A stretch of DNA of 64,000 nucleotides from an uncultured Methanosarcinales archaeon (GTDB lineage: Archaea > Nanobdellota > Nanobdellia > Woesearchaeales > JASKKU01). The notes beneath the pieces are model-generated. The model was given only the letters and a program-made list of their open reading frames with translations, had not been told where the DNA came from and ran no database searches. Location: assembly GCA_964445165.1 (NCBI GenBank), contig CAYUJZ010000002.1:1737-65736 (forward strand), given 5' to 3'. How positions within the stretch are numbered: the first letter of the stretch is position 1; every line of letters starts with the position of its first letter. Of this stretch, positions 1 through 64,000 are shown in pieces. A program made the translations under genes and the position numbers.

Positions 1-716
1 GCCATCAATTTTTCTTCTGGCTCTTCCAGTGGCACTAAAAAAGGAATAATGACTTCATGGTCTTCACCATCTCCAACTTTATTATACCTTATAATTGCCT
101 CAATATTTTTCCAGGTTGTGGAGATTTTTTTCTGACTTTCTCCGTCCTCATCACTTAAATAGCCTTCAACTGCAAAAAGAAACCTTTCCCCATATGTTTC
201 ATCCCTGAGCGGAACCTTTGTATCAATAAGATACTGAATCAGGCCTGATATTTCTCCGCCTTCAGAAACTTCCTCTGAGAAAGTTATCCTTGAGCAGATA
301 ACGCCGGCAAACCTCATGCCTGTAAAAAAATTATGATAAGGGTTAATTGTCCCTTTCTCAAGCATATCATGGCACCGGTAAAGCTCTTGGGCTATAATGT
401 CGCTGATAATCTCATCTCTTCTTTCCTCAAAGATATCGCCGTAATTAGCAACGCGCTGCCCGTCAATATAAACCGCTGACCTGGAGCCATCAATAGTAAC
501 GCTGTCATCAAATACCTGGACAAGCCTTGACTTGCAGTCAGCCAGCATAAGGCTTTTGCCCACAAACCTTATTTTGTCCCCTCCAGCCGCAGTTACCCTG
601 CATATCTGCTCATCGGTCATAAAAAAGCTCATAAGCGAGCCCTGGTCAAAAAGAATTGTCAGTAAGACAAACACAATCAAAACAAGCAGAATCCTCGCCA
701 AGGTTGAATGAGCCAT
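1..716 (-). CDS. hypothetical membrane-anchored protein (partial; C-terminus beyond window edge)
   Basis: Continuous minus-strand ORF from the ATG at 716 to position 1. Begins MAHSTLARILLVLIVFVLLTILF (N-terminal hydrophobic anchor) and continues without stops (…DEQICRVTAAGGDKIRF…). No family recognised. Confidence 0.4.
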   Translation of the reverse strand, partial: MAHSTLARILLVLIVFVLLTILFDQGSLMSFFMTDEQICRVTAAGGDKIRFVGKSLMLADCKSRLVQVFDDSVTIDGSRSAVYIDGQRVANYGDIFEERRDEIISDIIAQELYRCHDMLEKGTINPYHNFFTGMRFAGVICSRITFSEEVSEGGEISGLIQYLIDTKVPLRDETYGERFLFAVEGYLSDEDGESQKKISTTWKNIEAIIRYNKVGDGEDHEVIIPFLVPLEEPEEKLM

Positions 717-919
717 TTTAGCCTAAAAACCCCCGAATTACCGAAGAAATGATTATTATTGCCAGTACAAAAAGGATTGTCATTAATACAATCTCAACCC
801 AGCTTATACCTTTCTTGGATTTCACGCTTTCATTTTTAAATCAGGGGTTTATTAAATTTGTGGTTGAGAGAATCTTATTAAGAAAAAGCTTTTAAACTAT
901 AAAAAGTCACTCTTTTGGT

Positions 920-1894
920 ATGGTTACTTCAGAGATGTCATATGCTATAATTGAAAACCTGCTTTGCAGCCCTAAGAAAAGGGAGATTGTTGAGCTAATG
1001 ACAGAGTATATTCCAGGTGCAAGGGTTTTCTCCATAATTAGCACGCAGGACCTTGCATCAAAGATGAAAGAGATAAAAAGCTATGACCCCGACATTATTC
1101 TTTCAGTTGGCGGGGATGGAACTGCACATAATGTGCTCAACCAGATGTTTCAGGAAGGGCTTGAGAAAAAGATTTTTGGGTTGGTTCCTGCTGGCTCTGG
1201 GAATGACTTTTCAATGTATGGATTAGGCATGAGTGTTCCTAGCACTAAATCAAAGAAAGCGATTTTTAGAAGCATAGATGATTATATTTATCCGGATACA
1301 AAGCAGGTTGATGTTGGCTTGTTTAAAGCGGAATATGAGAGGATTGTGCTTAACAGCGTTGGGTTTGGCTATACTGCTGAGATTGCTTTTAACTCCCAGG
1401 ATTACTATCACTTTGGAAGGCTGAGGTATCTTGCTGCCGGGCTTGCAAGCTTTATGAACGGGCTAGGCAACTATGCTTCTAGGCTTGAGGAAGTAAAAAT
1501 AAACGGCAAGGATAGGGATATGCCGGATAAAAACCTGATTACGCTCGTTATGAACTCCAAGGCTTCAGGAGGCGGTCTTATGTTTAACCCTATAGGAAGT
1601 GTTTGCGATGGGGTGTTTTCTTTTATAACCCTGAAAGAGGTTGGCAAAGGAGAGCTTGCAAAGCTGCTCTGGCAGGTTATTAAAAAAAAGCAGTTCTACA
1701 AAGACTGGAATGTGATGTATAACGGCGATGTAAGTAAGGTTAGCGTGGCTTCTGATACCTTGAGGCTGGTTGAGCTTGATGGGGAGATTCTTCCGGCAAC
1801 AAAAAGATTCAGTGTGGAAGTGCTCCCTGCCAAGGTTAGAATGATTACTAAAAAATCAGAAAAGCATTCTCAGGACAGATTGACCTTTGCCTGA
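920..1894 (+). CDS. diacylglycerol/lipid kinase catalytic-domain protein (DAGK_cat, YegS/BmrU-like)
   Basis: ORF-track protein with LSVGGDGTAHNVLN (the GGDG ATP-binding motif of DAGK_cat lipid kinases) and a glycine-rich GLVPAGSGNDF segment. 324 aa. Confidence 0.6.
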   Translation: MVTSEMSYAIIENLLCSPKKREIVELMTEYIPGARVFSIISTQDLASKMKEIKSYDPDIILSVGGDGTAHNVLNQMFQEGLEKKIFGLVPAGSGNDFSMYGLGMSVPSTKSKKAIFRSIDDYIYPDTKQVDVGLFKAEYERIVLNSVGFGYTAEIAFNSQDYYHFGRLRYLAAGLASFMNGLGNYASRLEEVKINGKDRDMPDKNLITLVMNSKASGGGLMFNPIGSVCDGVFSFITLKEVGKGELAKLLWQVIKKKQFYKDWNVMYNGDVSKVSVASDTLRLVELDGEILPATKRFSVEVLPAKVRMITKKSEKHSQDRLTFA

Positions 1895-2410
1895 TTCAAT
1901 CTCTTCTTTTGTTAAGCCTTTAAACTCATGCGGGAATACGAGCCACTTATCTGTTTCGTGGATGTAGTAATCAGGGGTTATGCTTGTCTCGTTGTTCTCA
2001 GGCTTGTAGTAAAGCATTGCTGTCTTGATTTCCTTTGGGCAGTTTTCTCCTGAATCTGCTTTTAGTTTTTCTATAAGTGCCTTGATACTTAGGCCTGTGT
2101 CAAAAACGTCATCTACGATAAGGATTTTATCATCTTTCTTTACTCTTTTTGTTATGTAGCTCAGCCCGAAGATGTCTACTTTTGCCTTGTGCTTGTCTTC
2201 ACGGTTGTAGCCTGAAGTGCGTATTGCAATGTGGTCTGTGGGTATGCCCCAGAAATCCAGGGCTTCCTGAACGATGCAGCCCGGGAATGCCCCACCTCTC
2301 CATAACCCAATCAGATAATCCGGCCTGAAGCCTGATTCTTTTATCTTTCTTGCCAGAAGGACTGAATCTGTATAGAAATCACCTAAACTAACGAAAAGCT
2401 TGCCTGCCAT
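1856..2410 (-). CDS. purine (hypoxanthine/guanine-type) phosphoribosyltransferase
   Basis: Type I PRTase PRPP-binding motif KILIVDDVFDTGLS. 184 aa, the typical size for archaeal HGPRT. Confidence 0.6.
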   Translation of the reverse strand: MAGKLFVSLGDFYTDSVLLARKIKESGFRPDYLIGLWRGGAFPGCIVQEALDFWGIPTDHIAIRTSGYNREDKHKAKVDIFGLSYITKRVKKDDKILIVDDVFDTGLSIKALIEKLKADSGENCPKEIKTAMLYYKPENNETSITPDYYIHETDKWLVFPHEFKGLTKEEIESGKGQSVLRMLF

Positions 2411-2447
2411 GTTTTATGTGGAAGGCTGCTGCTTTTATTTTTTTTGG

Positions 2448-2573
2448 TTTGAGATAAGCGCCAGGGGAGGGATTCGAACCCCCGCTCCCAAAGGGACAGG
2501 CTCTCAAGGCCTGCGCAATACCAGACTATGCGACCCTGGCTCAGGCAGAAGAGTCTAGCGAAGCTTTATAAGG
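2448..2573. repeat. 126-bp direct repeat, copy 1 (whole tRNA-Ser gene plus both flanks)
   Basis: Bases 2448-2573 (tttgagataagcgccagggg…gaagctttataagg) are identical to 4286-4411. Confidence 0.9.
2459..2540 (-). tRNA. tRNA-Ser (anticodon UGA), copy 1
   Basis: Reverse complement folds as a tRNA. Acceptor stem GCCAGGG/CCCTGGC is 7 bp. T-loop is TTCGAAT. Anticodon stem CAGGC/GCCTG with loop CTTGAGA gives anticodon TGA. A 13-nt variable arm (TCCCTTTGGGAGC) marks a class II tRNA. A TATA-like TTATAAAG sits about 25 nt upstream on the minus strand. Confidence 0.75.
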
Positions 2574-2591
2574 AATATTAAAAACAAAAAG

Positions 2592-4262
2592 TTAATCATT
2601 ACACCTACTTGAGTTAATAAGGAATAAATATGGCAAATCGGTATCCTGAAATAATTCAGTACAATTCATAAAATTTTTATAGAGAGAAATCCTTTCAAGA
2701 CTACTATAAATTGCTGTTATATTTCTCTTCAGAATGTATTGATCTAACGAATGATTATAAATATTTAATGCTGCTTGATGATTTACCACACCATCAAGAT
2801 TAACAACATTGAAAGATGAGAAAAAAGACAATCTCCCTGAATCAAAAGAACCAATTATTAAACTGTCATCAAACCTTAATTCAAGCTCTTTTAACTTTTC
2901 AAAGAAATCGGATTCTTCTTTATTGATTAGTATTAGATAGGAAGTCAGAAAACCTGAAATTACAATTAAAAAACATAAAATAAACCTCGAAGAAGAACTA
3001 AAGGATAATATTTGTCTTCTAGATACAAGAATCAAAGAGATTAGAATCAAAAAAGAGGGCGTAAGAATGTACCATATTTGAAAATGGGATATATAAAAAA
3101 TATAAAAAAAGGCCATTGCAAAGCCCAATAAAGCAAAAAACCAACAATTTCGAAAATCGTAACTAGTTGCTGGCTTAAATAACTTAACTAAAAGAATAAC
3201 ACAAAAAAGGAAGATCATAATTGATATGGAAAAATCAGTAAAGTTACTTCCAGCAAAACGAATTGGATCAAAATAAAAGCCTGGAAGCAGAAAAAGAGAT
3301 AAGAAGCAACAAAAAAACATTAAAAGATTCCCAATGTTTTTTTTATCTAAAAAAGTCTTCCTGGAAAAAGAAGGAAAGTTAATAAAAATTAAAGGAAATA
3401 ACAAAATCGAACCAAAAATGCTTAAGAACTTAAGTGGCCATACTGCTAAATTTGTCATTTTAGCCAAGTTTTGATGATTGTATGTTTCTCTATAAGAAAG
3501 AACCTTGCCTGATTCTTGCATAAATGAACCGAAATTCAAGTATGAGTACACAAACCAAGGGCTAATTAATATTAAAAAAAACAAAAAAGATAGCATAAAT
3601 TTTTTAATTTGATCTTTTGAAAGAACAATCCTTCTATTCTTATATAAATAAAAAAGGAAACATAAAAAGATGGGTATAATTGTATCACTTCTTGAGAGAA
3701 AACTCAATGCACCAAAAACACCAAGCAGAATAAAAAAGTATAATTTTTTATTTTCTGAATTTAACAGCTTTACAAAAAGATACAAAAACAAAGAAAAGAA
3801 GAATAATGCAAGAGGGGTTTCTACTCCTTGTTTAGAAATAAAAAAAACAAGAGGACTGGAAACCCATATTAAAAGGAACAATAAAGAAATAAAGTTGTTT
3901 CGTATTGTATTTTTTATAATTAAGTATCCAATAACTCCAGAACCTATGATTAAACAATGCATAAGTAAATGAGAAAGGATTTGAATTGCATTTTCCGATA
4001 AACCTGAAAAATTATAAATGAAAATCAAATACAAAAGGTACAGAGGATGGAAACCATTTGTTGTTGAGAAGCCATCACTGGTAATGAAGCCAAATTTTTC
4101 ATAATTTCTTGCCAGAACAAGATAATAATAAAAATCGTCAGAAATAAAACTTTCTCTTGAAGAAGGTTCAAAAAAAAAGAGAAAAAAACCTGAAAAAGAA
4201 AAGTAAAAAATAATTGATATCAAAGCGATATAAAATAGACACTTTTTTTCTTTTTTATTCAA
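2592..4262 (-). CDS. polytopic membrane protein, GT-C-fold glycosyltransferase-like (PMT/ArnT/YfhO-like), on a low-GC island
   Basis: 556 aa with more than 12 predicted TM helices. An N-terminal short loop is followed by a long hydrophobic core and a C-terminal soluble domain (…VVNLDGVVNHQAAL…). Composition is dominated by F/L/I/K/N/S/Y. Local GC is about 25-27% (hand count of 60-nt lines) against about 47% in the flanks. Confidence 0.45.
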   Translation of the reverse strand: MNKKEKKCLFYIALISIIFYFSFSGFFLFFFEPSSRESFISDDFYYYLVLARNYEKFGFITSDGFSTTNGFHPLYLLYLIFIYNFSGLSENAIQILSHLLMHCLIIGSGVIGYLIIKNTIRNNFISLLFLLIWVSSPLVFFISKQGVETPLALFFFSLFLYLFVKLLNSENKKLYFFILLGVFGALSFLSRSDTIIPIFLCFLFYLYKNRRIVLSKDQIKKFMLSFLFFLILISPWFVYSYLNFGSFMQESGKVLSYRETYNHQNLAKMTNLAVWPLKFLSIFGSILLFPLIFINFPSFSRKTFLDKKNIGNLLMFFCCFLSLFLLPGFYFDPIRFAGSNFTDFSISIMIFLFCVILLVKLFKPATSYDFRNCWFFALLGFAMAFFYIFYISHFQIWYILTPSFLILISLILVSRRQILSFSSSSRFILCFLIVISGFLTSYLILINKEESDFFEKLKELELRFDDSLIIGSFDSGRLSFFSSFNVVNLDGVVNHQAALNIYNHSLDQYILKRNITAIYSSLERISLYKNFMNCTELFQDTDLPYLFLINSSRCND

Positions 4263-4285
4263 TATTTGTCCCTCTCTTTAAGCGT

Positions 4286-4411
4286 TTTGAGATAAGCGCC
4301 AGGGGAGGGATTCGAACCCCCGCTCCCAAAGGGACAGGCTCTCAAGGCCTGCGCAATACCAGACTATGCGACCCTGGCTCAGGCAGAAGAGTCTAGCGAA
4401 GCTTTATAAGG
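4286..4411. repeat. 126-bp direct repeat, copy 2
   Basis: Identical to 2448-2573. Its last 19 bp encode the C-terminus (…LIKLR) and TAG stop of the HAD gene at 4393-5001. Confidence 0.9.
4297..4378 (-). tRNA. tRNA-Ser (anticodon UGA), copy 2
   Basis: Sequence identical to copy 1, with the same upstream TATA-like element. Confidence 0.75.
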
Positions 4412-5001
4412 TTTTTTCTTTGGGCAAGGTAAACCTCTGAGAATTCTTTCATCAGGGGCTTGTCTCCCTTGCCATCGGTGTAGAGTATTATGTGCTTGCC
4501 CTGGAAGCCTCCAAGGTGCTGCCTTAGGCGCCTGAGCTTTTCTTTGCCATAGCAATTTTTGCCGTCAAGCCTGCCTGTAAACTTATTGTCTTTAAACTCG
4601 AGCTTTGTTGCGATGACCTCTTTTATGCCTAATGAATCTGCAAAGGGCTGCACCCAGTTTTCTATGGAAGCGGTTGCGATGATAACCCTGTTTTTCTTTT
4701 CAACATGGAAATTTATTTTTTCAAGTATTTTTTTGTTTAGGCGCTTTTGCATCCTGGCGTGGAACTTCCTGCACTTTTCATTGAAATAATCCAGGGTTGT
4801 ATTCCTGAAGAAGAAGCTAAGCAGGATCTCCTTTGCCCTAGAGTTTGTGATAAGCCCAAGCCTGTATGAGATAAAAACAGGAGAGAGAAGTGCAACACCG
4901 GATAAAAACTTAAAAGGCCCATAGTTAAATATAAGAAAAGCATACAGGGAATCCGTATTAATTATTGTCTCGTCAAAATCAAAGACCGCTATCTTTTCCA
5001 T
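4393..5001 (-). CDS. HAD-superfamily hydrolase (phosphoserine-phosphatase-like, HAD-IB)
   Basis: N-terminal HAD motif I VFDFDETII (DxDxT), a cap-domain segment, and C-terminal motifs GDGKGD…TDG. 202 aa. The 3' end lies inside repeat copy 2. Confidence 0.65.
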   Translation of the reverse strand: MEKIAVFDFDETIINTDSLYAFLIFNYGPFKFLSGVALLSPVFISYRLGLITNSRAKEILLSFFFRNTTLDYFNEKCRKFHARMQKRLNKKILEKINFHVEKKNRVIIATASIENWVQPFADSLGIKEVIATKLEFKDNKFTGRLDGKNCYGKEKLRRLRQHLGGFQGKHIILYTDGKGDKPLMKEFSEVYLAQRKNLIKLR

Positions 5002-5007
5002 TTTTGC

Positions 5008-6144
5008 TCAGTAAGGGTCCCATTCCTTGATTTCTTCATACTTAGGGAACTTGCCGTAGGGGTACTGCTTAAAAAGCTTTCCCCACTCGGTTTTGTTGAA
5101 CTGGGCTATCTTCTTTTTTCCTGTGGTTGGGTACCACAAGGAGTCGTGGTAAAAGCCTGATGCGAATATAAACATCTTGAACAAGGGTGAATGGAAAAGA
5201 AGGTTGTGGAGCCATTTTATGTTTGATGTGCCTTTCCTTATCCTCTGGTCCCACTTGATTACCAGGCTCTTTTTTGTCTGGAAGCCAAAGTTTAGCCTTT
5301 TGAACTCGCTTTCCGGCATTCCAAGGATTTTTATCCTGTTAAGGCCTGCGTTTCCCAGGCCTGCGTCATCTGCCAGCTTAAGGTACTTGATTCTCAGTGG
5401 GTCAAAGCCCATGATTTTTGCTGCAACTGCATCAATGGCAACCTGGTCGTCACCTGCAAGGATTATGTTTCCTATGTAGGGCTCCATTACCCTGGGGCCT
5501 GCGCCGTCCCCGCATACTGTGCCGTCCATAACCGCAAAGACACTGCTGTGGATTTCTTTCTGTATTGAGAGAAGGTCTACCAGGACTTCATGTATCTTTT
5601 TGTGGGCATGGTGCCTGTACTTTGGGATTAAGCCGCCGAAAGCGTTTTTCATAGCGCCTGTGGTTGTGGTGTGGCCGTGGGTTTTTACAGTAGGGAGGTG
5701 AACTACATTTGAGCCGAAGAACATTTTAGGCACCAGAATCTCGCCGAAAAGGTCTTTCATTGCGAGCATTTTTGACTTTGGCCTGTGGGTTACCCACTCG
5801 ACGTCAGTAAGGGGCTGGTACTTAACCCCGTACTTTTTTAGCATAGGGAGCCATTTGTTGTCGTAGGCGCCTTTCCAGGGGTGTGTGACAACAGTCTGGT
5901 TCTCAACGCCTACTATCTTTTCATAGCCGTCTTTTTTAAGTGTCCTGAGAAGGCCTTCGAGCTGCCAGGGCTGGGTTGAGCAGGCTGGGTAGTAGAGGCT
6001 CCAGGAAAGGTTGAGCTTTATAATGGTCTCTGCTGTCTTTTTTATGATTTTTTCGTATGCACAGAGATGCAGGAGCTTTTCGTAATCATCAAGAACTGTC
6101 TCTGGCGATGTCCTTAGTACCGCAACTTTGCTTTGCATTTTCAT
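5008..6144 (-). CDS. DUF362-like protein
   Basis: 378 aa with IIKLNLSW…P segments and MDGTVCGDGAGP, which is reminiscent of DUF362-family proteins. The match is from memory, not a search. Confidence 0.4.
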   Translation of the reverse strand: MKMQSKVAVLRTSPETVLDDYEKLLHLCAYEKIIKKTAETIIKLNLSWSLYYPACSTQPWQLEGLLRTLKKDGYEKIVGVENQTVVTHPWKGAYDNKWLPMLKKYGVKYQPLTDVEWVTHRPKSKMLAMKDLFGEILVPKMFFGSNVVHLPTVKTHGHTTTTGAMKNAFGGLIPKYRHHAHKKIHEVLVDLLSIQKEIHSSVFAVMDGTVCGDGAGPRVMEPYIGNIILAGDDQVAIDAVAAKIMGFDPLRIKYLKLADDAGLGNAGLNRIKILGMPESEFKRLNFGFQTKKSLVIKWDQRIRKGTSNIKWLHNLLFHSPLFKMFIFASGFYHDSLWYPTTGKKKIAQFNKTEWGKLFKQYPYGKFPKYEEIKEWDPY

Positions 6145-6185
6145 TCAGGATGGGGATGGCTGGCTCTTTTAAATGTTTTCAAAAG

Positions 6186-7055
6186 CTAGCCCAGGATAGC
6201 GAAGCCATTGGTGTAGTAGAATGCAAAGAGCATGTAAACAAACCAAAGGAACAGGGAAGAGAGAAGAACCTTGTCCCTCACCAGCAGGCGCTCTATAGAC
6301 TCAACATTGTGTTTTTTTAAGTTAAGGTAGAGGTATCTCAGGAGCGCAAGCACCACAAAAAAAAGCGAGTACATCACCATCTCTGAGTGCGCGCCCAGGA
6401 TGCAGTAGATTGCATAAAACACTATGCAGGAGGTTACTGACAAAACCAGCATCGCATCCAAGATGCCTTCAGTATATGACTCAAGGACTTTTCTTTTGTT
6501 TTTTATGTGAACCAGCTCTGACTTCCTCTTCCCTACTGCAAGCATCAGCGCCAGGAAGAATGTGGCGAAAACAATCCAGGGAGTAATCTTGATGTTGACA
6601 GGGATTCCTCCGGCGAGTATCCTTATCACGAAGAGAAACCCAACGAGAAACACATCAAATACCGGGATATGCTTCAGCCTGAAGCTGTAGAGCAGGTTTA
6701 TGCCAATGTAGGCGAAGATTATCAGGGATGCTGTAAAATGCAGCCTTGAGAGGACTGCCAGCATAAAGATTCCCAGCAGGCAGGCAAGTGCAAGCGCCTC
6801 AAGGGTGCTTACTTTTCCTGAGGCAATCGGCCTTTTTGACTTTATGGGGTGAAGCCTGTCTTTTTCTTTGTCTGCTATGTCATTAACTATGTAGACAATG
6901 CTGGAAGCAAAAGAAAAAGCCAGAAAAACCAGAAACACGCTTATAAACAGGGGTATGTTGGTGATGTTCTCAGAGAAGAAAAGAGGCGCAAAGATTACTG
7001 CGTTCTTGTAAAAATGCGAAACCCTGAGGCACTTTATGTAGCTTAAAACTTTCAT
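6186..7055 (-). CDS. UbiA-family prenyltransferase (DGGGP-synthase-like / polyprenyl-phosphate phosphoribosyltransferase-like)
   Basis: UbiA Asp-rich motif NDIADKEKDRLHPIKSKRPIASGKVS. 289 aa with 8-9 TM helices. Confidence 0.7.
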   Translation of the reverse strand: MKVLSYIKCLRVSHFYKNAVIFAPLFFSENITNIPLFISVFLVFLAFSFASSIVYIVNDIADKEKDRLHPIKSKRPIASGKVSTLEALALACLLGIFMLAVLSRLHFTASLIIFAYIGINLLYSFRLKHIPVFDVFLVGFLFVIRILAGGIPVNIKITPWIVFATFFLALMLAVGKRKSELVHIKNKRKVLESYTEGILDAMLVLSVTSCIVFYAIYCILGAHSEMVMYSLFFVVLALLRYLYLNLKKHNVESIERLLVRDKVLLSSLFLWFVYMLFAFYYTNGFAILG

Positions 7056-7428
7056 TAAGCAGTAGATAAAAGTGTGCTTTAAATGTTTTTCGCCGGGTTT
7101 TTGCTGAAAAAGAAGAGCTTAATTGACTTCAGCAAATTATTCAGAAAAAGAGGAATTATCCAGAAAAAAGCCTACTCCTTTAGCCACAATTTTCTGCTTA
7201 AATTCAGAGCTGTCAAACAGCTTTTTCTGCTCAGGCGTTAAATCCTGGCCACACTTTGCCTCATTTAAATATGTTGCGTTTATCAAACGCAACTTTTATA
7301 ACTGTTGGGAAAACGCTTAATTCCCTGAGTTCTAGCTGATTCCTGAAAAATAACAAAAATTTTAAATAACATCCCAAAACCTGACTCTTATCTGGATTCG
7401 TTCCGGGCTGCAGTTAGGGGGCTTAAAA

Positions 7429-10350
7429 ATGCGCGTACTTGATGAGATTGATGATGTAATTGAAGACAGAAAAGACAAGAAAACCAAGGTTCTGCTTACT
7501 ATTGTGCTTATTCTTATTCCTATGCTTCTGGCTATTTTCATAAGGGTGCAGCCTGCCTACCTGCCTATTACTGATGAATGGGCGAGAGACAGCATTTACA
7601 ATGGGATTGGCAACCAGATACAGCAGCAGGTTAATGCGCAGTACCCTCTCCTGCCTGAGCAACAGAAGCGAAGCATTGTGCAGGAGCAGCTTGACGAGTA
7701 TATTAGGCAAAATAGTGAGATGATTGAAAGGGAAATTCAGAGGTATTCCCTTGAGCTGAAGGAAAAGCTCAAAGAAGACGAGGGAAATATAACTTACCTT
7801 ACTGCGATTGACCCATACCATTACTTCAGGCTTACCAGGAACATAGTTGAGCTGGGGCATCCCGGAGACATGATGCTTGAAGATGGCAGAAACATTGACT
7901 ACCTTATGCTTGGCGGGGCGCCGATTGAGAGAAAGCCAACCTACCACAGAAGGTTTACAAACCTGCTTGAGCTGATCAATGCAAACACTTACAGGATGCT
8001 GCGCTTTCTCGGCTCTGATGTAACGCTTCTGCAGGTGGTGTTTTTTAGCTCTGTCTGGCTTTCTGCAGCCTGTGTGATTCCTGCTTTTTTCATCGGGAAA
8101 AGGCTTGCCGGAAACATTGGAGGGTTTTTTGCAGGGGCAGTTATTGCTATCCACCCTTTCTTTGTCTCCAGGACTATTGGCGGGTTTGCTGATACCGATG
8201 CTTTTAACATTCTGTTTCCACTGATTGCCGCTTGGATGCTTATTGAGGCTTTCAGGAGCAGAAACACCAGGAATACTGTAATATTCTCTGTGCTTACTGC
8301 CGTTACATTATGGATTCTCTCAACGGCGTGGACTCCTGGGCCAACGCTTATAGTGCTTCTGGGCGCGCTTGCTGCCAATGTGGCGCTTGCGCTGATTCTT
8401 TACAACACCGCAAGGTTCAAGGATAACAGGAAAGGCAAGGGCTATGCTTTTATGGCAGTGAATGCCGGGCTGATAGCGGTTATACTGCTTGCTCTTTACT
8501 TCATTGACACTAGCCTGCTTCCCTGGGGAGGCCTGTTCCAGGGGACTGTTTCAAATATTTTCTTAATTATATTCTTTTCAACAATATTTGCCGGGTTGAT
8601 TTATCTTGCATCTGAGCTGTTATCTTCGGGGCTGAAGAGAGATGTTTCTGAAAAGAAGCAGTTTTTTAGGAAGGAAGCAAAGATTACTTTGCTGATTCTG
8701 GGAGTCTTTTTTGTGTCTTATTTTCTGATGAGCTCATACAACTTAAGGTCAGGAGGCTTTAACTTTAGCAATATGATAGACAACATCGGAGCAACGATAG
8801 GGTTTGTCCAGATTAAGGATGTTGCGACTGGCACTATCTGGCCGAATGTTTACACGACTGTTGCTGAGCTAAAACAGGCAAGCTTCAGCCAGATTGTTGA
8901 TAACCTTGGGGGGCAGTTCCTCTTCTTTGTCTCTTTGATAGGAATTGGTATAGCTGTTTTTGCGAAAGGTAGGGGCAAAAACAATACTGCATTGTTCTCC
9001 CTGCTTCTTGCGATCTGGATGGCTTCAACTGTGTACGCTACATTCAAGGGAATCAGGTTTGTGCTTATGATCGTGCCGCCTTTTGCGATTGCGATCGGGG
9101 TTGCGATTGGGCTGGGCGGAAAATACTTAGCTGGCATGCTTGAAAAGAACTTCCAGATAAAAGCAAGCATCACCAAGCTGCTTCTTGTGGCTTTGTTTGT
9201 GTTTGTGCTGTTTTTCGGCACTGACTCTATGTACTCAAATGCCTACCAGCTTTCATCAAGGCAGTTCCCTATGATGAACGACGGATGGTTTGGGTCCTTA
9301 TCTGAAATCAATGAAAAGTCAGACGAGGATGCTATCATAACGTCCTGGTGGGATTTTGGGCACTGGTTTAAGGCAATAGCAAGAAGGCAGGTCACTTTTG
9401 ACGGTGCGAGCCAGAATACGCCGATGGCGCACTGGGCTGGAAGAATACTGCAGACTGACGATGAGACTGAAGCATTAGCGATACAAAGGATGCTTAACTG
9501 CGGCTCTAACGAGGCGTTTTATATCCTTGAGGAGAACCTCACGGACGCTGCTGCAATAAGGATTGTTAAGGACATTATTATGATGCCAAGGGAGGATGCA
9601 AGGCAGCACCTTCTTAATTATGTAAGCGAGGATGCTGCTGAACAGATTCTTCAGTATTCGCACTGCACTCCGCCTCAGTCTTTCTTTATCACATCTGAAG
9701 ACATGGTTGGGAAATCTGAGGTTTGGGGGCACTTCGGCACCTGGAACTTCACAAGGTCAACGATGTACAACAGGGTTAGGTTTTTGGGGGAGGCTGAAGC
9801 CCTGGAGATTTTAAAGGATTACTTTAACCTGAGCGATGAGCTTGCAAGGAGGTATTACTACCAGATAAGGGTTACTGACAATGCTGATGAGTGGGTTTCT
9901 CCCTGGCCTTCCTATATCGGGGCAGAGATCAGCTGCACGAAGAGAAATAATGAAACTATCCTGGAATGCACGAGAATGTTCTCGGCTACGCAGGGCGTAA
10001 AGGTGTTTATCAACCTTACCTCAATGGAGGCTTATGTGAGCCAGATGGAAAACGGGAGCAGGCCGCACTCTTTTGTTTACTATGATGATGAGGGGAACTC
10101 TTACATCAAAGAATATGAGTCGCCTTTGCTTGACCTGTCAGTAACCCTGAAAGAGCGTGCTGACGGAAGCTACCAGATTGTCATGGGCGACCCGCTGCTT
10201 AGAAACAGCATGTTCACGAGGCTGTTTTTCCTTGAGGGGCACGGAACGAATTACTTTAAAGAATTCAGCAACATAAGGGATGTTTTTGGGCAGAGGGTAA
10301 TTGTGTGGACTATTGACTGGGAGAGCTTTTTAGAGGATTTTGAGGGCTGA
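7429..10350 (+). CDS. aglB: archaeal oligosaccharyltransferase AglB (STT3 family)
   Basis: 973 aa. A 13-TM N-terminal domain is followed by the diagnostic WWDFGHW (WWDYG) motif at SWWDFGHWFKA and a large C-terminal periplasmic domain. Confidence 0.85.
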   Translation: MRVLDEIDDVIEDRKDKKTKVLLTIVLILIPMLLAIFIRVQPAYLPITDEWARDSIYNGIGNQIQQQVNAQYPLLPEQQKRSIVQEQLDEYIRQNSEMIEREIQRYSLELKEKLKEDEGNITYLTAIDPYHYFRLTRNIVELGHPGDMMLEDGRNIDYLMLGGAPIERKPTYHRRFTNLLELINANTYRMLRFLGSDVTLLQVVFFSSVWLSAACVIPAFFIGKRLAGNIGGFFAGAVIAIHPFFVSRTIGGFADTDAFNILFPLIAAWMLIEAFRSRNTRNTVIFSVLTAVTLWILSTAWTPGPTLIVLLGALAANVALALILYNTARFKDNRKGKGYAFMAVNAGLIAVILLALYFIDTSLLPWGGLFQGTVSNIFLIIFFSTIFAGLIYLASELLSSGLKRDVSEKKQFFRKEAKITLLILGVFFVSYFLMSSYNLRSGGFNFSNMIDNIGATIGFVQIKDVATGTIWPNVYTTVAELKQASFSQIVDNLGGQFLFFVSLIGIGIAVFAKGRGKNNTALFSLLLAIWMASTVYATFKGIRFVLMIVPPFAIAIGVAIGLGGKYLAGMLEKNFQIKASITKLLLVALFVFVLFFGTDSMYSNAYQLSSRQFPMMNDGWFGSLSEINEKSDEDAIITSWWDFGHWFKAIARRQVTFDGASQNTPMAHWAGRILQTDDETEALAIQRMLNCGSNEAFYILEENLTDAAAIRIVKDIIMMPREDARQHLLNYVSEDAAEQILQYSHCTPPQSFFITSEDMVGKSEVWGHFGTWNFTRSTMYNRVRFLGEAEALEILKDYFNLSDELARRYYYQIRVTDNADEWVSPWPSYIGAEISCTKRNNETILECTRMFSATQGVKVFINLTSMEAYVSQMENGSRPHSFVYYDDEGNSYIKEYESPLLDLSVTLKERADGSYQIVMGDPLLRNSMFTRLFFLEGHGTNYFKEFSNIRDVFGQRVIVWTIDWESFLEDFEG

Positions 10351-10387
10351 TTTTTAGGGAAACGAGAGCTGTTAAAGGGAAATACAA

Positions 10388-11578
10388 ATGAGCCAGAAAG
10401 AAAACTGGATATTTGATAGAGGCCTGTTTAGCAACAAGAAGGTTTTGGCAGCTCTACTTTTTTGTGTTGCTTTTGTTCCTACTTTTATTCAGGTTGTCCT
10501 GAAAATGGTAATCCTCAGGGGGCCAAAGTTTGCTATTACACATCTGTTATTTAACTATGAGATAGAGTTTGTTAAAAGGGGGCTAATAGGAGAATTGCTG
10601 AGGCTTGTTTTTTCCGAAATAACTTTTAAGATTGCTATGGCTTTCTTCTTTATAATACTAGCAGTCGCGCTGGCTGTGCTGGTGCTTGTCTTTTTTAAGC
10701 CCTATAAGCTCTATAAAAAGCCTGGGCTTTTTCTTTTCTTCCTTCTTGCAATAACGCATTTTGCAACTGCAAACCAGTTTATTTATGACATCGGAAGGTT
10801 TGACCAGTTTCTTCTAATTATAACCTTTGTTTGCATGATTATGATATGCCGGCTCAAAACGCTGAGCTATTTCCTGCTGCCTTTGCTGATTGTTTTGGGG
10901 CTTCTTATACATGAGGCTTTCCTTTTTATGTTTATACCCCTGATTTTTGCCTATTACATCTACAAGAGAAGAATGGTAAAAAGAGAGCTTGCTTTCTTAT
11001 TCCTGCTCGGGGGCTTAGCTATTTGCTCTACATACATTATTGGAACAAGAGGAATGGTTACGACAATGGGTTATGAAGAGTATTATAGCAACCTCAAAGA
11101 AGGCGAGAAAGCGCTCGTGTCTGAGGGTGCCTCGAATATTCCTTTCAGGGGGCTAAAGGACAATTTAGAATACAGCTTTGCAAGGAACAGGGACAAGAAT
11201 TTCTTTCTGGACCACATGATATTCTTAATCGCGCTTAGCCCGACTATTTTCCTTTTTGGGAAAATCTTCAAAGCACTAGTAAGAAACAGAAAAGAGCTGC
11301 TTCTTGCTTTTTCTGCATTAACTCCTCTTTTGCTCTACTTGCTGGGGCATGACTTTGCAAGGTGGTGGGGGCTAGCTATAACAAATGCCTTTATAGTTAT
11401 ATCGCTTCTTGCGCTTAAAAAGAGCAGCTCTGAGAAACTGGAGAAGGCTTGTATTGAAAACAAGCACTTAATCATTAACGCAATAATTATCTCATTAGTC
11501 TTGGGCCCAATCGGGATTTACAGTTTCTTCCCTAGGATTGTTGAAGGAATCAAGTTCCTGGTGATGTTTGTTTTGTGA
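10388..11578 (+). CDS. uncharacterised polytopic membrane protein (paralog A; candidate Wzy-like polymerase or ligase)
   Basis: 396 aa, multi-TM. Shares long identical stretches with 13121-14323, for example YE(I/L)EFVKRGLIGE, KPGLFLFFL.AITHFATANQFI.DIGRFDQ and GLLIHE.F.FMFIPLI.AYYIYK. Confidence 0.5.
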   Translation: MSQKENWIFDRGLFSNKKVLAALLFCVAFVPTFIQVVLKMVILRGPKFAITHLLFNYEIEFVKRGLIGELLRLVFSEITFKIAMAFFFIILAVALAVLVLVFFKPYKLYKKPGLFLFFLLAITHFATANQFIYDIGRFDQFLLIITFVCMIMICRLKTLSYFLLPLLIVLGLLIHEAFLFMFIPLIFAYYIYKRRMVKRELAFLFLLGGLAICSTYIIGTRGMVTTMGYEEYYSNLKEGEKALVSEGASNIPFRGLKDNLEYSFARNRDKNFFLDHMIFLIALSPTIFLFGKIFKALVRNRKELLLAFSALTPLLLYLLGHDFARWWGLAITNAFIVISLLALKKSSSEKLEKACIENKHLIINAIIISLVLGPIGIYSFFPRIVEGIKFLVMFVL

Positions 11579-11602
11579 TTAAAAGAAAATGTTTTTATAT
11601 GA

Positions 11603-13114
11603 TTGCCTGATAGTTTTTCCTGGAAAATGAGCGAGAGCCTTAAGCAGACTGTCAGGAAGAATGTCTTTTTTCTTTACCTGTTCTCTTTTCTTGTTATTCC
11701 TGTGAGCTTTGCAATAAGGATTGTTCTTGCGAGGAATCTTTCCGGGGCTGATTTCGGGCTTGTTTACTCTCTGCTTAGCTTCTTTGGGCTGATTAGCATA
11801 TTTAATGACTTTGGGCTTACTGAAACTTTGAACTATCATGGTGTGAGGTTCTACGAGAAAAAGAGGCTTGGCAGGCTTAAGGGCGCTGTGCGGATTGCTT
11901 TTCTTTCCCAGACGATTACTGCTGTTGCGATTGGGCTGGTGCTTTTCTTTTTTGCGCCCTGGCTTGCTGAGAATTATTTTCATTACCCTATGGCTGGGGC
12001 GGCTTTGCAGGCCGGGCTGCTTTATTTCCTGTTCTTCAACATGTCCAGGGCTTTTGTGACTGCGGTAAATGTTACCCAAAATGTGTTTTACAACAAGATG
12101 TTTGAGGTGTTTAACCTTGCTGTGGTCGCAGCCGGGGTGGTGGCTTTGTGGCTTACCGGCAGGCTGAGCGCTGAGGGAACGATGCTGTTCTGGGGGATGG
12201 GAATTTTTATTGTCTTTATTCTTTCATTCTTTGTTTCAAGGAGCAAGATTAGGGAGATTTCGCGTGTGAAGGCTGAGGCTGACTTTGGGCTGTTTAAGAA
12301 GCTGTTGAAGTATTCTTTGTTTGTTGCGCTTGGGACAGGGGCGATGTATGTGCTGAGCTATTCTGACCTGCAGGTTATAACTTACTTTTCCACGCTTGAG
12401 AATGCGGGGCTTTACAGCGCTGCGAGCTCTATCTCTAAGGTGCTGGCCGGGCTTGCACTGCCTATCGCTGCGCTGCTTTTCCCGCTCGGGTCCAAGCTTT
12501 TTTCAGAGGGCAGGAAAAAGGAGATTAAGGCTATTCTTGAGCTGACTTACTCATTGGGCTTTTTTGTGGCTGTGCCGTTTTTTCTGCTTGCGAGTGTTTT
12601 TTCTAAGGAGGTTCTTCTGGTAATCTTCGGGCAGGGGTTTGTTGCCTCGCAGGGGGCTTTGCTGGTGCTGCTTGCTGCGAAAGTGTTTTATGTGTTTTTC
12701 TCTATTAACTTTGCTTTCAGCGCTGCTTTCGGAAGGGTTAAGGAAAGAACCAAGTACCTTTATTTTGCTGCCTTGCTGAATATTGTGCTGAGCATCCTGC
12801 TTGTGAGGGTGCTTGGGATTGTCGGGGTTGCTGTGGGGACTCTGGTGACTACCTTGTTTCTCTTTGGGTCTACTTACTTTATTGTGAATAAAGAGGTGCC
12901 TTTCTCGATTGACTTTTTTTATATCCTGAAGACTGTGTTTCTTTCCCTGGGGGTGCTTGTGCTTGCTTTTGGCGTGAAGGCAGTGATGCCTGGGCATTAT
13001 GTGGTTAAGGCTGTTGTTATTGGAGGGCTGGCTTGTGCTGTTTACCTGCTTGGGGGGATTAAGCTTAAGCTTGTGGATGTCAAGAAGATTCTTGCAATGG
13101 TTAGGGAGAGGTGA
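11603..13114 (+). CDS. Wzx-like oligosaccharide flippase (MOP/polysaccharide biosynthesis protein family)
   Basis: 503 aa with about 14 TM helices and the organisation typical of PST/Wzx flippases. It sits in the glycan locus next to aglB. Confidence 0.6.
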   Translation: MPDSFSWKMSESLKQTVRKNVFFLYLFSFLVIPVSFAIRIVLARNLSGADFGLVYSLLSFFGLISIFNDFGLTETLNYHGVRFYEKKRLGRLKGAVRIAFLSQTITAVAIGLVLFFFAPWLAENYFHYPMAGAALQAGLLYFLFFNMSRAFVTAVNVTQNVFYNKMFEVFNLAVVAAGVVALWLTGRLSAEGTMLFWGMGIFIVFILSFFVSRSKIREISRVKAEADFGLFKKLLKYSLFVALGTGAMYVLSYSDLQVITYFSTLENAGLYSAASSISKVLAGLALPIAALLFPLGSKLFSEGRKKEIKAILELTYSLGFFVAVPFFLLASVFSKEVLLVIFGQGFVASQGALLVLLAAKVFYVFFSINFAFSAAFGRVKERTKYLYFAALLNIVLSILLVRVLGIVGVAVGTLVTTLFLFGSTYFIVNKEVPFSIDFFYILKTVFLSLGVLVLAFGVKAVMPGHYVVKAVVIGGLACAVYLLGGIKLKLVDVKKILAMVRER

Positions 13115-13120
13115 GGGCTT

Positions 13121-14323
13121 TTGACTGCAGATGAGCATATCCATAATAAGGATTGGCTATACTCATGGATTATTGAAAACAAGAAACTATCGCTGGCACT
13201 GTTTGTGCTAGCTGCATTAATCCCTACTCTGGTTATGACCATCCTGAAGCTTGTGATTTTAAGGTGGAAAAGCATTGGGACTGGCCTTTTTGTAAACTAT
13301 GAGCTTGAATTTGTTAAGAGAGGGTTAATCGGAGAGGCTTTCAGGCACATTTTTTCAGAGATTACATTTAGCATCACTGTGGTTTTCTCTTTTATTATTA
13401 TGGCTGGGGCGATAATTGTGCTTGCTGTCTTGTTTTACAAGCCATATAGGCTGAATAATAAGCCTGGGCTATTCTTATTCTTTCTTTTTGCTATAACGCA
13501 TTTTGCAACTGCAAACCAGTTTATATTTGACATTGGAAGGTTTGACCAGGCTCTTCTGGTAATTGCTTTTGTGTGCTTTATTTTGATTAACAAGAGAATG
13601 AAAATAGGCTACCTTTTGATTCCGTGCCTGCTTGTTTTGGGGTTGCTGATACATGAAGGCTTCTTTTTTATGTTTATTCCCCTGATAATTGCTTACTACA
13701 TTTATAAGAACAAGATCTGCTGCTGGAAGCTTGCATTCTTGCTTTTTCTGGGCATACTGGCTGTTGGCTCTACTTATATTATCGGAACTGAGGGCCAGCT
13801 AACCAAGACTTCAATTGAGGACCACCAACGTTATATTAATGAAAAAAACAGCGAGATAAGCATTCCTTATGAACCCGAGGGAATTCATACAAGAGGTGTT
13901 AAGGAAAATATAGGCTATACTGTTGAGAGGCTGGCTAACCGGTGGACTGTTTTTGGGCTTCTGGTTTTTTTTCCTGCAGTTTTGCCAACGATTATGATTT
14001 TTAAAAAAATATTCAGGGCGATTATAAAGAGCAAAAAAGAGCGTCTTCTGATGCTGGCCTGTTTAACTCCTTTGCTGCTTTACCCCTTGGGGATTGACGG
14101 CCCGAGGTGGATTGGGCTGGCTATAACTAACCTTTTTATTGTCACTTCGCTGCTTGCCTTGAACAAGAGCCACTCAAATAAGCTTAACAGCATTATGGTT
14201 GAGATAAGGCACTTGGTTATAGGGGCAATAATTATTTCTGTAATCCTTGGCCCTATCGGGGTGGTAACCTTTTTTACCAGAATAACTGAGCCTATAAGAT
14301 TTTTGGTTGGCTACAGACCCTGA
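13121..14323 (+). CDS. uncharacterised polytopic membrane protein (paralog B of 10388-11578)
   Basis: 400 aa. By-eye alignment to paralog A gives about 55-60% identity across the full length. Confidence 0.5.
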   Translation: MTADEHIHNKDWLYSWIIENKKLSLALFVLAALIPTLVMTILKLVILRWKSIGTGLFVNYELEFVKRGLIGEAFRHIFSEITFSITVVFSFIIMAGAIIVLAVLFYKPYRLNNKPGLFLFFLFAITHFATANQFIFDIGRFDQALLVIAFVCFILINKRMKIGYLLIPCLLVLGLLIHEGFFFMFIPLIIAYYIYKNKICCWKLAFLLFLGILAVGSTYIIGTEGQLTKTSIEDHQRYINEKNSEISIPYEPEGIHTRGVKENIGYTVERLANRWTVFGLLVFFPAVLPTIMIFKKIFRAIIKSKKERLLMLACLTPLLLYPLGIDGPRWIGLAITNLFIVTSLLALNKSHSNKLNSIMVEIRHLVIGAIIISVILGPIGVVTFFTRITEPIRFLVGYRP

Positions 14324-14902
14324 TTAAGGCGGGTTGTGCCCACAAACAAAGTCGTTATGCACTTTTATTCTTTTTATGCTTGCCAGGAAGACTCCTGCGA
14401 ACAGGAGCATTATTGCGATTGTGTTTCTCCAGGCGATTACTCCTGGCTTGATGTCTGGGTCTGTTGTGTAGCGCCAGTCTATTGAGGCCTGGGGGGTGTA
14501 TTTTTCCAGCCTGAAGTGGAACAGGGGAACAAGGCTTGAGTATGTTGAAACCTCGAGCTCTGCGGTTACGAAGTCTTCTGAGAAGGGGTATAGGAGCGGG
14601 ATGCCTCCGTAGCTTAGGTCTAAAAGCAAATGTGAGAATAGGAAAAAGGATATTACGAACAGGCATCTTGCGTATTTTGAGTCTTTTAGCCTGAATATAA
14701 CTGCTATCAGAAGGATGATTATGGGTATGAAGATGCTGTGTGAGAAGGTCCTGTGGACTGCTGTGCCGAGAAAAACATCGAAATCCGGCAGAATTGCAAA
14801 AACCGAGAGCACTAATGAGGAGAGGAGTATCTTGTTGTACTTAAGCTGGTCGTAGAGTATGAGTGCAATAAGCGGAAAGAGCCAGTGGCTTAGCAGGTCC
14901 AT
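14324..14902 (-). CDS. membrane-bound metal-dependent hydrolase (YdjM/DUF457 family)
   Basis: 192 aa, about 5 TM, with the HRTFSHS motif (the HRxxTHS signature of the DUF457/YdjM family). Confidence 0.5.
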   Translation of the reverse strand: MDLLSHWLFPLIALILYDQLKYNKILLSSLVLSVFAILPDFDVFLGTAVHRTFSHSIFIPIIILLIAVIFRLKDSKYARCLFVISFFLFSHLLLDLSYGGIPLLYPFSEDFVTAELEVSTYSSLVPLFHFRLEKYTPQASIDWRYTTDPDIKPGVIAWRNTIAIMLLFAGVFLASIKRIKVHNDFVCGHNPP

Positions 14903-14965
14903 AATGCCGGGAAGCTGGAATTATTTAAAAAAGTTTATAAAAAAGCTCACGGAGCTTAACCTGAT

Positions 14966-16078
14966 ATGTACTTTTACCAGCAGAACGAAAAGACGAAAGC
15001 GATTGAGGCTGACATTAATGAGAAGATTAAGAGCTTCGTCAGCTATATTGAGGGCACGCCCTGGCTGAAGAAGAGCACAATTAGCTTTGGCCTGGTAGGG
15101 CCTTGTGCAAGAGGGCAGGGGTTTTACCATAATGAAGATGCAAGAAGCGACTTTGACTTTTACCTTCTCTCAAATGAATTAAACCTGGAAAAAGAAAAAA
15201 GGGCAAAAAAAGCTTTTTTTGAGATTTTTAAGAAACAGAAGCCTAGCCTGCAGGTGGAATCAAAAAGACTGCAAGTAAAGCATGATGAGGATGTTTCCCT
15301 GCACTATGTTTCTCCTACTATTTTCAAGAGGCCCGACCTGATGTTTTTTGAGTACGTTGAATCTGGAAAGGCCTTTTATGGAAAAAAGATTAATAAAATC
15401 TCAATTGAGAGAATTCCTAAATTCGAAGGGTTCAGGAACATTCTGTTCAGGTCTTGCGTGTTTTTCTCTCTGTTTGATGTAAATAATGGAAAGCTAAAGC
15501 TAAAAGAGAATGTAGCAAAAGAGAGGTTTTTCTACGGATACTCAAAGGTAATTTTCAGCATCGGGGAGGTTTTCCTGCTTCTTGAAAGGAGCTATGTTGC
15601 TGATAACTTCAGAAGGAATGAGATAATCAAAGAGAGCAAGCATGCTAAAAAGCTCAAGAACTTTATTGAAGAGCATGAAAAGATGAATAAGCTCAGGTAC
15701 AGCAGCCATACTGTTAGCTTAGAGAAAGAATTCAAAAGAAAGGATGAATATATCAGCTATGCGTTTAAGGTTCTTGAGCAGGGGTATGACATTCTGGTTA
15801 GCGAATTATTCAAAGGGAATATTAATGAGCTGAAAAAAACATCAGCCAGGGGAGTAAGAAAAATCTGGAACAGGCTGTTCTTTATGAAAAGGTATTTTTG
15901 CATGACAAAAAAACTCAGAATCCCAAAGGGAGAGCCTTTTGTTGAGCTGATTCTGATGGCTTATGAATTTATAAGAAAAGCCAACAGAGACAAGGGCATA
16001 AGAAAAGAAGAGCTGGAGAACATCTTAATTTACTGGAAGATTGCCCCCTGGGTTTACTTTAAGGAACAAGACTTCTAA
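14966..16078 (+). CDS. hypothetical protein with a possible nucleotidyltransferase-fold N-terminus
   Basis: 370 aa. FGLVGPCARGQG…SDFDFYLL resembles the G[SG]…D.D signature of minimal nucleotidyltransferases. The resemblance is weak. Confidence 0.3.
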   Translation: MYFYQQNEKTKAIEADINEKIKSFVSYIEGTPWLKKSTISFGLVGPCARGQGFYHNEDARSDFDFYLLSNELNLEKEKRAKKAFFEIFKKQKPSLQVESKRLQVKHDEDVSLHYVSPTIFKRPDLMFFEYVESGKAFYGKKINKISIERIPKFEGFRNILFRSCVFFSLFDVNNGKLKLKENVAKERFFYGYSKVIFSIGEVFLLLERSYVADNFRRNEIIKESKHAKKLKNFIEEHEKMNKLRYSSHTVSLEKEFKRKDEYISYAFKVLEQGYDILVSELFKGNINELKKTSARGVRKIWNRLFFMKRYFCMTKKLRIPKGEPFVELILMAYEFIRKANRDKGIRKEELENILIYWKIAPWVYFKEQDF

Positions 16079-16103
16079 AAACATAAGGCTTTTTTGAAAT
16101 TGG

Positions 16104-17312
16104 TCAGAAAACAGGCTTGCCATCAAGATTTTTGGGGATCTCGCTTTCAAGCCCCAAGGCTTTTAGCATTGAGGGGAATATGTCTACTACATTCATCTCT
16201 TTGTGCTTTGTCCTGAAGGCGTTTGTTATAAAGAAGCCGTAAGAGCATGGTGATTCCGGGGCGTATCCATGCATTCCCCTGATGCCTGAGCGGATTGGGG
16301 CAAAGTAGTCTGGAAAGATTCTTGTGTTTGTCTTAACCAGAAATATGTCTTCTCCCCATTTCCTGTCTTCAAACCTAATGTGGTATTTTTCACGCTGCTT
16401 GTCATCAAGGTATGTTAGCTCAGGGACTTTCCTAAAGGCTTCGACAACTTTTTCCCTAACGCCTTTTCTATGGTACCAAAACCTTACCATGGTTGCATCA
16501 AAGAATGCAACGAAGTCTCTTGGCTGCTTAAACTCCAGGGATTTGAAAACCGGCCTTAAGTCAACAAAGTTTTTGACTTCGCACATGCCGTGGTCTGAGA
16601 ATGCAAACAAATTAACCTTTCCATGCTCTTTAAGCGCTTTGGTGTACAGCTCTTTTACTTTCTTATCACACTGCTTGAGGTAATCAATTACTTTCTCTGA
16701 TGAAGGGCCGTATGAGTGGCCGTATCCGTCTCCAAAGTACATATAAAAGAAATCTGCCTGGCTCTTTGTCAGCTTCATATCGCTTACTTCATTTACATTT
16801 TTCTCTCCTATAAAAAGGCAGCCGAGGTCTGCCTGCCCGTGCCAGGAGATTTTGTTTTTTTCCAGGACAGAGAACAGGCTCTCCTTGTATTCTGGCTCCT
16901 GGGATTTGCACGAAAAGAACCTGGACATTTTTGGTGGGAGCGCAGGTGGGTACTCAATAATCCTTTTGTACCATTTTGGTGAGGATTGCTTAAGCCTTTT
17001 GAATTTGTAATAGGGAATTTTAACTGCACCTATAAAGTATTTCCTGAGCTTTTCAAACGGAATCAGCTTTAGGTACCAGACAGGCTTGAAATAATTGGAT
17101 TTTGGGTCGTAGTAGTATATTGTGAATTTTTTATGCCTCTCCTGGTAAAGGCCTGTCCAGATGGTTGGGTGAATGCCTACCGAGAAGCCTAAAAGGGTTT
17201 TTAGCGGCAGTAGCTGCTGTTTCTCTGAAAGCTCGTATAAGAAGGGGGTGATTTCTGGCGTAATTTGGTCATGCCTTACTGCATCCATGAGAAAAATAAG
17301 TGTTTTTTGCAT
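16104..17312 (-). CDS. alkaline-phosphatase-superfamily type I phosphodiesterase / nucleotide pyrophosphatase-like enzyme
   Basis: 402 aa. N-terminal LIFLMDAVRHD (the metal-binding Asp region of NPP/AlkP-fold enzymes) and C-terminal GMHGYAPE (the GxHGY motif). Confidence 0.55.
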   Translation of the reverse strand: MQKTLIFLMDAVRHDQITPEITPFLYELSEKQQLLPLKTLLGFSVGIHPTIWTGLYQERHKKFTIYYYDPKSNYFKPVWYLKLIPFEKLRKYFIGAVKIPYYKFKRLKQSSPKWYKRIIEYPPALPPKMSRFFSCKSQEPEYKESLFSVLEKNKISWHGQADLGCLFIGEKNVNEVSDMKLTKSQADFFYMYFGDGYGHSYGPSSEKVIDYLKQCDKKVKELYTKALKEHGKVNLFAFSDHGMCEVKNFVDLRPVFKSLEFKQPRDFVAFFDATMVRFWYHRKGVREKVVEAFRKVPELTYLDDKQREKYHIRFEDRKWGEDIFLVKTNTRIFPDYFAPIRSGIRGMHGYAPESPCSYGFFITNAFRTKHKEMNVVDIFPSMLKALGLESEIPKNLDGKPVF

Positions 17313-17313
17313 A

Positions 17314-18471
17314 TTAAATCCTTTTTATTGCCTGGTAATTCCTTTCGCAGTTGTGATTATCTATGTGCTTAAAAAACTTATCGGCTCTTTCTGCGTATTT
17401 TTTCTCCGTCTCAAAGCTTTTTGTTTCATTAATTCTCTTAAGAATTCTTTCAAGCTCATCTATCATCTGCTTCTCTGTTTTTACTACCTTGCCAAAGCCT
17501 TCTTTATCGTAATCGAAGATGTCTTCATAATGATACTTCCCTATCTGGTAGAATATCATATGCCTTTTCATATAAGCAAAGTCGAAAAGCACGCTTGAGT
17601 AGTCGGTGATTAGCAGTGCTGAGCGTTTAATGAGAGCTGAAATGTTGTTGTTTTTATCTGTCTTATCACCGATTACTTTTACCCTCTCAAATTCTGAGTT
17701 GAAGAGGTGAGAGTATTTTTGCATAACATAATGAAGCACAAAATTCAGCCTGAAATCATACTTTTCAAGAAGCTTATTTATGGAGCCTGAATTAATGATA
17801 TTATTAAGAGCAATATAGTACTTGTGCTTCTTAAACTCTTCTTCACTCGCACCCTGAAGGCTTTTCTTCCAGCTCATCATCACAAGTATCTCTCTTTCAG
17901 GCTGCGCACCATAGAGATTATCAAACCTGGCTAATCCGGTGATTTTTATCTCTTTTTCATATCCCATATATTTCTTGACAATCTGAGCTTCTTTTTCTGC
18001 AGAACAGACAAACATGTCAAAATGCCAGTACTTCTTATGGTATGGATTAACTTTAGACTTGATTACTCCATGCTGAAGAAAGATTAATTTTGTTCTTGGC
18101 TTAAGAAGTTTCTTCAAAGAGTAGCCTTCTTTATAAAAATAAAAAGGGTCCGTATCGTAGCTAAAGATTAACTTGCCTGCGTGCACAAAATACCAGAGAT
18201 GCCTTAAAGAGAACCTGTAAACAACATTTTTGTCCTCAAGCATTTCCTTAAATTCTGCAGATTTCTTGTTTTTGCATAAGAATACAGAGGTTATTTTCTT
18301 ATCTTTTTTCTTTACGTAATTGTAAAGGTAATAAGCATTGTCAATACCGAAAGGCCTTTCTATGAAAAACCAGATTTCTTTCTTTTTGAGAAACCAGAAT
18401 GGCTTAAATATAATATAGAAAAAAATCAAGTAAGCCATATATACTGCTGCCTTGAACCTGCTTTCTATCAT
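17314..18471 (-). CDS. CDP-glycerol glycerophosphotransferase-like (TagB/TagF, Glyphos_transf family)
   Basis: 385 aa. The FLQHGV…KITGLARFDNLY region resembles the conserved HG…G.PR.D core of TagF-family enzymes. Its stop overlaps the AlkP-like gene by 1 nt (17312/17314). Confidence 0.5.
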   Translation of the reverse strand: MIESRFKAAVYMAYLIFFYIIFKPFWFLKKKEIWFFIERPFGIDNAYYLYNYVKKKDKKITSVFLCKNKKSAEFKEMLEDKNVVYRFSLRHLWYFVHAGKLIFSYDTDPFYFYKEGYSLKKLLKPRTKLIFLQHGVIKSKVNPYHKKYWHFDMFVCSAEKEAQIVKKYMGYEKEIKITGLARFDNLYGAQPEREILVMMSWKKSLQGASEEEFKKHKYYIALNNIINSGSINKLLEKYDFRLNFVLHYVMQKYSHLFNSEFERVKVIGDKTDKNNNISALIKRSALLITDYSSVLFDFAYMKRHMIFYQIGKYHYEDIFDYDKEGFGKVVKTEKQMIDELERILKRINETKSFETEKKYAERADKFFKHIDNHNCERNYQAIKRI

Positions 18472-18669
18472 TTGACTAACAAGAATAAACCTTTTTACAA
18501 TGATATTTAAAATTAATGTTTTTTAAAATTGTTATACTCTTTTAATATAATGGTATTTTCCCTGGTTTTTCGTCTAGGTTTGCTGAATTGCCTTTAAAAA
18601 CAGATTAAAAACACGAGAATTTTTTTTACGACAGAAAATCACTAGAAACCCAACACATCACATCTAGTT

Positions 18670-19685
18670 CTAAAAGCCCATTTCCTTTAAGCATCTATCA
18701 AAGGATTCTTTGAACTCATTAATCTTGGCTTCCTTTGTATAATTCATCGCAATCTTCCTATGTTCCTCTCTCAGGCGGTTCAAATATTTATTGTCTTTTT
18801 TCATAAGCTGAATTATTTTGTCAGCTATATCTTTATCGCTACTTTTTAAGTCAATTATGAAATCTTTGTCCTTGACAAGGTAGTTCGTTCCGACTTGGCT
18901 TGATGTGATTGGAATAACTCTTGACACCATGGATTCAAGAACAACAGACGGGTGAGAATCAAATTTTGAAGGAAGCAAGAGAAAATCTGAATTCTTCAGG
19001 TAATGAGCTATATCTTCTGAAAACCCAACAAACTTTATTTTCTTTTTTTCTTTTGTTTTCAATAAAACTTCTTTTTCTAAGCTGCCTGTTCCTACTATTG
19101 TTAAATTCACGTTAGGCTCTTTATCTGAAATAATGCTGAAAATATCAATAGTCTTAAGAATATTTTTATTATCGTCAAGCGAACCCAAAAACAAGAGGTT
19201 CTTGCTTGAACTTCTCACAAGGTCTATTTTTGATAAGACTTTCTCTCGAGTCAAAAAAGGATTTGAGACCAATGCAGTTTTTTTGGTGTAACTCTCTAGA
19301 TATCTCCTGTTAAGTTCGGAGACAGCAATGTAAGAGTCTATCCTGGAAAGAAAAGAATTAATTATTGCCTTTGAAAAATATCCATACCTTTTATTCGCTA
19401 AGTGAAAAAAAAGCGGGTCTGCATCCAGGTAAATTATCTTTATTCCCGGCCTGAAAATCTTAAGAATCGCTGAGAAGTAAAGGCCAGAAAAACCCTCGCA
19501 GAGGAAAACTCCTCTTTTGTCATACTTACAGAAAGTGAAAGCAGCCTGATTATGTTATACAAGGGGTTGAGGATATATTTAATATTATCAGGTGCGGGAG
19601 CAATCTCTTCAGCTCCTACTGATTCTGCAAAAGCCTGATGAACTGGATGTGGCTTTGGAATGTTCCGCACAAAGTAGACCTTCAT
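18670..19685 (-). pseudogene. GT4-family glycosyltransferase with a frame disruption near 19500-19560
   Basis: The C-terminal 200-aa ORF (a GT4 C-domain, LLPSKFDSHPSVVLESM…) continues upstream in frame for about 95 more codons (…GVFLCEGFSGLYFSAILKIF…IAVSELNRRYL…) to a TAA at 19555-19557. A credible N-terminus (MKVYFVRNIPKPHPV…, ATG at 19685) is in the -1 frame. Confidence 0.4.
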
Positions 19686-19692
19686 TTTCTGT

Positions 19693-20838
19693 TTATCTTT
19701 CTTCGCAGGATACTTCTGCAACTGCCTCTCTATAAACCTCAAAAGTCTTCTCTGCAACTTTGTCCCAGGTGTAGTTGCTCTTCACCAGCTGATAGCCGGC
19801 TGTACCCATTTTATTTAGCTCCTTCCTGCTCCTGCTCAGGAGTGCCTTCAGCGCGCTGCCCAGCTTTTTTGGGCTCTTGGGGGGGACTATAAGCCCATTT
19901 TCACCTTCAACAACAAAGTCCTTGTTGCCGCCTACATCTGTCACAAGCACTGGAAGCCTTGCTGCCCAGGCTTCAAGAAGTGTTAAAGGCTGGCCTTCGT
20001 AAAGGGAAGGAAGAACAAAAAGGTGAGATGACTTATACTCTTTTATCAGGCCTCCTCCATAAACCTTGCCCCTGAATTTGAAAAGCCTGTCCACTTTTTT
20101 CTCTTTAGCAAGCTGTTTCAGGCTTTCTTCCTCGCTGCCTCCGCCGATCAGGTGAAACTCGCAGCTTTTTATCTCATGCTTTATTAAGGAAACTGCCTCG
20201 ATTAAATACTTAAGGCCTTTCTGGGGATGAAGCCGGCCCACAAAAATAGCTTTGATGTTTTTTGCTTTCTCTGCTTTAACAGCATCATATTTTTCTACAT
20301 TGACTCCGTTCGGGATAACTACAGGCTTGTTTTTGTTTCTTAATTTCAGAAAAGAGCTGTCAACTGTAATCTCGCGTGAATACTTTATTTTCGCCTGGAG
20401 GAACAGCTCAACCTTTGAAAGCATCCAGCTTTTAAGGTTGCGGCCGTACATGTCCCGGATTGCGTCAATGCCGCAACCGTGAACTGTGTAGACAACAGGA
20501 ATTGCTAATTTTCGTGAGAGTCTTTTTGCCGGCCATCCTGGAAGGTTTGCGTGTGCATGAATAACATCATAGCTTTTTCTCCTGATGATTTCCTTCTGAA
20601 CGTCCCTGCACCACTTAAGCCTTGAGAGAAATGAATCAAAGCTTGCTTTCCTGCCAACCCTATATATGCTTAGCCTGCCATTATGGAATGACTCTTTCCT
20701 TTTTCCGTCCAGGTTCATCACAAAAACGTCCACAGAACACTTATGATTCAATACGAGCTTGTTTGCAAGCTCCCAAACGTGTGCCTGCCCGCCTCCCCAT
20801 ACCGGCTTCCAGGCTTCGATAAGCATGCACACTCTCAT
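19693..20838 (-). CDS. glycosyltransferase family 4 (GT-B fold)
   Basis: 381 aa. N-terminal GGG donor-site loop, and the EX7E motif region EGQPLTLLEAWAARLPVLVTDVGGNKDFV. Confidence 0.85.
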   Translation of the reverse strand: MRVCMLIEAWKPVWGGGQAHVWELANKLVLNHKCSVDVFVMNLDGKRKESFHNGRLSIYRVGRKASFDSFLSRLKWCRDVQKEIIRRKSYDVIHAHANLPGWPAKRLSRKLAIPVVYTVHGCGIDAIRDMYGRNLKSWMLSKVELFLQAKIKYSREITVDSSFLKLRNKNKPVVIPNGVNVEKYDAVKAEKAKNIKAIFVGRLHPQKGLKYLIEAVSLIKHEIKSCEFHLIGGGSEEESLKQLAKEKKVDRLFKFRGKVYGGGLIKEYKSSHLFVLPSLYEGQPLTLLEAWAARLPVLVTDVGGNKDFVVEGENGLIVPPKSPKKLGSALKALLSRSRKELNKMGTAGYQLVKSNYTWDKVAEKTFEVYREAVAEVSCEER

Positions 20839-21977
20839 TTTCCTGCGTTCTCGTAAACGTGCTCTACCTGGAATGCGAGCTTTTCCCAGTCGTACTTCTC
20901 AAGCACAAGCGGGGCTTCGCTGAGGCACTTGTCATAAAAAGACTGATCCTTTAATAGCTCAGATGCCTTGTCTGCCAGGTCGAGCTCATTGCCTGGCTCA
21001 AAGAGCTGGCCTCCTTTGCCTGTGTCTGTAACCTCGATTGTAGGAGGAATCGCTGAGTTTATGAAGGGTGTGCCTGCTGCCAGGGCTTCTACTGTGACTA
21101 TCCCAAAGCCTTCAACATCACTTGGCAGGCAGAAGAGCTTGCTTGTTGCAATCTCCTTCACCACATCCTCATGCTTCTCTACAAAGCCAAAGAACTTTAC
21201 ATGCTCTTTAAGGCCAAGCTCATTAGCCATTTTCTCCAGGCTTTCCCGCTCACGGCCTACCCCGATTATCTTAATCAGCAGGCTTGGGAATTCCGGGAGC
21301 ATTATTTTTGCTGCCTTGAGCAGCAGGTCTACTCTTTTGTACTTGACCAGCCTCCCAACAAAGCAGATGCTTTCAGGCTGCTTCTTCACTTCGCCCAGAG
21401 AATACTTTTCTTTATCAATTCCATTATACACAACAGTTATCCTGCTTGGCTCTACCTTTCCTTTTGTCTCAAGCTTCCCTTTGGTATAGTTGCTTACTGC
21501 GATGAAATGGCTCCACTTCATGGAAAGAATTCTTCTCTCAACAATCTCTCCAAGCATTCCTGAGGGGCCCATATTCTTAACCCACTCGCCGCCTATCCAG
21601 ACATCGTGGTATGTTGCAACTGCCGGGACCTTGTGAAGCCTTGCTATCTTGTATGCTGCAGGGTAGCTGACAAAGTTGTAGCCGTCAACCACGTCAGGGC
21701 TAAGCTTTTTTCCTGCCTTCATTGCCTCACGCACAAAGGAAAGCCTTGCTGAGAGCTTTCCGCCCTGGGAATAGTCTCTCTCATTGCCTACCCTTATAAC
21801 TTCTATGCCGGCAAAACTGTCTTTCTCTTTTGTGCCTGTCTCCCTGCTGGTTATAACTGTTACCTTATGCCTTTTTGCAAGGTGCCTTGCGATGTGAAAT
21901 GCCCTGGCTTCCACGCCTCCTTTAACATCGCATTGGTCGCTAAAGGGAAAGAATTCTGTCACAATAAGGATTTTCAT
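20835..21977 (-). CDS. glycosyltransferase family 4 (GT-B fold)
   Basis: 380 aa. MKILIVTEFFPF…GGVE N-terminus and EGFGIVTVEALAAGTPFI C-domain motif. Overlaps the downstream GT4 by 4 nt. Confidence 0.85.
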   Translation of the reverse strand: MKILIVTEFFPFSDQCDVKGGVEARAFHIARHLAKRHKVTVITSRETGTKEKDSFAGIEVIRVGNERDYSQGGKLSARLSFVREAMKAGKKLSPDVVDGYNFVSYPAAYKIARLHKVPAVATYHDVWIGGEWVKNMGPSGMLGEIVERRILSMKWSHFIAVSNYTKGKLETKGKVEPSRITVVYNGIDKEKYSLGEVKKQPESICFVGRLVKYKRVDLLLKAAKIMLPEFPSLLIKIIGVGRERESLEKMANELGLKEHVKFFGFVEKHEDVVKEIATSKLFCLPSDVEGFGIVTVEALAAGTPFINSAIPPTIEVTDTGKGGQLFEPGNELDLADKASELLKDQSFYDKCLSEAPLVLEKYDWEKLAFQVEHVYENAGK

Positions 21978-22039
21978 CTTAGCAGCTAAACTTGTTATAT
22001 ATTTAAAAGTTTATGGTTTTCCTGTGCAAACTGGCTGAG

Positions 22040-22297
22040 CTACTTATAAACATTTCTTCGATGGCCTATTTCAACAGCAATAATCAGCAGCTTGCCTGCA
22101 AGAATATCCAGAATTACTCTAAAGTTGCCTATCCGCAACCTGAAATACCCTGACCCAACTAATTTCTTAACATGAGAATGCGGCTTTATCCTGCACCTTT
22201 CCAAAGAAGAAACTATTCTCCTTTTGTCTTTTTCGTCCAGTTTTTTTAGAAACTTCTTTGCTTCTTCTGTAAAGTATATGTCAAACACCAGCAACAC
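22040..22297 (-). CDS. relE: RelE/ParE-family type II toxin (mRNA interferase)
   Basis: 85 aa. GSGYFRLRIGNFRVILDI…IAVEIGHRRNVY is the characteristic RelE/ParE core. Confidence 0.7.
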   Translation of the reverse strand: MLLVFDIYFTEEAKKFLKKLDEKDKRRIVSSLERCRIKPHSHVKKLVGSGYFRLRIGNFRVILDILAGKLLIIAVEIGHRRNVYK

Positions 22298-22317
22298 TCT
22301 CCAAGCATAATGATTTC

Positions 22318-22539
22318 TTACAAGCCAAGCTCTTTCTTGACTTCTTCAAGGGAATAAACTCTCCCTGCCTTGATGTCCTCTTCTGCTTTCTTTATTCTTC
22401 TTTTTGTCTCTTCTGAAAGCTCCATTGAGTCCTCCAGCGCATCCCAGATTACTTCTTCATAAGACTCCTTGTCATAAAGCTTTCTTTCTTTCAGCTTTGA
22501 CAATAATTCCTTGCTAACCTGAATAGTTGTGGTTTCCAT
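22318..22539 (-). CDS. relB: RelB-like antitoxin
   Basis: 73 aa, acidic. The C-terminus …AEEDIKAGRVYSLEEVKKELGL resembles archaeal RelB antitoxins. It lies immediately upstream of the toxin with a 20-nt gap. Confidence 0.55.
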   Translation of the reverse strand: METTTIQVSKELLSKLKERKLYDKESYEEVIWDALEDSMELSEETKRRIKKAEEDIKAGRVYSLEEVKKELGL

Positions 22540-22606
22540 AGCGGGTGTATAGTTGGCTATATTTATAAAATTTTCTCTTATATGATGGAAAGTATTTCAG
22601 AACTAC

Positions 22607-23035
22607 CTACTTCTTTCCAGCTTCATGCTCAACAAGCGCTGCCTTCACTGCTTTTAAAGGAAGCATTGCGCACTTTATCCTGTTCACGCCAAGGCTAATC
22701 CCAATAAGCTCTCTTATGTGCTTCTCATCAAGCTTCAAAACCTCAGAAACCTTCAATCCTTTTAGCTCATCAAACAGCATGTCTGCTGAGGCGATTGAGA
22801 TGGTGCAGCCCTCAGCTAAGAAGCCAGCGTCCTTAACTGCCTCGGCTTCAACCTGGAGGTAAACTGTTATCTTGTCTCCGCAGAGGGGGTTTGTGTCATG
22901 AAAGCTTGCATTAAACTTTGGGGGCTTTCGCTGGTTGTGTGGCTTTTCTCCCCTTTCCATTAGCTCATCATACTTTTCGTGGTCTTGCATTTTAGTATTT
23001 CTGCTCAATTTCCCTGAGTGCATCTGCGAGTGCAT
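22607..23035 (-). CDS. sufU: Fe-S cluster assembly scaffold, SufU/IscU (NifU N-terminal-like)
   Basis: Contains …NPLCGDKI…EGCTISIASADML…, the conserved Cys-containing IscU/SufU motifs. The likely true start is the internal MQDHEKY… at about 22990, directly abutting the sufS stop. Confidence 0.65.
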   Translation of the reverse strand: MHSQMHSGKLSRNTKMQDHEKYDELMERGEKPHNQRKPPKFNASFHDTNPLCGDKITVYLQVEAEAVKDAGFLAEGCTISIASADMLFDELKGLKVSEVLKLDEKHIRELIGISLGVNRIKCAMLPLKAVKAALVEHEAGKK

Positions 23036-24197
23036 CTATTTCCTCAAAGGTGTTGTAGAGGTAAAAGCTTGCACGGACTGTGCCTGTCACGCCCAGGGCC
23101 TTGTGCATAGGGATTGCACAGTGGGTGCCTGCCCGCGTTGCTATCTTCCGCCTGTCCAGCAGGGCTGAAATGTCGTGGGGATGGAGTTTCTTATGCACAA
23201 ATGAGACTATCGCGTTCTTTCCATCTAAACAGCCTGCAAAGAGAGTAAGGCTTTTTATATCGCCAAGCCTTTTCAACGCATACTCCAGAATCTCATGCTC
23301 ATACTCCTCTATGTTACTAAGCCCAATTGAAGACAAAAACTCGACTGCTTTGGAAAGCCCATAAGCCTCTACAAAAGGCATTGTCCCTGCCTCGAACTTG
23401 TGCGGGGGCTCTAAAGCCTTGTATCCTCTTTCAGACACTTCTGAAACCATCTCCCCGCCGCCCAGGAAGCAAGGCATCTTTTCAAGCATCTGTTTTCTTC
23501 CGTACAAAACGCCTATGCCTGTGGGCCCAAGCATTTTATGGCCTGAGAATGCAAGGAAGTCAATGTGCTCCAGAGAAAAAGAATGATGAGGAACGAGCTG
23601 GGCGCCGTCACAAATCGTTATTTTCCCAAGCGACTTTGCGTACTCAAAAAAAGAATGGCCTGTTATGAAGCCGGTAACATTGGAAGCGCCGGCCAGGGAA
23701 ACTATGTCTGCATCGGAAACTTTTTTGCGGAAATCAGAAACATCCAACCTTAAGTCTTGATCAAGCCCTACAAAGCTGATCTCTACATTCTTGTATCTTT
23801 CCTTTGCAATCATCCAGGGGACTATGTTTGAATGGTGCTCTGACAGGGAAATGAGTACAGAAGCCTTTCCTTTCTTTGCGATTATCATTCGGACAAGAGA
23901 ATCAGCCAGCAGATTGAGTGATTCTGTTGTGTTTTTTGTGAATATAACTTCCTCGGGCTGGCTGCCGATAAAATCACCAACTTTCTTCCTTGAGTTTTCA
24001 TACAGCTCTGTTGCTTCCTCACTAAGCTTATATACGCCCCTGTGTATGTTTGCGTAGCTTTTTGAGTAGAACTCTTCCATTGCCTTTACTGCTGAGGCCA
24101 GCTTTGGCGTGGAAGCCCCGTTATCGAGAAAGATGTAATTATCCGGTATAAGAACCTCTTTCCTGATTTTATTTACCTGCTCTTTAGTCAAGCTCAT
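22992..24197 (-). CDS. sufS: cysteine desulfurase (class V aminotransferase, SufS-type)
   Basis: 401 aa. Shows the PLP-lysine motif SGHKMLGPTGIGVLYG and the conserved C-terminal GTHCA Cys loop. Confidence 0.85.
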   Translation of the reverse strand: MSLTKEQVNKIRKEVLIPDNYIFLDNGASTPKLASAVKAMEEFYSKSYANIHRGVYKLSEEATELYENSRKKVGDFIGSQPEEVIFTKNTTESLNLLADSLVRMIIAKKGKASVLISLSEHHSNIVPWMIAKERYKNVEISFVGLDQDLRLDVSDFRKKVSDADIVSLAGASNVTGFITGHSFFEYAKSLGKITICDGAQLVPHHSFSLEHIDFLAFSGHKMLGPTGIGVLYGRKQMLEKMPCFLGGGEMVSEVSERGYKALEPPHKFEAGTMPFVEAYGLSKAVEFLSSIGLSNIEEYEHEILEYALKRLGDIKSLTLFAGCLDGKNAIVSFVHKKLHPHDISALLDRRKIATRAGTHCAIPMHKALGVTGTVRASFYLYNTFEEIDALADALREIEQKY

Positions 24198-24996
24198 TTT
24201 CCCACCTCTCTAAGTGCTGCTCAAATTCTTCTTCTGGAAGGTTTCTTAGCAGTATATTCTTTCTTATTAAAATCCTTGCCTCTTCTTCAGAGAGGCCTTT
24301 TGAGTATAAGTAAAACAGCTCTGCCTTGTCATAGCCTCTTGCCAGGGCGCTGTGTGATGCCTTTATGTTGTCGTTGCTTATTTCTATGAAGGGGGATAGC
24401 TCTACCGAGCCACCTTCAACCAGTGAAAAAAGGTCGATTGCGCATGAAACTCCTAAAGCCTTTTCCGGAATAATGGCTTTTGCCCTTACCTTTGACTCTG
24501 CGTAATTCACTGAGTCAAGGCTCAACTTAAAGCTGCTCGCCTCGTAGTGAAATGAATCAATATGAAACTCGGTATCTGAGCTAAAAACTGAAGAAACGCT
24601 AATTCTTGCCTGGCTTTGTTTCTGGCTATCTGACTTAATCTCGCATTTCCCAACATTCCTGCACATCCAGTTTAGGGCAACAGAATCAGCTGGCAGGAAA
24701 ACCATTCTCTTTACTGGAACAGATGAAACAAGATTCAGGACAGAATCCTTTGCATCCGAATAGGCTATTAATGTAAGGGTTTTGGCTTTGCTCTCATTAA
24801 TGCTGATAAAGTTATTGCCGGAAAAAGAAACGAGAACTATCTCTTCCTGCGGGACAATTCCTGCACCAGCATTCCAGCTGCTTAACTCTATGCACTCAAC
24901 AGTCCTGGATAACTTTACTCCAAGCCTCAGAAGCCTTACTCTAACATCTGCAGGAATCCCTGAATACTCTTTTTTTTCAATATTGATTTTTCCCAT
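24184..24996 (-). CDS. sufD: SufD-like Fe-S assembly protein (SufB/SufD family, short form)
   Basis: 270 aa. The C-terminus …AELFYLYSKGLSEEEARILI… matches the SufB/SufD C-terminal signature. Confidence 0.55.
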   Translation of the reverse strand: MGKINIEKKEYSGIPADVRVRLLRLGVKLSRTVECIELSSWNAGAGIVPQEEIVLVSFSGNNFISINESKAKTLTLIAYSDAKDSVLNLVSSVPVKRMVFLPADSVALNWMCRNVGKCEIKSDSQKQSQARISVSSVFSSDTEFHIDSFHYEASSFKLSLDSVNYAESKVRAKAIIPEKALGVSCAIDLFSLVEGGSVELSPFIEISNDNIKASHSALARGYDKAELFYLYSKGLSEEEARILIRKNILLRNLPEEEFEQHLERWENELD

Positions 24997-24997
24997 T

Positions 24998-26359
24998 TTA
25001 GCCTACGCTGTTTTCCATCTGCATCCTGATCAGCTTATTTAGCTCTACAGCATATTCCATTGGAAGCTCTTTCACAATTGGGCTTAGAAAGCCGAGGACA
25101 ATAAGGGTTTTTGCCTCTTCTTCTGAGATGCCTTTGCTCATAAGGTAAAAGAGCTTGTCCTGATCGATTTTTCCTACGCTTGCCTCGTGCTTTACTAGTG
25201 AATTTGTATTCTGGATTATGTTGGTCGGGTAGGTGTTGCTCTTTGAGATGTCATCAAGCAGCAGGGCATCGCAGTTAACGCTGACATTTGAGTTTTCTGC
25301 GGCTTTCAGCACTTTTACCAGACCCCTATAAGTGTGGGTTCCTCCTTTGAATGAGATACCTTTGCCGACTACCTTTGAGCTTGTGTTTTTTCCTATGCAG
25401 ATTACTTTGCCGCCGGCATCTATGTTCTGGCTTTCGCCTGCTGAGGTTATGCTTAGTATGTCGCCTCTTGAGTTATCGCCTTTCAGTATGATTGCCGGGT
25501 ACTTCATGTTTAGCCCTGAGCCAAGGTTTCCGTCTATCCACTCTATTACTGCGTTTTCTTCAGCCAGGCCTCTTTTGGTAGTGAGGTTGAGCACATTCTT
25601 GCTCCAGTTCTGGACTGTGGAAAAGCGCATCCTTGAGTTTTTCTTTGCGAATATCTCTACCACGCCTGCGTGCAGGCTGGCGCTGCTGTACAATGGAGCT
25701 GTGCAGCCTTCTACATAGTGAACTTCTGCGCCTTCGTCTACAATGATAAGCGTCCTTTCGAACTGGCCTGAGCCTTCGAAATTCATCCTGTAGTATGTCT
25801 GGAGTGGCATAGTTAATTTCACTCCTTTTGGAACGTAGATGAATGTGCCGCCTGACCATGCTGCTGTGTTCAGGGCAGAGTACTTATTGTCTGAATAGGG
25901 AATAAGCCTGCCGAAGTATTCCTTAACGATTTCCGGGTGCTCATGGACTGCTTCGTCCATGCTTGAGAATATAACTCCCTGCTTTGCGATTTCTTCCTTA
26001 AGCTTTTTGTAGACAACCTCGGACTCGTACTGGGCTCCGCTTCCTGCAAAAAACTCTCTTTCTGCTTCGGGAATGCCCAGCTTGTCAAAGGTTTCCTTGA
26101 TTTCCTTAGGGAGCTTTTCCCAGTCGCTCTGCTGTGACTCTACTGGTTTTGTAAAAAGCGTTATTTTTGAGAAGTCAATGGGAATCTCGGGTGACCAGGA
26201 AGGCAGCCCCATGGAGAGAAAAGCATCAAGCGCCTTGAGCCTGAGCTCTCTCATCCAGGCAGGGTCTTTTTTTATCTCTGAAAGCTTAAGCACTGCTTCC
26301 TTTGTTATGCCTGGCGGAGTCCTGTATACATAACCCTTTTTGCTGCTTTCGGTTTTCAT
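24998..26359 (-). CDS. sufB: Fe-S cluster assembly protein SufB
   Basis: 453 aa. SufB signature …DKLFYLMSKGISEEEAKTLIVLGF…. Confidence 0.85.
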   Translation of the reverse strand: MKTESSKKGYVYRTPPGITKEAVLKLSEIKKDPAWMRELRLKALDAFLSMGLPSWSPEIPIDFSKITLFTKPVESQQSDWEKLPKEIKETFDKLGIPEAEREFFAGSGAQYESEVVYKKLKEEIAKQGVIFSSMDEAVHEHPEIVKEYFGRLIPYSDNKYSALNTAAWSGGTFIYVPKGVKLTMPLQTYYRMNFEGSGQFERTLIIVDEGAEVHYVEGCTAPLYSSASLHAGVVEIFAKKNSRMRFSTVQNWSKNVLNLTTKRGLAEENAVIEWIDGNLGSGLNMKYPAIILKGDNSRGDILSITSAGESQNIDAGGKVICIGKNTSSKVVGKGISFKGGTHTYRGLVKVLKAAENSNVSVNCDALLLDDISKSNTYPTNIIQNTNSLVKHEASVGKIDQDKLFYLMSKGISEEEAKTLIVLGFLSPIVKELPMEYAVELNKLIRMQMENSVG

Positions 26360-26363
26360 TTAA

Positions 26364-27089
26364 CTAAGAATTTCCATTTATTATGGGCTCAAAGCCTGAG
26401 TCATTTATCTTTCCGGCAAGCTCGATTCCACCCTGCTTCAGGATTTTGCCTTTGTCATAAAGGTAAACCGCATCCACATCAAGAAACTCGAGAATGCGGG
26501 TATAGTGTGTGATTAGCAGGATGCCTTTATCTTTTTTCAGTGATTTCAGAATAGAGGCTACTGACTTAAGTGAGTCTACGTCCAGGCCGGAGTCAATCTC
26601 ATCAATCAGCAGAAACTTAGGGTTCACCAGAAGTGCGGACAGAAGCTCTATTCTTTTTCTCTCACCGCCACTGAAGCCTGTTATCTCTCTTTCCAGGATG
26701 CTCTTTTCCAGGGAGAGCAGGGAAAGCAGCTCCTCTACTCTTTGGGAAAAGTCTTTTGAGCTTTTGAACCTGTGCTTTGAGCTGTTCCACAAAAGGTGGC
26801 GAAGCCTGATTCCTGGAAGGTCTATCGGGCTCTGGAAAACAGCAGCAATGCCTTTTTTTGAAAGCTCATGCGTAGGCAGTCCTGAAACATCTTCATTATT
26901 GAGAAAAACCCTGCCTGAAACTTGGTAAGACGGGTGTTTCATAATTCCGAAGATTAGCGTGCTTTTCCCTGATCCGTTTGGGCCCATCAGGACATGAAGC
27001 TCTCCCTGGCCTATTTCAAGGCTTGCTGAATCCACAATCTTTTTTCCGCCAGTTGATACTGAAAGGCTTTCTGTTTTTAATGTTTTCAT
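26364..27089 (-). CDS. sufC: Fe-S cluster assembly ATPase SufC
   Basis: 241 aa. Walker A GPNGSGKST, ABC signature LSGGERKR, and Walker B LLIDEIDSGLD. Confidence 0.85.
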   Translation of the reverse strand: MKTLKTESLSVSTGGKKIVDSASLEIGQGELHVLMGPNGSGKSTLIFGIMKHPSYQVSGRVFLNNEDVSGLPTHELSKKGIAAVFQSPIDLPGIRLRHLLWNSSKHRFKSSKDFSQRVEELLSLLSLEKSILEREITGFSGGERKRIELLSALLVNPKFLLIDEIDSGLDVDSLKSVASILKSLKKDKGILLITHYTRILEFLDVDAVYLYDKGKILKQGGIELAGKINDSGFEPIINGNS

Positions 27090-27129
27090 CTGAACAATGG
27101 AAAAGGGATATTATTTAAACTTAACGAAA

Positions 27130-27147
27130 GATTAACGGCCGTTAATC
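27130..27147. promoter_or_regulatory. 18-bp perfect palindrome GATTAACGGCCGTTAATC within an array of TTAAC/GTTAA half-sites, upstream of sufC
   Basis: Read directly: gattaacggccgttaatc is its own reverse complement. Further cttaacg, cgttaac and tgttaat sites lie between 27119 and 27174. A TATA-like tttaaataat follows (minus-strand sense) about 25 nt before the sufC ATG. Confidence 0.5.
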
Positions 27148-27177
27148 TGAAAGCTCGTTAACAAAACTGTTAATTTG

Positions 27178-28080
27178 CTAATCAAGAAACGTGGTTATAA
27201 TTGGCTTTTCAAGTACAATTACCGTATGCTCAAACTGGGATACAAGGGAATTGGTTTTTTCTACCAGAGGCGCGAATTCTTCTATGATTCCTTCCCTGGA
27301 AAGCACAGAAAGGCCAAGTGCAGTTTTTGGCGCTCCGAGGTGTCTTTCCAGCAGCCTTCTTGAAAAGGGGAGGCCTTTACTGTCTTTTATCAGCTTAAGA
27401 ATCTCCCTGGCGTAAGGGTGCCTTGTGTTCCTGGCTGCCTTTAGCATAAAGACATTGGGGTTTCCTCTCTCTTCAACCACACCGTCTCCAGGTGTTGCGA
27501 ATGGCTCTATTGCAATAACCTGGCCTTCCTTGAGCCTATGCGGAGAGTCAAAAGGAACATTCGGGATTGAAGGCTCGGTATGTATATGGTAAAAATCCAT
27601 TGTATGCCCTGAGAGGTTTCTCACAGGATTGAAGCCATACGAGCGAATTGCCTTTTGGATTGCCAGGCTTATTTCCATTATGAGAATGCCCGGCTTTACA
27701 AGCTTAAGCGACTCCTCAAGTGCTTTTCTTGACGCCTCAAGAAGCTTTTCATGCTTTCCGTTTGAAAGGTCAATTGTAAGTGCACAGTCTCCTATTGCGC
27801 CGTTTACACATACTCCTACGTCCAGTTTTACAACATCTCCTTCTGCGAGAATGTAATCATCCTTCTGGCTTGGGCAGAAATGTGCTGCGACTTCGTTCAC
27901 TGAAATCTGGGCAGGGAACGCAGGGATTGCTCCTTTTTCAGCAATGAATTTCTCAACTTCATCAAGTATCTGCATTACACTTTTTCCTGCCTGGATTTTC
28001 GGCTTGCCAAAATCACGGGCCTGAGCTGCAATTTTGCCTGCAAGAATCCAGTCTTTGTAATTATTCATTGAGCCTTCCAT
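27178..28080 (-). CDS. map: methionine aminopeptidase, type 2 (archaeal)
   Basis: 300 aa. Metal-ligand regions …DVGVCVNGAIGDCA… and HTMDFYHIHTEPSIPN. Confidence 0.8.
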   Translation of the reverse strand: MEGSMNNYKDWILAGKIAAQARDFGKPKIQAGKSVMQILDEVEKFIAEKGAIPAFPAQISVNEVAAHFCPSQKDDYILAEGDVVKLDVGVCVNGAIGDCALTIDLSNGKHEKLLEASRKALEESLKLVKPGILIMEISLAIQKAIRSYGFNPVRNLSGHTMDFYHIHTEPSIPNVPFDSPHRLKEGQVIAIEPFATPGDGVVEERGNPNVFMLKAARNTRHPYAREILKLIKDSKGLPFSRRLLERHLGAPKTALGLSVLSREGIIEEFAPLVEKTNSLVSQFEHTVIVLEKPIITTFLD

Positions 28081-28200
28081 TTACGCTAAAAACCCGGATT
28101 CATTTAAAAAGGTTTGGTTAGGCCTGCTGATTCTTAATGATTCCTGAGCCTCAGTAGTAATAAAAAGATTTAAAAGCCTCTAATAAAAAGAGTATTTATC

Positions 28201-30450
28201 ATGGAATGTGAGAACAGGGTTTTTTCTGAAGGGGATGATTATATCTTAAGGATTAACTGCAATGAGTGCCCCCTGTCCCCTTCCCTGGAAGACAATGATA
28301 TGTGCATGAGAAATATCGTAGAGCTTCTTCTGCAAAATGAGAATGTCACCAAGATTGTGCTCACACAGAGAAGGGACTATGAATATGATGAAAAGCAGGT
28401 TAACCTGCTGAAGGAGATTGCATTAATCTACAGGAAGATTGCAAGGGATAAGGGGCATTACGGGCTTGGCTCTGTCGCAGAGAGCATGAGCAGGAGAGTG
28501 AATGCTTATTATGTGAGGTTCAAAGAGCTTGTGACTAACCGGCTAAAGTCAGACCCGGTAGGGACTTATGTTGAGCTTGTAAGGCTTAGAAGAGAGATTA
28601 AGATAACGCTGACCGAGGAAGAGAAGAAAGGCGCTGAATCCATCATCCAGCCTATTGAGAAGATAATAGGCATGCTGGAGGAAAGCAGGCTTATAACTGT
28701 CATAAAGCCGCACCTTCCAGGGTATGCTGTAGGTGACAGGTCGGTTTACTCTATGGTGTTTTCGCCTGTTATTAAGCCGGACTTTATGTTTACTAAGCTG
28801 ATGGCCTCTTATCCGCATGCAGGCGAGGTTATTGGGAGCTATTTTTTAGAGGATTCAACAGAGGTTACTATCTTTTCTGTTCCTGACAGCTTGCTGAGGC
28901 TTTACCATGTTGTGCCGCCTGAGCTAAAGCTTTCCGAAGAGAAGTATACGATACTCGACAAGGCAAGGATTATTTTGTCAGAGCACACGCCGAGCAGGTC
29001 GGACTTTACTGACCCGAGGAGGATAAGGGATGTGTTCTTCCATGTAGGAAAGGACCTGATTGAAGAGATATCAAGCCAGGAGCAGATTAAGCTTAAGGAG
29101 CAGGAGGTTGACCAGCTGGCAAGCATTCTTGTAAGGTTTACTGTGGGGTTTGGGCTGATTGAAATCCTGCTTGGAGATGAGAATATCCAGGACATTACGA
29201 TTAACAGCCCGCAGGGCAAGACAAAGGTGTTTCTTTCTCACTCAGAGTTTGAGGACTGCTTTACCAACATTGTGCCTTCAACTGCTGATGCTGAGTCCTG
29301 GTCATCAAAGCTGAGAATGATTTCTGGAAGGCCGCTTGACGAGGCAAACCCCATTCTTGACACTGAGATTGAGCTTCCTAACGCCAGGGCAAGGGCTGCT
29401 GCTATCTCACCGCCTATTAATCCCAGCGGCTTGGCTTTTGCTTTCAGGAGGCACAGGAACAAGCCCTGGACTCTGCCGCTTTTTATGGACAGCAAGATGC
29501 TTAATGCGACTGCTGCTGGCTTGCTTAGCTTTCTAATTGATGGTTCCAGGACTTTTCTGGTTGCAGGGACAAGAAGCGCTGGAAAGACTTCCCTGCTTGG
29601 CTCTTTTATGGTTGAGGTTATGAGAAAGCACAGGATAATCTCAATTGAGGATACTCTCGAGCTTCCCACCTCATTCTTAATGGACCTTGGCTATAATATC
29701 CAGCCGATGAAGGTAGCCTCTGCGCTTACCAAAAGCACGAACGAGCTTGGGGCTGAGGAAGGAATCAGAACTACATTGAGGATGGGCGACTCATGCCTGT
29801 TTGTTGGGGAGGTCAGGAGCATTGAGGCGCAATCCCTTTATGAGGCGATGAGAATCGGGGCGCTTGCGAATGTTGTTGCGGGAACCATACACGGGGATTC
29901 TCCTTATGGTGTCTATGACAGGGTTGTTAATGACCTTAAGGTGCCAAAGACATCTTTCAAGGCAACTGATATAATTGTGGTTGCAAACCCAATAAGAAGC
30001 CCCGAGGGCCTGAAAAGGGAGAGAAGGATTACAAGAATAACTGAGGTCAGAAAAAACTGGGAAGATGACCCGCTGGCTGAGAAGGGGTTTGTTGACCTTA
30101 TGAGATATGACTCTGCCAAAGACGAGCTTGTGCTTACTGATGAGCTAATGAACGGGGAGTCCGATGTGCTGAAGTCAATTGGAAGCACTGTGCGTGAATG
30201 GGCTGGAAACTGGGACGCCATCTGGGATAATATCATGCTTAGGGCAAAGATGAAAGAAGAGCAGGTAAAGCTTTTCAAAAGCATTAAGCATAATGACATC
30301 CTTGAGGCTGAGTTCAGCATTGAATGCAATGACGCATTTCACAAGATATCGGCTGATGTGAAAAAAGAGAAAAGGTTCCTTGACTCTTCAGAGATTTTCT
30401 CAAGGTGGAGAGCCTGGCTCATAAGGGAAGCAAGGAAATTCAAAAAATGA
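28201..30450 (+). CDS. archaeal type IV filament (pilus/archaellum-type) assembly ATPase, FlaI/GspE/VirB11 superfamily, with a ~330-aa N-terminal extension
   Basis: 749 aa. Walker A LVAGTRSAGKTSLLGS, a Walker B-like MGDSCLFVGEVRS, and the core organisation of secretion-system protein E. The first ~330 residues, including a Cys-containing CNECPLSP…DMCM segment, precede the usual ATPase N-domain. Confidence 0.7.
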   Translation: MECENRVFSEGDDYILRINCNECPLSPSLEDNDMCMRNIVELLLQNENVTKIVLTQRRDYEYDEKQVNLLKEIALIYRKIARDKGHYGLGSVAESMSRRVNAYYVRFKELVTNRLKSDPVGTYVELVRLRREIKITLTEEEKKGAESIIQPIEKIIGMLEESRLITVIKPHLPGYAVGDRSVYSMVFSPVIKPDFMFTKLMASYPHAGEVIGSYFLEDSTEVTIFSVPDSLLRLYHVVPPELKLSEEKYTILDKARIILSEHTPSRSDFTDPRRIRDVFFHVGKDLIEEISSQEQIKLKEQEVDQLASILVRFTVGFGLIEILLGDENIQDITINSPQGKTKVFLSHSEFEDCFTNIVPSTADAESWSSKLRMISGRPLDEANPILDTEIELPNARARAAAISPPINPSGLAFAFRRHRNKPWTLPLFMDSKMLNATAAGLLSFLIDGSRTFLVAGTRSAGKTSLLGSFMVEVMRKHRIISIEDTLELPTSFLMDLGYNIQPMKVASALTKSTNELGAEEGIRTTLRMGDSCLFVGEVRSIEAQSLYEAMRIGALANVVAGTIHGDSPYGVYDRVVNDLKVPKTSFKATDIIVVANPIRSPEGLKRERRITRITEVRKNWEDDPLAEKGFVDLMRYDSAKDELVLTDELMNGESDVLKSIGSTVREWAGNWDAIWDNIMLRAKMKEEQVKLFKSIKHNDILEAEFSIECNDAFHKISADVKKEKRFLDSSEIFSRWRAWLIREARKFKK

Positions 30451-32573
30451 ACGATGAGAGCTTCCGAAAGCTGGAAAGGAAATATAAGAAAAAGCTTGAA
30501 AAAAGCCTGAACTTCAGCGATATGGGAGAGAACAATGAGCTGAGCTCTTCAGACTTTCTTGAGTTTAAAAAGCAGAGTTTTCCCAAGAGGCTTACGCTCT
30601 ACGAAAAGATGTGCAATCTCTTTGACAGTATTATTAAGATTGAGCCAGGCAAAGAAAACAAGCGGGATTACGAGGAGGCTATTGAGCAGACTCATCTCCA
30701 GATAACACCTTCGGGAGCTATCTCTTTTGCTGTGCTTTTTCCGATTATCATCTGCTCTTTAATCATTGCTGGGGCGTTTGGAATCAGCATAGTTATGGAT
30801 ACGTCGCTGGACCTTTTCTTGGTTTTGTCTGTGCTTGTAATGGGAATAGCAATGATTATGGTGTTTATGCAGCTTCCCCTGAACATTGCAAACAAGAAAA
30901 GGACAAGAGCATCAAACCAGATGATACTTGGCGTGTTCTACACTGTGAGCTATATGAGGCATACCTCAAACCTTGAGCTTGCTGTTGAGTTTGCTGCAAA
31001 CCACCTTCCTGCCCCGCTTTCGCTGGACTTCAGGAAAGTGCTCTGGGACCTGGAAACCGGCAAATTCTCTAACATCAAAGACTCGCTGGCGGCTTACCTT
31101 GAAACCTGGAGAAGGACGAACCTTGAGTTTATTCAGGCGTTCAACCTGATTCAAGGATCGCTGATGGAGTCTAATGAGGAAAGAAGGGTAATGATGCTTG
31201 ACAGGGCTGTTAGTGTTTTAATGGATGAGACTTATGACAAAATGCTGCATTATGCGCATTCCCTGAAAAGCCCAATTACCACTTTGCATATGTTTGGGAT
31301 AATTATGCCCTTGTTGGGCCTGGTAATCCTGCCGCTGGTTGTCGGGTTTATTGAAGAGGTAAGGTGGTACCACATTTCGATTCTCTATAACATCGTGCTT
31401 CCGGTAAGCCTTTACTACATGGCAAAGAAGATACTTTCGGTAAGGCCGGCGGGGTCAAGTGAGGTGGATGTAAGCTTTATACAGGCTGACAGCAGGAGGG
31501 GGCTTGTGCTTCTGATTTCTATTGTTTGCATTATTATTGCTATTATTGGAATCCTGCCTCCGGTTTTGTACATGTCAATTGGCGAAGAGGGGGCTGTTGC
31601 GCTTGACCAGCGGCTAGGCGTTCTTAAGCTTTTTGATTACAGGACAAATGACCTTGGAGAAACGATTGGGCCTTTTGGCACTTTATCTGTTCTTATCTCT
31701 ATTCTAACACCGTTGGGCATAGCCTTCCTTATTGGCTTTAAGGATTACTTCAGGACTAAGAAGCTGGTCCAGGTAAGAGGAGATATCATAAAGCTGGAGC
31801 AGGAGTTCAGCTCTGCGCTTTTCCAGCTGGGAAATAGGCTTGATGATGGGATTCCTGTTGAGATGGCGCTGGAGAATGTTGCGGGCATAATGAAAGAGAC
31901 AAATGCCGGAAAATTCTTCGGCGCAATTGCCATGAACATCAGGCGGCTGGGGCTTGGGGTTTATAATGCCATCTTTGACCAGAAGGTTGGGGCCATAAGA
32001 TTGTTCCCTTCAAGCATCATAGAAAGCTCTATGAAGGTGTTAATCCAGACAATAAAAAAGGGGCCCAAAACTGCTGCTGTTGCTATCATGAATGTTTCAA
32101 AGTACATCCAGGAGATGCACAGGATTAATGAGAGGCTGAAAGATATGCTGTCTGAGGTATCTTCAAGCATATCCAGCCAGGTTAGGTTCATTGCGCCAAT
32201 TATCGCGGGAATTGTGGTTGGCCTAACTTCCATGATTACTCTCATCATGGGCAAGATCAGGGAAAGGGTTATGGATCTAGGTATGCAGGGCGCAGAGACT
32301 GGGGGTGTTGACTATGCAGGAAATATCATGTCGATGTTCAGCAGCAATATAACACCTTTCCACTTCCAGCTTATTGTGGGAATCTATATTGTTCAGGTTA
32401 CAATCATAATGAGCCAGCTTTACAATGCAATACAAAACGGGGAGGACAAGATTTATGAGAAGTTCTGCATAAGCGACAACCTAATCAAGGGGGTGTTGCT
32501 TTATGCAATCATTGCGTTCTTTATTACCCTGATCTTCGGGATTGTAGGTGCAACGATTGCGGTTGGTTTCTAG
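30405..32573 (+). CDS. polytopic membrane platform protein, FlaJ/TadC (T2SS-F-like) family
   Basis: 722 aa, with about 9 TM helices alternating with long cytoplasmic helical domains. Immediately downstream of the ATPase and overlapping it, which is the canonical archaeal ATPase + platform pair. Confidence 0.5.
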   Translation: MESLAHKGSKEIQKMNDESFRKLERKYKKKLEKSLNFSDMGENNELSSSDFLEFKKQSFPKRLTLYEKMCNLFDSIIKIEPGKENKRDYEEAIEQTHLQITPSGAISFAVLFPIIICSLIIAGAFGISIVMDTSLDLFLVLSVLVMGIAMIMVFMQLPLNIANKKRTRASNQMILGVFYTVSYMRHTSNLELAVEFAANHLPAPLSLDFRKVLWDLETGKFSNIKDSLAAYLETWRRTNLEFIQAFNLIQGSLMESNEERRVMMLDRAVSVLMDETYDKMLHYAHSLKSPITTLHMFGIIMPLLGLVILPLVVGFIEEVRWYHISILYNIVLPVSLYYMAKKILSVRPAGSSEVDVSFIQADSRRGLVLLISIVCIIIAIIGILPPVLYMSIGEEGAVALDQRLGVLKLFDYRTNDLGETIGPFGTLSVLISILTPLGIAFLIGFKDYFRTKKLVQVRGDIIKLEQEFSSALFQLGNRLDDGIPVEMALENVAGIMKETNAGKFFGAIAMNIRRLGLGVYNAIFDQKVGAIRLFPSSIIESSMKVLIQTIKKGPKTAAVAIMNVSKYIQEMHRINERLKDMLSEVSSSISSQVRFIAPIIAGIVVGLTSMITLIMGKIRERVMDLGMQGAETGGVDYAGNIMSMFSSNITPFHFQLIVGIYIVQVTIIMSQLYNAIQNGEDKIYEKFCISDNLIKGVLLYAIIAFFITLIFGIVGATIAVGF

Positions 32574-32575
32574 AG

Positions 32576-32767
32576 ATGAGGTTCTGCCCAGTCTGCAAAA
32601 GCAAAGATATAGAGAATGACCTTTCTGTCCAGTCTATTGGCAGCGGCGAGGTCTTTAACAGGCTAAGATGCAAAAACTGCGGCTATTCCGGAATTTTCTT
32701 TCCTGAAATAAGCAAGGAAAGCAAGCCTCAAAAGAAAGCCAGAAAAAAGCAGGGAAAGAAGAAATAG
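32576..32767 (+). CDS. small zinc-ribbon protein
   Basis: 63 aa. CPVCKS…(17)…CKNCGY forms a CxxC…CxxC Zn-ribbon, followed by a basic tail. Starts 3 nt after the stop of the platform gene. Confidence 0.35.
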   Translation: MRFCPVCKSKDIENDLSVQSIGSGEVFNRLRCKNCGYSGIFFPEISKESKPQKKARKKQGKKK

Positions 32768-32775
32768 CTTATTTA

Positions 32776-33474
32776 CTACCTGAGAAGCTTGCTCACAACA
32801 GAAAAGGCTACGCATGACCAATTCTCCAGCCTGCAATCCTTTGACCTGAAATGCTCAAGGGCTTCGGGTATTGGAATCAGCTTTCCGTAATCGCACTCGA
32901 AGCCGTTTGGCTCAATCTCTGTCGCATCTGTGTCAACCAGAAACAGAACCCCAAAGTGCACCTTGCCGACCTCATCGGAATCGTCATTGATATAGCCAAG
33001 AGGGGTTACGCTTTTTATGGAGCCGTTTATCTTTACTTCCTCCTTTATCTCGCGCAGCATGCTTGTAACAAGAGGATTGTCACCTGCAAAAGAATCCTGC
33101 CTGTCTATGTGGCCGCCTATTCCTATTGACCATTTTCCCCTTAGCCTGTCTTCATTGTAATGCTCCCTGCTTTCAGATCGCTGGTATGCAAAGATTGTTT
33201 TCTGCTTGGAGTTAGCAATAACACAGTAGGCTATTGGCTGCTTTAGGCTTGTGTCTGTCTCTGCCTTGCCTCTTTGATGAAATGCTGAACAGCTGGCTAA
33301 AGTTGAAAGAAAGTCCTTTTCAGAATGTGGGAGAAAGCCCTGAAAATAGAAGTTGACAAAAAGAGCCTCTCTGGGAACGACCATGATGCTCTGATCGTTT
33401 TTAGGCATCTTGTATTTAAGGTGTAAAGGCAAAGGTTTTAAAGTTTTCTGTAAAAATGTTATAAAAAGCCACAC
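32776..33474 (-). CDS. Nudix-family hydrolase
   Basis: Nudix-box-like GGHIDRQDSFAGDNPLVTSMLREIKEEVKI (Gx5Ex7REUxEExGU). The true start may be the internal MPKNDQ… at about 33408. Confidence 0.5.
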   Translation of the reverse strand: MWLFITFLQKTLKPLPLHLKYKMPKNDQSIMVVPREALFVNFYFQGFLPHSEKDFLSTLASCSAFHQRGKAETDTSLKQPIAYCVIANSKQKTIFAYQRSESREHYNEDRLRGKWSIGIGGHIDRQDSFAGDNPLVTSMLREIKEEVKINGSIKSVTPLGYINDDSDEVGKVHFGVLFLVDTDATEIEPNGFECDYGKLIPIPEALEHFRSKDCRLENWSCVAFSVVSKLLR

Positions 33475-33540
33475 TAGGCGGGAGCGGTGTAAAGCTTTAT
33501 GGCATTAAGAAATTATCTTTTAAAAAGCAAAAAAAACAAA

Positions 33541-33951
33541 TCAAGACTTCTGAACACACTTGCAGGGTTTTAAGCCTTGGTTTAGCGCCTTTACTTTTGA
33601 CTTGAACTTAACCCTGTTCATTGGCTTGATGTTTTGTGCAAATGGGCAGTTTTCTATATGAAAAAGCTTTCCGCTCTTGGTTCCCACATAATGCTTTGGG
33701 AGCCTCTTTGCTGTAACCCTTGCAGTCATTGCTTCAGAGTGTTTCTGGGGCTTTTCTTCTCTGCTTGATTCCAGCTTAGAAACCCGTGCCTGCAGCTCAT
33801 TCTCATAAAGCCTTAGCTGCCTTACCAGGTCAAGAACCTTATCCTGCGCCTCGCCAAGTGCATCTATCTGGCTCTGCAGGCTCATTACATCTTTCCTTAC
33901 CAGCTCAAAGGAGCGTATAACATTGTTTTCTATTGAACTCATTGAAACCAC
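33541..33951 (-). CDS. coiled-coil protein with C-terminal Ada-like Zn-binding domain
   Basis: 136 aa. N-terminal heptad-rich segment (LQSQIDALGEAQDKVLDLVRQLRLYENELQARVSKLE). C-terminal KLFHIENCPFAQNIKPMNRVKFKS…GLKPCKC matches the pattern of the Ada N-terminal Zn-binding domain. Confidence 0.4.
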   Translation of the reverse strand: MVSMSSIENNVIRSFELVRKDVMSLQSQIDALGEAQDKVLDLVRQLRLYENELQARVSKLESSREEKPQKHSEAMTARVTAKRLPKHYVGTKSGKLFHIENCPFAQNIKPMNRVKFKSKVKALNQGLKPCKCVQKS

Positions 33952-34031
33952 CTTTTTCTACTACGAGGTGATTAATTCGCACATATTTAAATGTTTCGGA
34001 ATTGTTGTTACTACAGAGAAACAAAAGCCTG

Positions 34032-34352
34032 TTAGCCATCAACTGTAAAAAGCCTGCTGTCTTTCACTTTGAAAAGGCCTATTCTTGCCCCGGCGTCAAG
34101 CCAGGCGTGGGCGTAGTTCACTGCTGCAAAGGCTGTAACATAGTCGCCTTTTCTGAGAAAATGGTTCTTTGCATCGCTAAAGTAGCGCTCTGCCATATCG
34201 AGAAAGTCAAGCGCCTGCTCTTTCCTTGAAGAATCCAGCTCTGAGCTTTTGGCCAGCTCAAGGGCCTGCTGGGTTATGCTGAAGTATCTTTCCAGCTTTT
34301 TCAGGGTTATCCTATCATGCTTCTGCTCCATGAAAATGCCTCTTGAATTCAC
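34032..34352 (-). CDS. hypothetical protein
   Basis: 106-aa ORF with predicted helices. Its 4-nt overlap with the serS start suggests co-transcription. No family recognised. Confidence 0.3.
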   Translation of the reverse strand: MNSRGIFMEQKHDRITLKKLERYFSITQQALELAKSSELDSSRKEQALDFLDMAERYFSDAKNHFLRKGDYVTAFAAVNYAHAWLDAGARIGLFKVKDSRLFTVDG

Positions 34353-35638
34353 TCAAAAAAGCCAGAATGCTTTTCCAGCTTCTTTTTGCCTCCCATATAG
34401 GGGACAAGCACATCGGGAATTGTTACTGTGCCATCCTTGTTCTGGAAGTTTTCGAGTATTGCCACCATTGCCCTGGAGGTTGCTATCACTGTATTGTTCA
34501 GGGTGTGTGCAAAGTACCTCTCATTGCCGTCAACAACCCTGATATTAAGCCGCCTGGCCTGGGCTGCTTCCATATTTGTGCAGGAGGTTATCTCAAAGTA
34601 ATCGTTTTTTCTTGGAGACCACACTTCTAGGTCTGCTGTTTTTGCCTTCAGGTCAGCCATATCACCTGAGCAGCCTTCTATTTCCCTGAATGGAAGGCCA
34701 AGGCTCCTGAAAATCTCTTTGGAGTGCCCCTGCATCTCATCATAGAACTTATAAGAGTCTTCGGGCTCACAGATAACTATCATCTCCTGCTTGTTGAACT
34801 GATGTGTCCTGAAAAGGCCTTTTTCGTCTATGCCGTGGCTGCCAATCTCTCTCCTGAAGCATGGCGAGAAGCCTGTTATCTTTATTGGAAGGCTCTTTTT
34901 CGGGATGAGCTGGTTGACGAACATTCCTATCAGGGGGTGCTCGCTTGTTGCAATAAGGAAAAGGTTGTCCTGTGTTTTGTAAGACATGTGCTCTATCTCT
35001 TCCTGGGAGTACACACCTCTGAGTATTTCCTCACGTATAAGCCATGGAGGCTCTACAAAAATGTATCCGTGCTTTACCATATAATCTCTTGCGTAATTGA
35101 TAAGTGCCATGTCCAGAAGGGCAAGGTCGCCTTTTAGGAAGTAAAAGCCGTTTCCTGAGGTTCTTGTTGAGGCGTCAAAGTCTGCTATGTTAAGGGATTC
35201 TGCAATCTCTGTGTGGCTTTTTACAGGAAAGTCAAACTTTCTCGGCTTGCCTACTACTTCCCTGACCACGTTTTCTGATGCGTCTTTGCCTATCGGGACT
35301 GACTTGTGTATCATGTTGGGGATGCTCATAAGAATTTCCCTTATCTCAGAAGACAGGGTAGTTGTAATCTCTTCAATCTCCTTAATTCTGGGAGGTATCT
35401 CTTTGGCTTTTTTTATGAGGTGCGAGGCATCTTTTTTTGCCTTTTTTAGCTGGTTTATCTCAGAGCTAATCTGGTTTCTTTTTGCCCTGAGCTCCTGGGA
35501 CTCTTTTAAGAGCTTCCTGTATTCTTTGTCTTTCTTGATAAAGTCATCTACAAGCTTCAGCTTCTCGGGCTTGAACTTTTTCCTGATATTCTCTTTTACT
35601 TTTTCCGGGTTCTCCCGAATAAATTTTGGATCCAGCAT
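34349..35638 (-). CDS. serS: seryl-tRNA synthetase
   Basis: 429 aa. Classic N-terminal coiled-coil arm (MLDPKFIRENPEKVKENIRKKF…) and a class II catalytic core (…FRREIGSHG…, GSGD/E-containing motifs). Confidence 0.9.
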   Translation of the reverse strand: MLDPKFIRENPEKVKENIRKKFKPEKLKLVDDFIKKDKEYRKLLKESQELRAKRNQISSEINQLKKAKKDASHLIKKAKEIPPRIKEIEEITTTLSSEIREILMSIPNMIHKSVPIGKDASENVVREVVGKPRKFDFPVKSHTEIAESLNIADFDASTRTSGNGFYFLKGDLALLDMALINYARDYMVKHGYIFVEPPWLIREEILRGVYSQEEIEHMSYKTQDNLFLIATSEHPLIGMFVNQLIPKKSLPIKITGFSPCFRREIGSHGIDEKGLFRTHQFNKQEMIVICEPEDSYKFYDEMQGHSKEIFRSLGLPFREIEGCSGDMADLKAKTADLEVWSPRKNDYFEITSCTNMEAAQARRLNIRVVDGNERYFAHTLNNTVIATSRAMVAILENFQNKDGTVTIPDVLVPYMGGKKKLEKHSGFFE

Positions 35639-35735
35639 TTTGCTTCCCCCTGGCTTTTAGCAAGCGCAGCTAAAGGGATTAGGTTTTAAGTAAATATATA
35701 AAGTTTTTCTGTATTCTTACGGAAAGTGAGCTAAA

Positions 35736-36413
35736 ATGCTATATGTCTGTGCAACTCCGATTGGCAACCTGAGTGATGTGTCTGAAAGGCTTAGGGATGT
35801 GCTTAACAAAGCTGAGTATGTAATCTGCGAGGACAGCAGAAGGGCTTCCAAGCTGCTTGGGCATCTTGGAATTAAAGGAAAAAAGCTAATCGTAAACAAT
35901 GAATTCAACGAGAAGAAGGCTCTGAGTAAAATAGCCAGGGCATTCTCTCAGAGCGATGCTGCACTGATAACTGATGCAGGAATGCCAGGGATTTCTGACC
36001 CGGGCTTTATCGTTGTAAGGGAGGCAATACGGCGAGGGATTCCTTTTTCTGTGGTTCCAGGGCCGAGTGCTGTGGTAGCTGCGCTGGCTGCTTCCGGGTT
36101 TCCGTGCGAGAGGTTTTGCTTTGAGGGGTTTCTGCCAAAGACAAGAGCAAAGAGATGCAGGATTTTCAAAGAATTGAGCAAGGAGAAAACTACTGTCTTC
36201 TTTGAAAGCCCTTACAGGATAAGAAAAACCCTTGAAGACATGGCAAAGTATATTCCAGAAAGGCAGGCTGCCTTGTGCAGGGAGCTGACTAAAAGGTTTG
36301 AGGAAGTTATCAGGGGGAATTCTAAGGAGGTACTTTCTGAGATCAACTCTAGAGAAGGAAGCCTAAAAGGAGAGATTACGGTTGTTGTTGCTCCTGAAGG
36401 ATTTAATTTTTGA
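35736..36413 (+). CDS. RsmI-like SAM-dependent (tetrapyrrole-methylase-fold) 2'-O-methyltransferase
   Basis: 225 aa. LYVCATPIGNLSDVSERL…ICEDSRRASKLL is highly similar to the bacterial 16S rRNA C1402 2'-O-methyltransferase RsmI N-terminus. Confidence 0.6.
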   Translation: MLYVCATPIGNLSDVSERLRDVLNKAEYVICEDSRRASKLLGHLGIKGKKLIVNNEFNEKKALSKIARAFSQSDAALITDAGMPGISDPGFIVVREAIRRGIPFSVVPGPSAVVAALAASGFPCERFCFEGFLPKTRAKRCRIFKELSKEKTTVFFESPYRIRKTLEDMAKYIPERQAALCRELTKRFEEVIRGNSKEVLSEINSREGSLKGEITVVVAPEGFNF

Positions 36414-36475
36414 GTATTATCATAAGTTTTAGAAGCATAAGATTTATATGTTCTTAAAAGAAAAAGCAATTTACT

Positions 36476-37297
36476 TTGAAAGCCTCTGATAAGAAATTGA
36501 TGCTTCACTTTATAATTTCAGGAGTGATAGCTTTCTCAGTTATGCTTTCTTCTAATGCAATGGCGCAAGAATCCTGCCATGACACAGAAGGCAGAATTAA
36601 CTTTTACACCAGGGGCACTGTGTCCGGAATCGCTGATGGCAGGTTTTTTACTTTCACAGATTACTGTAAAGATGACACCCTGGCTGAGTTCTACTGCCAA
36701 AACAATGATGTAAAAAACTTGACATTCGAATGCGAGAATGGCTGTACCGATGGAAGGTGCATGCTTTGCACACCACTAGAGCAAAGATGTGCGGGAAATG
36801 TATTAGAAAGATGCAATGTATTCGGGACAGGCTGGTCGCACCACAGAAACTGCCCACGCGATTGTGAAGATGGAGAATGCGTTGAATTCAGAAGCAGCTC
36901 TAGCGACTTGGTTACCCTGCCTATTGAGCCAGACATCTGGCCTGTTCTTCCTACCTGCTATGACAGCGATGGGCAGGACTTTTACAATAAGGGCTATGTA
37001 GAGCACTCGGTTTACCGGTTTGGGAATTATCTTCAAGTCAGGAAATATGATTACTGCCAAGGAGATTTTTTGAATGAGCAGGTTTGTGCTATGGGAATGC
37101 CTTCATTCATAAGGCACAGGTGCGATTATGGCTGCCGTGACGGCGCCTGCTCTGAGCAAGCCAGCTTCTGGGGAACCTACTGGGACAATGGGTTTAGCCT
37201 TGAGCATGGCGGGATAAATCCCAATCAAAAAAACGAGGTTTATATTCAAAGGCGAGATTCTGCACATCCAAGCAAATATGAAGACAAATGCGTTTAG
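36476..37297 (+). CDS. secreted cysteine-rich repeat protein (C-x2-G-C-x-DG-x-C repeats)
   Basis: 273 aa. N-terminal signal peptide (…AFSVMLSSNAMAQES). At least 24 Cys, with repeated motifs CENGCTDGRC, CPRDCEDGEC and CDYGCRDGAC. The frame continues past TAG at 37295 for 61 more codons containing CPDGCNNGAC. Confidence 0.5.
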   Translation: MKASDKKLMLHFIISGVIAFSVMLSSNAMAQESCHDTEGRINFYTRGTVSGIADGRFFTFTDYCKDDTLAEFYCQNNDVKNLTFECENGCTDGRCMLCTPLEQRCAGNVLERCNVFGTGWSHHRNCPRDCEDGECVEFRSSSSDLVTLPIEPDIWPVLPTCYDSDGQDFYNKGYVEHSVYRFGNYLQVRKYDYCQGDFLNEQVCAMGMPSFIRHRCDYGCRDGACSEQASFWGTYWDNGFSLEHGGINPNQKNEVYIQRRDSAHPSKYEDKCV

Positions 37298-37479
37298 GTA
37301 AGGACAAGGGATGGCTGTGTGCCTGCTGTCAAGGAATACTTCTGCACATCCAGCTTTAAGACTTCTAACTCAAATTCTATGAGAAGTGCATACATGCTAT
37401 GCCCTGATGGGTGCAACAATGGTGCCTGCGTTGGTACCCCTGGCGAGGTTTACATGACTCTGCAGAACCCTGAATGCAG

Positions 37480-38946
37480 CTAGTAAGCCTTGGAGAAAAT
37501 CACAAAATGCTTCGCTTTTTTTGAGCAGTTTATGCAGCTTGCCTCTCCGTGCTCTTTTGAGATATTCCCGGTGATGACTCTTGAGGTGATTCCTTCTGTC
37601 TTTTCGCGGATGTCTGCCTCGCAGGGCTTCTCGCCGCAGAAAGGCACTTCAACCCATTTTCCCTGGTTGATTTCCTGAACCATCTCTATGAAGTTTGAGG
37701 TCTTTTTTGTCCTTGCGTCTATTGAGTCTTTTGCTTTTTTAAAGAGAGATGCCTGGATATTATCCAGCAGTTCAGAGACTTTCTGCTTTGCTTCTGATAT
37801 ATTATAGGACTGCTTTTCGCCTGTGTCTCTCCTGCAGGCAACGAAAGTATGGCTTTCTAAGTCTCTCATGCCCAGTTCTATCCTTACTGGAATTCCTTTA
37901 AGCTCCCACTCGTTAAACTTCCAGCCAGGGGTCATGCTTTCGCGCTGGTCTATCCTGACTTTTAATCCTGAAAGGGCTTTTTTTAGCTTTTCAGCTTCGG
38001 CAAGCACTTTTTCTCTTGCCTCTTCCCTGAAGATTGGGATTATAACCACTTGTGTTGGCGCTACCCTTGGTGGAAGCACAAGCCCTTTATCATCTGAATG
38101 CAACATTATCATTGAGCCGATTAGCCTTGTTGAGAATCCCCAGGAATTCTGAAAGGGGTAATGTTTTTCGGAGTCTTTTCCAAGGAATTGTATATCAAAC
38201 GCCTTTGAGAAGTTCTGGCCGAGGTGGTGGGTGGTGCCCAGCTGGCTGGCTTTGCCGTCTGGCATCAGGCCTTCCATAGTGTTTGTAAATACTGCACCGG
38301 CAAACTTCTCGCTGTCTGTCTTTCTTCCTATCTTTACTGGCATTGCAAGAAGGCTTTCGCAAAGGCTCTTGTACTCCTTTATGTAGTCGTCTGCCTCTTT
38401 TATGCATTCTTTTTCTGTCTCATAAACGCAGTGGCCTTCCTGCCAAAGGAACTCCCTGCTTCTCAAAAAGAGCTTTACTGCGTTTGTCTCCCACCGGACA
38501 ATGTTGCACCATTGGTTTATCTTAAGCGGGAGGTCTCTCCATGAGCGTATCCACTTTGAGTAGGAATCGTACATGATTGCCTCTGATGTTGGCCTTAAAG
38601 CGAGCCGCTCTTCTGAAGAATCCTTTCTTTCTATCCAGGCAACTTCTGGCGAGAAGCCCTCTGCGTGCTCTGCCTCTCTCTTGAAGAATGATTCGGGGAC
38701 AAACATTGGGAAATAAGCATTCTCAACCCCGTACTTTTCAAGAACTTTATTGAAGTGCTCCTGTATTCTCATCCAGATTGCATAGCCAAGCGGCCTTATT
38801 ACCATGCAGCCTTTTACCGGGGCATAGTCTGCCACGCCTGCCTTAAGAACAACCTGGGAATACCACTCGCTGATGTCCTCGCTTTTCTTTACAGTTATGC
38901 CTTTTTCGCTGGGCTTGCTTTCTTTGCTTTCGCCTTGCTTTGCCAT
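37480..38946 (-). CDS. proS: prolyl-tRNA synthetase (archaeal/eukaryotic type)
   Basis: 488 aa. Class II core and archaeal-type C-terminal Zn-binding extension (…CINCSKKAKHFVIFSKAY). Confidence 0.9.
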   Translation of the reverse strand: MAKQGESKESKPSEKGITVKKSEDISEWYSQVVLKAGVADYAPVKGCMVIRPLGYAIWMRIQEHFNKVLEKYGVENAYFPMFVPESFFKREAEHAEGFSPEVAWIERKDSSEERLALRPTSEAIMYDSYSKWIRSWRDLPLKINQWCNIVRWETNAVKLFLRSREFLWQEGHCVYETEKECIKEADDYIKEYKSLCESLLAMPVKIGRKTDSEKFAGAVFTNTMEGLMPDGKASQLGTTHHLGQNFSKAFDIQFLGKDSEKHYPFQNSWGFSTRLIGSMIMLHSDDKGLVLPPRVAPTQVVIIPIFREEAREKVLAEAEKLKKALSGLKVRIDQRESMTPGWKFNEWELKGIPVRIELGMRDLESHTFVACRRDTGEKQSYNISEAKQKVSELLDNIQASLFKKAKDSIDARTKKTSNFIEMVQEINQGKWVEVPFCGEKPCEADIREKTEGITSRVITGNISKEHGEASCINCSKKAKHFVIFSKAY

Positions 38947-39072
38947 GCTTATTCCTAGGTTAATCTAAGTTTTAAATAGGTTTCGATATTATTGAGCTTG
39001 AATGTATATCCTGTGTTTTTAACAACTGCAAAAGAGCAAAATCTATTTAAAGCTTAACTTACAACCCTCTTT

Positions 39073-40578
39073 ATGGAAGAATTAAGTGTTCTGGAGCTTG
39101 CATTAAGGCTTTTCTACGTATTCCTGATAATTGTATGTGGGGTTTTGATATCCAGGCTTGCTTCCCGGGGCTTTGTTAAGCTAAGGAGGGTTGGAAGGGG
39201 CTCTTTTGACAATGGGAATGCCGGGATTTCGGGCATTGCAGAGAAGCTGATTGTGATTACTTCGCTGCTGATTGCGCTGGTATACCTGGGATTCTCTTCT
39301 TATGAGGCTATACTCTCGCCTTTTGTGGATGCTGTGCCAAGGGTTATAACTATTGTACTGCTGTTTGTTATTGGAGTATTTATTATAAACCTGATACTGA
39401 GCCTGATAAGGCTTTTTGTTTCTAAAACCGGCATTGAAGACTACCTAGTTGAGGAGGATTCTGTGCATATCCTAAGGATTTCGTTTATTATTGTCAAGAT
39501 GCTTTTGTACCTGCTGCTGATAAATGTTGTGGCGATTGCGTCTGATTTTCCTATGGTAAGAGAAGCTCTGGGAATGATAGTAATTCCTGCTGTGGTTCTT
39601 CTGATAGCTGTGCTGTTTGTGGGAATGATTAACCCGCTGAGGGATTATGTCGGGGGAGTTTACCTTAAGAATGTATATAAGCTTAAGCCCGGGGCTTCTG
39701 TTGAGTTTCAGGATAAGGGTTATGAGGTTGAAAGGGTGCATAACTTTCATACTGAGCTTGTTTCCAGGGATAACAGGCTTTTTGTGATTCCAAACAGAAT
39801 TCTTTCTGGGGGGATGATTGCGATTGGGAAAAGGGGCAGAGAGATAGAGAGCCTTGAGAGAATAAAGGAGAATTTTTATGCTCAGCTGCCTTCTTACTGC
39901 GGGCCTGCTTCTGCGCAGATTGTGCTTTCTTTCTTTGGGATTGAGTCTAAACAGGAGGAACTGGGCAGGCTGATGAAAACTATTACAAGAACCAAAGAAG
40001 ATGAGGCTGCCGGGACTCACCCGAAAGAGCTTATTTCTGCTGTTGAGGAGTTTACCAATAAAGAGGTAATTGGGTGCTGGCTGGATTATGATAAGATTAG
40101 CAACCTTAAGAAGGAGGCAAGGGAGTGGCTTGGCGAGGGTGCGCTGCTGATTGTTGACTACAAGAAGAAGTACCTCTTCCCAAATGCAAAGAGAGCGCAT
40201 TACTCTGTTGTGGTTGGTGTCAAGAGCGATGAGCTGCTGGTTGTTGACCCTTCGAGCAAGGCCGGAGGGGTTTATTTCTCTGACTATAGGGACATTGAGG
40301 CTGGAATGAATACTTACTCTAGGCTGATTCAGGGAAAAAGAGGCTATATTGTGCTTGCGCCTAAGGGAACCCCTGCGTACAGGAGAATTAAGGACGGGCT
40401 GGTTTACTCTGACATTAACATGTACCAGAAGGCCACTAAGGCCTTAAAGGACAAGCTGAACAAGTTTACGAGCTCAGTTACATTGTATGAGACTTTTCCT
40501 CCTTTCATCAGAAAGCACCTCAAGGATTTCGAGAGGGAGCAGGTCAGAAGGGTGTGGAAGCCAAACCAGAAAAAATAA
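39073..40578 (+). CDS. MscS-like mechanosensitive channel fused to a C-terminal peptidase-C39-like (papain-fold) domain
   Basis: 501 aa. About 5 TM helices, then an MscS beta-domain-like segment KPGASVEFQDKGYEVERVHNFHTELVSRDNRLFVIPNRIL. A C-terminal module carries a candidate catalytic Cys in QLPSYCGPASAQIVL and His/Asp in KRAHYSVVVGVKSDELLVVDP. Confidence 0.45.
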   Translation: MEELSVLELALRLFYVFLIIVCGVLISRLASRGFVKLRRVGRGSFDNGNAGISGIAEKLIVITSLLIALVYLGFSSYEAILSPFVDAVPRVITIVLLFVIGVFIINLILSLIRLFVSKTGIEDYLVEEDSVHILRISFIIVKMLLYLLLINVVAIASDFPMVREALGMIVIPAVVLLIAVLFVGMINPLRDYVGGVYLKNVYKLKPGASVEFQDKGYEVERVHNFHTELVSRDNRLFVIPNRILSGGMIAIGKRGREIESLERIKENFYAQLPSYCGPASAQIVLSFFGIESKQEELGRLMKTITRTKEDEAAGTHPKELISAVEEFTNKEVIGCWLDYDKISNLKKEAREWLGEGALLIVDYKKKYLFPNAKRAHYSVVVGVKSDELLVVDPSSKAGGVYFSDYRDIEAGMNTYSRLIQGKRGYIVLAPKGTPAYRRIKDGLVYSDINMYQKATKALKDKLNKFTSSVTLYETFPPFIRKHLKDFEREQVRRVWKPNQKK

Positions 40579-40603
40579 AAACAAGAGCAAAAGGTGATAA
40601 AAA

Positions 40604-40942
40604 ATGGAAGAAGTATACAAAACATATGCCGGGGATTACCTTGGGATAATAAGGAAACTAACGGGCCTAAGCGGCATTATGGAAGTAAGAGTGCCTAACG
40701 ATATACTTAACTTTGCTGAAGAAGAAGGATTAACTGGCAAAGTAAGAATAGTCCCCTCTGAAGAGCCAGGATTAAGATTCTTATTACGCTGTCTGCCTAT
40801 CAATCCTGAAAGATTTGAGGAAGATATATACAAAGTAACAGGCATAGATGGAAATGTTATGTATGGTAACTGCAACTCTTCATATCACTTTTACATTCCA
40901 GGAAGTAAGTTGCCCATTGTTTTTGAAAGAGCTAATAAATAA
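40604..40942 (+). CDS. hypothetical protein
   Basis: 112-aa ORF 25 nt downstream of the MscS-C39 gene. No motif recognised. Confidence 0.3.
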   Translation: MEEVYKTYAGDYLGIIRKLTGLSGIMEVRVPNDILNFAEEEGLTGKVRIVPSEEPGLRFLLRCLPINPERFEEDIYKVTGIDGNVMYGNCNSSYHFYIPGSKLPIVFERANK

Positions 40943-40977
40943 AATAATTAGCAGCTGCCTGGGTTAGCGAAAGCATC

Positions 40978-42168
40978 TTGATACTAACCAAAAGATTAAT
41001 AAAAAAAGGAGAAGCTAAGGTTTCTATGGATTATAAGCTTACGCCCTGGGAAGCAAAAGGGAACTTTGACTATGAGAGGATAATCAAGGACTTTGGCATA
41101 TCGAAGATTGACGCCGGGCTTCTTAAAAGGATTGAAGCGATTGCTGCTAAGAAGGGCCTTCTTGTTCATCATATGCTGAGGAGAGGGATTTTCTTTGCTC
41201 ACAGAGACCTTGGCTGGCTTCTTGATGAGTTTGAAAAAGGCAAGGAGGTTTTTCTTTATACTGGAAGAGGGCCTTCCGGGAGGGTTCACCTTGGGCATCT
41301 TGTACCTTTGCTATTCACTAAGTACCTTCAGGACCTTTTTGGTGCTGAGCTTTACCTGCAGTTTACTGATGACGAGAAGTTTTTGTTCAAGAGGGAATTA
41401 AGCCTGGAAGATGTGAGAAATTATACTGAAGAAAATATTCTGGATATCATGGCTGTTGGCTTCGACCTTAAGAGGACAAAGGTAATTATTGACACTAAGC
41501 ATGCCGGGCTTCTTTACCCTGAGGCTATCAGGGTTGCGAAGAAGATAACTTTCTCGACTGTTAAGGCGAGCTTTGGGTTTGACAACGGGACCAACATCGG
41601 GAGCATATTCTTTACTGCGATGCAAGCTGTGCCTGCTTTTTTGCCTTCTGTGCTGAAAAAGAGGAATGTTCCCTGCCTGATTCCGCATGCTGTTGACCAG
41701 GACCCGCATTTCAGGGTTACAAGGGATATTTTGCCTAAGCTCGGATACTACAAGCCGGCATCTATCCAGTGCATGTTCCTGCCAAGCCTGCTTGGGGTTG
41801 AAAGCGAGAGCAAGATGTCTTCTTCTATTGATAACGGGATTTACCTTTCTGATGACGAGAAGGCTGTCAGGAGAAAAATCAACAAGTATGCTTTCTCAGG
41901 CGGGCAGGCAACTGTGGAGGAGCACAGGAAAAAGGGCGGCAACCCTGATGTTGACATTCCGTACCTCTGGCTTACTTTCTTTGAGGATAATGATGCAAAG
42001 CTTAAGAAGATACATGATGACTACAGGTCTGGAAAGCTGCTATCCGGCGAGATTAAGAAGATTATTGCTGACAAGCTGGTATCTATCCTGAATGAGATTA
42101 AGGAAAGAAAGGAGAAGCTCAGGCCGAAGCTAAAGGAGATTATGGGTTCTCTAGACAAGTCCTTTTAA
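40978..42168 (+). CDS. trpS: tryptophanyl-tRNA synthetase (archaeal/eukaryotic type)
   Basis: 396 aa. HIGH-class motif GRVHLGHL and KMSSS. Long stretches align with eukaryotic TrpRS (FLYTGRGPS…FTDDEKFL…AMQAVPAF…CLIPHAVDQDPHFRVTRD…KINKYAFSGGQATVEEHRKKGGNPDVD). Confidence 0.9.
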   Translation: MILTKRLIKKGEAKVSMDYKLTPWEAKGNFDYERIIKDFGISKIDAGLLKRIEAIAAKKGLLVHHMLRRGIFFAHRDLGWLLDEFEKGKEVFLYTGRGPSGRVHLGHLVPLLFTKYLQDLFGAELYLQFTDDEKFLFKRELSLEDVRNYTEENILDIMAVGFDLKRTKVIIDTKHAGLLYPEAIRVAKKITFSTVKASFGFDNGTNIGSIFFTAMQAVPAFLPSVLKKRNVPCLIPHAVDQDPHFRVTRDILPKLGYYKPASIQCMFLPSLLGVESESKMSSSIDNGIYLSDDEKAVRRKINKYAFSGGQATVEEHRKKGGNPDVDIPYLWLTFFEDNDAKLKKIHDDYRSGKLLSGEIKKIIADKLVSILNEIKERKEKLRPKLKEIMGSLDKSF

Positions 42169-42184
42169 AGAATCTAAAAGCTAG

Positions 42185-42814
42185 TTAGCCAAGCAGGCTG
42201 TCTAATTTTATTTGATTAATATTATAAAGCCCTGGCGGCCTTCTTCTATTAAGCCCAAGAAAAGCAGACTCAAGCTGTTTAACATTTGGGGACAAATGAA
42301 CAATAGTGAATAAATGAATAGGGATTGTAGCAGAAGGCGGCACTTTTAAGTATCCAGACAAAAATGATTTTAGAAAATCTTGCTCAACAACATCCAACTT
42401 ATACGTGTTTTTAAAATGCCCAACAGTATCCTGAAACTCTAAGGCTGCTGGCTGGACTTTGCCTCTATGAAAGCTTCCTGAATCCTCCTGATTGGCAACT
42501 GGGCTTTTTGCCAGTATTGGCTGAAAAGAGATTGGGCTAAAGGCATATTCCTGGATTTCAGGAAACAAAGCCTCAATAATATTGTTGAGCGTGTCATGGT
42601 CTTGCTCAGAATCTAGGCGAAGCTTAAATTTATCAGGCTTGTGCCAGGGGCTTTTGCCTGTATAAAGAACAAAATGGTGAAGCTCCTGGGCAGGGCCCAT
42701 GATTTCTGGGGTTACCATATAAGATGATAAGACATCTAGAAATCCTTCTTTTTGTAGCTGAGCCAGCTTCTCTGGAACTGATTTCCAATGCCTGCCATAA
42801 ATATTTTCTGCCAT
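42185..42814 (-). CDS. hypothetical protein
   Basis: 209-aa ORF. No confident family assignment. Confidence 0.3.
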   Translation of the reverse strand: MAENIYGRHWKSVPEKLAQLQKEGFLDVLSSYMVTPEIMGPAQELHHFVLYTGKSPWHKPDKFKLRLDSEQDHDTLNNIIEALFPEIQEYAFSPISFQPILAKSPVANQEDSGSFHRGKVQPAALEFQDTVGHFKNTYKLDVVEQDFLKSFLSGYLKVPPSATIPIHLFTIVHLSPNVKQLESAFLGLNRRRPPGLYNINQIKLDSLLG

Positions 42815-42849
42815 ATAGCAGGAGAAATAGCCAGGGTTTATAAAAGTTA

Positions 42850-43542
42850 CTAAAGAGTGGTAACTTGTTTTTCTAAGAGAGTTCCTTTGTATTTTTTTCC
42901 GGCCAAGAATGCTTTTATGCTCCTGAAATCCCTGCCATTTATGATTGCTACTTTAATGCTGTTCTTCCTGCAGAACTCTGCTGCCACAGGGTCAAACGGG
43001 CAGTTCATCCCTGGTGAGAAAAGGGGGAACATAGAAAGGTATTCCTGCCAGCTGGCTTTTTTAATTGGGTTTGCATCCTGATGGGTAGAAGGATTTTTAT
43101 CATAAAGAAAATCCACATTGGTCAGGTTAAGCACAATGCCAGTGCTGTAGGTTTTTGCGCAGGCTGCTGCCACATAATCAGAGGAAAAGCCTGGCTTGTA
43201 TCCTGAGTAGATAAGAATGCTCTCTTTTGCTTTTGCCTTTTTGAAAGGGTTTGAAAGAGTCTTTTTATAAGCATAGCTTGAGAAACATCGCTTTACCAGC
43301 CCTGCATTCAGGCGGGTTGCCTCTATTCCGAGCCAGTCTAGCTGTGATGGGTCTTTTATTCCGAGCTTTTTTCCTGCTGTTATGTATGACCTTGCGGTCC
43401 TGCCTCCACCTACAACTACAATAAGCCTGGTTTTTTGTGAGATTTTTTCAGCAAATCTTGCAAAATCATTTATAAAATCAGTATCCGGAAAGCTGCTTGA
43501 GAAAATAAGAGATCCCCCCAGGGAAAGTATTGCTGTCTTCAT
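42850..43542 (-). CDS. pyrH: UMP kinase (archaeal PyrH, amino-acid-kinase fold)
   Basis: MKTAILSLGGSLI…VVVGGGRTARSYI…GIEATRLNAGLV are the signature motifs of archaeal UMP kinases. The start is taken at the internal ATG (43542), which overlaps the stop of the upstream gene by 4 nt. The ORF track extends further, to 43650. Confidence 0.7.
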   Translation of the reverse strand: MKTAILSLGGSLIFSSSFPDTDFINDFARFAEKISQKTRLIVVVGGGRTARSYITAGKKLGIKDPSQLDWLGIEATRLNAGLVKRCFSSYAYKKTLSNPFKKAKAKESILIYSGYKPGFSSDYVAAACAKTYSTGIVLNLTNVDFLYDKNPSTHQDANPIKKASWQEYLSMFPLFSPGMNCPFDPVAAEFCRKNSIKVAIINGRDFRSIKAFLAGKKYKGTLLEKQVTTL

Positions 43543-43892
43543 TTCGACATGCCTACAAGGATTACTCCAATTATGATAAGCAGTATAGCAGCAAGCTTTT
43601 TTCTCCCAACCTTTTCCTTGAGAAAAAAGACTGACAAAATAACAGTCCATATGTAAGAAAGGGAAGTTATAGGGTATGCAATTGAAACAGGCAGCACTTT
43701 TAGAGATGGAATGAACACAATCGTTGAGAAGAAGTAAAGTACAAAGCCTAAGATCACTGTATGGTTTGATAAGAGTGTCTTCAGCGAAAACCTGCCAGAG
43801 CCTTTCTTTAGCATAAGCGCCCCAAAACTTCCAAGGACTGTGGATAATACGACAAGCCCAACTGCACTGATAAAGCTAGCCAAGTGGGCCAC
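43539..43892 (-). CDS. small 4-TM DMT/SMR-like transporter subunit
   Basis: 117 aa with 4 TM helices and an EamA/SMR-like hydrophobic pattern. Paired with the adjacent homologous gene. Confidence 0.45.
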   Translation of the reverse strand: MAHLASFISAVGLVVLSTVLGSFGALMLKKGSGRFSLKTLLSNHTVILGFVLYFFSTIVFIPSLKVLPVSIAYPITSLSYIWTVILSVFFLKEKVGRKKLAAILLIIIGVILVGMSK

Positions 43893-44268
43893 CCCCTTCT
43901 TTTGCCGGGACTGGCTTTGAAGCCTGGCTTAAAACGAAAATGCCTGAAAAAATCGTAATAATTCCAGCTATTTTGAGAAGGCTCAGGGCTTCTTCGAAAA
44001 TAAAGAAAGAAAGCACTGCAACCCAGATAAAGCCTGAGGCAATGATTGGGTATACTATAGAAAGCTCTGCTCTCTTCAGCGCTGTTATGAGAAGCAGGGC
44101 AGAAAGGAAGTAAAGAAATAATGCACCTAATAATGGAAAGTTTGTAATAAGCACAAATGGATTGAGGGAAAACTCTTCTGAAGAAACCTTAAAAAGCATC
44201 TGGGCAATTGAATTCAGGAATGTTGAGAAGAATACAATTCCGAGAACCGAGCCTTTCATTGCTACCAA
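43876..44268 (-). CDS. small 4-TM DMT/SMR-like transporter subunit
   Basis: 130 aa with 4 TM helices. Overlaps its partner by 17 nt, the arrangement of paired SMR systems such as EbrAB/YkkCD. Confidence 0.45.
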   Translation of the reverse strand: MVAMKGSVLGIVFFSTFLNSIAQMLFKVSSEEFSLNPFVLITNFPLLGALFLYFLSALLLITALKRAELSIVYPIIASGFIWVAVLSFFIFEEALSLLKIAGIITIFSGIFVLSQASKPVPAKEGGGPLG

Positions 44269-44336
44269 AAAAATTCTTTTATTTTTAAGCTTTTGGTTTA
44301 AAGAAAAGATTAAAGAAAAAGAAAAAAGAGGGAAAA

Positions 44337-45419
44337 TCAGTCAACAATCTCTATCCCAAGCTCATCTGTGAGGGCTTCCTGCTCGTACATCTCTCTTGTC
44401 TCTTCCCTGTGAGCTTTCTTTCCAAGCACCCATGGCGACTTGACTCCTGTTATGATTGTCATGACAACCACTTTCCCTTTCATGTCGTCGGTAACCCTTG
44501 CTCCCCAGATAACATTCGCACTGTCGTCCAATGAGCCTGTTACTTTCTCTCCTATCTGGTTGATTTCCTCAAGAGTCAGGTCCGGGCCTCCGTGGACATG
44601 TATTAATGCCCCGCCTGCGCCTTCGTAGCTTATGTCGAGAAGGGGGTTCTCAAGCGCCTGCTTGACCGACTCGTCAACCTTATTGTTAGTGTCTGAATAG
44701 CCTACACCAATAACAGCAACGCCTCCGTCTTTCATTATTGCTCTTACATCAGCAAAGTCAAGGTTAACAAGGGATGGTATTGCTATTGTCTCAACTATGC
44801 CTTTAATCATTGTAGAAATAAGCTCATTTGCCACTGCAAATGCCTGCCTGATAGGAAGGTCTCCTGCAACCTCTACGAGCCTGTTGTTGTCAATAACTAT
44901 TACTGTATCACAGCTCTGCCTCAGGCTTGAAAGGCCCATCTCTGCCTTATCTATCCTTGCCCTTTCTATCTTGAAAGGCATGGTTACTACGCCTATGACT
45001 ATTGAGCCTATGTCTCTCGCAACCTTCGCAACTACCGGGGCTGCCCCGGTTCCTGTGCCTCCGCCCATTCCTGCACAGACAAAAACCATGTCAGCGCTGT
45101 CAAGGGAATCCTTGATTTTGGTAAGCGCTTCCCTTGCTGACTCTTCGCCTTTCTCAGGAAACCCTCCACACCCAAGGCCTTTGGTAACATTCTCACCTAT
45201 CAAAAACTTTTTATCAGCACTGGTAATATTAAGGTGCTGCTGATCGGTATTCATTGCAAAGATTTCAGCACCTTTGACTCCTTTTTCATGAAGCCAGGAA
45301 GCCATGTTGTTCCCTGCGCCGCCTACGCCAACGACCTTAATATTGGCTTGTCCTACGGTATTAGCAAACTTTTTTATTTCGTCCTCGTTCTTGAGTGCGT
45401 TTTCCAGAAGCACATTCAT
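44337..45419 (-). CDS. ftsZ: cell division GTPase FtsZ
   Basis: 360 aa. Tubulin signature GGGTGTGAAPVVA, plus the NTDQQHL and T7-loop regions. Confidence 0.9.
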   Translation of the reverse strand: MNVLLENALKNEDEIKKFANTVGQANIKVVGVGGAGNNMASWLHEKGVKGAEIFAMNTDQQHLNITSADKKFLIGENVTKGLGCGGFPEKGEESAREALTKIKDSLDSADMVFVCAGMGGGTGTGAAPVVAKVARDIGSIVIGVVTMPFKIERARIDKAEMGLSSLRQSCDTVIVIDNNRLVEVAGDLPIRQAFAVANELISTMIKGIVETIAIPSLVNLDFADVRAIMKDGGVAVIGVGYSDTNNKVDESVKQALENPLLDISYEGAGGALIHVHGGPDLTLEEINQIGEKVTGSLDDSANVIWGARVTDDMKGKVVVMTIITGVKSPWVLGKKAHREETREMYEQEALTDELGIEIVD

Positions 45420-45588
45420 GTTTTTTCCCCCTCAATAATATTTAGGCAAGCCCTAATGAACCAGCCTGAAATCAAAACAGAGGCACAACTATTTAAACAT
45501 TTCTATTTTTGAAAAGATATTTCAAAAATGTTCAAAGAAGCAAATATACAGAAAGCAAAAAGTTTTTAGACGAGAAAAACCCGACAGC

Positions 45589-46119
45589 CTAAGGGAAAAC
45601 CTGTTTTCTCTCATCAGCATACATTCCCATTTTTGACATCTGCTCAAACTGGCTTTCTGAAAGTATCATAAACTTTACCTGAAACCCTGTTTCCTCAAAC
45701 AACTTTTTTGCTGCCTGCTCAACTGCCTGCGAGCTTACATTTTCACCAAGTATTATCAGGCTTGCTGTCTCATCCGTGACTTTTCCATAAAGGTAAACCT
45801 TAATAATGCCGGATACCTGGGAAAGATAGCCCATAAGAACTTCAAGAGGCTTCTGCTTGCTTGACATCACTTCTGAAATCATCTTGCCTTTCTGGCTTTT
45901 TGAGAGGGAAAAAAGCCTCTGCGGGCCATAGCTCTTTTCATCTATATACTTCTTTTCTACAAGGAATTTCAGGATTCTGAAAGTGGTTGCTATGCTTACT
46001 TTTGAAAGGCCTGAAATTTCCTTAAGGTAAAAATTCTTTGATGGCTCTTTTACAAAAACCCTAAGAATTCTCATTATCTTTTCATCAACAAGGTCGTCCA
46101 GTATTTCATAAACCTTCAT
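45589..46119 (-). CDS. winged-helix DNA-binding protein (putative transcription regulator)
   Basis: 176 aa. N-terminal wHTH-like SKNFYLKEISGLSKVSIATTFRILKFLVEKKYI. Confidence 0.35.
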   Translation of the reverse strand: MKVYEILDDLVDEKIMRILRVFVKEPSKNFYLKEISGLSKVSIATTFRILKFLVEKKYIDEKSYGPQRLFSLSKSQKGKMISEVMSSKQKPLEVLMGYLSQVSGIIKVYLYGKVTDETASLIILGENVSSQAVEQAAKKLFEETGFQVKFMILSESQFEQMSKMGMYADERKQVFP

Positions 46120-46273
46120 GGGTTTTCAAAAATGAAAGAGCAAGTATTTAAGTTTTTCTTTTTTGGAAGGGCTTTTCAAAAAGATGCTTGGTTTTCAGAG
46201 TTGAAAAGCGTTGTTGCTTTTGATAACTTCTTCGGATTGGCTCGTATTGAAAAAAGAAACCTTGCGTGTTTGC

Positions 46274-47449
46274 TTATTTAGGCTTACCTAATAAAGCCTG
46301 CTCAAAAAGCGAATAGGCTGTATCTAAATGCTCCTGCCTAACCTCGTTTTTGAGCTCAAGCCTTGCCAGGGCCTTTGAGAGCCTCAGCATTCCAACAAGG
46401 GTTTTTTCGTTTATGGGAAAAAAGCTTTCCGGCTCTCTTTCCTTAAGCTTAAGAAAAAACGCGGACATTGCATCTTCCAGGCTTTCCGGAAAATAGGGCT
46501 CTCTTGACCTGCAGTAGCCTATGTACTCCCTGGCAAAGATAATGTCGGGGCTTTTTGCTGAGCCGTATACGCGCTTGAGGCCAGGGCTTGAAGGTGAAGC
46601 CGCTGGCTCTTCGTGCTTTGGCTTTTGGCCTATAATTGCCGGAAAGTTAAATGCTCCAGCCATGAGCTCAGGCTGTGGCAACTGCTCAAGAACCTGCTCT
46701 TTTGCCTTGATGAACCTTGTAGGCACAGAAGGAATGAGCCTTGCAACTATGCTTGTCCTGCACTTAATCTTTCTTAGGCGCTGGCTGCGTTTGCCTTCTG
46801 GAACTTCCTGCCCTTTCGAGGGAATGCCTGGGATTAAGGAATGCTCCATTGCCTCAAAAAGCAGCCCAATCTCATCTTCTTTCATCTCACCCAGGCTTGT
46901 AATGAGAATAGAAGACTCATCTGCCTGGGAAAGAGCCTGCTTCAGGCCTACCTTGCCTGTGCTTTCCCCTGGGTCAAAGCTGGAAAAGCCTGGAAGCAGG
47001 TCATCAATGCCAGCCAGCATGGCATCTACCGGAGAATCCCTGTCAGATGCTATCAGAAGGTGAAAAGGGTCTGGGGAACAGAGGAATATTGCCAGGGTGT
47101 CGGTTAAGAAATCCGGCACTGAGCCGGGGCTATAGCTCTTTAGAATTCCAGAGATGTTTTTTAATGCATCAGAGGAGAATCTCCTGAACCACTTCTCAAA
47201 GCTTTTCTCAAGAACCATCTTGTTGGCTACTTCTATAAAAGAATTTGTTGCTTCATCTTCTGTAATCGGGTGAAAAACAGGAAAAGAGAAGCCAAAGCCA
47301 AAGCTTGTTGACAGCTCGGAAAACGAAGCAGTAGCCTTCTTTTCTGACAAAAGCCTCCTAAGCTTCTCCGAATAACTAAAAGGCAGATACTCTTTCACAG
47401 AGCCCAGCGCTCTTGATGAATCTTTGCTAAGTGAAGAAAAGAGGGGCAT
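46274..47449 (-). CDS. MCM-derived AAA+ domain protein with degenerate Walker A/B (likely catalytically inactive), no N-terminal OB/Zn domain
   Basis: 391 aa. By-eye alignment to the MCM core: HLLIASDRDSPV lies at the Walker-A position (the usual sequence is LLVGDPGTAKS). ILITSLGEMKEDEIGLLFEAMEHSLI lies at the Walker B / IHEAMEQQ position (usually IDEFDKM…). The C-terminal IIFAREYIGYCRSREPYFPE… and TLVGMLRLSKALARLELKNEVRQEHLDTAYSLF match the MCM lid / winged-helix region. Confidence 0.45.
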   Translation of the reverse strand: MPLFSSLSKDSSRALGSVKEYLPFSYSEKLRRLLSEKKATASFSELSTSFGFGFSFPVFHPITEDEATNSFIEVANKMVLEKSFEKWFRRFSSDALKNISGILKSYSPGSVPDFLTDTLAIFLCSPDPFHLLIASDRDSPVDAMLAGIDDLLPGFSSFDPGESTGKVGLKQALSQADESSILITSLGEMKEDEIGLLFEAMEHSLIPGIPSKGQEVPEGKRSQRLRKIKCRTSIVARLIPSVPTRFIKAKEQVLEQLPQPELMAGAFNFPAIIGQKPKHEEPAASPSSPGLKRVYGSAKSPDIIFAREYIGYCRSREPYFPESLEDAMSAFFLKLKEREPESFFPINEKTLVGMLRLSKALARLELKNEVRQEHLDTAYSLFEQALLGKPK

Positions 47450-47512
47450 TGGTGTTCACTTTTCTGAGAGTTATGCAAAAAGTATATAAAACATTTGCTC
47501 TGTTAAGGCAAC

Positions 47513-48094
47513 ATGAGCAACTCTTCTGGAAAAAAACCTAAGCAAATGAGCAAGGTGGTTAAGGCAGACATCATTTCAACCCTGACCGATGTTTCTGCAA
47601 GGATAAAGGAGGAAAAGTTTTCAGACTTAATGAGCCTTTCCAACCACGTAATCCACAATGCCTCAGTTTTCCAGGACGAAGACAGCGTTTCTGTTGCTGT
47701 CGCTGTATACGCACTCTACAAAACCCTTTCCGTATACAGGCTGGACCATTCAAGGATTTTGGGGCTGATTGACAAGGCAATAAAGGCCCTGGAAAGGGAT
47801 GATTATGCTCATTTCAGGAGCTCTATCTCTTCGGTAATTAAGGTTATTGAAGCGGTTGACAAGAGGCTGAGCAGGTATGTTGATGAGGTTGTGAATAAAG
47901 CGAAGATAAAGAAGGCAGTAAAGATATATGACCACGGGATTTCGCTTGCAAGGGTTGCTGAGCTCATGGGCATAAGCCAGTGGGAGCTTCTGAATTATCT
48001 TGGAAATGTTAAGGAAAGGGAAGAGAAGTTCAATAGGAGCAGGCTTGATGTAGCAAGGGATATCTTTGCAGGGCAGGAGGGGAAAGGCAAATGA
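47513..48094 (+). CDS. hypothetical protein with C-terminal HTH-like segment
   Basis: 193 aa. HGISLARVAELMGISQWELLNYLG looks like a helix-turn-helix. Overlaps the next gene by 4 nt. Confidence 0.3.
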   Translation: MSNSSGKKPKQMSKVVKADIISTLTDVSARIKEEKFSDLMSLSNHVIHNASVFQDEDSVSVAVAVYALYKTLSVYRLDHSRILGLIDKAIKALERDDYAHFRSSISSVIKVIEAVDKRLSRYVDEVVNKAKIKKAVKIYDHGISLARVAELMGISQWELLNYLGNVKEREEKFNRSRLDVARDIFAGQEGKGK

Positions 48095-48819
48095 AATGCC
48101 TGATTTTTGACTCTGGGCCTGTTATCAGTCTCTCTCTAAACAACCTTCTCTGGCTTATTCCTGAGTTAAGGAAAGATTTTGGCGGGCACTTTCTAATTTC
48201 CAGAAGCGTTGAGAAAGAGCTGATTGACAACCCGCTCAGCAGGACAAAGAGGTTTATTCTGGAAGCGTTAAATGTTATGTCGCTCGTTGCATCTGGAGAC
48301 CTCAATGTTGCCAGGGGCGAGGGGATTAAGGAGATTTATGACAAAATAGACCATTCCACAAACAAGGCTTTCAGCTCAGGGGATTCCTACATTACCTTGA
48401 TGCACCCCGGGGAGATTGAGACTATTGCCATCACACTGAAATACAAGGCAGAGGGCATTGTAGTGGATGAGAGGAACACCAGGCTGCTTATAGAGGAGCC
48501 AAAAACACTAAAGAAAATACTTGAAAAGAAGCTCCACAGAAAGATAAGAATGGAAGAGTACAGGATAAAGGAATTCCAGGACCTAGTTAAAGATGTAAAG
48601 GTTATAAGGTCGGCTGAACTTGTTGCTGTTGCTTATGAGAAGGGCATTATACAAAAGAACTATCCTGCTGAAATAAGAAAGATTGAGAGGAATTTTGAGA
48701 AATTCCTGTTAGAGGGCGTGCTGTGGGGGGTTAAGCTTCGCGGATGCTCTGTAAGCGACCATGAGATCGAGGCTATGAAGAAAAGCGTGATGAAAGCCTG
48801 GAAAAACCAAAAGTTTTAA
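48091..48819 (+). CDS. hypothetical protein, possible PIN-like nuclease fold
   Basis: 242 aa. An N-terminal LIFDSGPVISL segment and a later GEIETIAI…VVDERN segment resemble the acidic PIN-domain motifs. The match is weak. Confidence 0.25.
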   Translation: MKCLIFDSGPVISLSLNNLLWLIPELRKDFGGHFLISRSVEKELIDNPLSRTKRFILEALNVMSLVASGDLNVARGEGIKEIYDKIDHSTNKAFSSGDSYITLMHPGEIETIAITLKYKAEGIVVDERNTRLLIEEPKTLKKILEKKLHRKIRMEEYRIKEFQDLVKDVKVIRSAELVAVAYEKGIIQKNYPAEIRKIERNFEKFLLEGVLWGVKLRGCSVSDHEIEAMKKSVMKAWKNQKF

Positions 48820-48844
48820 TAGTTCTGAAAGGAAGAGACTTAGT

Positions 48845-49429
48845 ATGGCATATATAGCCTGGCTGGGGAAGAATAGAAAAACATTCAGCTCAAAGAGAGA
48901 GCTAATCTATTTTGTTAAGGAAAACCCTAACCTTAATATGAAGGTTTATGAGGAAGACGCCTTTGGCAATGCAAGAGAGCTCGGAACCGGGGAAATGCTG
49001 GAGCTTATAAGCGAGTCAAAGCAAGGGATGCGGTTTCCTGAAGAAAATCCCGAAAAAAACAGGCAGGAAGATTATGCTAAAATGCCAGGAAGGCAGCAGA
49101 AAGAGCATAGCGGAGAGGTTGCAGGCCAAAGGCTTTTTGGCCAGAGAGAGCCTGCAAGAAGCCCGAGGCAGGAATACTTTGAGGATAGAGAGCTTCTTTC
49201 TAACAGCATAAACAGGATATACGGCAGCAGCAATCCCCAGCAAGCTGCGGCTGCAAAACAGGACGCATACTCACAGCTCAAGCCAGGGGCAAGCACTCGC
49301 CAGGGCTTTCTCTCTCATCTCATTCTCGTTCTCGCAATACTACTTGGGCTGATAGCACTTTATATTGTTGTGCCTCTTATCATGCAGAATTTTATAGGGG
49401 GAATAACTGCACCTCCGGTCACTCCCTAG
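48845..49429 (+). CDS. hypothetical tail-anchored membrane protein
   Basis: 194 aa. Charged, low-complexity soluble part and a single C-terminal TM helix (LILVLAILLGLIALYIVVPLI). Confidence 0.3.
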   Translation: MAYIAWLGKNRKTFSSKRELIYFVKENPNLNMKVYEEDAFGNARELGTGEMLELISESKQGMRFPEENPEKNRQEDYAKMPGRQQKEHSGEVAGQRLFGQREPARSPRQEYFEDRELLSNSINRIYGSSNPQQAAAAKQDAYSQLKPGASTRQGFLSHLILVLAILLGLIALYIVVPLIMQNFIGGITAPPVTP

Positions 49430-49473
49430 GATAATTATAATGTATTAATAAAAGTATAATAAAGGCAAAAGAA

Positions 49474-49782
49474 TCAGTCTATCATTTCGATTTCTATATT
49501 TAACCCGTCTGGTATTGCCACTCTCATTACCAGCCTTAAGGTCCTTTCATCAAGGCTTACGTCTATAAGCCTTTTGTGGATTCTCATCTCAAACCTATCA
49601 AAAGAAGCACTTCCCTCGCCATCAGGGCTTTTTCTTGTGGTAATCTTAAGCTTTTTTGTTGGCAGCGGGATTGGACCTCGCATATCTACCCCAGTCTTCT
49701 CTATTATCTGCCTGATTTCATCGCATACTGCGTTAATCTTGCTGACATCCGTGCTTGCTAGCTTTATCCTTGCTTTTGACAT
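49474..49782 (-). CDS. rps10: 30S ribosomal protein S10 (uS10)
   Basis: 102 aa. …[19 protein letters not shown]…[13 protein letters not shown]… is the canonical uS10 core. Lies downstream of tuf, as in the archaeal str cluster. Confidence 0.9.
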
Positions 49783-49867
49783 GGCTCATCTCCTCTGAAA
49801 AAACTTTGTCATGATGAAAGGTTGTTTCATCATGGCACAAAGCAAAATCAAAAAATGAAAAAACCTC

Positions 49868-51172
49868 TTATTTCTTTTCGAGCTCCTTCTTCACCAGGTC
49901 TATACACATTCCTGCTGATACAGTTACTCCTGAGTCCCTTACTGCAAACCTGGACATTTGAGGAATGTCTTTTTGCTTCTCAATCACCAAAGGCCTTCTT
50001 GGCTTTATCTTGACAATTGCTGCGTCCCCGTTCTTCAGGGTTGTTGGGTTTTCCTCAAGTGTCTCTCCAGTTGCAGGGTTGAGTTTCTTCACAAACTCGG
50101 TAAAGGTGCAGGTTACCTGAGAGGTATGCACGTGGAACACCGGCGTGTAGCCAACAGTCATCGCAGACGGGTGGTTTAATACAACAATCTGTGCTGTGAA
50201 CTCGTCAGCGAGAGTTGGCGGGTTGTCCGGATGACCTATAACGTCTCCTCTTGCAACATCCTTGGAGCCAAAGCCCCTTACGTTGAACCCAATGTTATCA
50301 CCTGGGCCTGCCTGCTTCATTGTCTCGTGGTGCATCTCTATTGTCTTGCACTCTCCGAGAACTCCTCTTCCTTCTCTTCCTGGAACAGCTATAATCTTGT
50401 CTCCAACCTTAAGGACTCCTGTCTCGATTCTTCCGACCGGGACAACACCAACTCCTGTAATCGAGAAGACATCCTGGATTGGAAGCCTCAGTGGAAGCTC
50501 TGTTGGCTTCTCTGGAACGCTTAAGGTGTCTATTGTCTCCAGGAGTGTCTTTCCTGTATACCAGGACATGTTCTCTGACTTCTTTACAACATTGTCTCCC
50601 ATCAAAGAGGAGATCGCTACAAAAGGAATCTGGTCCGGCTTGAACCCGACGCTCTTGAGAACCTTGCTTACATCCTCTTTTACTGCGTTGTACTTTGCCT
50701 GGTCATACTTGACCTTATCCATTTTGTTGATTGCTACTATGATCTGCTGCACTCCAAGAGTCCTTGATAGAAAGATATGCTCTTTTGTCTGTGCATTCAC
50801 ACCATCATCTGCTGCCACTACAATAACTGCTGCGTCTGCCTGGGATGCTCCGGTAATCATGTTCTTTACAAAATCCCTGTGACCAGGGGCATCAATTATT
50901 GTGAAGTAAAACTTGTCAGTTTCAAACTTCTGGTGAGCCAGGTCGATTGTAATTCCTCGCTCTCTTTCTTCTTTGAGGCTGTCCATCACGAAGGCGAACT
51001 CAAAACCGCCTTTTCCGATTCTCTCTGCCTCTTCCTTCAGCTTCCTAAGCTTCTGCTCCTCAACATTTCCTGAGTCAAACAAAAGCCTCCCTACGGTTGT
51101 GGATTTCCCGTGGTCTATGTGTCCAACGAACACAAGGTTTATATGTTCTTTAGCACTTGCCATTTTTTTCAT
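49868..51172 (-). CDS. tuf: translation elongation factor aEF-1alpha
   Basis: 434 aa. G1 motif [10 protein letters not shown] (the archaeal/eukaryotic form), G3 DAPGHRDF, G4 NKMD. Confidence 0.95.
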
Positions 51173-51432
51173 AACCTCCCTAAGTATAATGTGTGTGTAT
51201 GTTGGATTTTCCGTATATTTAAAAAGCTTTCTGTTGAGAATGAGAAAGAACTATTAAAAAATTAAGAAATGAGGCTTAGAGTAGCCATAACAAGATTATT
51301 ATAAATAGTATTCAGATAAAAATGAGAATGGATAACAAACAAATACCAATAATATGCTGATAACTAATCTCGCCTTTAAAAAGGAAAAATAAAAGAAAAT
51401 ATTTAAATAGTAAGCAGCCAAAGAGGGAAAAT

Positions 51433-52452
51433 ATGCACTGGCAAAAACAGGAAATTAATCAGGGGTTTAATTTGGCTTTTGGCTTTTCTGCATTCTGCTC
51501 ATTCCTGCTTGGGCTTCTGGTGCTGCTTGCTTCCTGCTCTGAAGGGGCAGTTGAGCGTAATGGCTTATATGAAGGCACCGAAGGCCTGAAAATAAGCTTA
51601 AGCTCTCCAAGAACAGAGTATTATGTTAGTGAAGGTGCAGACGGATTTATTGATCAGGTTGAGATTCCGTTCATTCTCGGGCTTGAGAACCTGGGCAGGG
51701 CAAGAATAGAAGAGGAGGGCTTCAGGCTGGAGCTTTTTGGGTTTGACCCAAGGATAATCTCCACAACTCCACGCACATTCGAGGATTTCAACATGGAGAT
51801 GAATGTTATTACACTCAAAGATTCTGCTTTTGAGGGTGTGAGCCTTGCCAGGCCCCTGGGGGACAGAAAAGCAATAACTGGGAGGGACATTGAATTTGGA
51901 ACAAAAAAGGATGCAAGCATTCCCGGAGACAGCTACCAGTTTAACCTGAAGGCCAACCTTTGCTACAGGTATAAGACCTACTTTAGTGACAGTTTTATAG
52001 TTTCACCAAGAGGCAGCCAGCAGGAATTCATTGAAGGAGGGCTTTATGACAGAAAGGATTACGGAGAAAAAGGACAGGGTGCCCCTATTGCCGTTACAAG
52101 GGCTGAGGTGGAGCCGATAGGCAATAAGGCAAGGGTTACCTTTTACATAAAAAGGCTTGATAATGTAGAGATTTATTATAATAGGGATGCTTCTCCGAAA
52201 AAAGATGAGTGTGGCTCTGTCAGGTTTGAGAACAGGAACAAGGTTCTGGTTTCAGGCGTGTGGCTGTCTGGCGCCCAGAAGGCGAGCTGCCTGGAAAAAG
52301 AGTTTTATCTTGATGCCAAGGGCGAAGGAATAATCGACTGCATCTTCGATGAAGGGGTTCCATCATCAAGCGCGAGCACTGTGATTTCGCTTGAATTAGA
52401 GTATGATGTGTTTGACTCAGCGTCACTTGGCTTTAGGCTTAGGAAAATATAA
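51433..52452 (+). CDS. secreted protein with lipobox-like signal (paralog 1)
   Basis: 339 aa. N-terminal hydrophobic segment ending LLASCSEG, with LASC fitting the lipobox consensus. Shares conserved blocks with 52475-53479: LCYRYKTYFSDS, GQGAPIAVT, GNKA, KRLDNVEIY, and C-terminal LELEYDVFD…RKI. Confidence 0.45.
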   Translation: MHWQKQEINQGFNLAFGFSAFCSFLLGLLVLLASCSEGAVERNGLYEGTEGLKISLSSPRTEYYVSEGADGFIDQVEIPFILGLENLGRARIEEEGFRLELFGFDPRIISTTPRTFEDFNMEMNVITLKDSAFEGVSLARPLGDRKAITGRDIEFGTKKDASIPGDSYQFNLKANLCYRYKTYFSDSFIVSPRGSQQEFIEGGLYDRKDYGEKGQGAPIAVTRAEVEPIGNKARVTFYIKRLDNVEIYYNRDASPKKDECGSVRFENRNKVLVSGVWLSGAQKASCLEKEFYLDAKGEGIIDCIFDEGVPSSSASTVISLELEYDVFDSASLGFRLRKI

Positions 52453-52474
52453 AAAAAGAGTGAAGGCAGAAAAC

Positions 52475-53479
52475 ATGATAAGAAAAGTGATTAAACCTAA
52501 CAGGGATAAGAGTTGCCAGGTGTATTTTTTTCTTGCATTAATGGCTGTTTCTGTAATTTTTATTTCTTCCTGCTCTCCGGAAGCAGAGCAAACAGGCCTG
52601 TTTACCGGAACACAGGGGCTAAAGATAAGTGTCTCGGGATTTTCTTCTGAGATACTGCTTCCTTCCGGGATTGAGGAAAGTACAATTATCCCTTTTATTG
52701 CATCAATAGAGAATATGGGCAGGCATACGGTTGGGACAGATGACTTCAAGCTTATGCTTTCTGGGTATGACCCCCAGCTAATTGAGTGTTCTGGAGCCAG
52801 CAATCCTGACTTGCTGATACGAGAATGCGAAGTAACCCTGAATCATGGGCGAACTATTGAAGGCAGAAACACACTCAGAAGAATCGGAGACAAGGTTATA
52901 ATTACAAATGATATGTTTGATTTTAAGACAAGCCCTGAGGGAATTCCTGGCGACATGTACAGGTTTGAATTGCTTTTCTCAATGTGCTACAGATATAAGA
53001 CCTACTTTAGTGACAGCCTGATGCTTGACCCAAATTCTGATTTCCAAAAAATTGATTACAGAGGGCAGGCAAGCATGAGAACACATACCGGAGGGCAGGG
53101 TGCACCTCTTGCAGTTACAGGAATCAGCTCAATTGCTACTGGAAACAAGGCAATTGTTTTTGTTAATGTTAAGAAGATGGATAATGTCCAGGTATACTTT
53201 GATGAGGAAAAGCCCCCGGCAATTCAGAAGTGCGGCTCTGCTTCTTATAATATTAGGGATAGATTCAAGGTCACAATGGCTCAGCTATCAGACTTCACGG
53301 AGCTATCTCTATGCAATGGAAAGACTTTTTACCTCAATGACATGGGAGAAGGCCAGTTTACCTGCGAGTTTGAGCTTGGGAGAGACATCAGAAACGAGAT
53401 AAGCTCTATATTCAACCTTGAGCTTGAGTATGACGTTTTTGACTACACAAAGCAGCCTTTTTCAATGAGGAAGATATAA
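52475..53479 (+). CDS. secreted protein with lipobox-like signal (paralog 2)
   Basis: Start taken at the ATG at 52475 (MIRKVIKPN…), 20 nt after paralog 1's stop. The signal ends FISSCSPE, with ISSC fitting the lipobox. The same conserved blocks as paralog 1 are present, for example MCYRYKTYFSDS, GQGAPLAVT, LELEYDVFD…RKI. Confidence 0.45.
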   Translation: MIRKVIKPNRDKSCQVYFFLALMAVSVIFISSCSPEAEQTGLFTGTQGLKISVSGFSSEILLPSGIEESTIIPFIASIENMGRHTVGTDDFKLMLSGYDPQLIECSGASNPDLLIRECEVTLNHGRTIEGRNTLRRIGDKVIITNDMFDFKTSPEGIPGDMYRFELLFSMCYRYKTYFSDSLMLDPNSDFQKIDYRGQASMRTHTGGQGAPLAVTGISSIATGNKAIVFVNVKKMDNVQVYFDEEKPPAIQKCGSASYNIRDRFKVTMAQLSDFTELSLCNGKTFYLNDMGEGQFTCEFELGRDIRNEISSIFNLELEYDVFDYTKQPFSMRKI

Positions 53480-53596
53480 CGAAAAGATTCAAAAAGTTTT
53501 TAAATGGCTTGATTTCCCTAAAAAACACAAAAGAAATGAAATGCTGCTAATGAAAGTGTTTCAGTAAATGTTTTGTCAACAAGAGAGGTAAACAAA

Positions 53597-53998
53597 ATGG
53601 CAGGAGTTAAGCAGTCTTCGGTGGGAAGCCTTAAGCAGGGAAGCTATGTTGTTATTGATGGTGCTGCCTGCAAGGTTGTGGACATGCAGGTATCAAAGCC
53701 TGGGAAGCATGGGCATGCAAAGGTAAGGCTTACTGCAGTTGGGCTCATTGATGAGAAGAAAAGGGTAATTGTAATGCCGGGGCATGACAGCATTGATGTC
53801 CCTATCATCGAAAAAAAAAATGCACAGGTGCTTTCTATTAGTGGGAACACTGCAAGCGTAATGGAACTTGAGACTTATGAAAATTTTGACCTTGAGATTC
53901 CGGAAGAACTCAGGCAGGAATGTGCAGAGGGCTCTATTGTGCTTTACTGGGACATTCTTGGAGATAGGGTTATGAAACAGGTTAAGCAGGGTGAGTGA
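53597..53998 (+). CDS. eif5a: translation initiation factor 5A (aIF-5A)
   Basis: Start taken at MAGVKQ (ATG 53597). The hypusination loop is SKPGKHGHAK. An OB-fold C-terminal domain follows. Confidence 0.9.
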   Translation: MAGVKQSSVGSLKQGSYVVIDGAACKVVDMQVSKPGKHGHAKVRLTAVGLIDEKKRVIVMPGHDSIDVPIIEKKNAQVLSISGNTASVMELETYENFDLEIPEELRQECAEGSIVLYWDILGDRVMKQVKQGE

Positions 53999-53999
53999 A

Positions 54000-54161
54000 A
54001 TGGCAAAGATTCCAGAGGCAGAGGTAAGGCTGTTCAAGAACATTTTTGTTTGTAAAGAGTGTAAAAGCAAGATAAGGGCTCCTCCACTTAAGGTGTTTGC
54101 AAAAAAAATCAGGTGCAGGAAATGCAACTCTAATTCATTGAGGCCTGTCAGGAAAAAGTAA
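54000..54161 (+). CDS. rpl40e: 50S ribosomal protein L40e (53 aa; below the ORF-track length cutoff)
   Basis: Translation MAKIPEAEVRLFKNIFVCKECKSKIRAPPLKVFAKKIRCRKCNSNSLRPVRKK. It has the conserved …FPEAE.R.F…C..C… start and a C4 zinc ribbon, as in L40e. Begins 2 nt after the aIF-5A stop. Confidence 0.6.
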   Translation: MAKIPEAEVRLFKNIFVCKECKSKIRAPPLKVFAKKIRCRKCNSNSLRPVRKK

Positions 54162-54200
54162 ATCCAGCTAGCCTATTTGAAAAATTTATCAAATTAATGG

Positions 54201-55439
54201 ATGCTTAAAATGGATAGTGTTTTTATTGAAACGGCGCTTTTTTTCGTCTTTATTCTTGTTATGGGTGCCTTCCTGATTTCTAAAAGAAAAAAGCTTAATG
54301 TCGAATGGGTGCTTAAGCCGGCTATTTACCTCATGCTCTACAAGACCAAGTTTGGCATTAAGTTTATTGATTATCTAGCAAAAAAGATTGGTGGGCTTGT
54401 AAGGCTGATCGGCTATCTGTTTATGATGCTTGGAATTGTGATTATACCATTAATGACCTGGGCCTTTGTAAAAAGCTTTTATGATATGGCTATGGCACCT
54501 GGCTCTGTGCCCGGAGTCGGGCTTGTGCTTCCTATTCCTATGCCCGGAGTGTTCTATGTGCCTTTTTCATTCTGGATAATCTCGCTTTTTGTGATTATGA
54601 TTTTCCACGAGTTTGCGCACGGGATTGTTGCAAAAGCACATAAGATTCCTATAAAATCCAGCGGGTTTGCTTTTTTTGGGATTTTTGCGCCGCTTGTTCC
54701 TGGTGCTTTTGTTGAGCCTGATGAAAAGGCTATAAAGAAGGCAAAGGCTTCTACAAAGCTTTCTGTTTTTGCTGCCGGGCCCATGATGAATATAATTTTG
54801 GGTATTTTTATCCTTGCGGTTGTTTTTCCTCTTGCAGAAGCGCCAGTGCGTGATGAAGGCCTATTATATAATTTCAACATCTTTGGCACAAGTGGAATTA
54901 TCAATATTACTGGCGTAACTGTTGCAGGCTATATGAACTTTAGTGAAGAGCCTTATGCCAAGTATAACTTAAGCTCGCCGGCAAGGCTTGTGGGGCTTCC
55001 TATAAATTCTACAATAGAAGAAATCAATGGAATGAAGATAATATCTACTTTTGATATAACTAGAGCAGTTGACCTATCAAACAATACAATTACTGTTATT
55101 GCTGATGGTGAAAAATATACCTTTTCTCCAATAGATGACCCTTTAGAGGACAGGAAACTTCTTGGAATCGTGCCCGGGCTCGACTATAAAGAAGTTACTG
55201 GAGGAAAATACATTGCATACAGTTTCCTTTTGGGCCTGCTTAGCTGGCTGTGGCTTCTTAATATTGGAATCGGGACTTTTAACCTGCTGCCAATAAACAT
55301 ACTTGACGGAGGGCAGATGCTGAAGGCAATCCTGGATAAGTTTATGAAAGAGGAAAAATCAAATAAAATTGTTTCTTTGTTCTCCTGGGGAATTGGGCTG
55401 ATGGTGCTGTTTATGATTGCTATGTCTTTCTTCCTTTAA
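54201..55439 (+). CDS. site-2 protease (M50 family; RseP-like) with PDZ domain
   Basis: 412 aa. HEFAHGIVA (HExxH) in a TM helix, a PDZ-like middle segment, and the LDG motif NLLPINILDGGQML. Confidence 0.85.
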   Translation: MLKMDSVFIETALFFVFILVMGAFLISKRKKLNVEWVLKPAIYLMLYKTKFGIKFIDYLAKKIGGLVRLIGYLFMMLGIVIIPLMTWAFVKSFYDMAMAPGSVPGVGLVLPIPMPGVFYVPFSFWIISLFVIMIFHEFAHGIVAKAHKIPIKSSGFAFFGIFAPLVPGAFVEPDEKAIKKAKASTKLSVFAAGPMMNIILGIFILAVVFPLAEAPVRDEGLLYNFNIFGTSGIINITGVTVAGYMNFSEEPYAKYNLSSPARLVGLPINSTIEEINGMKIISTFDITRAVDLSNNTITVIADGEKYTFSPIDDPLEDRKLLGIVPGLDYKEVTGGKYIAYSFLLGLLSWLWLLNIGIGTFNLLPINILDGGQMLKAILDKFMKEEKSNKIVSLFSWGIGLMVLFMIAMSFFL

Positions 55440-55500
55440 GGCCTTTCGGAGCTTTTAATAATAAAAAATATAAGAAGTGCTTTATTTGTTATAAGAAAGA

Positions 55501-56418
55501 ATGCTAATCAGAAATTATGAAATAAAAATGCTTCTTGCGCCACTCAGCGAGGTTACCAATACGAATTTCAGGATTCTGTGCAGAGAGCACGGAGCTGACC
55601 TGGCTTTTCTTCCTTTTGTGAATGTGAATGCGCTTGTGATGGGGGACAAGGTTGCCTGGGGCTGGGTAAAAGACTCGGAAAGAGAGCAGGCTCTAAGGGC
55701 TATCCAGCTTTTTGGGTCTGATGCTGAGATGTTCAGGAAGAGTGCCTGGGAAATTTCAAAAATAGGGCTTTTTGATATTATTGATATCAACGCTGCCTGC
55801 CCTGCAAGAAAAGTTGTTGAGGATGGGGCTGGCGGGGCTTTGCTTGTTGAGCCGCGAAGGCTGCGTGAAATTGTGAAAGCTGTGCGTGAAAGCTTTGATG
55901 GCATTGTGAGTGTGAAGCTAAGGCTGGGCTATAATAAAGACTCTATGCAGGAGGTGGCAGCTGCAATAGGCGGGATTGTTGAATTTGCAACTATTCATGG
56001 AAGGACTGTAAAGCAGGGCTACTCCGGAAAGAGCGACTGGGAAGCTATTAACAAGGCAAAAAAGCTTTTTAGTTGCCCAATTGTTGGGAATGGTGACATC
56101 CGCTCAAAAAAAGATTATTTAATGGTAAAGGATAAGGTTGATGCGGTGATGATTGGAAGGGCTGCGCTGAAAAACCCGCTTTTGTTTAATGAAATTAAGA
56201 GCAATAAAGAAACTGATAGGAAAAAGAGTGCTGTAGCCTGCCTGTCCTGGGGTTGTGAGAGTGAGGAAAGCCTGCTTCTGCTCAAAAGGTTCTGCACTTC
56301 TTTTGTCTCCGGGCTAAAGGGCTCAAGGGAAATGAAAGAGAAAATCTGCCGGTGCAAAAGCGTAAAAGAAACTAAAGCTTATGTGAAGAAAATCATAGCT
56401 TCCTTGCAAGAGAAATGA
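55501..56418 (+). CDS. tRNA-dihydrouridine synthase (Dus family)
   Basis: 305 aa. LAPLSEVTNTNFR…IIDINAACPARKVV…VSVKLRLG…ATIHGRT are conserved Dus/TIM-barrel motifs, including the catalytic Cys in NAACP. Confidence 0.8.
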   Translation: MLIRNYEIKMLLAPLSEVTNTNFRILCREHGADLAFLPFVNVNALVMGDKVAWGWVKDSEREQALRAIQLFGSDAEMFRKSAWEISKIGLFDIIDINAACPARKVVEDGAGGALLVEPRRLREIVKAVRESFDGIVSVKLRLGYNKDSMQEVAAAIGGIVEFATIHGRTVKQGYSGKSDWEAINKAKKLFSCPIVGNGDIRSKKDYLMVKDKVDAVMIGRAALKNPLLFNEIKSNKETDRKKSAVACLSWGCESEESLLLLKRFCTSFVSGLKGSREMKEKICRCKSVKETKAYVKKIIASLQEK

Positions 56419-57145
56419 ACCCTGAGTGGCTTATGCTCCAGCTTTTTGGCCTTACCTTTCTTCCCTCAACTTCCCACTTCTGCTCCATTATATTTGAAGT
56501 TTTTATGTAAAGGAATCTTTTGTCTTCAAGTATTGAGTTCACAAAGTCTGCGTTCTGGATTATTGTTGGTGTGTAGACTGCTATAAAACCGCCATGGCGG
56601 AGAACTTTGTATGCTGTTTCTACTGCTTTCCATGGCTCCGGCACATCAAGAACGAACAAGGATGCATCTTTTATTTTTATGCTTTCCGGCTCGTAGATGT
56701 TTTCGCTCCTGAATTCGATGTTGTCTACTCCTAGCTGTTTTGCATTTTCTGCTGCTATCTCCTGATGGTCTTCCCTTATGTCAAATGAGTAAACCTGCCC
56801 GCAGTACCTGGCGAGGAAAATCCCGAGGGCGCCGCTTCCTGAGCCTGCCTCTATGCAGGTATCTTCTTTTCCAACCAAAGTACCGGCAAGGATTGCTGCT
56901 GCGTCCTTTAATGGGATGATTTGTGCCCTTCTCTTGATTTTTGAGTAGAAATCGTAGAATGTGGGCTGAAGAACTGAAAGCGGGATTCCTTTATTGGTTT
57001 CTACTGTTTCTCCTGGCTTAGATTTTGAGAGCTTTTCTGCGCTGGCCATACCGTAGTTGGAATGGAAGTCTTTTGTCTTATCTGCTATAAAAAAACGCCC
57101 GCTTTTGTGGTAAAGCATAATAAGGCTTTTGTCTTTGTCTTTCAT
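56393..57145 (-). CDS. trmI: tRNA (adenine57/58-N1)-methyltransferase TrmI (GCD14 family)
   Basis: 250 aa. SAM motif I IEAGSGSGALGIFLA plus the FDIRED and VLDVPEPW motifs of TrmI. Confidence 0.8.
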   Translation of the reverse strand: MKDKDKSLIMLYHKSGRFFIADKTKDFHSNYGMASAEKLSKSKPGETVETNKGIPLSVLQPTFYDFYSKIKRRAQIIPLKDAAAILAGTLVGKEDTCIEAGSGSGALGIFLARYCGQVYSFDIREDHQEIAAENAKQLGVDNIEFRSENIYEPESIKIKDASLFVLDVPEPWKAVETAYKVLRHGGFIAVYTPTIIQNADFVNSILEDKRFLYIKTSNIMEQKWEVEGRKVRPKSWSISHSGFISLARKL

Positions 57146-57277
57146 AACAATGAGCTGATTGTTGCTTCTTAATAATTTATCTGTTTTTGCTGGATTGGGG
57201 TGTGTCTTTTTTCCGACAAGTATTCACTTTTGAAAGGTTATTAACTTTTATAAAAAACGGCTTAACCAGACTAATGC

Positions 57278-57745
57278 ATGGAAAAGGAAGGGGATACAGC
57301 GACTGCTGATGAGTCCAGGGTTCTTGAGATGCTCCAAGAGATTAATAAGAATGAAGGCTACATTTCCAGGGAAAGGCTTTCTTCGATAAGCAGTAAGCTT
57401 GGAATTCCTCTTTCGAGGCTTTATGGGCTTGTTACTTTCTACAACCAGTTTAACCTTGCGGTGAGTGGAAAATATACTATTGAAGTCTGCGAGGGAACTG
57501 CCTGCCATATCAACAAGAGCAGTGAGATTAAGAGGGCTGTGAACGATGTTGCTGGGATAAGGGTTGATGAGACTTCATCAGATGGGCTGTTTACATTAAG
57601 GGATGTGAGGTGCCTGGGCGCCTGTGCGCTTGCTCCTGTGCTGAGGCTAAACAAGAAGATTTACAGCAAGATGACCTACGAGAAGACTAAAGAGCTGATT
57701 CTTAAGCTTAAGAAAGAAGCGGAGGCTGAAGTGATGCAAAGATGA
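57278..57745 (+). CDS. hydC: NuoE-like [2Fe-2S] thioredoxin-fold subunit (HydC/HndA-type)
   Basis: 155 aa. …LVTFYNQFNL…IEVCEGTACHINKS…RCLGACALAPV… is the 24-kDa-subunit signature with four Cys. Its stop overlaps the hydB start by 4 nt. Confidence 0.75.
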   Translation: MEKEGDTATADESRVLEMLQEINKNEGYISRERLSSISSKLGIPLSRLYGLVTFYNQFNLAVSGKYTIEVCEGTACHINKSSEIKRAVNDVAGIRVDETSSDGLFTLRDVRCLGACALAPVLRLNKKIYSKMTYEKTKELILKLKKEAEAEVMQR

Positions 57746-59496
57746 AGCACATTATCAGGGTTTGCACCTGCACCGGGTGCCAGGCTAACGGCTCGCTTGA
57801 GATTTTTGAGGGCTTATGCAGGGCTGCTTCTGAAAGAAAGAAGGAATGTGAAGAGAAAGGGGTTGAGATTGAGGTTAAAGAAACTGGCTGCATTGGCTTG
57901 TCAGAGACTGTGCCTAATGTGCTGGTTGATCCTTCGGGCATTCTTTATGTTAATGTTAATGAGAACAATGCTGAAAAGATTGTTGACTCTGTAATAAACA
58001 ATTATGTTATTGATGAGATGCTGTTTGAGATTGACGGCAAGAAATACGGCAGGCTTGAGGATGTGCCTTTCTTTGCGCTGCAGGACAGGGTGCTGCTTGC
58101 AAGGTGTGGCTACACTACGCCTCTTTCTCTCTCAGATTATACTTGGTCCGGAGGATTTGAGGGGCTGAAAAAGGCGCTTGATATGCCGCAGGATGAGGTT
58201 ATTGAGATACTCAAGAATTCAAAGCTTCGCGGAAGGGGCGGGGCAGGGTTTCTTACCGGGCTGAAGTGGGGATTCCTGAAGAATGCTAAGGGCGATGAGA
58301 AGTTTCTTGTGTGCAATGCAGATGAGGGTGACCCAGGGGCTTTTATGGACAGGAGCCTGCTTGAGAGCGACCCTTTTGCTGTGCTTGAAGGAATGCTGAT
58401 TGGGGCTTATGCAACTGGCGCAACAAGGGGCTTTATTTACATCAGGGAGGAATACCCGCTTGCGATTGATAAGATTAAGACCGCTATTGATATCCTCAGG
58501 GAGAACGGCTATCTTGGGGACAATGTTCTTGGAAGGCTCTCTTTTGACATTGAGATAAGGAAAGGGGCTGGGGCTTTTGTGTGCGGAGAGGAGACTGCGC
58601 TTATGAATTCTGTTGAGGGCAAGCGGGGGCAGCCGAGGATTAAGCCGCCTTTCCCTGCTGAGAGAGGAATTTTTGGCAAGCCCACTAATATTAACAATGT
58701 CAAGACATATGCTTTTGTGCCGTTAATTTTGAGGAATGGGGCTGAATGGTTCCTTGAGAGAGGAGACGGCAAGTCTGCTGGAGGAACATTACTAATCTGC
58801 CTTACTGGAAAGATTAGGCTTAACGGTGTGGTTGAGGTTAAGATGGGCACTCCGCTCAGAAAGGTTATCTATGACATTGGCGGTGGCCTGAAGTCAGGCA
58901 AAAAGCTCAAAGGGGTTCAGACTGGAGGCCCATCTGGTGGGTGCATCCCTGAACCGCTTATTGACACTGAGATTGGCTATGAGACTATGCAGGGGCTTGG
59001 CTCTATCATTGGGTCTGGCGGGGTTATCTGTATTGATGAGGATGACTCTATTATTGACTTGTGCATTTTTTTCCTGGATTTCCTTGAGAAGGAATCCTGC
59101 GGGCAGTGCACTCCCTGCAGGGAAGGGATTGTCCAGATGAAAGACCTGATTATTAAAATCAAGGAAAGGAAAGCAACTGAGCAGGATATTGCTACGCTTG
59201 AAAGGCTGGCTGTGTATGTAAGGGACAATTCACTATGCGGCCTTGGGCAGACTTCACCTAATGTGGTGCTTTCCTCGCTTAAGTATTTCAGGGATGAGTT
59301 TGAAAGGAAGATTAGCGGCAAGCCGGTTTTTAAGATAAACGGAAAATGCACGGGTTGCCACCTTTGCTTACTTAAGTGCCCTGTTAAAGCTATAACAGGA
59401 AACCCTAAGGAGAAGCATGAAATAATCCAGGATAAATGCATTGGGTGCGGGATATGCTATGATGTCTGCAAGTTCAAGGCTATAGACAAGGAGTAA
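57742..59496 (+). CDS. hydB: NuoF-like NAD(P)H-binding flavoprotein subunit with extra Fe-S domains (HydB/HndC-type)
   Basis: 584 aa. An N-terminal [2Fe-2S]-like domain (CTCTGC). An FMN site GRGGAGFLTGLKWGF. A glycine-rich NAD(P)H-binding segment. The N3 [4Fe-4S] motif ESCGQCTPCREG. Two C-terminal CxxCxxCxxxCP ferredoxin motifs. Confidence 0.8.
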   Translation: MKHIIRVCTCTGCQANGSLEIFEGLCRAASERKKECEEKGVEIEVKETGCIGLSETVPNVLVDPSGILYVNVNENNAEKIVDSVINNYVIDEMLFEIDGKKYGRLEDVPFFALQDRVLLARCGYTTPLSLSDYTWSGGFEGLKKALDMPQDEVIEILKNSKLRGRGGAGFLTGLKWGFLKNAKGDEKFLVCNADEGDPGAFMDRSLLESDPFAVLEGMLIGAYATGATRGFIYIREEYPLAIDKIKTAIDILRENGYLGDNVLGRLSFDIEIRKGAGAFVCGEETALMNSVEGKRGQPRIKPPFPAERGIFGKPTNINNVKTYAFVPLILRNGAEWFLERGDGKSAGGTLLICLTGKIRLNGVVEVKMGTPLRKVIYDIGGGLKSGKKLKGVQTGGPSGGCIPEPLIDTEIGYETMQGLGSIIGSGGVICIDEDDSIIDLCIFFLDFLEKESCGQCTPCREGIVQMKDLIIKIKERKATEQDIATLERLAVYVRDNSLCGLGQTSPNVVLSSLKYFRDEFERKISGKPVFKINGKCTGCHLCLLKCPVKAITGNPKEKHEIIQDKCIGCGICYDVCKFKAIDKE

Positions 59497-59507
59497 AATA
59501 AAGCAAG

Positions 59508-61220
59508 ATGAAAGTAAGGATAAATGATAAGGAGTATGAGTTTGATGCTGGCAAGAGCATACTGGATGCCTGCAGCGAGATTGGGCTGAACCTGCCTACT
59601 TTCTGCCATCATGAGCTTCTTGAGCCAAGGGGGGTGTGCAGGCTCTGTGTTGTTGAGGCTGACGGCAAGCTTGTGCCTTCGTGTGCTACAAAAATCCGGG
59701 AAGGAATGAGTATTGAAACGCATTCTAACAGGGTTATTGAATCCAGAAGAATGAACCTTATGCTTCTGATTGCCGACCATCAGGAGGAGTGCCTTTCCTG
59801 CAATAAGTCTGATGACTGCCTGCTTTTCAAGTATGCAAATGAGTATGATATTCATGCTATTCCTTTTGAAAAAATCCAGAAAGAGAAGTTTGAGCCTGAT
59901 GAGTCCTGCTACTCTTTCAGAAGAGACCTAAGCAAGTGCATTAAATGCGGGAAGTGTGTTGAGGTGTGCAATGTGCTTCAGAAGGTTTATGCTATTGAAT
60001 ACTCTAAAAGGGGAAAAAGCCTTAAGATGTCAACTGCCTTTGAGTATCCTATCAAGGAGACGGAATGTACGTTCTGCGGTCAGTGCGTGCTTAACTGCCC
60101 TACATGCGCGCTTGAGGAGAAGTATGAGGCTTCTGACTTGATGTGGGCTATTAATGACAAGGAGACTGTGGTTGCCTGCCAGGTTGCGCCGAGCATCAGG
60201 GCTTCAATAATGGAAGAGTTCGGCAAGAACGAAGGCATTACTGTTGGAAAGCTCGTTTCTGCACTTAAGATGATTGGGTTTGACTATGTTTTTGACACGC
60301 AATTCGGCGCTGACTTAACCATCATGGAAGAAGCTAATGAGCTTTTAGAGAGGATTAAAGAGAATAAAAACCTGCCAATGTTTACCTCGTGCTGCCCTGC
60401 GTGGGTTAAGTTTGTAGAGGATAATTTTCAGGACTTTATCCCTAGCCTTTCTTCATGCAAAAGCCCACAGCAGATGCTTGCGAGCGTGTTCAGGACTTAC
60501 TTTGCGGGGAAGCTTGAAAGCAAGCCTGAGAACATAAAGCTTGCATCAATAATGCCATGCACTGCTAAGAAAACCGAGGCAAGAAGGTATGAGTTTATTG
60601 GAGACATTGACTTTGTGGTTACTACCAGGGAGCTTGCCAGGATGATTAAAGAGTTTGGGATTGAGTTTGAGGCGCTTGAGGAAAGCGAATTTGACTGCCC
60701 ACTTGGCGAGTCTTCTGGTGCTGGTGCGATTTTTGGGGTTTCAGGAGGGGTCTGTGAAGCTGCTTTGAGGACTGCCTATGAAACTGCTACTTCAAAAAAG
60801 CTTGAAAAGGTGGAGTTTGAGCAGATCAGGGGAGTGGATTTTTTTAAGCATGGTGAGATTGAGATAAACGGGAAATTTGTGAGGTTTGCTGTGGTGCATA
60901 CTCTTGGGAAGGCAAGAGACCTGCTTGAGCAGATGAGGAAGGGCGAAGCTCACTATGACTTTGTGGAGGTTATGGCGTGCCCTGGAGGGTGCATTGGCGG
61001 TGGGGGGCAGCCTATCCCAACTAATATGAAAACAATAAAGGAAAGGATGCAAAGGATTTACACGATTGACCAGCGCAAGAAGGTAAGAAGAAGCCATGAA
61101 AACCCTGACATTATCAGGATTTACGGTGAGTTCCTTGAAAAGCCGCTCAGTAAAAAGGCGCATGCGCTGCTTCACACTAAGTATATGAAAAGGAGCTATT
61201 ACTCTGATAAGAAGGGCTAA
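59508..61220 (+). CDS. hydA: [FeFe]-hydrogenase catalytic subunit HydA (M3-type with N-terminal 2Fe-2S and 4Fe-4S domains)
   Basis: 570 aa. A 2Fe-2S ferredoxin-like N-terminus (CHHELLEPRGVCRLC…SC). His-ligated and 2x[4Fe-4S] motifs (CIKCGKCVEVC, CTFCGQCVLNCP). All three H-cluster motifs are present: L1 FTSCCPAW, L2 MPCTAKKTE, L3 EVMACPGGCIGGGGQP. Confidence 0.85.
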   Translation: MKVRINDKEYEFDAGKSILDACSEIGLNLPTFCHHELLEPRGVCRLCVVEADGKLVPSCATKIREGMSIETHSNRVIESRRMNLMLLIADHQEECLSCNKSDDCLLFKYANEYDIHAIPFEKIQKEKFEPDESCYSFRRDLSKCIKCGKCVEVCNVLQKVYAIEYSKRGKSLKMSTAFEYPIKETECTFCGQCVLNCPTCALEEKYEASDLMWAINDKETVVACQVAPSIRASIMEEFGKNEGITVGKLVSALKMIGFDYVFDTQFGADLTIMEEANELLERIKENKNLPMFTSCCPAWVKFVEDNFQDFIPSLSSCKSPQQMLASVFRTYFAGKLESKPENIKLASIMPCTAKKTEARRYEFIGDIDFVVTTRELARMIKEFGIEFEALEESEFDCPLGESSGAGAIFGVSGGVCEAALRTAYETATSKKLEKVEFEQIRGVDFFKHGEIEINGKFVRFAVVHTLGKARDLLEQMRKGEAHYDFVEVMACPGGCIGGGGQPIPTNMKTIKERMQRIYTIDQRKKVRRSHENPDIIRIYGEFLEKPLSKKAHALLHTKYMKRSYYSDKKG

Positions 61221-61251
61221 TTTAATAAATAATTTTTCTATTTCTGAATTT

Positions 61252-62145
61252 ATGAAGCTTGATATGGCAATGTTGAGGATTGATGCTGAGGGTGTTTCTG
61301 CTGAGATTGAGAAGTTTATCAGGGAAAAGGCAAGGGATTTCTCAAAGGGTGGGGTTGTTGTGCCTGTTTCAGGAGGATTAGACTCAAGTGTTGTTGCTGG
61401 CCTGTGCGTGAGGGCTGTTGGTAAGGATAAGGTTGTTGGGCTGATGCTGCCTGAGAAGGAGGGCAATCCTGATGCTAAGAAGTATGCTTTGCTTTTGTGC
61501 AGGAAGCTTGGCATCAGGCATGAAGAAATTGATATCTCTAATGTACTTAAGGCTTTTGGGAACTATGATTTTGTGCTTTCGAAGATTCCTTCGCGGCTGT
61601 TAAAGAAGGTTGCTGTTGGAGGCTTTTTGGGGCTGTACAACCCGCTTAAGGATGGGCTTAAGGGGAAAGGAGGTGCGTTTGTGAGAAAAGGGATGTCTTA
61701 CCTTTACCTTAAGAACAGGGTGAGGTTTGTGTTTGCCTGCAAGTATGCTGAGGAGAATAACCTGCTGCTTGCCGGGAGCGCGCATAAGTCCGAGGACATG
61801 GTGGGCTTGTTTGTAAAGTTTGGTGTGGATGACCTGGCTGACATTATGCCGCTGAAGAATCTTTTCAGGAGCCAGGTGCTGCAGGTCGGGGAGCATATAG
61901 GGATTCCGCAGGAGATTTTGTCAAGAAAGCCAAACCCTGACATTATTCCAGGGGTTGAGAATAAATACTGGTTGTTTCTTAGGCTTGCGCCTGAGAAGGT
62001 TGACCTGGTTCTCCTTGGGCTTGAGAAGGGAATGAAGAAAGAGCAGATTGCCAGGGATGCGGGCTTGCCTCTGAAAAAGGTTGAAGAGATTGAGGAGCTG
62101 ACAAAAATCTCTTTTCATATGAGAAACCCGAATCTTGCGCCCTGA
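61252..62145 (+). CDS. nadE: NH3-dependent NAD+ synthetase
   Basis: 297 aa. PP-loop VVPVSGGLDSSVVAGL (SGGxDS) and NadE-like topology. Confidence 0.8.
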   Translation: MKLDMAMLRIDAEGVSAEIEKFIREKARDFSKGGVVVPVSGGLDSSVVAGLCVRAVGKDKVVGLMLPEKEGNPDAKKYALLLCRKLGIRHEEIDISNVLKAFGNYDFVLSKIPSRLLKKVAVGGFLGLYNPLKDGLKGKGGAFVRKGMSYLYLKNRVRFVFACKYAEENNLLLAGSAHKSEDMVGLFVKFGVDDLADIMPLKNLFRSQVLQVGEHIGIPQEILSRKPNPDIIPGVENKYWLFLRLAPEKVDLVLLGLEKGMKKEQIARDAGLPLKKVEEIEELTKISFHMRNPNLAP

Positions 62146-62147
62146 GC

Positions 62148-62576
62148 CTATTGCTTTTCCCAGGATTCAATTTCGCCCGGGACTGGCCTGAACAAGGGGT
62201 GGGGCTCTGGCTGGCTTATTGCTTTTAGATTAATGAGCTTTTCCGGCTCTCTTTTGCTGAGCTTTTTTAGCAGGTGGGAGAATTCGTAGTCCAGCTGGCC
62301 GGAGGTTACTGCTATCTGCTTTTTTAGAAGAGACTTTTTTATTTTAGCCTGGTCAAAGCAGTAGCCTCTTGCTTTTGCTTCTTCAAGGATGTATGTGAGG
62401 AAAGCATTTATTGATAAAATGGGCTCAGGGGCATTTCTGAACCGCACCAGCTGCGGATGGCTCCTGTAGCCTATTGTCTTATTCTCAAGGACTTTTTTCG
62501 CAAGAAGGCCTTCGCGCCAGACAGCAACTAAGCCTGCCTTGTCCAGGTATTTTGGGTGTATGCTCCAGAGGCGCAT
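62148..62576 (-). CDS. pyrimidine-dimer DNA glycosylase-like (T4 endonuclease V/DenV-like) protein
   Basis: 142 aa. N-terminus MRLWSIHPKYLDKAGLVAVWREGLLAKKVL…YRSHPQLVRF resembles the conserved start of the Pyr_excise family. Stop-to-stop adjacent to nadE. Confidence 0.5.
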   Translation of the reverse strand: MRLWSIHPKYLDKAGLVAVWREGLLAKKVLENKTIGYRSHPQLVRFRNAPEPILSINAFLTYILEEAKARGYCFDQAKIKKSLLKKQIAVTSGQLDYEFSHLLKKLSKREPEKLINLKAISQPEPHPLFRPVPGEIESWEKQ

Positions 62577-62616
62577 TGAAATTGGATGTTCAATTCCATA
62601 ATAAAGCTAACTATTT

Positions 62617-63027
62617 CTAATTAGGTGGAGAATATTTTTCTAAAACTTCGTTATATGCAGATTCTACTTTTTCTAAGGCAAGATAACAGGGAGCATAGTT
62701 TTCCTCAGGGCCTAATGTGCCTGCCTGGAGAAACAGTAAACTGTCCCCTCCAACGGTTCTGGGATGATAGCACAAGAAAACTTTTTCAGTTTCTGATAAC
62801 TTTATCGGTAAAACTAAATTTGTTTCATCTTTAATTGAAGATAATATTTTTTTCATATAAGATTCTTTTTTTGTTCCTAAATTCTCCATAATACTGGTTG
62901 CTACAGCATCTATTGAACCCTTCTCTTTTTTCTCAAACTCAACAGAAAACCCCAATGGTTTTCTTTCTTCCGGATCCTTTGCTGAAAAAACATATAGCTC
63001 TCCCAGTGAAACTTTCATTGTTTTCAA
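62617..63027 (-). CDS. hypothetical protein
   Basis: 136-aa ORF with no recognised motif. Confidence 0.3.
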   Translation of the reverse strand: MKTMKVSLGELYVFSAKDPEERKPLGFSVEFEKKEKGSIDAVATSIMENLGTKKESYMKKILSSIKDETNLVLPIKLSETEKVFLCYHPRTVGGDSLLFLQAGTLGPEENYAPCYLALEKVESAYNEVLEKYSPPN

Positions 63028-63143
63028 CCTCTATTGGCCTAACTCAAGGGATTAAGCCCCTTATTTAAGCTCAATAAAGGGAAATGAAGATTATTTAGTA
63101 TTTAAGCTTTGCGAAAATTAAACACTGCACAGTTGCTACAAGC

Positions 63144-63743
63144 CTAAGAAAAGTAATGCATTTCCAGTGCATCCTTAGCAAAGAATCTCCTTGTCTCCTC
63201 GTCTCCAAGGTGGCTGATGCTGCTTAAAAGCCGGAGGACTTGTTTGCCCTTGCTGATTTCGATAAGGGAAACCGAAGCATTGTCGATGAACATTGTATCC
63301 CAGAGGTTTTTGTTTTCCATGTTAAGTGTTTTTGAGATGAAAAACCTTATGAGGTTTGCATGGGCGAAGAGTGCAATGCTGCCTTTTTCCTTTGCTTCTT
63401 TAGCCAGCATGCTGAATGCCTGCTCTGCCCTTTCTTTGTCCTGCTGCTCTTTATCCTGGGGTGTGCCTGGCTTTTCTGCGCCTCCGACAACAACACGGTA
63501 TATCTCCTGGAAAAGAGGAGATATCTCTGCCGGGACTTTCGGCTTTAGTTTTCTGTACTCTTCATAAGTCTGAAGGGTTCTTTTGCTGTTGCTTACAAAA
63601 GCCTTTAAAAAGGTAAGTTTAGAAAGGAATTCTGCAAGTGCTTTTGCCTGGGAAACGCCTTTTTTTGTGAGCATTATCTCATTTCCTTTTTCTTCTGCCT
63701 CTGCATGCCTGATTAGCAGGATTCTTCCCATAGGAAACAACAA
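63144..63743 (-). CDS. histidine phosphatase (phosphoglycerate-mutase superfamily)
   Basis: 199 aa. N-terminal LLIRHAEAEE…GNE (RHG catalytic motif) and a later conserved His in LFAHANLIRF. Confidence 0.6.
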   Translation of the reverse strand: MLFPMGRILLIRHAEAEEKGNEIMLTKKGVSQAKALAEFLSKLTFLKAFVSNSKRTLQTYEEYRKLKPKVPAEISPLFQEIYRVVVGGAEKPGTPQDKEQQDKERAEQAFSMLAKEAKEKGSIALFAHANLIRFFISKTLNMENKNLWDTMFIDNASVSLIEISKGKQVLRLLSSISHLGDEETRRFFAKDALEMHYFS

Positions 63744-64000
63744 GAAAGGCGCGTATTTAAAGTTTTGGCTTGAAATGATGCCTGGCTCCGAAACCTTTAT
63801 AATATATTCACGACTCTACAGTTAAAATGTTTGGCAGGAAAAGGCTGGAGAATGAAGTTGATGCCGAATTTGAAAGGCATCATGACAGGATAAGCCATTT
63901 GAGTCTTTTTAAGCAACTTTTTATTGGTGCCAGTATTGCTTATGTTTCGCTTTTTGGGATAAAAGAGGCAGAGAAAACAATTGCAAGAAAAGAGCATCTT

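Follow-up and report, generated by a model that had tools for sequence, protein, structure and literature searches.

The acquisition of genes by DPANN archaea is poorly understood, since their genomes are tiny and few mobile elements can be recognised in them. The locus described here raises the question of how a single foreign gene came to lie between two copies of a complete tRNA gene in such a genome, with no recombinase in sight. The window, i.e., the whole stretch of DNA that was analysed, spans 64,000 nt of an uncultured Woesearchaeota archaeon (GCA_964445165.1, contig CAYUJZ010000002.1, positions 1,737 to 65,736), and the coordinates given below refer to it.

The repeated tRNA-Ser(UGA) module and the island

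The repeat search revealed a direct repeat of 126 nt, whose two copies (2448-2573 and 4286-4411) are 100% identical, as had been noticed from the sequence alone, and are spaced by 1838 nt. A repeat of this length has a chance expectation of about 1e-67; the pair is the sole perfect long repeat in the 64 kb window, and no further degenerate copies of it were found in the window at up to three mismatches. Each copy, read on the minus strand, comprises an upstream region of 33 nt containing a TATA-box-like element, a full tRNA-Ser(UGA) gene, and 11 nt of 3' flank; this composition, already part of the original prediction, was confirmed with ARAGORN, Rfam, and the sequence itself. The tRNA genes are located at 2458..2540 in copy 1 (2448..2573) and at 4296..4378 in copy 2 (4286..4411), both on the minus strand; each was recognised by ARAGORN and scored 55.8 bits against Rfam RF00005, and their sequence folds into a cloverleaf with a long variable arm.

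The two copies are embedded between two conserved genes, both on the minus strand. Copy 1 is proximal to a gene for a phosphoribosyltransferase (purine PRT-like, PF00156; 1856..2410), referred to as PRT, and copy 2 to a gene for a HAD-IB family phosphatase (PF12710, E 1e-33; TIGR01490; 4393..5001), referred to as HAD. The final 19 bp of copy 2 (4393-4411) were expected to encode the end of the neighbouring HAD gene, and they indeed correspond to its last five codons (16 coding nt) and stop codon, the HAD ORF running from 4393 to 5001; copy 1 contains a non-coding duplicate of the same 19 bp.

The TATA-box-like element TTATAAAG, recognised by reading the sequence and the alignment, is located at 2564..2571 in copy 1 and at 4402..4409 in copy 2 (minus strand), its 3' end being in both cases 23 nt upstream of the mature tRNA 5' end, and its function as a promoter element is putative. 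In copy 2, it lies in its native upstream context (AAAAAACC), whereas the bases 5' of it in copy 1 are derived from the island (AATATTCC), so that the bases at the BRE position differ between the two copies. Since the TATA box and the gene are identical, it is plausible that both tRNA copies are expressed, even though the BRE-position bases are not the same.

The DNA between the two copies (2574..4285, 1712 bp), hereafter the island, has a GC content of 27.2%, compared with 43.0% for the window and 40-50% for the flanks. The contrast that had suggested a foreign segment thus stands, although the value of 47% originally assigned to the flanks was slightly high. The foreign character of the island emerges also from its gene, whose GC content is 0.272 vs 0.439 +/- 0.032 in the 49 other ORFs (z = -5.2) and whose GC3 is 0.234 vs 0.487 +/- 0.051 (z = -4.95), as well as from the choice of serine codons, AGC accounting for 31% of them in the host and for just 3% in the cargo gene, where AGT reaches 19%. 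The TCA share of the serine codons is the same in the cargo (0.26) and in the host (0.25), so that the idea of an extra tRNA-Ser(UGA) copy meeting a codon demand of the cargo finds no support.

The island harbors one long ORF, an opposite-strand ORF of 100 aa appearing spurious. As anticipated, this single gene is accompanied by no integrase: the sole ORF of the island encodes a GT-C enzyme (see below), and no integrase or transposase domain was found in the 46 ORFs scanned against Pfam between 920 and 61220. Terminal inverted repeats are also absent from the island, the longest inverted match between its ends being 7 nt, on the basis of which transposon-like ends were rejected. The stop codon of the cargo gene is followed by a T-rich tail (CTTTTTGTTTTTAATATT; 2574..2591, minus strand) that resembles an archaeal oligo-T terminator and might act as such. 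On the other side, the gene is preceded by a leader of 23 nt (4263..4285, minus strand) with a Shine-Dalgarno-like GAGAGGG motif, in which no convincing promoter of its own was recognised. The cargo gene sits directly downstream of tRNA copy 2; judging from this layout, its transcription probably relies on read-through from that copy.

The cargo gene and the adjoining surface-glycan cluster

The cargo gene (2592..4262, minus strand) starts with a TTG codon and encodes a protein of 556 aa (543 aa if the alternative TTG start at 4223 is used), for which AlphaFold2 returned a model with pLDDT 84 and pTM 0.88. The best Foldseek matches of this model are STT3, AglB, PglB, ALG12, DPY19, ArnT, and AftA; all the matches at E <= 1e-3 (15/15) are GT-C enzymes, with a TM-score of about 0.5. 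The profile of the cargo family matches AftB (E 6e-4), and PF13231 (PMT_2) is matched by 32/56 of the cargo relatives. The cargo protein itself has no Pfam match at E <= 0.01, its NCBIfam match scores just 17 bits, and it differs from the known GT-C enzymes (PMT_2/ArnT/AftB-like, with the STT3 fold) in falling below every Pfam threshold. It shares with them the predicted fold, the multi-pass membrane topology, the C-terminal soluble domain, and the DD motif of the first extracytoplasmic loop, whose residues D42 and D43 are conserved in at least 90% of 56 family members. By its modelled fold, the cargo is a GT-C-fold membrane glycosyltransferase.

Its family is uncharacterised and includes about 1150 representatives at E <= 1e-10, the nearest relative being about 31% identical; no homologue above about 35% identity was found among 1.8 billion representative proteins. 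The tblastn search against 50,697 phage records and the search against PHROGs gave no match, plasmid records yielded only Rhodovulum matches (24% identical), and IMG/VR only relatives 28-38% identical; with no match in phages and PHROGs and remote ones in plasmids and IMG/VR, a viral or plasmid origin of the cargo finds no support.

The island is located at the edge of a surface-glycan cluster of roughly 20 kb (5008..21977), disclosed by Pfam and NCBIfam scans, which contains genes for DUF362, a UbiA/decaprenyl-phosphate phosphoribosyltransferase-like protein, AglB/STT3, a Wzx-type flippase, a TagF-like glycerophosphotransferase, GT4 transferases, and unknown membrane proteins. The possibility that the cargo is a paralogue of these unknown membrane proteins was rejected, the hhalign probability being below 1%. 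A distant member of the cargo family was found between UbiA-pathway genes and a HAD gene; a general linkage of the family to UbiA/HAD pentose-lipid pathways was not upheld, having been observed in 1/6 of the homologue contexts, and is kept as a lead only.

Occupied and empty alleles in the population

The comparison of the window with other contigs revealed that the island is present in some and absent from other members of the same natural population. Four contigs (L002, L004, L005, and L006) from four samples carry an empty site, made up of HAD, one 126-bp repeat, and PRT, with flanks sharing 99.9-100% identity with the window, whereas the island is present in the window and in three other contigs (L003, L008, and L009), whose flanks are likewise 99.9-100% identical. 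The site is empty also in a sister species (Ca. Woesearchaeota SpSt-1178, L010), which exhibits the same synteny at about 90% nucleotide identity. The adjacency of HAD, one tRNA gene, and PRT without the island, which had been indicated as the synteny to look for, was thus found both in near-identical contigs and in a related species, bearing out a real insertion at the tRNA-Ser locus; since the sister species has the empty site, the island can be regarded as gained.

Both repeat copies are identical at 126/126 positions to the single copy of the four empty-site contigs. About 4 of the 11 nt of the 3' flank differ in the sister species, and both copies of the window carry the bases of their own lineage. 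Because both copies possess this lineage-specific 3' flank and the HAD coding end, the repeat is, judging from its bases, of host origin, and only the 1712 bp between the copies are foreign. The original view that copy 1 plus the island represents the acquired segment thus finds no support, the two copies being indistinguishable.

It might be argued that the arrangement with two tRNA genes and a transferase is old, that the empty sites are deletions, and that the low GC content reflects the amino-acid composition of a membrane protein. A deletion between 126-bp repeats would be easy, the function of the cargo matches that of the adjoining glycan genes, and the distant family member mentioned above lies between UbiA-pathway genes and a HAD gene. 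The empty site of a sister species at about 90% identity, the perfect repeats, and the failure to find any homologue above about 35% identity among the 1.8 billion proteins make this scenario very unlikely, however; moreover, the GC3 values (0.234 vs 0.487) and the switch from AGC to AGT are signals of synonymous sites, which the amino-acid composition could not generate, and AglB, a membrane protein encoded by the same genome, has a GC content of 46%.

An assembly artefact, i.e., a mis-join or a collapsed or expanded repeat, might be suspected given that the data are metagenomic and that the short contigs L007, L008, and L009 break at the repeat. This suspicion is scarcely credible: the 126-bp repeat is shorter than the final k-mer (k141 in the contig names), so that the junction k-mers must come from reads, and the full arrangement recurs in L003, a 75-kb contig with 6 SNPs vs the window, none of them in 2448-4411. 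In addition, L008 and L009 contain the junction between HAD, repeat, and island assembled from two further samples. The duplication that the original prediction wanted checked against the assembly was obtained independently, as the two-copy arrangement or as its junctions, from more than one sample, with k=141.

Two SNP backgrounds that differ slightly from one another carry the island, and each of them shares flanking variants with empty-site contigs (L003 has four additional private SNPs); this pattern, drawn from consensus metagenome contigs that are possibly strain chimeras, fits repeated loss or exchange. Only two states, empty or with this cassette, were observed among the nine contigs and the sister species, i.e., no different cassettes were found at the same tRNA site in different strains, as would be the case for a hotspot. 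A scan of JGI metagenomes for the tRNA-Ser retrieved only a chromosome contig of the sister species, with no extra alleles or circle junctions, and an exact search for the tRNA and its 31-nt 3' half gave zero matches in IMG/VR, both collections being incomplete for this habitat.

One contig of 1813 bp (L001) contains the island only; the sample that yielded it also yielded the empty-site contig L002, of 128 kb. It carries 7 + 94 = 101 of the 126 repeat bases with no overlap between its ends; as the contig does not close, it was rejected as proof of a circular form. Its co-occurrence with an empty allele would nevertheless agree with a Campbell-type entry, in which an 1838-bp circle (the island and one repeat copy) from another cell of the same population recombined with the tRNA locus, the element spreading as a recombinase-free circle after the original duplication had arisen by some other route. 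The repeat is 100% identical to the host sequence, as homologous recombination requires, the island lies on two SNP backgrounds, and recombinase-less islands of E. coli with long direct repeats can excise and integrate via host functions (PMC3191183, PMC5426353). Such an entry appears improbable all the same, since it leaves the origin of the first repeat-bearing copy unexplained, L001 is equally well accounted for by an occupied allele in the minority that became separated in the assembly graph, and ordinary allelic exchange via the long flanking homology explains the spread equally.

Possible routes of insertion and loss

The explanation that we prefer, tentatively and with a little less than even confidence, is a recombinase-free insertion with long target duplication at tRNA-Ser(UGA), later removable by recombination. 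According to this explanation, a 1712-bp piece of foreign AT-rich DNA, comprising one GT-C gene, a short leader, and a T-rich tail, would have been captured recently in an illegitimate event needing no dedicated recombinase, with 126 bp of host sequence (TATA box, whole tRNA gene, and trailer of 11 nt) being duplicated on either side of the insert. This might have occurred either by the fill-in of staggered breaks separated by about 126 nt, or by unequal end-joining of sister chromosomes, the foreign fragment serving as filler. Since what is duplicated is a whole module of promoter and tRNA gene, the insertion would have broken nothing: HAD would have kept its stop codon, a functional tRNA gene would be found on each side, and PRT would have kept its native upstream context. 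Homologous recombination between the 126-bp repeats, 1.8 kb apart, would then delete the island precisely, restoring the empty site and releasing an 1838-bp circle, and this would explain the existence of occupied and empty alleles on near-identical backgrounds.

Insertion with long target duplication was reportedly described by Nobusato and colleagues in 2000 (Gene 259:99). In the survey of Furuta, Abe & Kobayashi 2010 (PMC2853133), insertions under 20 kb lacking mobility genes are flanked by direct repeats of 45-423 bp that correspond to one target copy in the genome without the insert; some of the inserts are low in GC. The locus resembles these cases as follows: an insert of 1712 bp, of low GC content, is found in one genome and is absent from a close relative with collinear flanks; its direct repeats (126 bp, compared with the published 45-423 bp) exceed 30 bp and each corresponds to the single target copy of the empty genome; no mobility gene, either transposase or integrase, lies in it or beside it (ORFs scanned 920-61220); and the repeat may, here as there, extend over the 3' end of an adjacent gene. 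The two features considered unusual in the original prediction, the duplication of a whole tRNA gene and the lack of an integrase, have precedents in att sites extending over an entire tRNA gene (cited in PMC2853133) and in gene insertions with target duplications of 45-420 bp and no mobility genes (PMC2853133). The published cases, however, are bacterial and the class was defined on restriction-modification cargo, the screen having recovered no archaeal case, whereas the present locus belongs to a DPANN archaeon, carries a glycosyltransferase gene, and has as its duplicated target an entire tRNA gene together with the promoter. Restriction-modification cargo, which is missing here, was a criterion of the published screen and not a mechanistic requirement; the mechanism is putative both in the published cases and here.

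The tRNA location fits a site-specific origin equally well, tRNA genes being classical targets of tyrosine integrases, and an integrase could be encoded beyond the limits of the 64-kb window or by a helper element. The island might accordingly be a remnant or a non-autonomous form of an integrative element that targets tRNA genes, be it a provirus, an integrative plasmid, or a CIME-like cis-mobilisable element; the repeats would represent attL and attR, and the integrase would have been deleted or would act in trans, being encoded at another site of the genome or by a helper element. We consider this origin possible, if somewhat unlikely. The island shares with tyrosine-integrase elements the insertion exactly at a tRNA gene, the direct repeats overlapping the tRNA gene, with a single attB in the empty genomes, the foreign composition, and the precise empty site in relatives. 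In the empty allele, each of the two ends of the repeat lies at AAA|CC, which could be a hint of a sequence-specific nuclease or recombinase, or the outcome of chance. GT-C serotype-converting transferases adjoin att sites in the gtr prophage modules, which also speaks for an integrative element. Whole-tRNA identity blocks are documented in some phages and integrative plasmids (cited in PMC2853133).

On the other hand, neither the island nor any of the ORFs scanned from 920 to 61220 encodes a tyrosine or serine recombinase, no matching attP was found on a free or viral form, the tRNA and its 3' half being without matches in IMG/VR, and no noteworthy relative of the cargo turned up in phages, plasmids, or PHROGs. 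The repeated block, rather than covering the 3' part of the tRNA gene alone, comprises the whole gene with its promoter and trailer (33 nt upstream and 11 nt downstream), reaching into the HAD coding sequence, an extension not required of an att site, and it carries the private trailer bases of the host lineage. Moreover, the island consists of little more than its gene, whose flanks of 23 nt and 18 nt leave no room for arm sites.

Other islands are known that are bounded by direct repeats and lack recombination genes of their own, such as the CIMEs of streptococci, which depend on host or helper functions. [quoted passage not shown] A further likeness exists with the additive flexible genomic islands, or glycotype islands (Lopez-Perez and Rodriguez-Valera, PMC4898812), which are strain-variable cassettes beside a tRNA gene, with a repeat of tRNA sequence, surface-glycan cargo, and variation within a near-clonal population; their repeats, however, cover part of the tRNA gene and their hosts are bacteria, whereas in the present case the repeat around the single cassette spans the entire tRNA gene along with its promoter.

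A bolder version of the idea, which we judge quite improbable, is that the 126-bp promoter-tRNA-trailer module represents a portable handle of a recombinase-free cassette shuttle that diversifies surface glycans. Single-gene cassettes would be released as circles of 1.8 kb and would insert again at the tRNA-Ser locus of any cell in the population; host recombination alone would suffice, the essential tRNA gene both protecting the site and supplying a promoter for the cargo.

The locus is a clean case but embodies no new principle: it is a single-gene acquisition still polymorphic in a natural population, whose boundaries are defined to the base and whose ancestral state is known, and no recombinase accompanies it in the ORFs scanned. 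Should insertion with long target duplication be the true explanation, a little-studied route of gene gain would extend to archaea and to cargo other than restriction-modification genes, and the harmlessness of an insertion at an essential tRNA locus would be explained. The island would add a polyprenyl-phosphate-sugar-dependent transferase to the surface-glycan cluster; since the predicted transferase joins this cluster, the polymorphism is a candidate for, and probably results in, strain-level variation of cell-surface glycans. Such variation bears on virus recognition and on the attachment of these episymbionts to their hosts.

The duplicated tRNA-Ser(UGA) unit and its spacer

A repeat search of the window disclosed a perfect 126-bp direct repeat (2448-2573 and 4286-4411), which is the sole perfect long repeat within the 64 kb and has a chance expectation of about 1e-67. 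Each copy embeds, on the minus strand, a tRNA-Ser(UGA) gene (2458-2540 in copy 1, close to the phosphoribosyltransferase (PRT) gene; 4296-4378 in copy 2, close to the HAD-IB family phosphatase (HAD) gene), recognized by ARAGORN and by Rfam (55.8 bits each) and folding into a cloverleaf with a long variable arm. The 33 nt upstream of the tRNA, including the TATA-like element TTATAAAG (3' end 23 nt ahead of the mature tRNA 5' end), and an 11-nt trailer are also comprised in each copy. As the HAD ORF terminates at 4393, 19 bp of copy 2 represent its last codons and stop. The spacer between the copies (2574-4285, 1712 bp; hereafter, the island) has a GC content of 27.2% vs. 43.0% in the window and contains one long ORF, the cargo gene (2592-4262, minus strand). 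The features advanced by the original prediction, i.e., the perfect duplication of a complete tRNA gene with its TATA-like element and 3' flank, the overlap with HAD, and the low-GC, single-gene spacer, are all borne out.

The GC3 of the cargo gene is 0.234 vs. 0.487 +/- 0.051 in the 49 other ORFs, and the AGC serine codons of the host are replaced by AGT. The gene is accompanied by a leader of 23 nt, containing GAGAGGG, and by a T-rich 3' tail of 18 nt, similar to an archaeal terminator; the insert is thus almost a bare gene.

Occupied and empty sites

Metagenome contigs of the same population, retrieved from several samples by exact-protein look-ups of the flanking genes, were aligned to the window. 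Four of them (L002, 128 kb; L004; L005; L006) harbor an empty site, i.e., the HAD flank, one 126-bp repeat, and the PRT flank, with 99.9-100% identity to the window. The whole occupied site is present in L003 (75 kb), which carries two repeat copies and differs from the window by six SNPs in 15 kb (none in 2448-4411), and hence represents an independent assembly. The HAD-repeat-island junction was found in two further samples (L008 and L009). The two-copy structure is therefore real and polymorphic. An assembly duplication, a concern raised with the original prediction, is very unlikely, to the point of being barely credible: the contig names bear k141, a k-mer longer than the repeat, so that the junctions must be backed by reads; the structure was reassembled in L003; and junctions recur in L008 and L009. 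A further contig, L001 (ERZ27252306 k141_76424; 1813 bp, window 4292..2480), assembled from the sample that also yielded L002 with its empty site, contains only the island, with both ends falling inside the repeat (7 nt and 94 nt) and no circle closure; it may represent the occupied site as a minor allele, or else a free circle. Two SNP backgrounds, differing slightly, carry the island; each has flanking variants in common with empty-site contigs, and L003 has four private SNPs. This evidence is weak, the contigs being consensus sequences.

The window encodes SerRS, ProRS, a class-I (Trp/Tyr-type) tRNA synthetase, FtsZ, MCM, EF-1alpha, and SufBCD, and is thus chromosomal. The nearest genome record, 'Candidatus Woesearchaeota archaeon SpSt-1178' (L010; DUF362 protein 96% identical, locus about 90% identical in nucleotides), maintains the same synteny, with a single tRNA-Ser between HAD and PRT and no island, as was to be checked in relatives. 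This empty site, together with the foreign synonymous-site composition, indicates that the empty state is ancestral and the island a gain; both contradict an old two-tRNA arrangement from which the empty sites arose by deletion, a highly improbable alternative.

In the alignment, promoter and tRNA of SpSt-1178 are identical to those of the window, and the 11-nt trailer differs at about four positions. Both window copies have the window-lineage trailer, and both contain the last coding bases of HAD. On these sequence grounds the repeat is demonstrably host DNA, the two copies are indistinguishable, and the foreign part is the 1712 bp only; the idea that copy 1 had been acquired with the island is not supported.

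Origin of the insertion

In the Pfam scan, neither the island nor any of 46 ORFs between 920 and 61220 yielded an integrase or transposase domain, and the island has no terminal inverted repeats. Together with the empty-site contigs and SpSt-1178, this supports the predicted insertion without an integrase. The unusualness claimed for it is not supported, as two precedents are known, whole-tRNA att sites and insertion with long target duplication (Nobusato 2000; Furuta et al. 2010, PMC2853133), the latter published for bacterial cases in which the cargo consists of restriction-modification genes and the repeats measure 45-423 bp (PMC2853133). The island resembles this class in its small insert, the lack of a mobility gene, and long direct repeats corresponding to a single target copy in the genome devoid of the insert. 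Since the repeat is host-derived and reaches past any att-site need, insertion with long target duplication is the reading that we tentatively favor.

A decayed or cis-mobilizable tRNA-integrating element is possible, though somewhat unlikely. It would agree with the location at a tRNA, with the known whole-tRNA att sites, and with the AAA|CC shared by the two boundaries of the repeat, but the extent of the repeat is host-specific, and neither a recombinase (46 ORFs between 920 and 61220) nor an attP-bearing element (IMG/VR) was found. In IMG/VR, neither this tRNA nor its 3' half was found on viral contigs; the cargo has no phage or PHROG relatives, and its plasmid and viral relatives are remote only. 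The boundaries in the empty allele (window 2446-2449 and 4409-4413; GAAAAAA|CCTTAT and CTCAAA|CCAAAA, minus strand) could share AAA|CC by chance in an A-rich context, or hint at a preferred cleavage site. Campbell-type homologous integration of a 1838-bp circle would account for the spread, but it leaves the origin unexplained and L001 fails to close the circle, which makes it decidedly unlikely.

Under the favored long target duplication, the insertion might have arisen from staggered breaks and fill-in, or from unequal end-joining between sister chromosomes. Duplication of the whole promoter-tRNA unit would render it harmless, the T-rich tail and the second promoter leaving the expression of the downstream tRNA and PRT unchanged. 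If the perfect repeats recombine, the island would be deleted precisely, which fits the coexistence of occupied and empty alleles; in E. coli, recombinase-less islands moving via long direct repeats are documented (PMC3191183, PMC5426353).

The cargo gene and the glycan cluster

The cargo protein (556 aa) has no Pfam match and belongs to a large, uncharacterized family (1148 representatives at E <= 1e-10, the best about 31% identical). PF13231 PMT_2 is matched by 32 of 56 aligned relatives, the family profile matches the mycobacterial arabinosyltransferase AftB (E 6e-4), the AlphaFold2 model (pLDDT 84, pTM 0.88) matches STT3, AglB, PglB, ALG12, DPY19, ArnT, and AftA, and the first loop bears a DD motif that hardly varies among 56 family members. 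On this basis, the protein is a predicted GT-C-fold, polyprenyl-phosphate-sugar-dependent membrane glycosyltransferase. Its gene lies at the edge of a glycan cluster of about 20 kb, comprising HAD, DUF362, a UbiA/decaprenyl-phosphate phosphoribosyltransferase-like gene, AglB, a Wzx flippase, a TagF-like enzyme, and GT4 transferases. Around a distant homologue, P0011 (L086 1801-7303; L087 2701-8202), the order UbiA, GtrA, FAD_binding_4, adh_short, GT-C, HAD recalls the decaprenyl-phospho-arabinose pathway of mycobacteria together with its transferase. By analogy, a lipid-linked pentose, synthesized through the neighboring UbiA and HAD genes, may serve as substrate of the cargo enzyme; this is kept only as a lead, because such a context is absent in five other homologue contexts.

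Other traits of the cluster can be observed. Paralogous genes for membrane proteins of unknown function (10388-11578 and 13121-14323; 396 and 400 aa), with about 74% nucleotide identity over a 300-425-nt stretch and no Pfam or NCBIfam match, lie on either side of the flippase gene. The latter is 96.8% identical between SpSt-1178 (L010 1-1520) and the window (11593-13114), vs. 82-90% for neighboring genes, which suggests a recent exchange of this segment between the two species. A second GC dip (17314-19272; 44% on average), embedding the TagF-like glycerophosphotransferase gene (34.5% GC) and a short, possibly truncated GT1-family gene (200 aa, 33% GC), may be another acquired segment. SpSt-1178 harbors an additional 389-aa ORF (L010 5759-6928) between the AglB and UbiA genes, missing from the window and representing a second indel. 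The DUF362 protein (5008-6144), encoded beside HAD, is 66-74% identical to those of Methanobacterium, Methanosarcinales, and other euryarchaeal MAGs, and 51-56% to bacterial proteins; the values, unusually high for such distant lineages, suggest a wide horizontal spread. Elsewhere in the window, two adjacent, slightly overlapping ORFs (51433-53479; 339 and 358 aa) with no Pfam matches share a 49-nt stretch of 82% identity (51961-52009 and 52985-53033) and are probably tandem paralogues, and a NuoF-like flavoprotein gene adjoining that of an [FeFe]-hydrogenase large subunit (57742-61220) suggests a bifurcating-type hydrogenase module in this Woesearchaeota genome.

On the favored reading, the island is a clean example, perhaps the first among archaea, of a route of gene gain that is known but has been little studied. 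Moreover, it is a flexible island linked to a tRNA, with a probable effect on surface glycans (compare PMC4898812).

Follow-up and report, generated by a model that had tools for sequence, protein, structure and literature searches.

A single AT-rich gene lies at the edge of a surface-glycan locus in an uncultivated DPANN archaeon and raises the question of what it encodes, how it came to be there, and what it may do for the cells that carry it. The gene was analyzed within a 64,000-nucleotide stretch of a metagenome contig (here referred to as the window). A sequence-only reading had described a lone, extremely AT-biased gene of 556 amino acids at this position, encoding a GT-C-like or "polymerase-type" membrane protein. 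The open reading frame agreed exactly with that description and is the sole plausible gene in the unique segment at positions 2574 to 4285 (1,712 bp); an antisense open reading frame at positions 3670 to 3972 (100 amino acids) was rejected as a by-product of the AT-rich sequence. The GC content of this segment is 27.2%, compared with a mean of 43.1% (SD, 3.1%) for segments of the same size, and is the minimum within the 64 kb. The extreme codon usage was also upheld, as GC3 is 23.3% for the cargo gene and 49.7 ± 4.5% for the 36 other genes of the window, and both GC and GC3 are 5 to 6 SD under the host values. Since the host's own polytopic membrane proteins have a GC3 of 53 to 58%, the AT bias is not an artifact of encoding a membrane protein.

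The cargo gene is bracketed by a perfect direct repeat of 126 nucleotides (100% identity), each copy of which contains an identical tRNA-Ser(UGA) gene; neither the repeat nor the pair of tRNA genes had been described in the sequence-only reading. Copy A consists of the last 19 nucleotides of the HAD phosphatase open reading frame including its TAG stop codon (4411 to 4393), a TATA-like box (CTTATAAAG), the tRNA gene, and a 10-nucleotide trailer. The 33-nucleotide 5' part of the repeat occurs exactly twice in the window. As the duplicated segment comprises the whole tRNA-Ser(UGA) gene together with the promoter-like box, both tRNA copies remain intact. The full insertion (2574 to 4411; 1,838 bp) is made up of 1,712 bp of foreign DNA and one extra 126-bp host segment. 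No recombinase or integrase was found between the repeats, where the cargo gene is the only open reading frame.

Features of the cassette and of the adjoining host genes, in window coordinates
Feature	Position	Strand	Evidence and remarks
Cassette 3' spacer, 18 nt, CTTTTTGTTTTTAATATT	2574..2591	-	Sequence read; two T5 runs right behind the stop codon
Cargo gene, predicted GT-C-fold glycosyltransferase, 556 aa	2592..4262	-	TTG start; ORF list and sequence
Cassette 5' spacer, 23 nt	4263..4285	-	Sequence read; Shine-Dalgarno-like GAGAGGG 7 nt upstream of TTG
Repeat copy A, 126 nt	4286..4411	-	Repeat search; ARAGORN and Rfam; sequence read
tRNA-Ser(UGA), complete, in copy A	4378-4296	-	ARAGORN; Rfam 55.8 bits
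Repeat copy B, 126 nt, same sequence as copy A	2448..2573	-	Repeat search; sequence read
Duplicated 19-nt HAD 3' fragment in copy B	2573-2555	-	Sequence read
tRNA-Ser(UGA), second complete copy, in copy B	2540-2458	-	ARAGORN; Rfam
HAD-IB phosphatase, DxD motif FDFDET	4393..5001	-	Pfam HAD 118 bits; TIGR01490 103 bits, over cutoff
DUF362 protein, LarA-like fold	5008..6144	-	Sequence and fold comparison
UbiA-family polyprenyl-phosphate 5-phosphoribosyltransferase (DPPRS/PPPRS type)	6186..7055	-	NF008977 196 bits, E 6e-58
MOP-family flippase	11603-13114		Only flippase of the window

Near-identical host contigs from four other samples (L089/L094, the 128.7-kb L092, L095, and L096) contain the exact empty site, with both flanks 99.9 to 100% identical to those of the window and exactly one copy of the repeat, and occupied junctions were found in three samples (L093/L001, L098, and L099). 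Because the repeats bracket the gene and both empty and occupied alleles occur, the cassette is a segregating single-gene insertion without an integrase in one natural archaeal population. The names of near-identical proteins at NCBI suggest a DPANN archaeon of the Woesearchaeota type. The precise empty site strongly supports the horizontal acquisition that had been proposed in the sequence-only reading, and no ortholog of normal GC content was found in sister genomes. Neither the protein-pattern scan of JGI metagenome contigs, which yielded no relative that might indicate a donor lineage, nor an exact scan for the right junction, which was aimed at further copies of the cassette, gave a match.

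One alternative is an assembly chimera, with a contig from an unrelated low-GC organism fused to host sequence through a tRNA common to both: the DNA comes from a metagenome assembly, the insert ends exactly at the repeat, and one sample contains a stand-alone cassette contig of 1,813 bp (L091). We regard this explanation as exceedingly improbable. The final MEGAHIT k value, taken from the contig names, was 141, and as the repeat is shorter than this, each junction is spanned by single k-mers, which also argues against an assembly-loop artifact. Independent assemblies of three samples, one of them from JGI, each recovered the left junction, and the window and L001, which are separate assembly versions differing by 5 single nucleotide polymorphisms (SNPs), share the insertion. 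Furthermore, part of the repeat is HAD coding sequence specific to the host, which would not be expected in a foreign organism.

The two alleles could also be read in the opposite direction, with the occupied state ancestral and the empty alleles arising through repeated loss by homologous recombination between the repeats. Deletion occurs readily between perfect direct repeats of 126 nucleotides and would produce precisely the empty site observed, the empty allele is no rarer than the occupied one (four samples versus three), and the 1,813-bp contig is compatible with an excised circle. However, the GC3 of the cargo gene shows no amelioration toward that of the host and the two repeats are still identical, so that the insertion itself is young, and the flanking sequences of the two allele types are no more than 0.1% different. 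We consider an ancestral occupied state possible but rather unlikely; gain and loss are not mutually exclusive, and the function of the gene would be the same either way.

We infer the layout of the locus to be the expected outcome of Campbell-type recombination by a small circle carrying the 126-bp segment. A different route to the same site would be tRNA-targeted integration by an integrase, with the cassette being either the remnant of a larger element or a nonautonomous element mobilized in trans. The full tRNA-Ser gene lies inside the repeat, tRNA genes are classic integrase targets, and integration can duplicate a whole tRNA gene (PMC2853133). Yet the space between the repeats holds no recombinase and has no room for one, and the repeat begins 33 nucleotides ahead of the tRNA, within HAD coding sequence that is host specific and not part of the conserved tRNA core. 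No viral contig contained a member of the cargo family or a copy of the tRNA-Ser 3' half, no viral or plasmid-like relative emerged, and a remnant would require an internal deletion that spared both perfect repeats. Integrase-mediated integration is accordingly judged unlikely.

In its architecture the cassette corresponds to the "insertion with long target duplication" reported for bacterial restriction-modification units (Nobusato 2000, as cited in Furuta et al. 2010; PMC2853133). The locus has the features by which such insertions are recognized: a repeat of more than 30 bp, an insert of less than 20 kb, no mobility gene, and an empty site with exactly one repeat copy in a sister genome. 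As in the restriction-modification cases, the inserted unit is short and deviant in GC content. In contrast to them, the cargo is a predicted glycosyltransferase, the host belongs to the archaea, and the duplication takes in an entire tRNA gene together with its promoter, leaving two intact tRNA copies and a tRNA promoter ahead of the cargo. The survey by Furuta et al. (2010; PMC2853133) includes no archaeal case. With the cassette, a type of insertion previously reported for restriction-modification genes of bacteria is extended to the archaea and to a whole tRNA gene.

On the evidence of its modeled fold and its family, the cargo protein is predicted to be a GT-C(A)-fold glycosyltransferase whose first outer loop carries a catalytic-type pair of aspartates and whose C-terminal domain is likewise directed outward. 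The AlphaFold2 model and the hydropathy profile gave about 13 hydrophobic helices, and the model ends in an alpha/beta domain of 110 residues (pLDDT, 84 to 93), in keeping with the more than 12 transmembrane (TM) helices and C-terminal soluble domain that had been read from the sequence. The N terminus is lysine rich (4 K/R in 11 residues) and the first loop (residues 31 to 92; 62 residues) is acidic; the helix number and the N terminus fit the 7 to 13 TM helices and the cytoplasmic N terminus characteristic of GT-C enzymes. In a Foldseek search of the PDB, the best 21 matches of the model were all GT-C enzymes with a probability of about 1.0, including AglB, STT3, PglB, DPY19, AftB, AftA, ArnT, PimE, and Pmt1/2/4, and ArnT (5ezm) had the highest target-normalized TM-score (0.50). 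A sequence-profile search of the PDB returned GPI-mannosyltransferase I as the best match.

The protein itself had no Pfam match at an E value of ≤0.1 and did not reach the gathering threshold of PMT_2 (PF13231; 26.1 bits). As 25 of 40 relatives do match PMT_2 (best E value, 3.3e-12), the family is related to PMT_2, with the target too divergent to be recognized. The model NF047440 (LA_3751/LA_3752 putative glycosyltransferase) scored the cargo protein at 17.1 bits (E value, 0.0019), under its cutoff of 200 bits, and was matched weakly by 18 of the 40 relatives. The family is large, comprising about 4,800 clusters at 50% identity, and has no curated model; in a set of 287 retrieved proteins and 91 open reading frames from the loci, no relative is more than about 29% identical over the full length. 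In an alignment of 40 sequences, D43 is invariant, D42 is conserved in at least 90%, and both lie within the first extracytoplasmic loop; H72, E148, R191, and Y398 are likewise invariant. The wider set of conserved positions comprises D42-D43-x-x-Y46-Y47, T68-N-G-F-H72-P-L-Y, E148, R191/D193, W397-Y398, and V486-V-N-L-D490-G491.

The gap in Pfam coverage, together with a poorly modeled region at residues 265 to 370 (low AlphaFold confidence), leaves some room for the protein to be another kind of polytopic membrane protein, such as a transporter, a Wzy-type polymerase, or an O-antigen ligase. We consider this highly improbable: every significant fold match was to a GT-C enzyme, whereas MATE, MurJ, and ABC transporters had Foldseek probabilities of ≤0.06, the relatives match PMT_2, and the loop 1 DD motif resembles that of ArnT, PglB, and PMT. 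Matches to Wzy_C, EpsG, and O-antigen ligase were absent from the Pfam searches of the cargo protein and its 40 relatives. The GT-C part of the earlier assignment is supported, whereas "polymerase-type" is not, and the transporter fold that had been named in advance as contrary evidence was not obtained. Compared with the ArnT/PMT_2 clan, the predicted enzyme shares about 13 TM helices, an acidic loop 1 motif, and the outward C-terminal domain, but it falls under every Pfam threshold and has its own motif set (DDxxYY, TNGFHPLY, and VVNLDG) outside the PMT_2 definition.

GT-C enzymes take their sugar from a polyprenyl phosphate or diphosphate carrier, and for the cargo protein such a donor is suggested by its genomic context. 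The UbiA and AglB genes are 1.9 and 3.2 kb from the cargo gene, within the 5 kb previously stated for a UbiA prenyltransferase, aglB, and a flippase; the MOP-family flippase is farther away, at 7.3 kb. The UbiA protein does belong to that family but is not a generic prenyltransferase. It matched the Mycobacterium tuberculosis enzyme Rv3806c (PDB 8j8j) over its full length with an E value of 6.6e-33, compared with 8e-4 for the next UbiA structure, and contains an NDxxDxxxD motif. Assignment as a polyprenyl-phosphate phosphoribosyltransferase changes the predicted donor sugar. The adjacent HAD protein, which is 36% identical to the HAD of a DprE1/E2-containing operon (L005), is proposed to be a 5'-phosphatase that would convert polyprenyl-P-ribose-5-P to polyprenyl-P-ribose. 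The DUF362 protein is about 70% identical across methanogens and occurs recurrently beside DPPRS-type UbiA; speculatively, it may modify or epimerize the lipid-linked pentose. No dedicated MATE, SMR, or GtrA flippase is adjacent to the UbiA gene in the window.

We hypothesize that the cargo enzyme transfers a lipid-linked pentofuranose onto a surface glycan, which would make it a plug-in version, in archaea, of the three-component systems of bacteria, and we give this about an even chance of being correct. The pentofuranose donor is suggested because the UbiA is of the DPPRS type, a HAD-IB protein is adjacent, and members of the cargo family occur in four UbiA modules. The adjacent host operon would be the source of the donor, with UbiA placing ribose-5-P from phosphoribosyl pyrophosphate (PRPP) onto lipid phosphate and the HAD protein removing the 5'-phosphate from the lipid-linked ribose-5-P. 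The resulting polyprenyl-phosphate-linked pentofuranose, either ribofuranose or a derivative produced by DUF362, would then be presented at the outer face by a flippase, and the GT-C enzyme would attach it, outside the cell, to a glycan or glycoprotein of the surface, altering the surface structure of cassette-bearing strains. Gene presence varies among otherwise 99.9% identical cells, so the cassette may represent population-level surface-glycan diversification in an uncultivated DPANN archaeon. Such variation is of a kind expected to influence recognition by viruses or hosts, and the serotype or phage-receptor variation suggested in the sequence-only reading may follow from it.

Family members are the GT-C component of four independent UbiA modules: UbiA-GtrA-DprE1-DprE2-GTC-HAD (L005/L006), PHP-GTC-DUF362-UbiA-EamA-EamA (L025), GTC-SMR-UbiA-epimerase (L064), and GTC..UbiA-DUF362 (L010). 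The first three of these loci carry GtrA, EamA, or SMR genes, respectively, and the L025 member is the closest to the target by pairwise distance. A neighbor-joining tree of 91 family members had saturated sequences and a bootstrap value of 0 and thus cannot tell whether the UbiA-linked members form a clade. Neighbor clustering relied on stop-to-stop open reading frames, which are noisy in high-GC metagenome-assembled genomes (MAGs), and the three largest real clusters were kept after Pfam confirmation; the more common neighbors of family members were GT4, sugar epimerases, and GT2. The GT-C partners of UbiA-DUF362 in Methanosarcina barkeri were considered as members of the target family and rejected with the family HMM.

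The same survey bears on an alternative in which the cargo is a recently inserted GT-C enzyme that uses a different lipid-linked donor, for example, a dolichyl-phosphate hexose made by a GT2 encoded elsewhere, with the adjacency to UbiA-DUF362-HAD being accidental. Of 80 genome loci that contain a family member, only 3 have UbiA nearby, so a tie to pentofuranose donors does not hold for the family at large, and GT2 polyprenyl-P-sugar-synthase-like genes are adjacent at 7 of the 80. The insertion site is dictated by the tRNA repeat, so that the position beside the UbiA operon could be a coincidence. Strains with the empty site keep the host operon, which is therefore independent of the cargo gene, and the pathway must have another consumer; none was found in the window. 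Two host membrane proteins of 396 and 400 amino acids were examined as native GT-C enzymes for the UbiA product and were rejected, as they had no family-HMM match and a weak or absent match to PMT_2; one of their homologs is labeled Wzy. Against a different donor, the cassette follows, on the same strand and after about 130 bp, the single operon that would make a GT-C donor; L025 and L010, which hold the nearest relatives of the target, are among the few loci with UbiA-DUF362 modules; and the annotated part of the glycan locus showed no lipid-sugar synthase of the GT2 type. A different donor remains a substantial possibility, though one that we place clearly below even chances. Transfer of a pentofuranose, if correct, would provide a predicted activity (pentofuranosyl transfer from lipid phosphate) for part of a very large GT-C family.

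In the three-component system of the Citrobacter youngae O1/O2 antigens, ORF15 is a PPPRS-PRP protein, ORF14 a MATE flippase, and ORF12 a GT-C enzyme, the prototype of CAZy family GT136 (Kelly et al. 2024, PMC11127046). ORF12 has 11 TM helices and a C-terminal beta-rich carbohydrate-binding module, and its conserved residues are D31/E34/Y35, H106, and R349/Y350; gain or loss of components in such pentofuranose systems alters serotype, with only bacteria treated in that work (PMC11127046). The archaeal locus is similar in that a UbiA of the DPPRS type occurs together with a putative phosphatase of the HAD family and with a GT-C protein that has a loop 1 acidic residue and an outward C-terminal domain, in being an add-on that would diversify a surface glycan, and in the optional epimerases that would diversify the pentose. 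It differs in its DPANN host, in a putative phosphatase that is a separate protein and not fused to UbiA, in a LarA-like DUF362 in place of DprE1/E2 or a short-chain dehydrogenase/reductase (SDR) epimerase, in the absence of an adjacent dedicated MATE/SMR flippase, and in that only the GT-C gene is mobile while the donor pathway is resident. Compared with ORF12 by description, the cargo protein has about 13 TM helices and a small alpha/beta C-terminal domain without a beta-rich carbohydrate-binding module and appears to belong to a different, uncurated family. The locus may point to an archaeal counterpart of the bacterial systems with a conserved LarA-like DUF362 partner.

The decaprenyl-phospho-arabinose pathway of mycobacteria consists of Rv3806c, Rv3807c, DprE1/E2, and Rv3789 and supplies the GT-C arabinofuranosyltransferases EmbA/B/C and AftA-D. 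The window resembles it in the ortholog-grade match of UbiA to Rv3806c and in the presence of AftB and AftA among the fold matches of the cargo, and a distant relative of the cargo (P0011) lies in an operon with UbiA, GtrA, and DprE1/DprE2-like genes. Unlike the mycobacterial enzymes, the cargo has no detectable sequence similarity to the Emb/Aft families in the PDB profile search, DprE1/E2 are missing from the window, and the putative phosphatase is a HAD protein rather than a PAP2-class enzyme like Rv3807c. The product would presumably be a side chain or cap rather than an arabinan polymer.

The serotype-converting gtr cassettes of Shigella and Salmonella temperate phages are integrated at tRNA genes and bring a GtrB lipid-sugar synthase and a GtrA flippase along with a prophage integrase. 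The archaeal cassette is likewise horizontally acquired and tRNA associated and is predicted to encode a polytopic transferase that modifies a surface glycan outside the cytoplasm from a lipid-phosphate sugar, but here the transferase alone is mobile, with no phage or integrase. The gtr clusters are cited as prototypes in the work on three-component systems (PMC11127046).

Taken jointly, the locus could reflect an archaeal lipid-linked pentofuranose pathway extending from methanogens to DPANN together with a minimal mobile plug-in transferase cassette, a combination that we think doubtful as a whole. Within it, the LarA-like, nickel-pincer-type DUF362 may replace DprE1/DprE2 as a polyprenyl-P-ribose epimerase or modifier, and the recombinase-free unit may excise as a circle and reinsert across the whole tRNA gene. 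The cassette may also borrow the tRNA promoter and direct the donor pathway of the host toward a different acceptor, which would give surface variation among strains.

The cargo gene stands directly behind the tRNA promoter, from which it may be transcribed, and the stretch separating the upstream tRNA from the cargo open reading frame contains no oligo-T, so that read-through would be possible. The public annotation of the protein (P0001) begins at a second TTG at position 4223 and gives a product of 543 amino acids. At the other end of the gene, the T5 runs of the 3' spacer have the look of a putative archaeal terminator.

The cargo gene is flanked immediately on both sides by tRNA-Ser(UGA) genes, which had escaped the sequence-only reading; these two are the only tRNA genes that ARAGORN and Rfam each find in the whole window, and both are contained in a perfect direct repeat. 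Read on the minus strand, each repeat copy comprises the 3'-terminal 19 nt of HAD including the TAG stop codon, a TATA-like CTTATAAAG, the tRNA (83 nt), and a 10-nt trailer. The 5' 33 nt of the repeat occur exactly twice in the window, with zero occurrences expected by chance. Since the repeat begins within the HAD ORF, whose final 19 nt (4393-4411) are duplicated at 2555-2573 beyond the cassette, the TATA-like box of the tRNA overlaps the 3' coding end of HAD, and the repeat is host-derived sequence. Between the two copies lie merely 23 nt, the ORF, and 18 nt with two T5 runs.

Features of the window and of compared contigs and loci (window positions unless a contig or locus is named)
Feature	Location	Strand	Evidence or content
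tRNA-Ser(UGA)	2458-2540	-	ARAGORN, Rfam; score identical to other copy
tRNA-Ser(UGA)	4296-4378	-	ARAGORN, Rfam; score identical to other copy
Perfect direct repeat, 126 nt	2448-2573 and 4286-4411		repeat search; contains both tRNA genes
Cargo gene	2592-4262	-	ORF scan
HAD-IB phosphatase	4393-5001	-	above TIGR01490 cut-off
DUF362 protein	5008-6144	-	
UbiA	6186-7055	-	best NCBIfam models decaprenyl-phosphate phosphoribosyltransferases, E 6e-58
396-aa polytopic protein	10388-11578	+	
400-aa polytopic protein	13121-14323	+	
Small ORF	14324-14902		YdjM family
CDP-glycerol glycerophosphotransferase	17314-18471	-	Glyphos_transf
Empty site	L089/L094, ERZ27252282		blastn against window
Empty site	L092, ERZ27252306, 128.7 kb		blastn against window
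Empty site	L095, JGI 3300037528		blastn against window
Empty site	L096, JGI 3300033167		blastn against window
UbiA module	L005/L006		UbiA-GtrA-DprE1-like-DprE2-like-[family]-HAD
UbiA module	L025, 30%-GC Methanosarcinales MAG		PHP phosphatase-[family]-DUF362-UbiA-EamA-EamA
UbiA module	L064, Saccharibacteria		[family]-SMR-x-UbiA-NAD epimerase-Wzy
UbiA module	L010		[family]..UbiA-DUF362

The cassette is a real insertion that segregates within one population. An occupied counterpart of the window was found in ENA (contig ERZ27252303:k141_163062), and exact matches to the DUF362 and HAD proteins next to the cassette retrieved further contigs of the same organism; NCBI names in the 90%-identity clusters of neighbour proteins read "Candidatus Woesearchaeota archaeon." Blastn against the window identified four empty-site contigs that match both flanks at 99.9-100% identity, hold a single 126-bp copy, and lack the cassette. 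The HAD-repeat-cassette junction was found in three samples (L093/L001, L098 from ERZ27252292, and L099 from JGI 3300033171), and the cassette sequence is 100% identical throughout all occupied contigs. It is very unlikely that an assembly chimera explains the cassette, because the MEGAHIT k of 141 (from the contig names) exceeds the 126-nt repeat, the repeat holds host-specific HAD coding sequence, and three separate assemblies recovered the left junction. Over 14.2 kb (window 1-14223), 5 SNPs, all outside the cassette, separate the window from L001, an ENA contig from its own sample; the window is therefore probably a separate (NCBI MAG) assembly version, in which the occupied allele was independently assembled once more. 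A stand-alone cassette contig (L091, ERZ27252306 k141_76424, 1,813 bp, equivalent to window 4292..2480) comes from the same sample as the empty-site host contig L092. It begins 7 nt ahead of the end of one repeat and stops 94 nt into the other, never reaching host flank, which would fit either an integrated allele in the minority or a 1,838-bp circle after excision. Elsewhere in the alignment of the window with the empty-site contig L089 (11.9 kb), 7 of 10 SNPs are packed into 310 bp (14495-14804) inside the YdjM-family ORF, which points to either a tract of local recombination or a hypervariable gene in strains that are identical elsewhere.

No recombinase is encoded in the insert, and the duplicated segment is host sequence reaching past the tRNA into the HAD gene. 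This layout corresponds to "insertion with long target duplication," known from restriction-modification units of bacteria, in which repeats exceed 30 bp, there is no mobility gene, and the empty site holds one copy; the survey of these units found no archaeal case (PMC2853133). The simplest mechanism would be a single crossover in which a small DNA circle bearing the 126-bp segment recombines with the chromosomal copy of that segment, with precise loss by the reverse of that crossover; in either direction both tRNA copies would remain intact. An integrase acting in trans may instead have made the insertion, and the present polymorphism may reflect gain or, alternatively, loss. Judging from the sequence, the cargo gene would sit behind a tRNA promoter with no oligo-T in between, the T-runs 3' of its stop codon may act as a transcription terminator, and the duplicated promoter would preserve the original context of the downstream tRNA and PRTase gene. 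In two unrelated bacterial loci, IS200-like Y1 transposase genes (L003 3216-3668 and L010 15224-15988) lie a few kilobases from relatives of the cargo protein, which hints that other members of its family also occur in mobile or variable regions.

The cargo ORF encodes 556 aa from a TTG start, with a Shine-Dalgarno-like GAGAGGG 7 nt 5' of it and a K-rich N-terminus ahead of TM1; the 543-aa product of the public annotation starts at another in-frame TTG, at 4223. The GC content of the gene drops to 27% (flanks, 41-50%), and that of the 1,712-bp unique segment (27.2%) is the minimum among same-size windows across the 64 kb (mean 43.1%, SD 3.1%). GC3 is 23.3%, versus 49.7 +/- 4.5% in 36 other genes. 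This AT bias is not membrane-protein composition, because the host polytopic proteins UbiA, flippase, and AglB have a GC3 of 53-58%. About 13 transmembrane helices, a positive N-terminus, and an acidic first loop of 62 residues are predicted by hydropathy and by the AlphaFold model alike; the C-terminal domain (110 residues, alpha/beta) is well modelled. The frame, low GC, polytopic topology, and C-terminal domain recorded in the sequence-only reading were thereby confirmed, its sole inaccuracy being a flippase placed within 5 kb that is 7.3 kb away.

The cargo protein had no match in Pfam and a single weak match in NCBIfam, to a Leptospira "putative glycosyltransferase" family, and it falls below the thresholds of both PMT_2 and that family. 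A word-indexed search returned 10 distant homologs (21-35% identity), whose alignment has invariant D42-D43, Y47, T68/G70/H72/P73, E148, R191/D193, Y398, and D490-G491. When 1.84 billion cluster representatives were searched exhaustively with a profile, 4,791 matched at E <= 1e-30, and a genome scan located at least 445 family loci, mostly in bacterial MAGs (among them Chloroflexota, CPR, Eisenbacteria, and Myxococcota) and in a few archaea. PMT_2 matched 25 of 40 scanned members (best E, 3e-12). With the AlphaFold model (pTM 0.78, pLDDT 73, residues 265-370 poor), Foldseek ranks 1-21 against the PDB are all GT-C enzymes (AglB, STT3, PglB, DPY19, AftB, AftA, ArnT, PimE, and Pmt), the probability for transporters is negligible, and the sole significant match in PDB sequence-profile searches is GPI mannosyltransferase I; there is no sequence similarity to Emb/Aft. 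Topology, the loop-1 acidic motif, and fold all agree with the GT-C superfamily. From its relatives' PMT_2 matches and its predicted fold, we assign the protein to a large family of GT-C(A)-type glycosyltransferases that is related to PMT_2 and has no curated model. The earlier GT-C-like reading was thus borne out over a transporter, and its polymerase-type label was not, the protein being neither polymerase nor ligase. Of all proteins retrieved, the nearest relative shares at most 29% identity along the entire length, so there is no normal-GC ortholog in a sister genome; the donor lineage was not found among the sampled sequences.

The three host genes that lie upstream in the orientation of the cargo gene (UbiA, DUF362, and HAD) point to a possible sugar donor. 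The UbiA protein is no generic prenyltransferase: besides its NCBIfam match, it aligns full-length with M. tuberculosis Rv3806c (8j8j; E, 6.6e-33), other UbiA structures giving about 1e-3. In the "three-component systems" of Kelly et al. 2024, a UbiA-type synthase and a HAD phosphatase make polyprenyl-P-ribofuranose from PRPP, optional epimerases (DprE1/E2 or SDR) turn the ribose into arabinose or xylose, a flippase exports the donor, and a GT-C puts the pentofuranose on the finished glycan extracytoplasmically (PMC11127046). Members of the cargo protein's family, confirmed by an HMM of the family alignment A3, fill the GT-C slot in four unrelated UbiA modules, and the member in L025 is its nearest relative by pairwise distance. 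Because of these host genes and modules, we give an even chance to the cassette enzyme using the resident operon's polyprenyl-P-pentofuranose to add that sugar to a surface glycan. Confidence is moderate because the tRNA repeat dictates the insertion site, only 3 of 80 family loci are UbiA linked (GT4 [16], NAD-dependent epimerase [15], and GT2 [7] are commoner neighbours), the family tree lacks resolution, no dedicated flippase adjoins the operon, and empty-allele strains retain it. Another consumer of the operon product is therefore needed; it was looked for in the window and not found.

The MOP flippase is flanked by two paralogs (396 and 400 aa), which were rejected as that consumer because neither belongs to the cargo protein's family and UniRef labels one of their homologs Wzy. 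They share 54% amino acid identity (74.6% over a 425-nt stretch), belong to a rare family without a Pfam model, and may be polymerase-type.

The cassette would work like the bacterial pentofuranose systems and is conceptually like phage gtr serotype-conversion cassettes. It differs in four respects: the host is archaeal, only the transferase is mobile, DUF362 stands in place of DprE1/E2, and movement would involve no phage or integrase.

The DUF362 protein is about 70% identical in Methanosarcina, Methanobacterium, Methanoperedens, Methanothrix, and Methanomassiliicoccales, and DUF362 recurs beside UbiA in archaeal and bacterial loci (L025 11804-12958, L010 13803-14981, and L090 10001-11128). 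LarA enzymes are racemases and epimerases. The DUF362 protein had no match among PDB sequences, and its model (pTM 0.82) has a single significant fold match, the LarA-like nickel-pincer-nucleotide enzyme 9q3j (E, 3e-4); DUF362 and the LarA N-terminal domain (LarA_N) share Pfam clan CL0471 (PMC11770544). This fold and clan would make it a candidate epimerase or modifier and, speculatively, a one-protein substitute for DprE1/E2 acting on lipid-linked pentose (polyprenyl-P-ribose). M. barkeri Wiesmoor (L090, CP009526) has two paralogous DUF362-UbiA modules (4805-11128 and 16793-21128), ordered UbiA, large membrane protein or PMT_2 GT-C, PHP phosphatase, LPG_synthase_TM, and DUF362, with IS110 and DDE transposase genes between them. 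The membrane protein has 902 aa and no Pfam match in one module and is a 455-aa PMT_2 GT-C in the other; these GT-Cs are not members of the cargo protein's family. The modules suggest that methanogens have a conserved pathway of lipid-linked glycosylation not described so far.

After the cassette, the glycerophosphotransferase gene is the region of lowest GC in the window (GC 34.5%, GC2 23%). It lies in the glycan locus beside two GT4 genes and a gene for a type I phosphodiesterase, and may be a further glycan gene that was acquired or is evolving fast.

What the first reader, a model, noticed from the sequence alone, without database searches (positions are those of the whole stretch)
5008..14323. 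N-glycosylation / surface-glycan locus: UbiA prenyltransferase, AglB, and a Wzx-like flippase bracketed by two closely related unknown membrane proteins
From the sequence: AglB has the WWDFG catalytic motif. A divergently transcribed UbiA-family prenyltransferase (NDIADKEKD…RPIASG) lies immediately upstream. A 14-TM MOP/Wzx-like flippase lies downstream.

The flippase is flanked on both sides by two roughly 400-aa polytopic proteins that are about 55-60% identical to each other. They share YE.EFVKRGLIGE, KPGLFLFFL.AITHFATANQFI.DIGRFDQ and LIHE.F.FMFIPLI. They match no family I can recognise.

The flippase is 6 nt from paralog B and starts 24 nt after paralog A's stop, which implies co-expression. 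This points to dedicated partners of the flippase or AglB, for example Wzy-like polymerases, ligases or acyltransferases. A duplicated accessory of this kind around a Wzx gene has not, to my knowledge, been described.
Basis: partly seen in the sequence, partly recalled or inferred. Interest (0 to 1): 0.55.

Follow-up and report, generated by a model that had tools for sequence, protein, structure and literature searches.

The report
Archaeal lipid-linked pentose glycosylation cassette
The two unknown membrane proteins around the flippase are most likely outward-facing sugar transferases that use a lipid-linked five-carbon sugar made by the neighbouring UbiA and phosphatase genes, an archaeal, strain-variable version of a bacterial system described in 2024.

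Summary
AglB, paralog A, a MOP flippase and paralog B form one tight + strand operon, and A and B are 54% identical. A UbiA gene is transcribed divergently.

The interpretation needs revising. The UbiA is a decaprenyl-phosphate phosphoribosyltransferase-type enzyme, in an operon with a HAD phosphatase. Together these make polyprenyl-phospho-ribofuranose.

The paralogs are not orphans. They belong to a large uncharacterised family (5222 representatives), about 390 aa with 12 membrane helices. All invariant polar residues (R64, D139, H175, E176, D322, R325) face outside. A confident AlphaFold model matches only GT-C glycosyltransferases (PglB, STT3, PimE, ALG3), and weakly.

In eight independent loci, bacterial, archaeal or unassigned, the family sits inside donor-synthesis operons (UbiA, DprE1, DprE2, GtrA, HAD). 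There it is the only remaining polytopic protein.

Best reading: pentofuranosyltransferases of a three-component system (Kelly et al. 2024), here in a Woesearchaeota-like N-glycosylation locus. The transferase family is not GT136 by sequence, and a MOP flippase replaces the small one.

A sister strain keeps AglB, flippase and UbiA/DUF362/HAD but lacks both paralogs. They are therefore variable decoration genes, not obligate flippase or AglB partners. No enzymatic activity was tested.

The parts
4393..5001 (-). HAD-IB phosphatase. Proposed 5-phosphoribose phosphatase converting dolichyl-P-ribose-5-P to dolichyl-P-ribofuranose.
   Evidence: Pfam HAD E 1e-33 and TIGR01490 above cut-off. It is the last gene of the UbiA-DUF362-HAD operon. 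HAD is fused to the UbiA in L028 and L006 (PRK08238, 638 and 627 bits). HAD also ends the operon in L021. The role is inferred from Kelly et al. ORF15.
5008..6144 (-). DUF362 protein of unknown role, placed between the donor synthase and the phosphatase.
   Evidence: Pfam DUF362 E 4.7e-28. No PDB sequence match. 96% identical in the sister strain. Absent from all bacterial family/DPA operons.
6186..7055 (-). UbiA-family polyprenyl-phosphate 5-phosphoribosyltransferase (DPPR-synthase type), the donor synthase.
   Evidence: NCBIfam NF008977 E 6.3e-58, best hit but 196.5 bits against a cut-off of 234. PDB 8j8j decaprenyl-phosphate phosphoribosyltransferase E 7.1e-33, against about 1e-3 for other UbiA enzymes.
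7429..10350 (+). AglB/STT3 oligosaccharyltransferase.
   Evidence: Pfam STT3 E 9.6e-38, WWDFG motif. Best NCBIfam hit is archaeo_STT3.
10388..11578 (+). Paralog A: 396-aa, 12-helix membrane protein with a GT-C-like fold. Proposed dolichyl-P-pentofuranose-dependent glycosyltransferase.
   Evidence: model pLDDT 89.9, pTM 0.91. (only GT-C matches are above noise). (topology). (operon contexts).
11603..13114 (+). MOP-superfamily (Polysacc_synt/Wzx-like) flippase. Its cargo is undetermined: the lipid-linked oligosaccharide or dolichyl-P-pentose.
   Evidence: Pfam Polysacc_synt E 1.1e-18 and Polysacc_synt_3 E 2.4e-18. 98% identical in the sister strain that lacks both paralogs. An alternative ATG start lies at 11627.
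13121..14323 (+). Paralog B: 400 aa, 54% identical to A, with the same invariant residues. Proposed second transferase for a different acceptor position or linkage.
   Evidence: Absent in sister strain L056.
2592..4262 (-). Strain-variable 556-aa polytopic membrane protein. Possible third lipid-donor glycosyltransferase, judged by motif only.
   Evidence: No Pfam or NCBIfam hit. The segment 'SDDFYYYLVLARNYEKFGF' follows the first helix. The gene lies between two perfect 126-nt repeats and is present or absent among strains. Assignment as a glycosyltransferase is an untested inference.
16104..21977 (-). Rest of the glycan locus: phosphodiesterase-family protein, CDP-glycerol glycerophosphotransferase-family protein, and three GT4/GT1-type cytoplasmic glycosyltransferases.
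   Evidence: Precomputed Pfam assignments on identical contigs L009-L011.

Best explanation
The locus encodes an archaeal version of the three-component system for adding pentofuranose sugars outside the membrane.

Proposed steps:
1. On the cytoplasmic face, the UbiA-type enzyme (6186-7055) transfers 5-phosphoribose from PRPP to dolichyl phosphate.
2. The HAD phosphatase (4393-5001) removes the 5-phosphate, giving dolichyl-P-ribofuranose. The DUF362 protein may modify it further.
3. The lipid-linked sugar is flipped to the outside. The MOP flippase is the only candidate in the locus.
4. Paralogs A and B each transfer the pentofuranose from the lipid donor to a different position or linkage of a surface glycan. 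Both are 12-helix, GT-C-like proteins whose invariant R64, D139, H175, E176, D322 and R325 all face outward.

The acceptor is most likely the AglB-dependent N-glycan, either before or after transfer to protein. Haloferax AglD/AglR/AglS do this with mannose.

The paralog genes are swappable cassettes that vary the surface glycan between strains.

Shown: gene identities, paralogy, topology, fold resemblance, operon associations and strain variability.
Inferred: every enzymatic step, the identity of the sugar, and the acceptor.
For: 1. Donor genes. The UbiA is DPPR-synthase type, with a HAD phosphatase in the same operon.

2. Family context. Eight independent loci place the family inside or beside donor-synthesis genes:
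- L021: UbiA-FAM-GtrA-DprE1-DprE2-HAD.
- L027: UbiA-FAM-DprE1-DprE2.
- L028: HAD~UbiA-GtrA-DprE1-DprE2-FAM.
- L052: UbiA-DprE1-DprE2-FAM.
- L032 (Heimdallarchaeota): DprE1-DprE2-FAM.
- L049: UbiA-FAM.
- L022: FAM-UbiA-SMR-GMC oxidoreductase-NAD epimerase.
- L006: FAM with UbiA-GtrA-DprE1-DprE2 about 6 kb away.
(identities confirmed with NCBIfam.)
In these operons, where enough sequence is available to judge, the family is the only polytopic protein left once UbiA and the small GtrA/SMR-type membrane proteins are set aside. L030 has a GT2+GtrA pair nearby.

3. Fold. The model has pLDDT 89.9 and pTM 0.91. Two models both return only GT-C enzymes above noise: PglB (probability 1.00, E 9.5e-3), STT3 (0.98), AftB (0.92), PimE (0.77) and ALG3. 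Paralog A has a sub-threshold PMT_2 hit.

4. Topology. K+R count is 11.5 in the inside loops against 2.5 in the short outside loops. All invariant residues are outside.

5. Synteny. A 43%-identical relative lies in the order FAM-AglB-flippase-GT2-GT4.

6. Precedents. The bacterial three-component system is described in PMC11127046. Haloferax AglD/AglR/AglS is described in PMC3871713.
Against: - No activity was tested.
- Fold matches are weak: best E 9.5e-3, TM-scores 0.35-0.46.
- There is no invariant acidic residue in the first outside loop, where classical GT-C enzymes carry their catalytic Asp/Glu.
- There is no sequence similarity to a GT136-type candidate or to a haloarchaeal Mannosyl_trans4 GT-C.
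- Many family members, such as Pelagibacteraceae, Opitutae and the P0154/P0161 subfamily, have no donor genes within 10 kb.
- In the window the UbiA operon is separated from the paralogs by AglB and is on the other strand.
- The sister strain keeps UbiA/DUF362/HAD without either paralog. The donor therefore has at least one other consumer, and the link in this genome is not obligatory.
- No epimerase or small flippase was found in the window.
Confidence: 0.55

Rival explanations
1. The paralogs are GT-C-like glycosyltransferases that use another lipid-linked donor, such as dolichyl-P-hexose. In this genome they are unrelated to the UbiA/HAD operon, and their proximity reflects only a shared glycan island.
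For: Many family loci lack DPPR-synthase genes. Some have GT2 or GT2+GtrA neighbours instead. The sister strain keeps UbiA/HAD without the paralogs. The UbiA operon is divergent and separated from the paralogs by AglB.
Against: The closest relatives with readable context are in donor-synthesis operons: L021, L027 and L049, at 32-34% identity. No Dpm1- or GtrB-type GT2 gene lies next to the paralogs in the window.
Confidence: 0.17
2. The paralogs are Wzy-like polymerases or WaaL-like ligases that act on the flipped lipid-linked repeat unit, as partners of the Wzx-like flippase.
For: They flank a Wzx-like gene in one operon. One relative is named 'Wzy' in UniRef. One of 67 members has a weak EpsG hit, E 0.002. 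GT136 ORF12 is itself labelled EpsG-like by CDD.
Against: WaaL scores as noise in the fold search, probability 0.06. There is no Wzy_C or O-antigen-ligase Pfam hit. Most family contexts have no Wzx or repeat-unit genes and instead carry DPA-synthesis genes. Both paralogs are dispensable in the sister strain, which keeps the flippase.
Confidence: 0.1
3. The family is not a transferase. It would be a flippase, scaffold or lipid-carrier-recycling protein for the polyprenyl-P-pentose.
For: It co-occurs with donor-synthesis genes. It lacks the canonical GT-C acidic residue in the first loop. L027, L052 and L049 show no recognisable GtrA/SMR gene.
Against: GtrA or SMR candidates are present alongside it in L021, L028, L006 and L022. 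Without it those operons would have no transferase at all. The invariant Arg/Asp/His/Glu residues cluster on one face only, which is typical of an active site. The fold matches are to glycosyltransferases, not transporters.
Confidence: 0.08
4. The paralogs add a non-sugar group, such as an acyl or phospho-substituent, to the glycan.
For: An invariant His-Glu pair is present. One family member has a weak TraX acyltransferase hit, E 3.7e-4. A hexapeptide acetyltransferase gene lies next to the family gene in L022.
Against: There is no fold match to MBOAT or acyltransferase-3 proteins. The recurrent partners are sugar-donor genes, not acyl-donor genes.
Confidence: 0.05

Closest known systems
Three-component pentofuranose side-chain glycosylation systems (Citrobacter youngae O1 ORF15/ORF14/ORF12; Kelly et al. 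2024, PMC11127046)
   Same: Both have a UbiA-type polyprenyl-phosphoribose synthase plus a HAD phosphatase making a lipid-linked ribofuranose. Both have a flippase and a polytopic GT-C-type transferase acting outside the membrane. Both diversify the surface glycan. Systems with several GT-C genes, and a phage-borne one, are reported there.
   Different: - The transferase here is about 390 aa with no carbohydrate-binding domain.
- It shows no sequence similarity to a GT136-type candidate from that paper's own list (hhalign probability 0.3).
- The synthase and phosphatase are separate genes with a DUF362 gene between them.
- No SMR/GtrA-type small flippase is present; a MOP flippase stands in.
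- No epimerase was found.
- The host is an archaeon and the locus is built around AglB. The lipid would be dolichol and the acceptor probably an N-glycan.
Mycobacterial arabinan pathway (Rv3806c DPPR synthase, Rv3807c, DprE1/DprE2, Rv3789, and the Emb/Aft GT-C arabinofuranosyltransferases)
   Same: The donor chemistry is the same. The window UbiA matches the solved DPPR synthase at E 7e-33. Relatives of the paralogs sit in UbiA-DprE1-DprE2-GtrA operons. AftB and PimE are among the fold matches.
   Different: Emb and Aft enzymes are much larger and belong to other families. The window has no DprE1/DprE2, so ribofuranose rather than arabinofuranose is the default prediction.
Haloferax volcanii AglD/AglR/AglS (dolichyl-P-mannose made inside, moved out with a MOP-type protein, added to the Asn-linked glycan outside)
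   Same: It is an archaeal N-glycan finished outside the cell from a dolichyl-monophosphate sugar, with a Wzx-like protein implicated in moving that donor.
   Different: The sugar is mannose, made by a GT2 enzyme from a nucleotide sugar. No similarity between AglS and the paralogs was tested here.
Pfam PF27463 'Rv1490' (uncharacterised membrane protein family)
   Same: Four of the 36 relatives with E <= 1e-10 carry a precomputed hit to this entry; the one hit for which a strength was reported is flagged weak.
   Different: The window proteins carry no such hit and the model is not in the local Pfam copy. No functional literature on Rv1490 was found.

Membership tests
Three-component pentofuranose glycosylation system (Kelly et al. 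2024) | UbiA-type polyprenyl-phosphate phosphoribosyltransferase | tested here: met
   NF008977 E 6.3e-58, the best hit but below the curated cut-off. PDB 8j8j E 7.1e-33.
Three-component pentofuranose glycosylation system (Kelly et al. 2024) | HAD-type phosphoribose phosphatase, fused or adjacent | tested here: met
   A HAD-IB gene lies in the same operon. Activity was not tested.
Three-component pentofuranose glycosylation system (Kelly et al. 2024) | Small four-helix (SMR/'MATE'/GtrA-type) donor flippase | tested here: not met
   No GtrA homologue was found among window ORFs. No small membrane ORF appears in the locus. No SMR seed or profile was run against the window. A MOP-family Polysacc_synt flippase is present instead.
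Three-component pentofuranose glycosylation system (Kelly et al. 2024) | GT-C transferase of family GT136 | tested here: not met
   hhalign of the 67-sequence profile against the Rhizobium CCGE531 GT-C candidate gives probability 0.3. phmmer finds nothing. C. youngae ORF12 itself was not available to compare.
GT-C glycosyltransferase superfamily | 7-13 membrane helices with a structured outside loop, containing short helices, after helix 1 | tested here: met
   The model shows 12 long helices. A loop at 43-79 contains helices 47-53 and 66-74. The N-terminus is inside by the positive-inside rule.
GT-C glycosyltransferase superfamily | Structural similarity to solved GT-C enzymes | tested here: inconclusive
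GT-C glycosyltransferase superfamily | Conserved catalytic Asp/Glu in the first outside loop | tested here: inconclusive
   Position 58 is D/E in 67% of members and position 69 in 76%. Neither is invariant. The invariant acids are D139, E176 and D322, in other outside loops.
GT-C glycosyltransferase superfamily | Uses a polyprenyl-phosphate-linked sugar donor | not testable with these tools
   Only gene-neighbourhood evidence is available.
Wzy polymerase / WaaL ligase | Sequence or fold similarity to Wzy_C/O-antigen ligase/EpsG families | tested here: not met
   The window proteins have no such Pfam hit. One of 67 relatives has EpsG at E 0.002. WaaL 7tpg scores probability 0.06.
Pfam PF27463 (Rv1490) | Match to the family model | not testable with these tools
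   The model is absent from the local Pfam copy. Only precomputed hits in four relatives are available, the one with a reported strength being weak.
AglB/STT3 oligosaccharyltransferase (for 7429-10350) | STT3 membrane domain and WWDxG motif | tested here: met
   Pfam STT3 E 9.6e-38. WWDFG is in the sequence.

The most novel reading that the evidence does not exclude
A family of more than 5000 sequence clusters of about 390-aa membrane proteins, spread across Bacteria and Archaea with a single phage-context member, would be a previously unrecognised glycosyltransferase family. It has weak links to the mycobacterial Rv1490 Pfam entry. It would have a GT-C-like fold but a non-canonical Arg/Asp/His-Glu/Asp-x-x-Arg outward active site, and would transfer arabino- or ribofuranose from polyprenyl-phosphate donors. 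Its presence next to AglB in a DPANN archaeon would be the first case of pentofuranose decoration of an archaeal N-glycan by a three-component system.
Probability: 0.4. Interest if true: 0.7.

Novelty: new variant of a known kind. Interest (0 to 1): 0.55.

Why it matters
If correct, this gives a testable function to a large protein family that is currently unannotated. It would supply the missing transferase in many bacterial arabinofuranose-donor operons that have no recognisable GT-C.

It would also extend the pentofuranose three-component pathway, so far described only for bacteria and one phage, to archaeal N-glycosylation. It shows how DPANN archaea may vary their surface glycans by swapping single transferase genes around a fixed AglB/flippase/donor core.

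It would provide new enzymes for glycoengineering with furanose sugars.

Tried and rejected
- Profile searches of PDB sequences with the family alignments found nothing meaningful.
- PF27463 is not in the local Pfam copy. No paper mentions it. The Rv1490 literature is immunological or ChIP-seq only, with no function.
- The 67-sequence alignment was too diverse for the search for related loci, so an 8-sequence alignment was used instead.
- tblastn of paralog A found nothing in the phage or plasmid collections.
- The phage record cited by Kelly et al. (BK026208.1) is not held.
- The sequence of the GT136 founder ORF12 could not be obtained. A candidate from the same paper's list (Rhizobium CCGE531) was used and showed no similarity.
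- The last context look-up (P0154) only repeated the non-glycan context already seen for P0161.
- Exact cluster look-up gave no taxon names. Taxonomy rests on one 87%-identical UbiA labelled Candidatus Woesearchaeota.
- The idea that GT2+GtrA pairs flank the Pelagibacteraceae members was checked and rejected. Those neighbours are Thy1 and SxtJ-like.
- Antisense ORFs inside AglB and the flippase (7423-8154, 11579-12079 and 12551-13144, all on the - strand) were treated as spurious. They lie wholly within the AglB and flippase coding regions on the opposite strand.


Full report
**Observation**

- On the + strand, AglB (7429-10350, WWDFG, Pfam STT3 E 9.6e-38) is followed after 37 nt by paralog A (10388-11578).
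- After 24 nt (48 nt if the ATG chosen by gene callers is used) comes a Polysacc_synt/MOP flippase (11603-13114).
- After a further 6 nt comes paralog B (13121-14323).
- A and B are 54% identical, E 5e-137, and about 72% identical over 504 nt of DNA.

**What the UbiA is**

It is not a generic prenyltransferase.
- Its best NCBIfam models are the decaprenyl-phosphate phosphoribosyltransferases, NF008977 at E 6.3e-58.
- Among solved structures it matches the mycobacterial DPPR synthase 8j8j at E 7.1e-33. Other UbiA enzymes score about 1e-3.
- With the HAD phosphatase, this is the gene pair that makes polyprenyl-phospho-ribofuranose from PRPP in bacteria. In C. youngae ORF15 the two are fused.

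**What the paralogs are**

- A word-indexed search found only 11 relatives. An exhaustive profile search found 5222 representatives with E <= 1e-3 and 562 with E <= 1e-30, almost all 340-440 aa.
- Local Pfam and NCBIfam give nothing above threshold. Paralog A has a sub-threshold PMT_2 hit.
- A few relatives carry a weak precomputed hit to a new Pfam entry, PF27463 'Rv1490'. I could neither search this entry nor find any function for it.
- In 67 diverse members the invariant residues are R64, G68, G136, H175, E176, D322 and R325. Nearly invariant are Y57, F61, K63, D139, P184, P285, P313, W326 and G373.
- An AlphaFold model built on 32 sequences is confident, with pLDDT 89.9 and pTM 0.91. It has 12 long helices and a structured loop with two short helices after helix 1.
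- The positive-inside rule is clear: K+R is 11.5 in one set of loops and 2.5 in the other. This places the N-terminus inside and every invariant polar residue outside.
- Foldseek against the PDB, run with two independent models, returns only GT-C glycosyltransferases above noise. These are PglB (probability 1.00, E 9.5e-3), STT3, AftB, PimE and ALG3. WaaL and all transporters and receptors sit at probability 0.1 or less.
- These scores are weak, with TM-scores of 0.35-0.46. I therefore call the fold GT-C-like rather than proven.
- The family lacks an invariant acidic residue in the first loop.

**The decisive evidence is gene context**

I called ORFs in 50-odd fetched loci and searched them with the window's proteins and with seeds from the loci. 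I then checked identities with Pfam and NCBIfam.

| Locus | Organism | Gene order |
|---|---|---|
| L021 | Methyloprofundus | UbiA-FAM-GtrA-DprE1-DprE2-HAD |
| L027 | Desulfomicrobium | UbiA-FAM-DprE1-DprE2 |
| L028 | Donghicola | HAD~UbiA-GtrA-DprE1-DprE2-FAM |
| L052 | metagenome contig | UbiA-DprE1-DprE2-FAM |
| L032 | Heimdallarchaeota | DprE1-DprE2-FAM (contig ends) |
| L049 | metagenome contig | UbiA-FAM |
| L022 | Helicobacteraceae | acetyltransferase-FAM-UbiA-SMR-like-GMC oxidoreductase-NAD epimerase |
| L006 | GenBank assembly contig (organism not shown) | FAM in a GT1/polyketide cluster, with UbiA-GtrA-DprE1-DprE2 downstream |

- These UbiA genes are DPPR-synthase type, and several pass the curated cut-offs.
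- The oxidoreductases are DprE1- and DprE2-like, E 8e-113 and 3e-58.
- In these operons, where enough sequence is available to judge, the family is the only polytopic protein besides UbiA and the small GtrA/SMR-type proteins. It therefore fills the slot of the transferase that consumes the lipid-linked arabino- or ribofuranose.
- L022 carries the same accessory set (SMR, GMC oxidoreductase, NAD epimerase) as a Rhizobium system listed by Kelly et al. That system instead has a 658-aa GT-C candidate.
- By my count, about nine of roughly 21 loci with enough flanking DNA show this association. A DPPR-synthase gene is expected in well under 1% of random 20-kb windows. That background figure is an estimate, not a computed control.
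- Other members have no such neighbours: Pelagibacteraceae, Opitutae, and the P0154/P0161 subfamily with a fixed META-FAM-RpiA context. The donor may therefore differ across the family. L030 has a GT2+GtrA pair nearby.

**Comparison with what is known**

- Kelly et al. 2024 (PMC11127046) defined three-component systems for adding pentofuranose outside the cytoplasm. The components are the synthase/phosphatase, a small flippase and a GT-C transferase (GT136), with optional epimerases that set the sugar: ribose, xylose or arabinose.
- The window has the synthase and the phosphatase.
- It lacks a GtrA-type small flippase. GtrA seeds found nothing in the window and no small membrane ORF is evident in the locus. 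A MOP flippase is present instead.
- Its transferase candidates are not GT136-like by sequence: hhalign probability 0.3 against the Rhizobium candidate, and phmmer finds nothing.
- No DprE1/DprE2 or NAD epimerase occurs anywhere in the 64 kb. The default prediction is therefore ribofuranose, unless the unexplained DUF362 protein modifies the sugar.
- The paper covers bacteria and one phage only. I found no literature on archaeal examples.
- A Halostagnicola megaplasmid carries a comparable set with a different GT-C and a PHP phosphatase.
- The archaeal precedent for finishing an N-glycan outside the cell from a dolichyl-P-sugar, with a Wzx-like protein involved in moving the donor, is Haloferax AglD/AglR/AglS.

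**Organism and strain variation**

- The UbiA is 87% identical to a protein labelled Candidatus Woesearchaeota.
- Contigs of that sister strain (L055, L056) keep the DAGK-family and PRT genes (97% and 98% aa), HAD (90%), DUF362 (96%), UbiA (87%), AglB (84%) and the flippase (98%).
- Nucleotide homology stops at window position 10346, resumes at 11593, and stops again at 13117. Exactly the two paralog genes are missing.
- Paralog A's slot holds a nucleotidyltransferase gene plus a 48-codon ORF on the other strand. Paralog B's slot holds part of a different polytopic protein.
- A 43%-identical relative elsewhere does sit in the order FAM-AglB-flippase-GT2-GT4.
- The paralogs are therefore exchangeable decoration genes around a conserved core, not obligate partners of the flippase or AglB.
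- This also means that in this lineage the UbiA/HAD product must have another consumer. That weakens, but does not remove, the donor-transferase link within the window.

**Rival explanations**

- A GT-C-like enzyme using some other lipid donor remains plausible (0.17).
- A Wzy-like polymerase or ligase is disfavoured by fold and context (0.10).
- A flippase or scaffold role is disfavoured because GtrA/SMR genes co-occur with the family, and the operons would otherwise lack a transferase (0.08).
- A non-sugar-modifying enzyme has only anecdotal support (0.05).

**Verdict**

The locus is best read as a new variant of a known kind of system. The evidence is a confident structural model with weak fold matches, a clear topology, and a strong recurrent operon association. 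No step has been shown biochemically.

Noticed in passing
window 2448-2573 and 4286-4411, enclosing 2574-4285: A perfect 126-nt direct repeat occurs twice, each copy holding tRNA-Ser(TGA). The repeats bracket a low-GC (0.33) segment with a single gene, the 556-aa polytopic membrane protein at 2592-4262 (-). The segment is missing exactly repeat-to-repeat in contigs L009, L011 and L012 and present in L010. It is therefore a strain-variable cassette gained or lost by recombination at the duplicated tRNA.
   Followed up: partly
L055/L056 against window 7056-7428, 10347-11592 and 13118 onward: The sister strain has an AAA_14/DUF4143 ATPase gene inserted between AglB and UbiA. A nucleotidyltransferase (NTP_transf_2) plus a 48-codon ORF replace paralog A. 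A different polytopic protein replaces paralog B. AglB (84% aa) and UbiA (87%) are far more diverged than the flanking genes (96-98%), which suggests diversifying change at the glycan locus.
   Followed up: partly
window 5008-6144 (-): A DUF362 gene is wedged between the donor synthase and its phosphatase and is conserved at 96% in the sister strain. It is found in none of the bacterial donor operons. Its role, for example sugar modification, is unknown.
   Followed up: partly
BFVD A0A514K300; L014 2689-4823: The only viral fold match is an uncharacterised 338-aa protein of Nitrosopumilus spindle-shaped virus 1 (probability 1.00, E 0.03). A family member (P0010) lies directly upstream of a P22-type coat protein gene. 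Viruses may carry this family for host-surface conversion.
   Followed up: no
L054 (Halostagnicola larsenii plasmid NZ_CP007056.1, 226433-232002): This haloarchaeal locus has a Mannosyl_trans4-type GT-C and an NAD epimerase, divergent from a DPPR synthase, a PHP-domain phosphatase and an LPG_synthase_TM protein. It looks like another archaeal pentofuranose system with different parts.
   Followed up: partly
L018-L020 and L059-L061: A distant subfamily (about 25% identity, the largest cluster seen) has a fixed non-glycan context: META-FAM-ribose-5-phosphate isomerase-chorismate lyase-4HB-type UbiA-RNase PH.
   Followed up: no
window 14324-21977: Downstream genes, in order: a YdjM-family membrane hydrolase abutting paralog B's stop codon; a 370-aa protein with no family hit; a phosphodiesterase-family protein; a CDP-glycerol glycerophosphotransferase-family protein; and three GT4/GT1 genes. 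The glycan may also carry glycerol phosphate.
   Followed up: no
L056 1-70: The contig begins with a translation 'RRPPRSTLSSSSAASDVYKRQ'. From memory, this resembles a sequencing-adaptor artefact; it was not checked. The first 23 codons of that partial ORF should be ignored.
   Followed up: no
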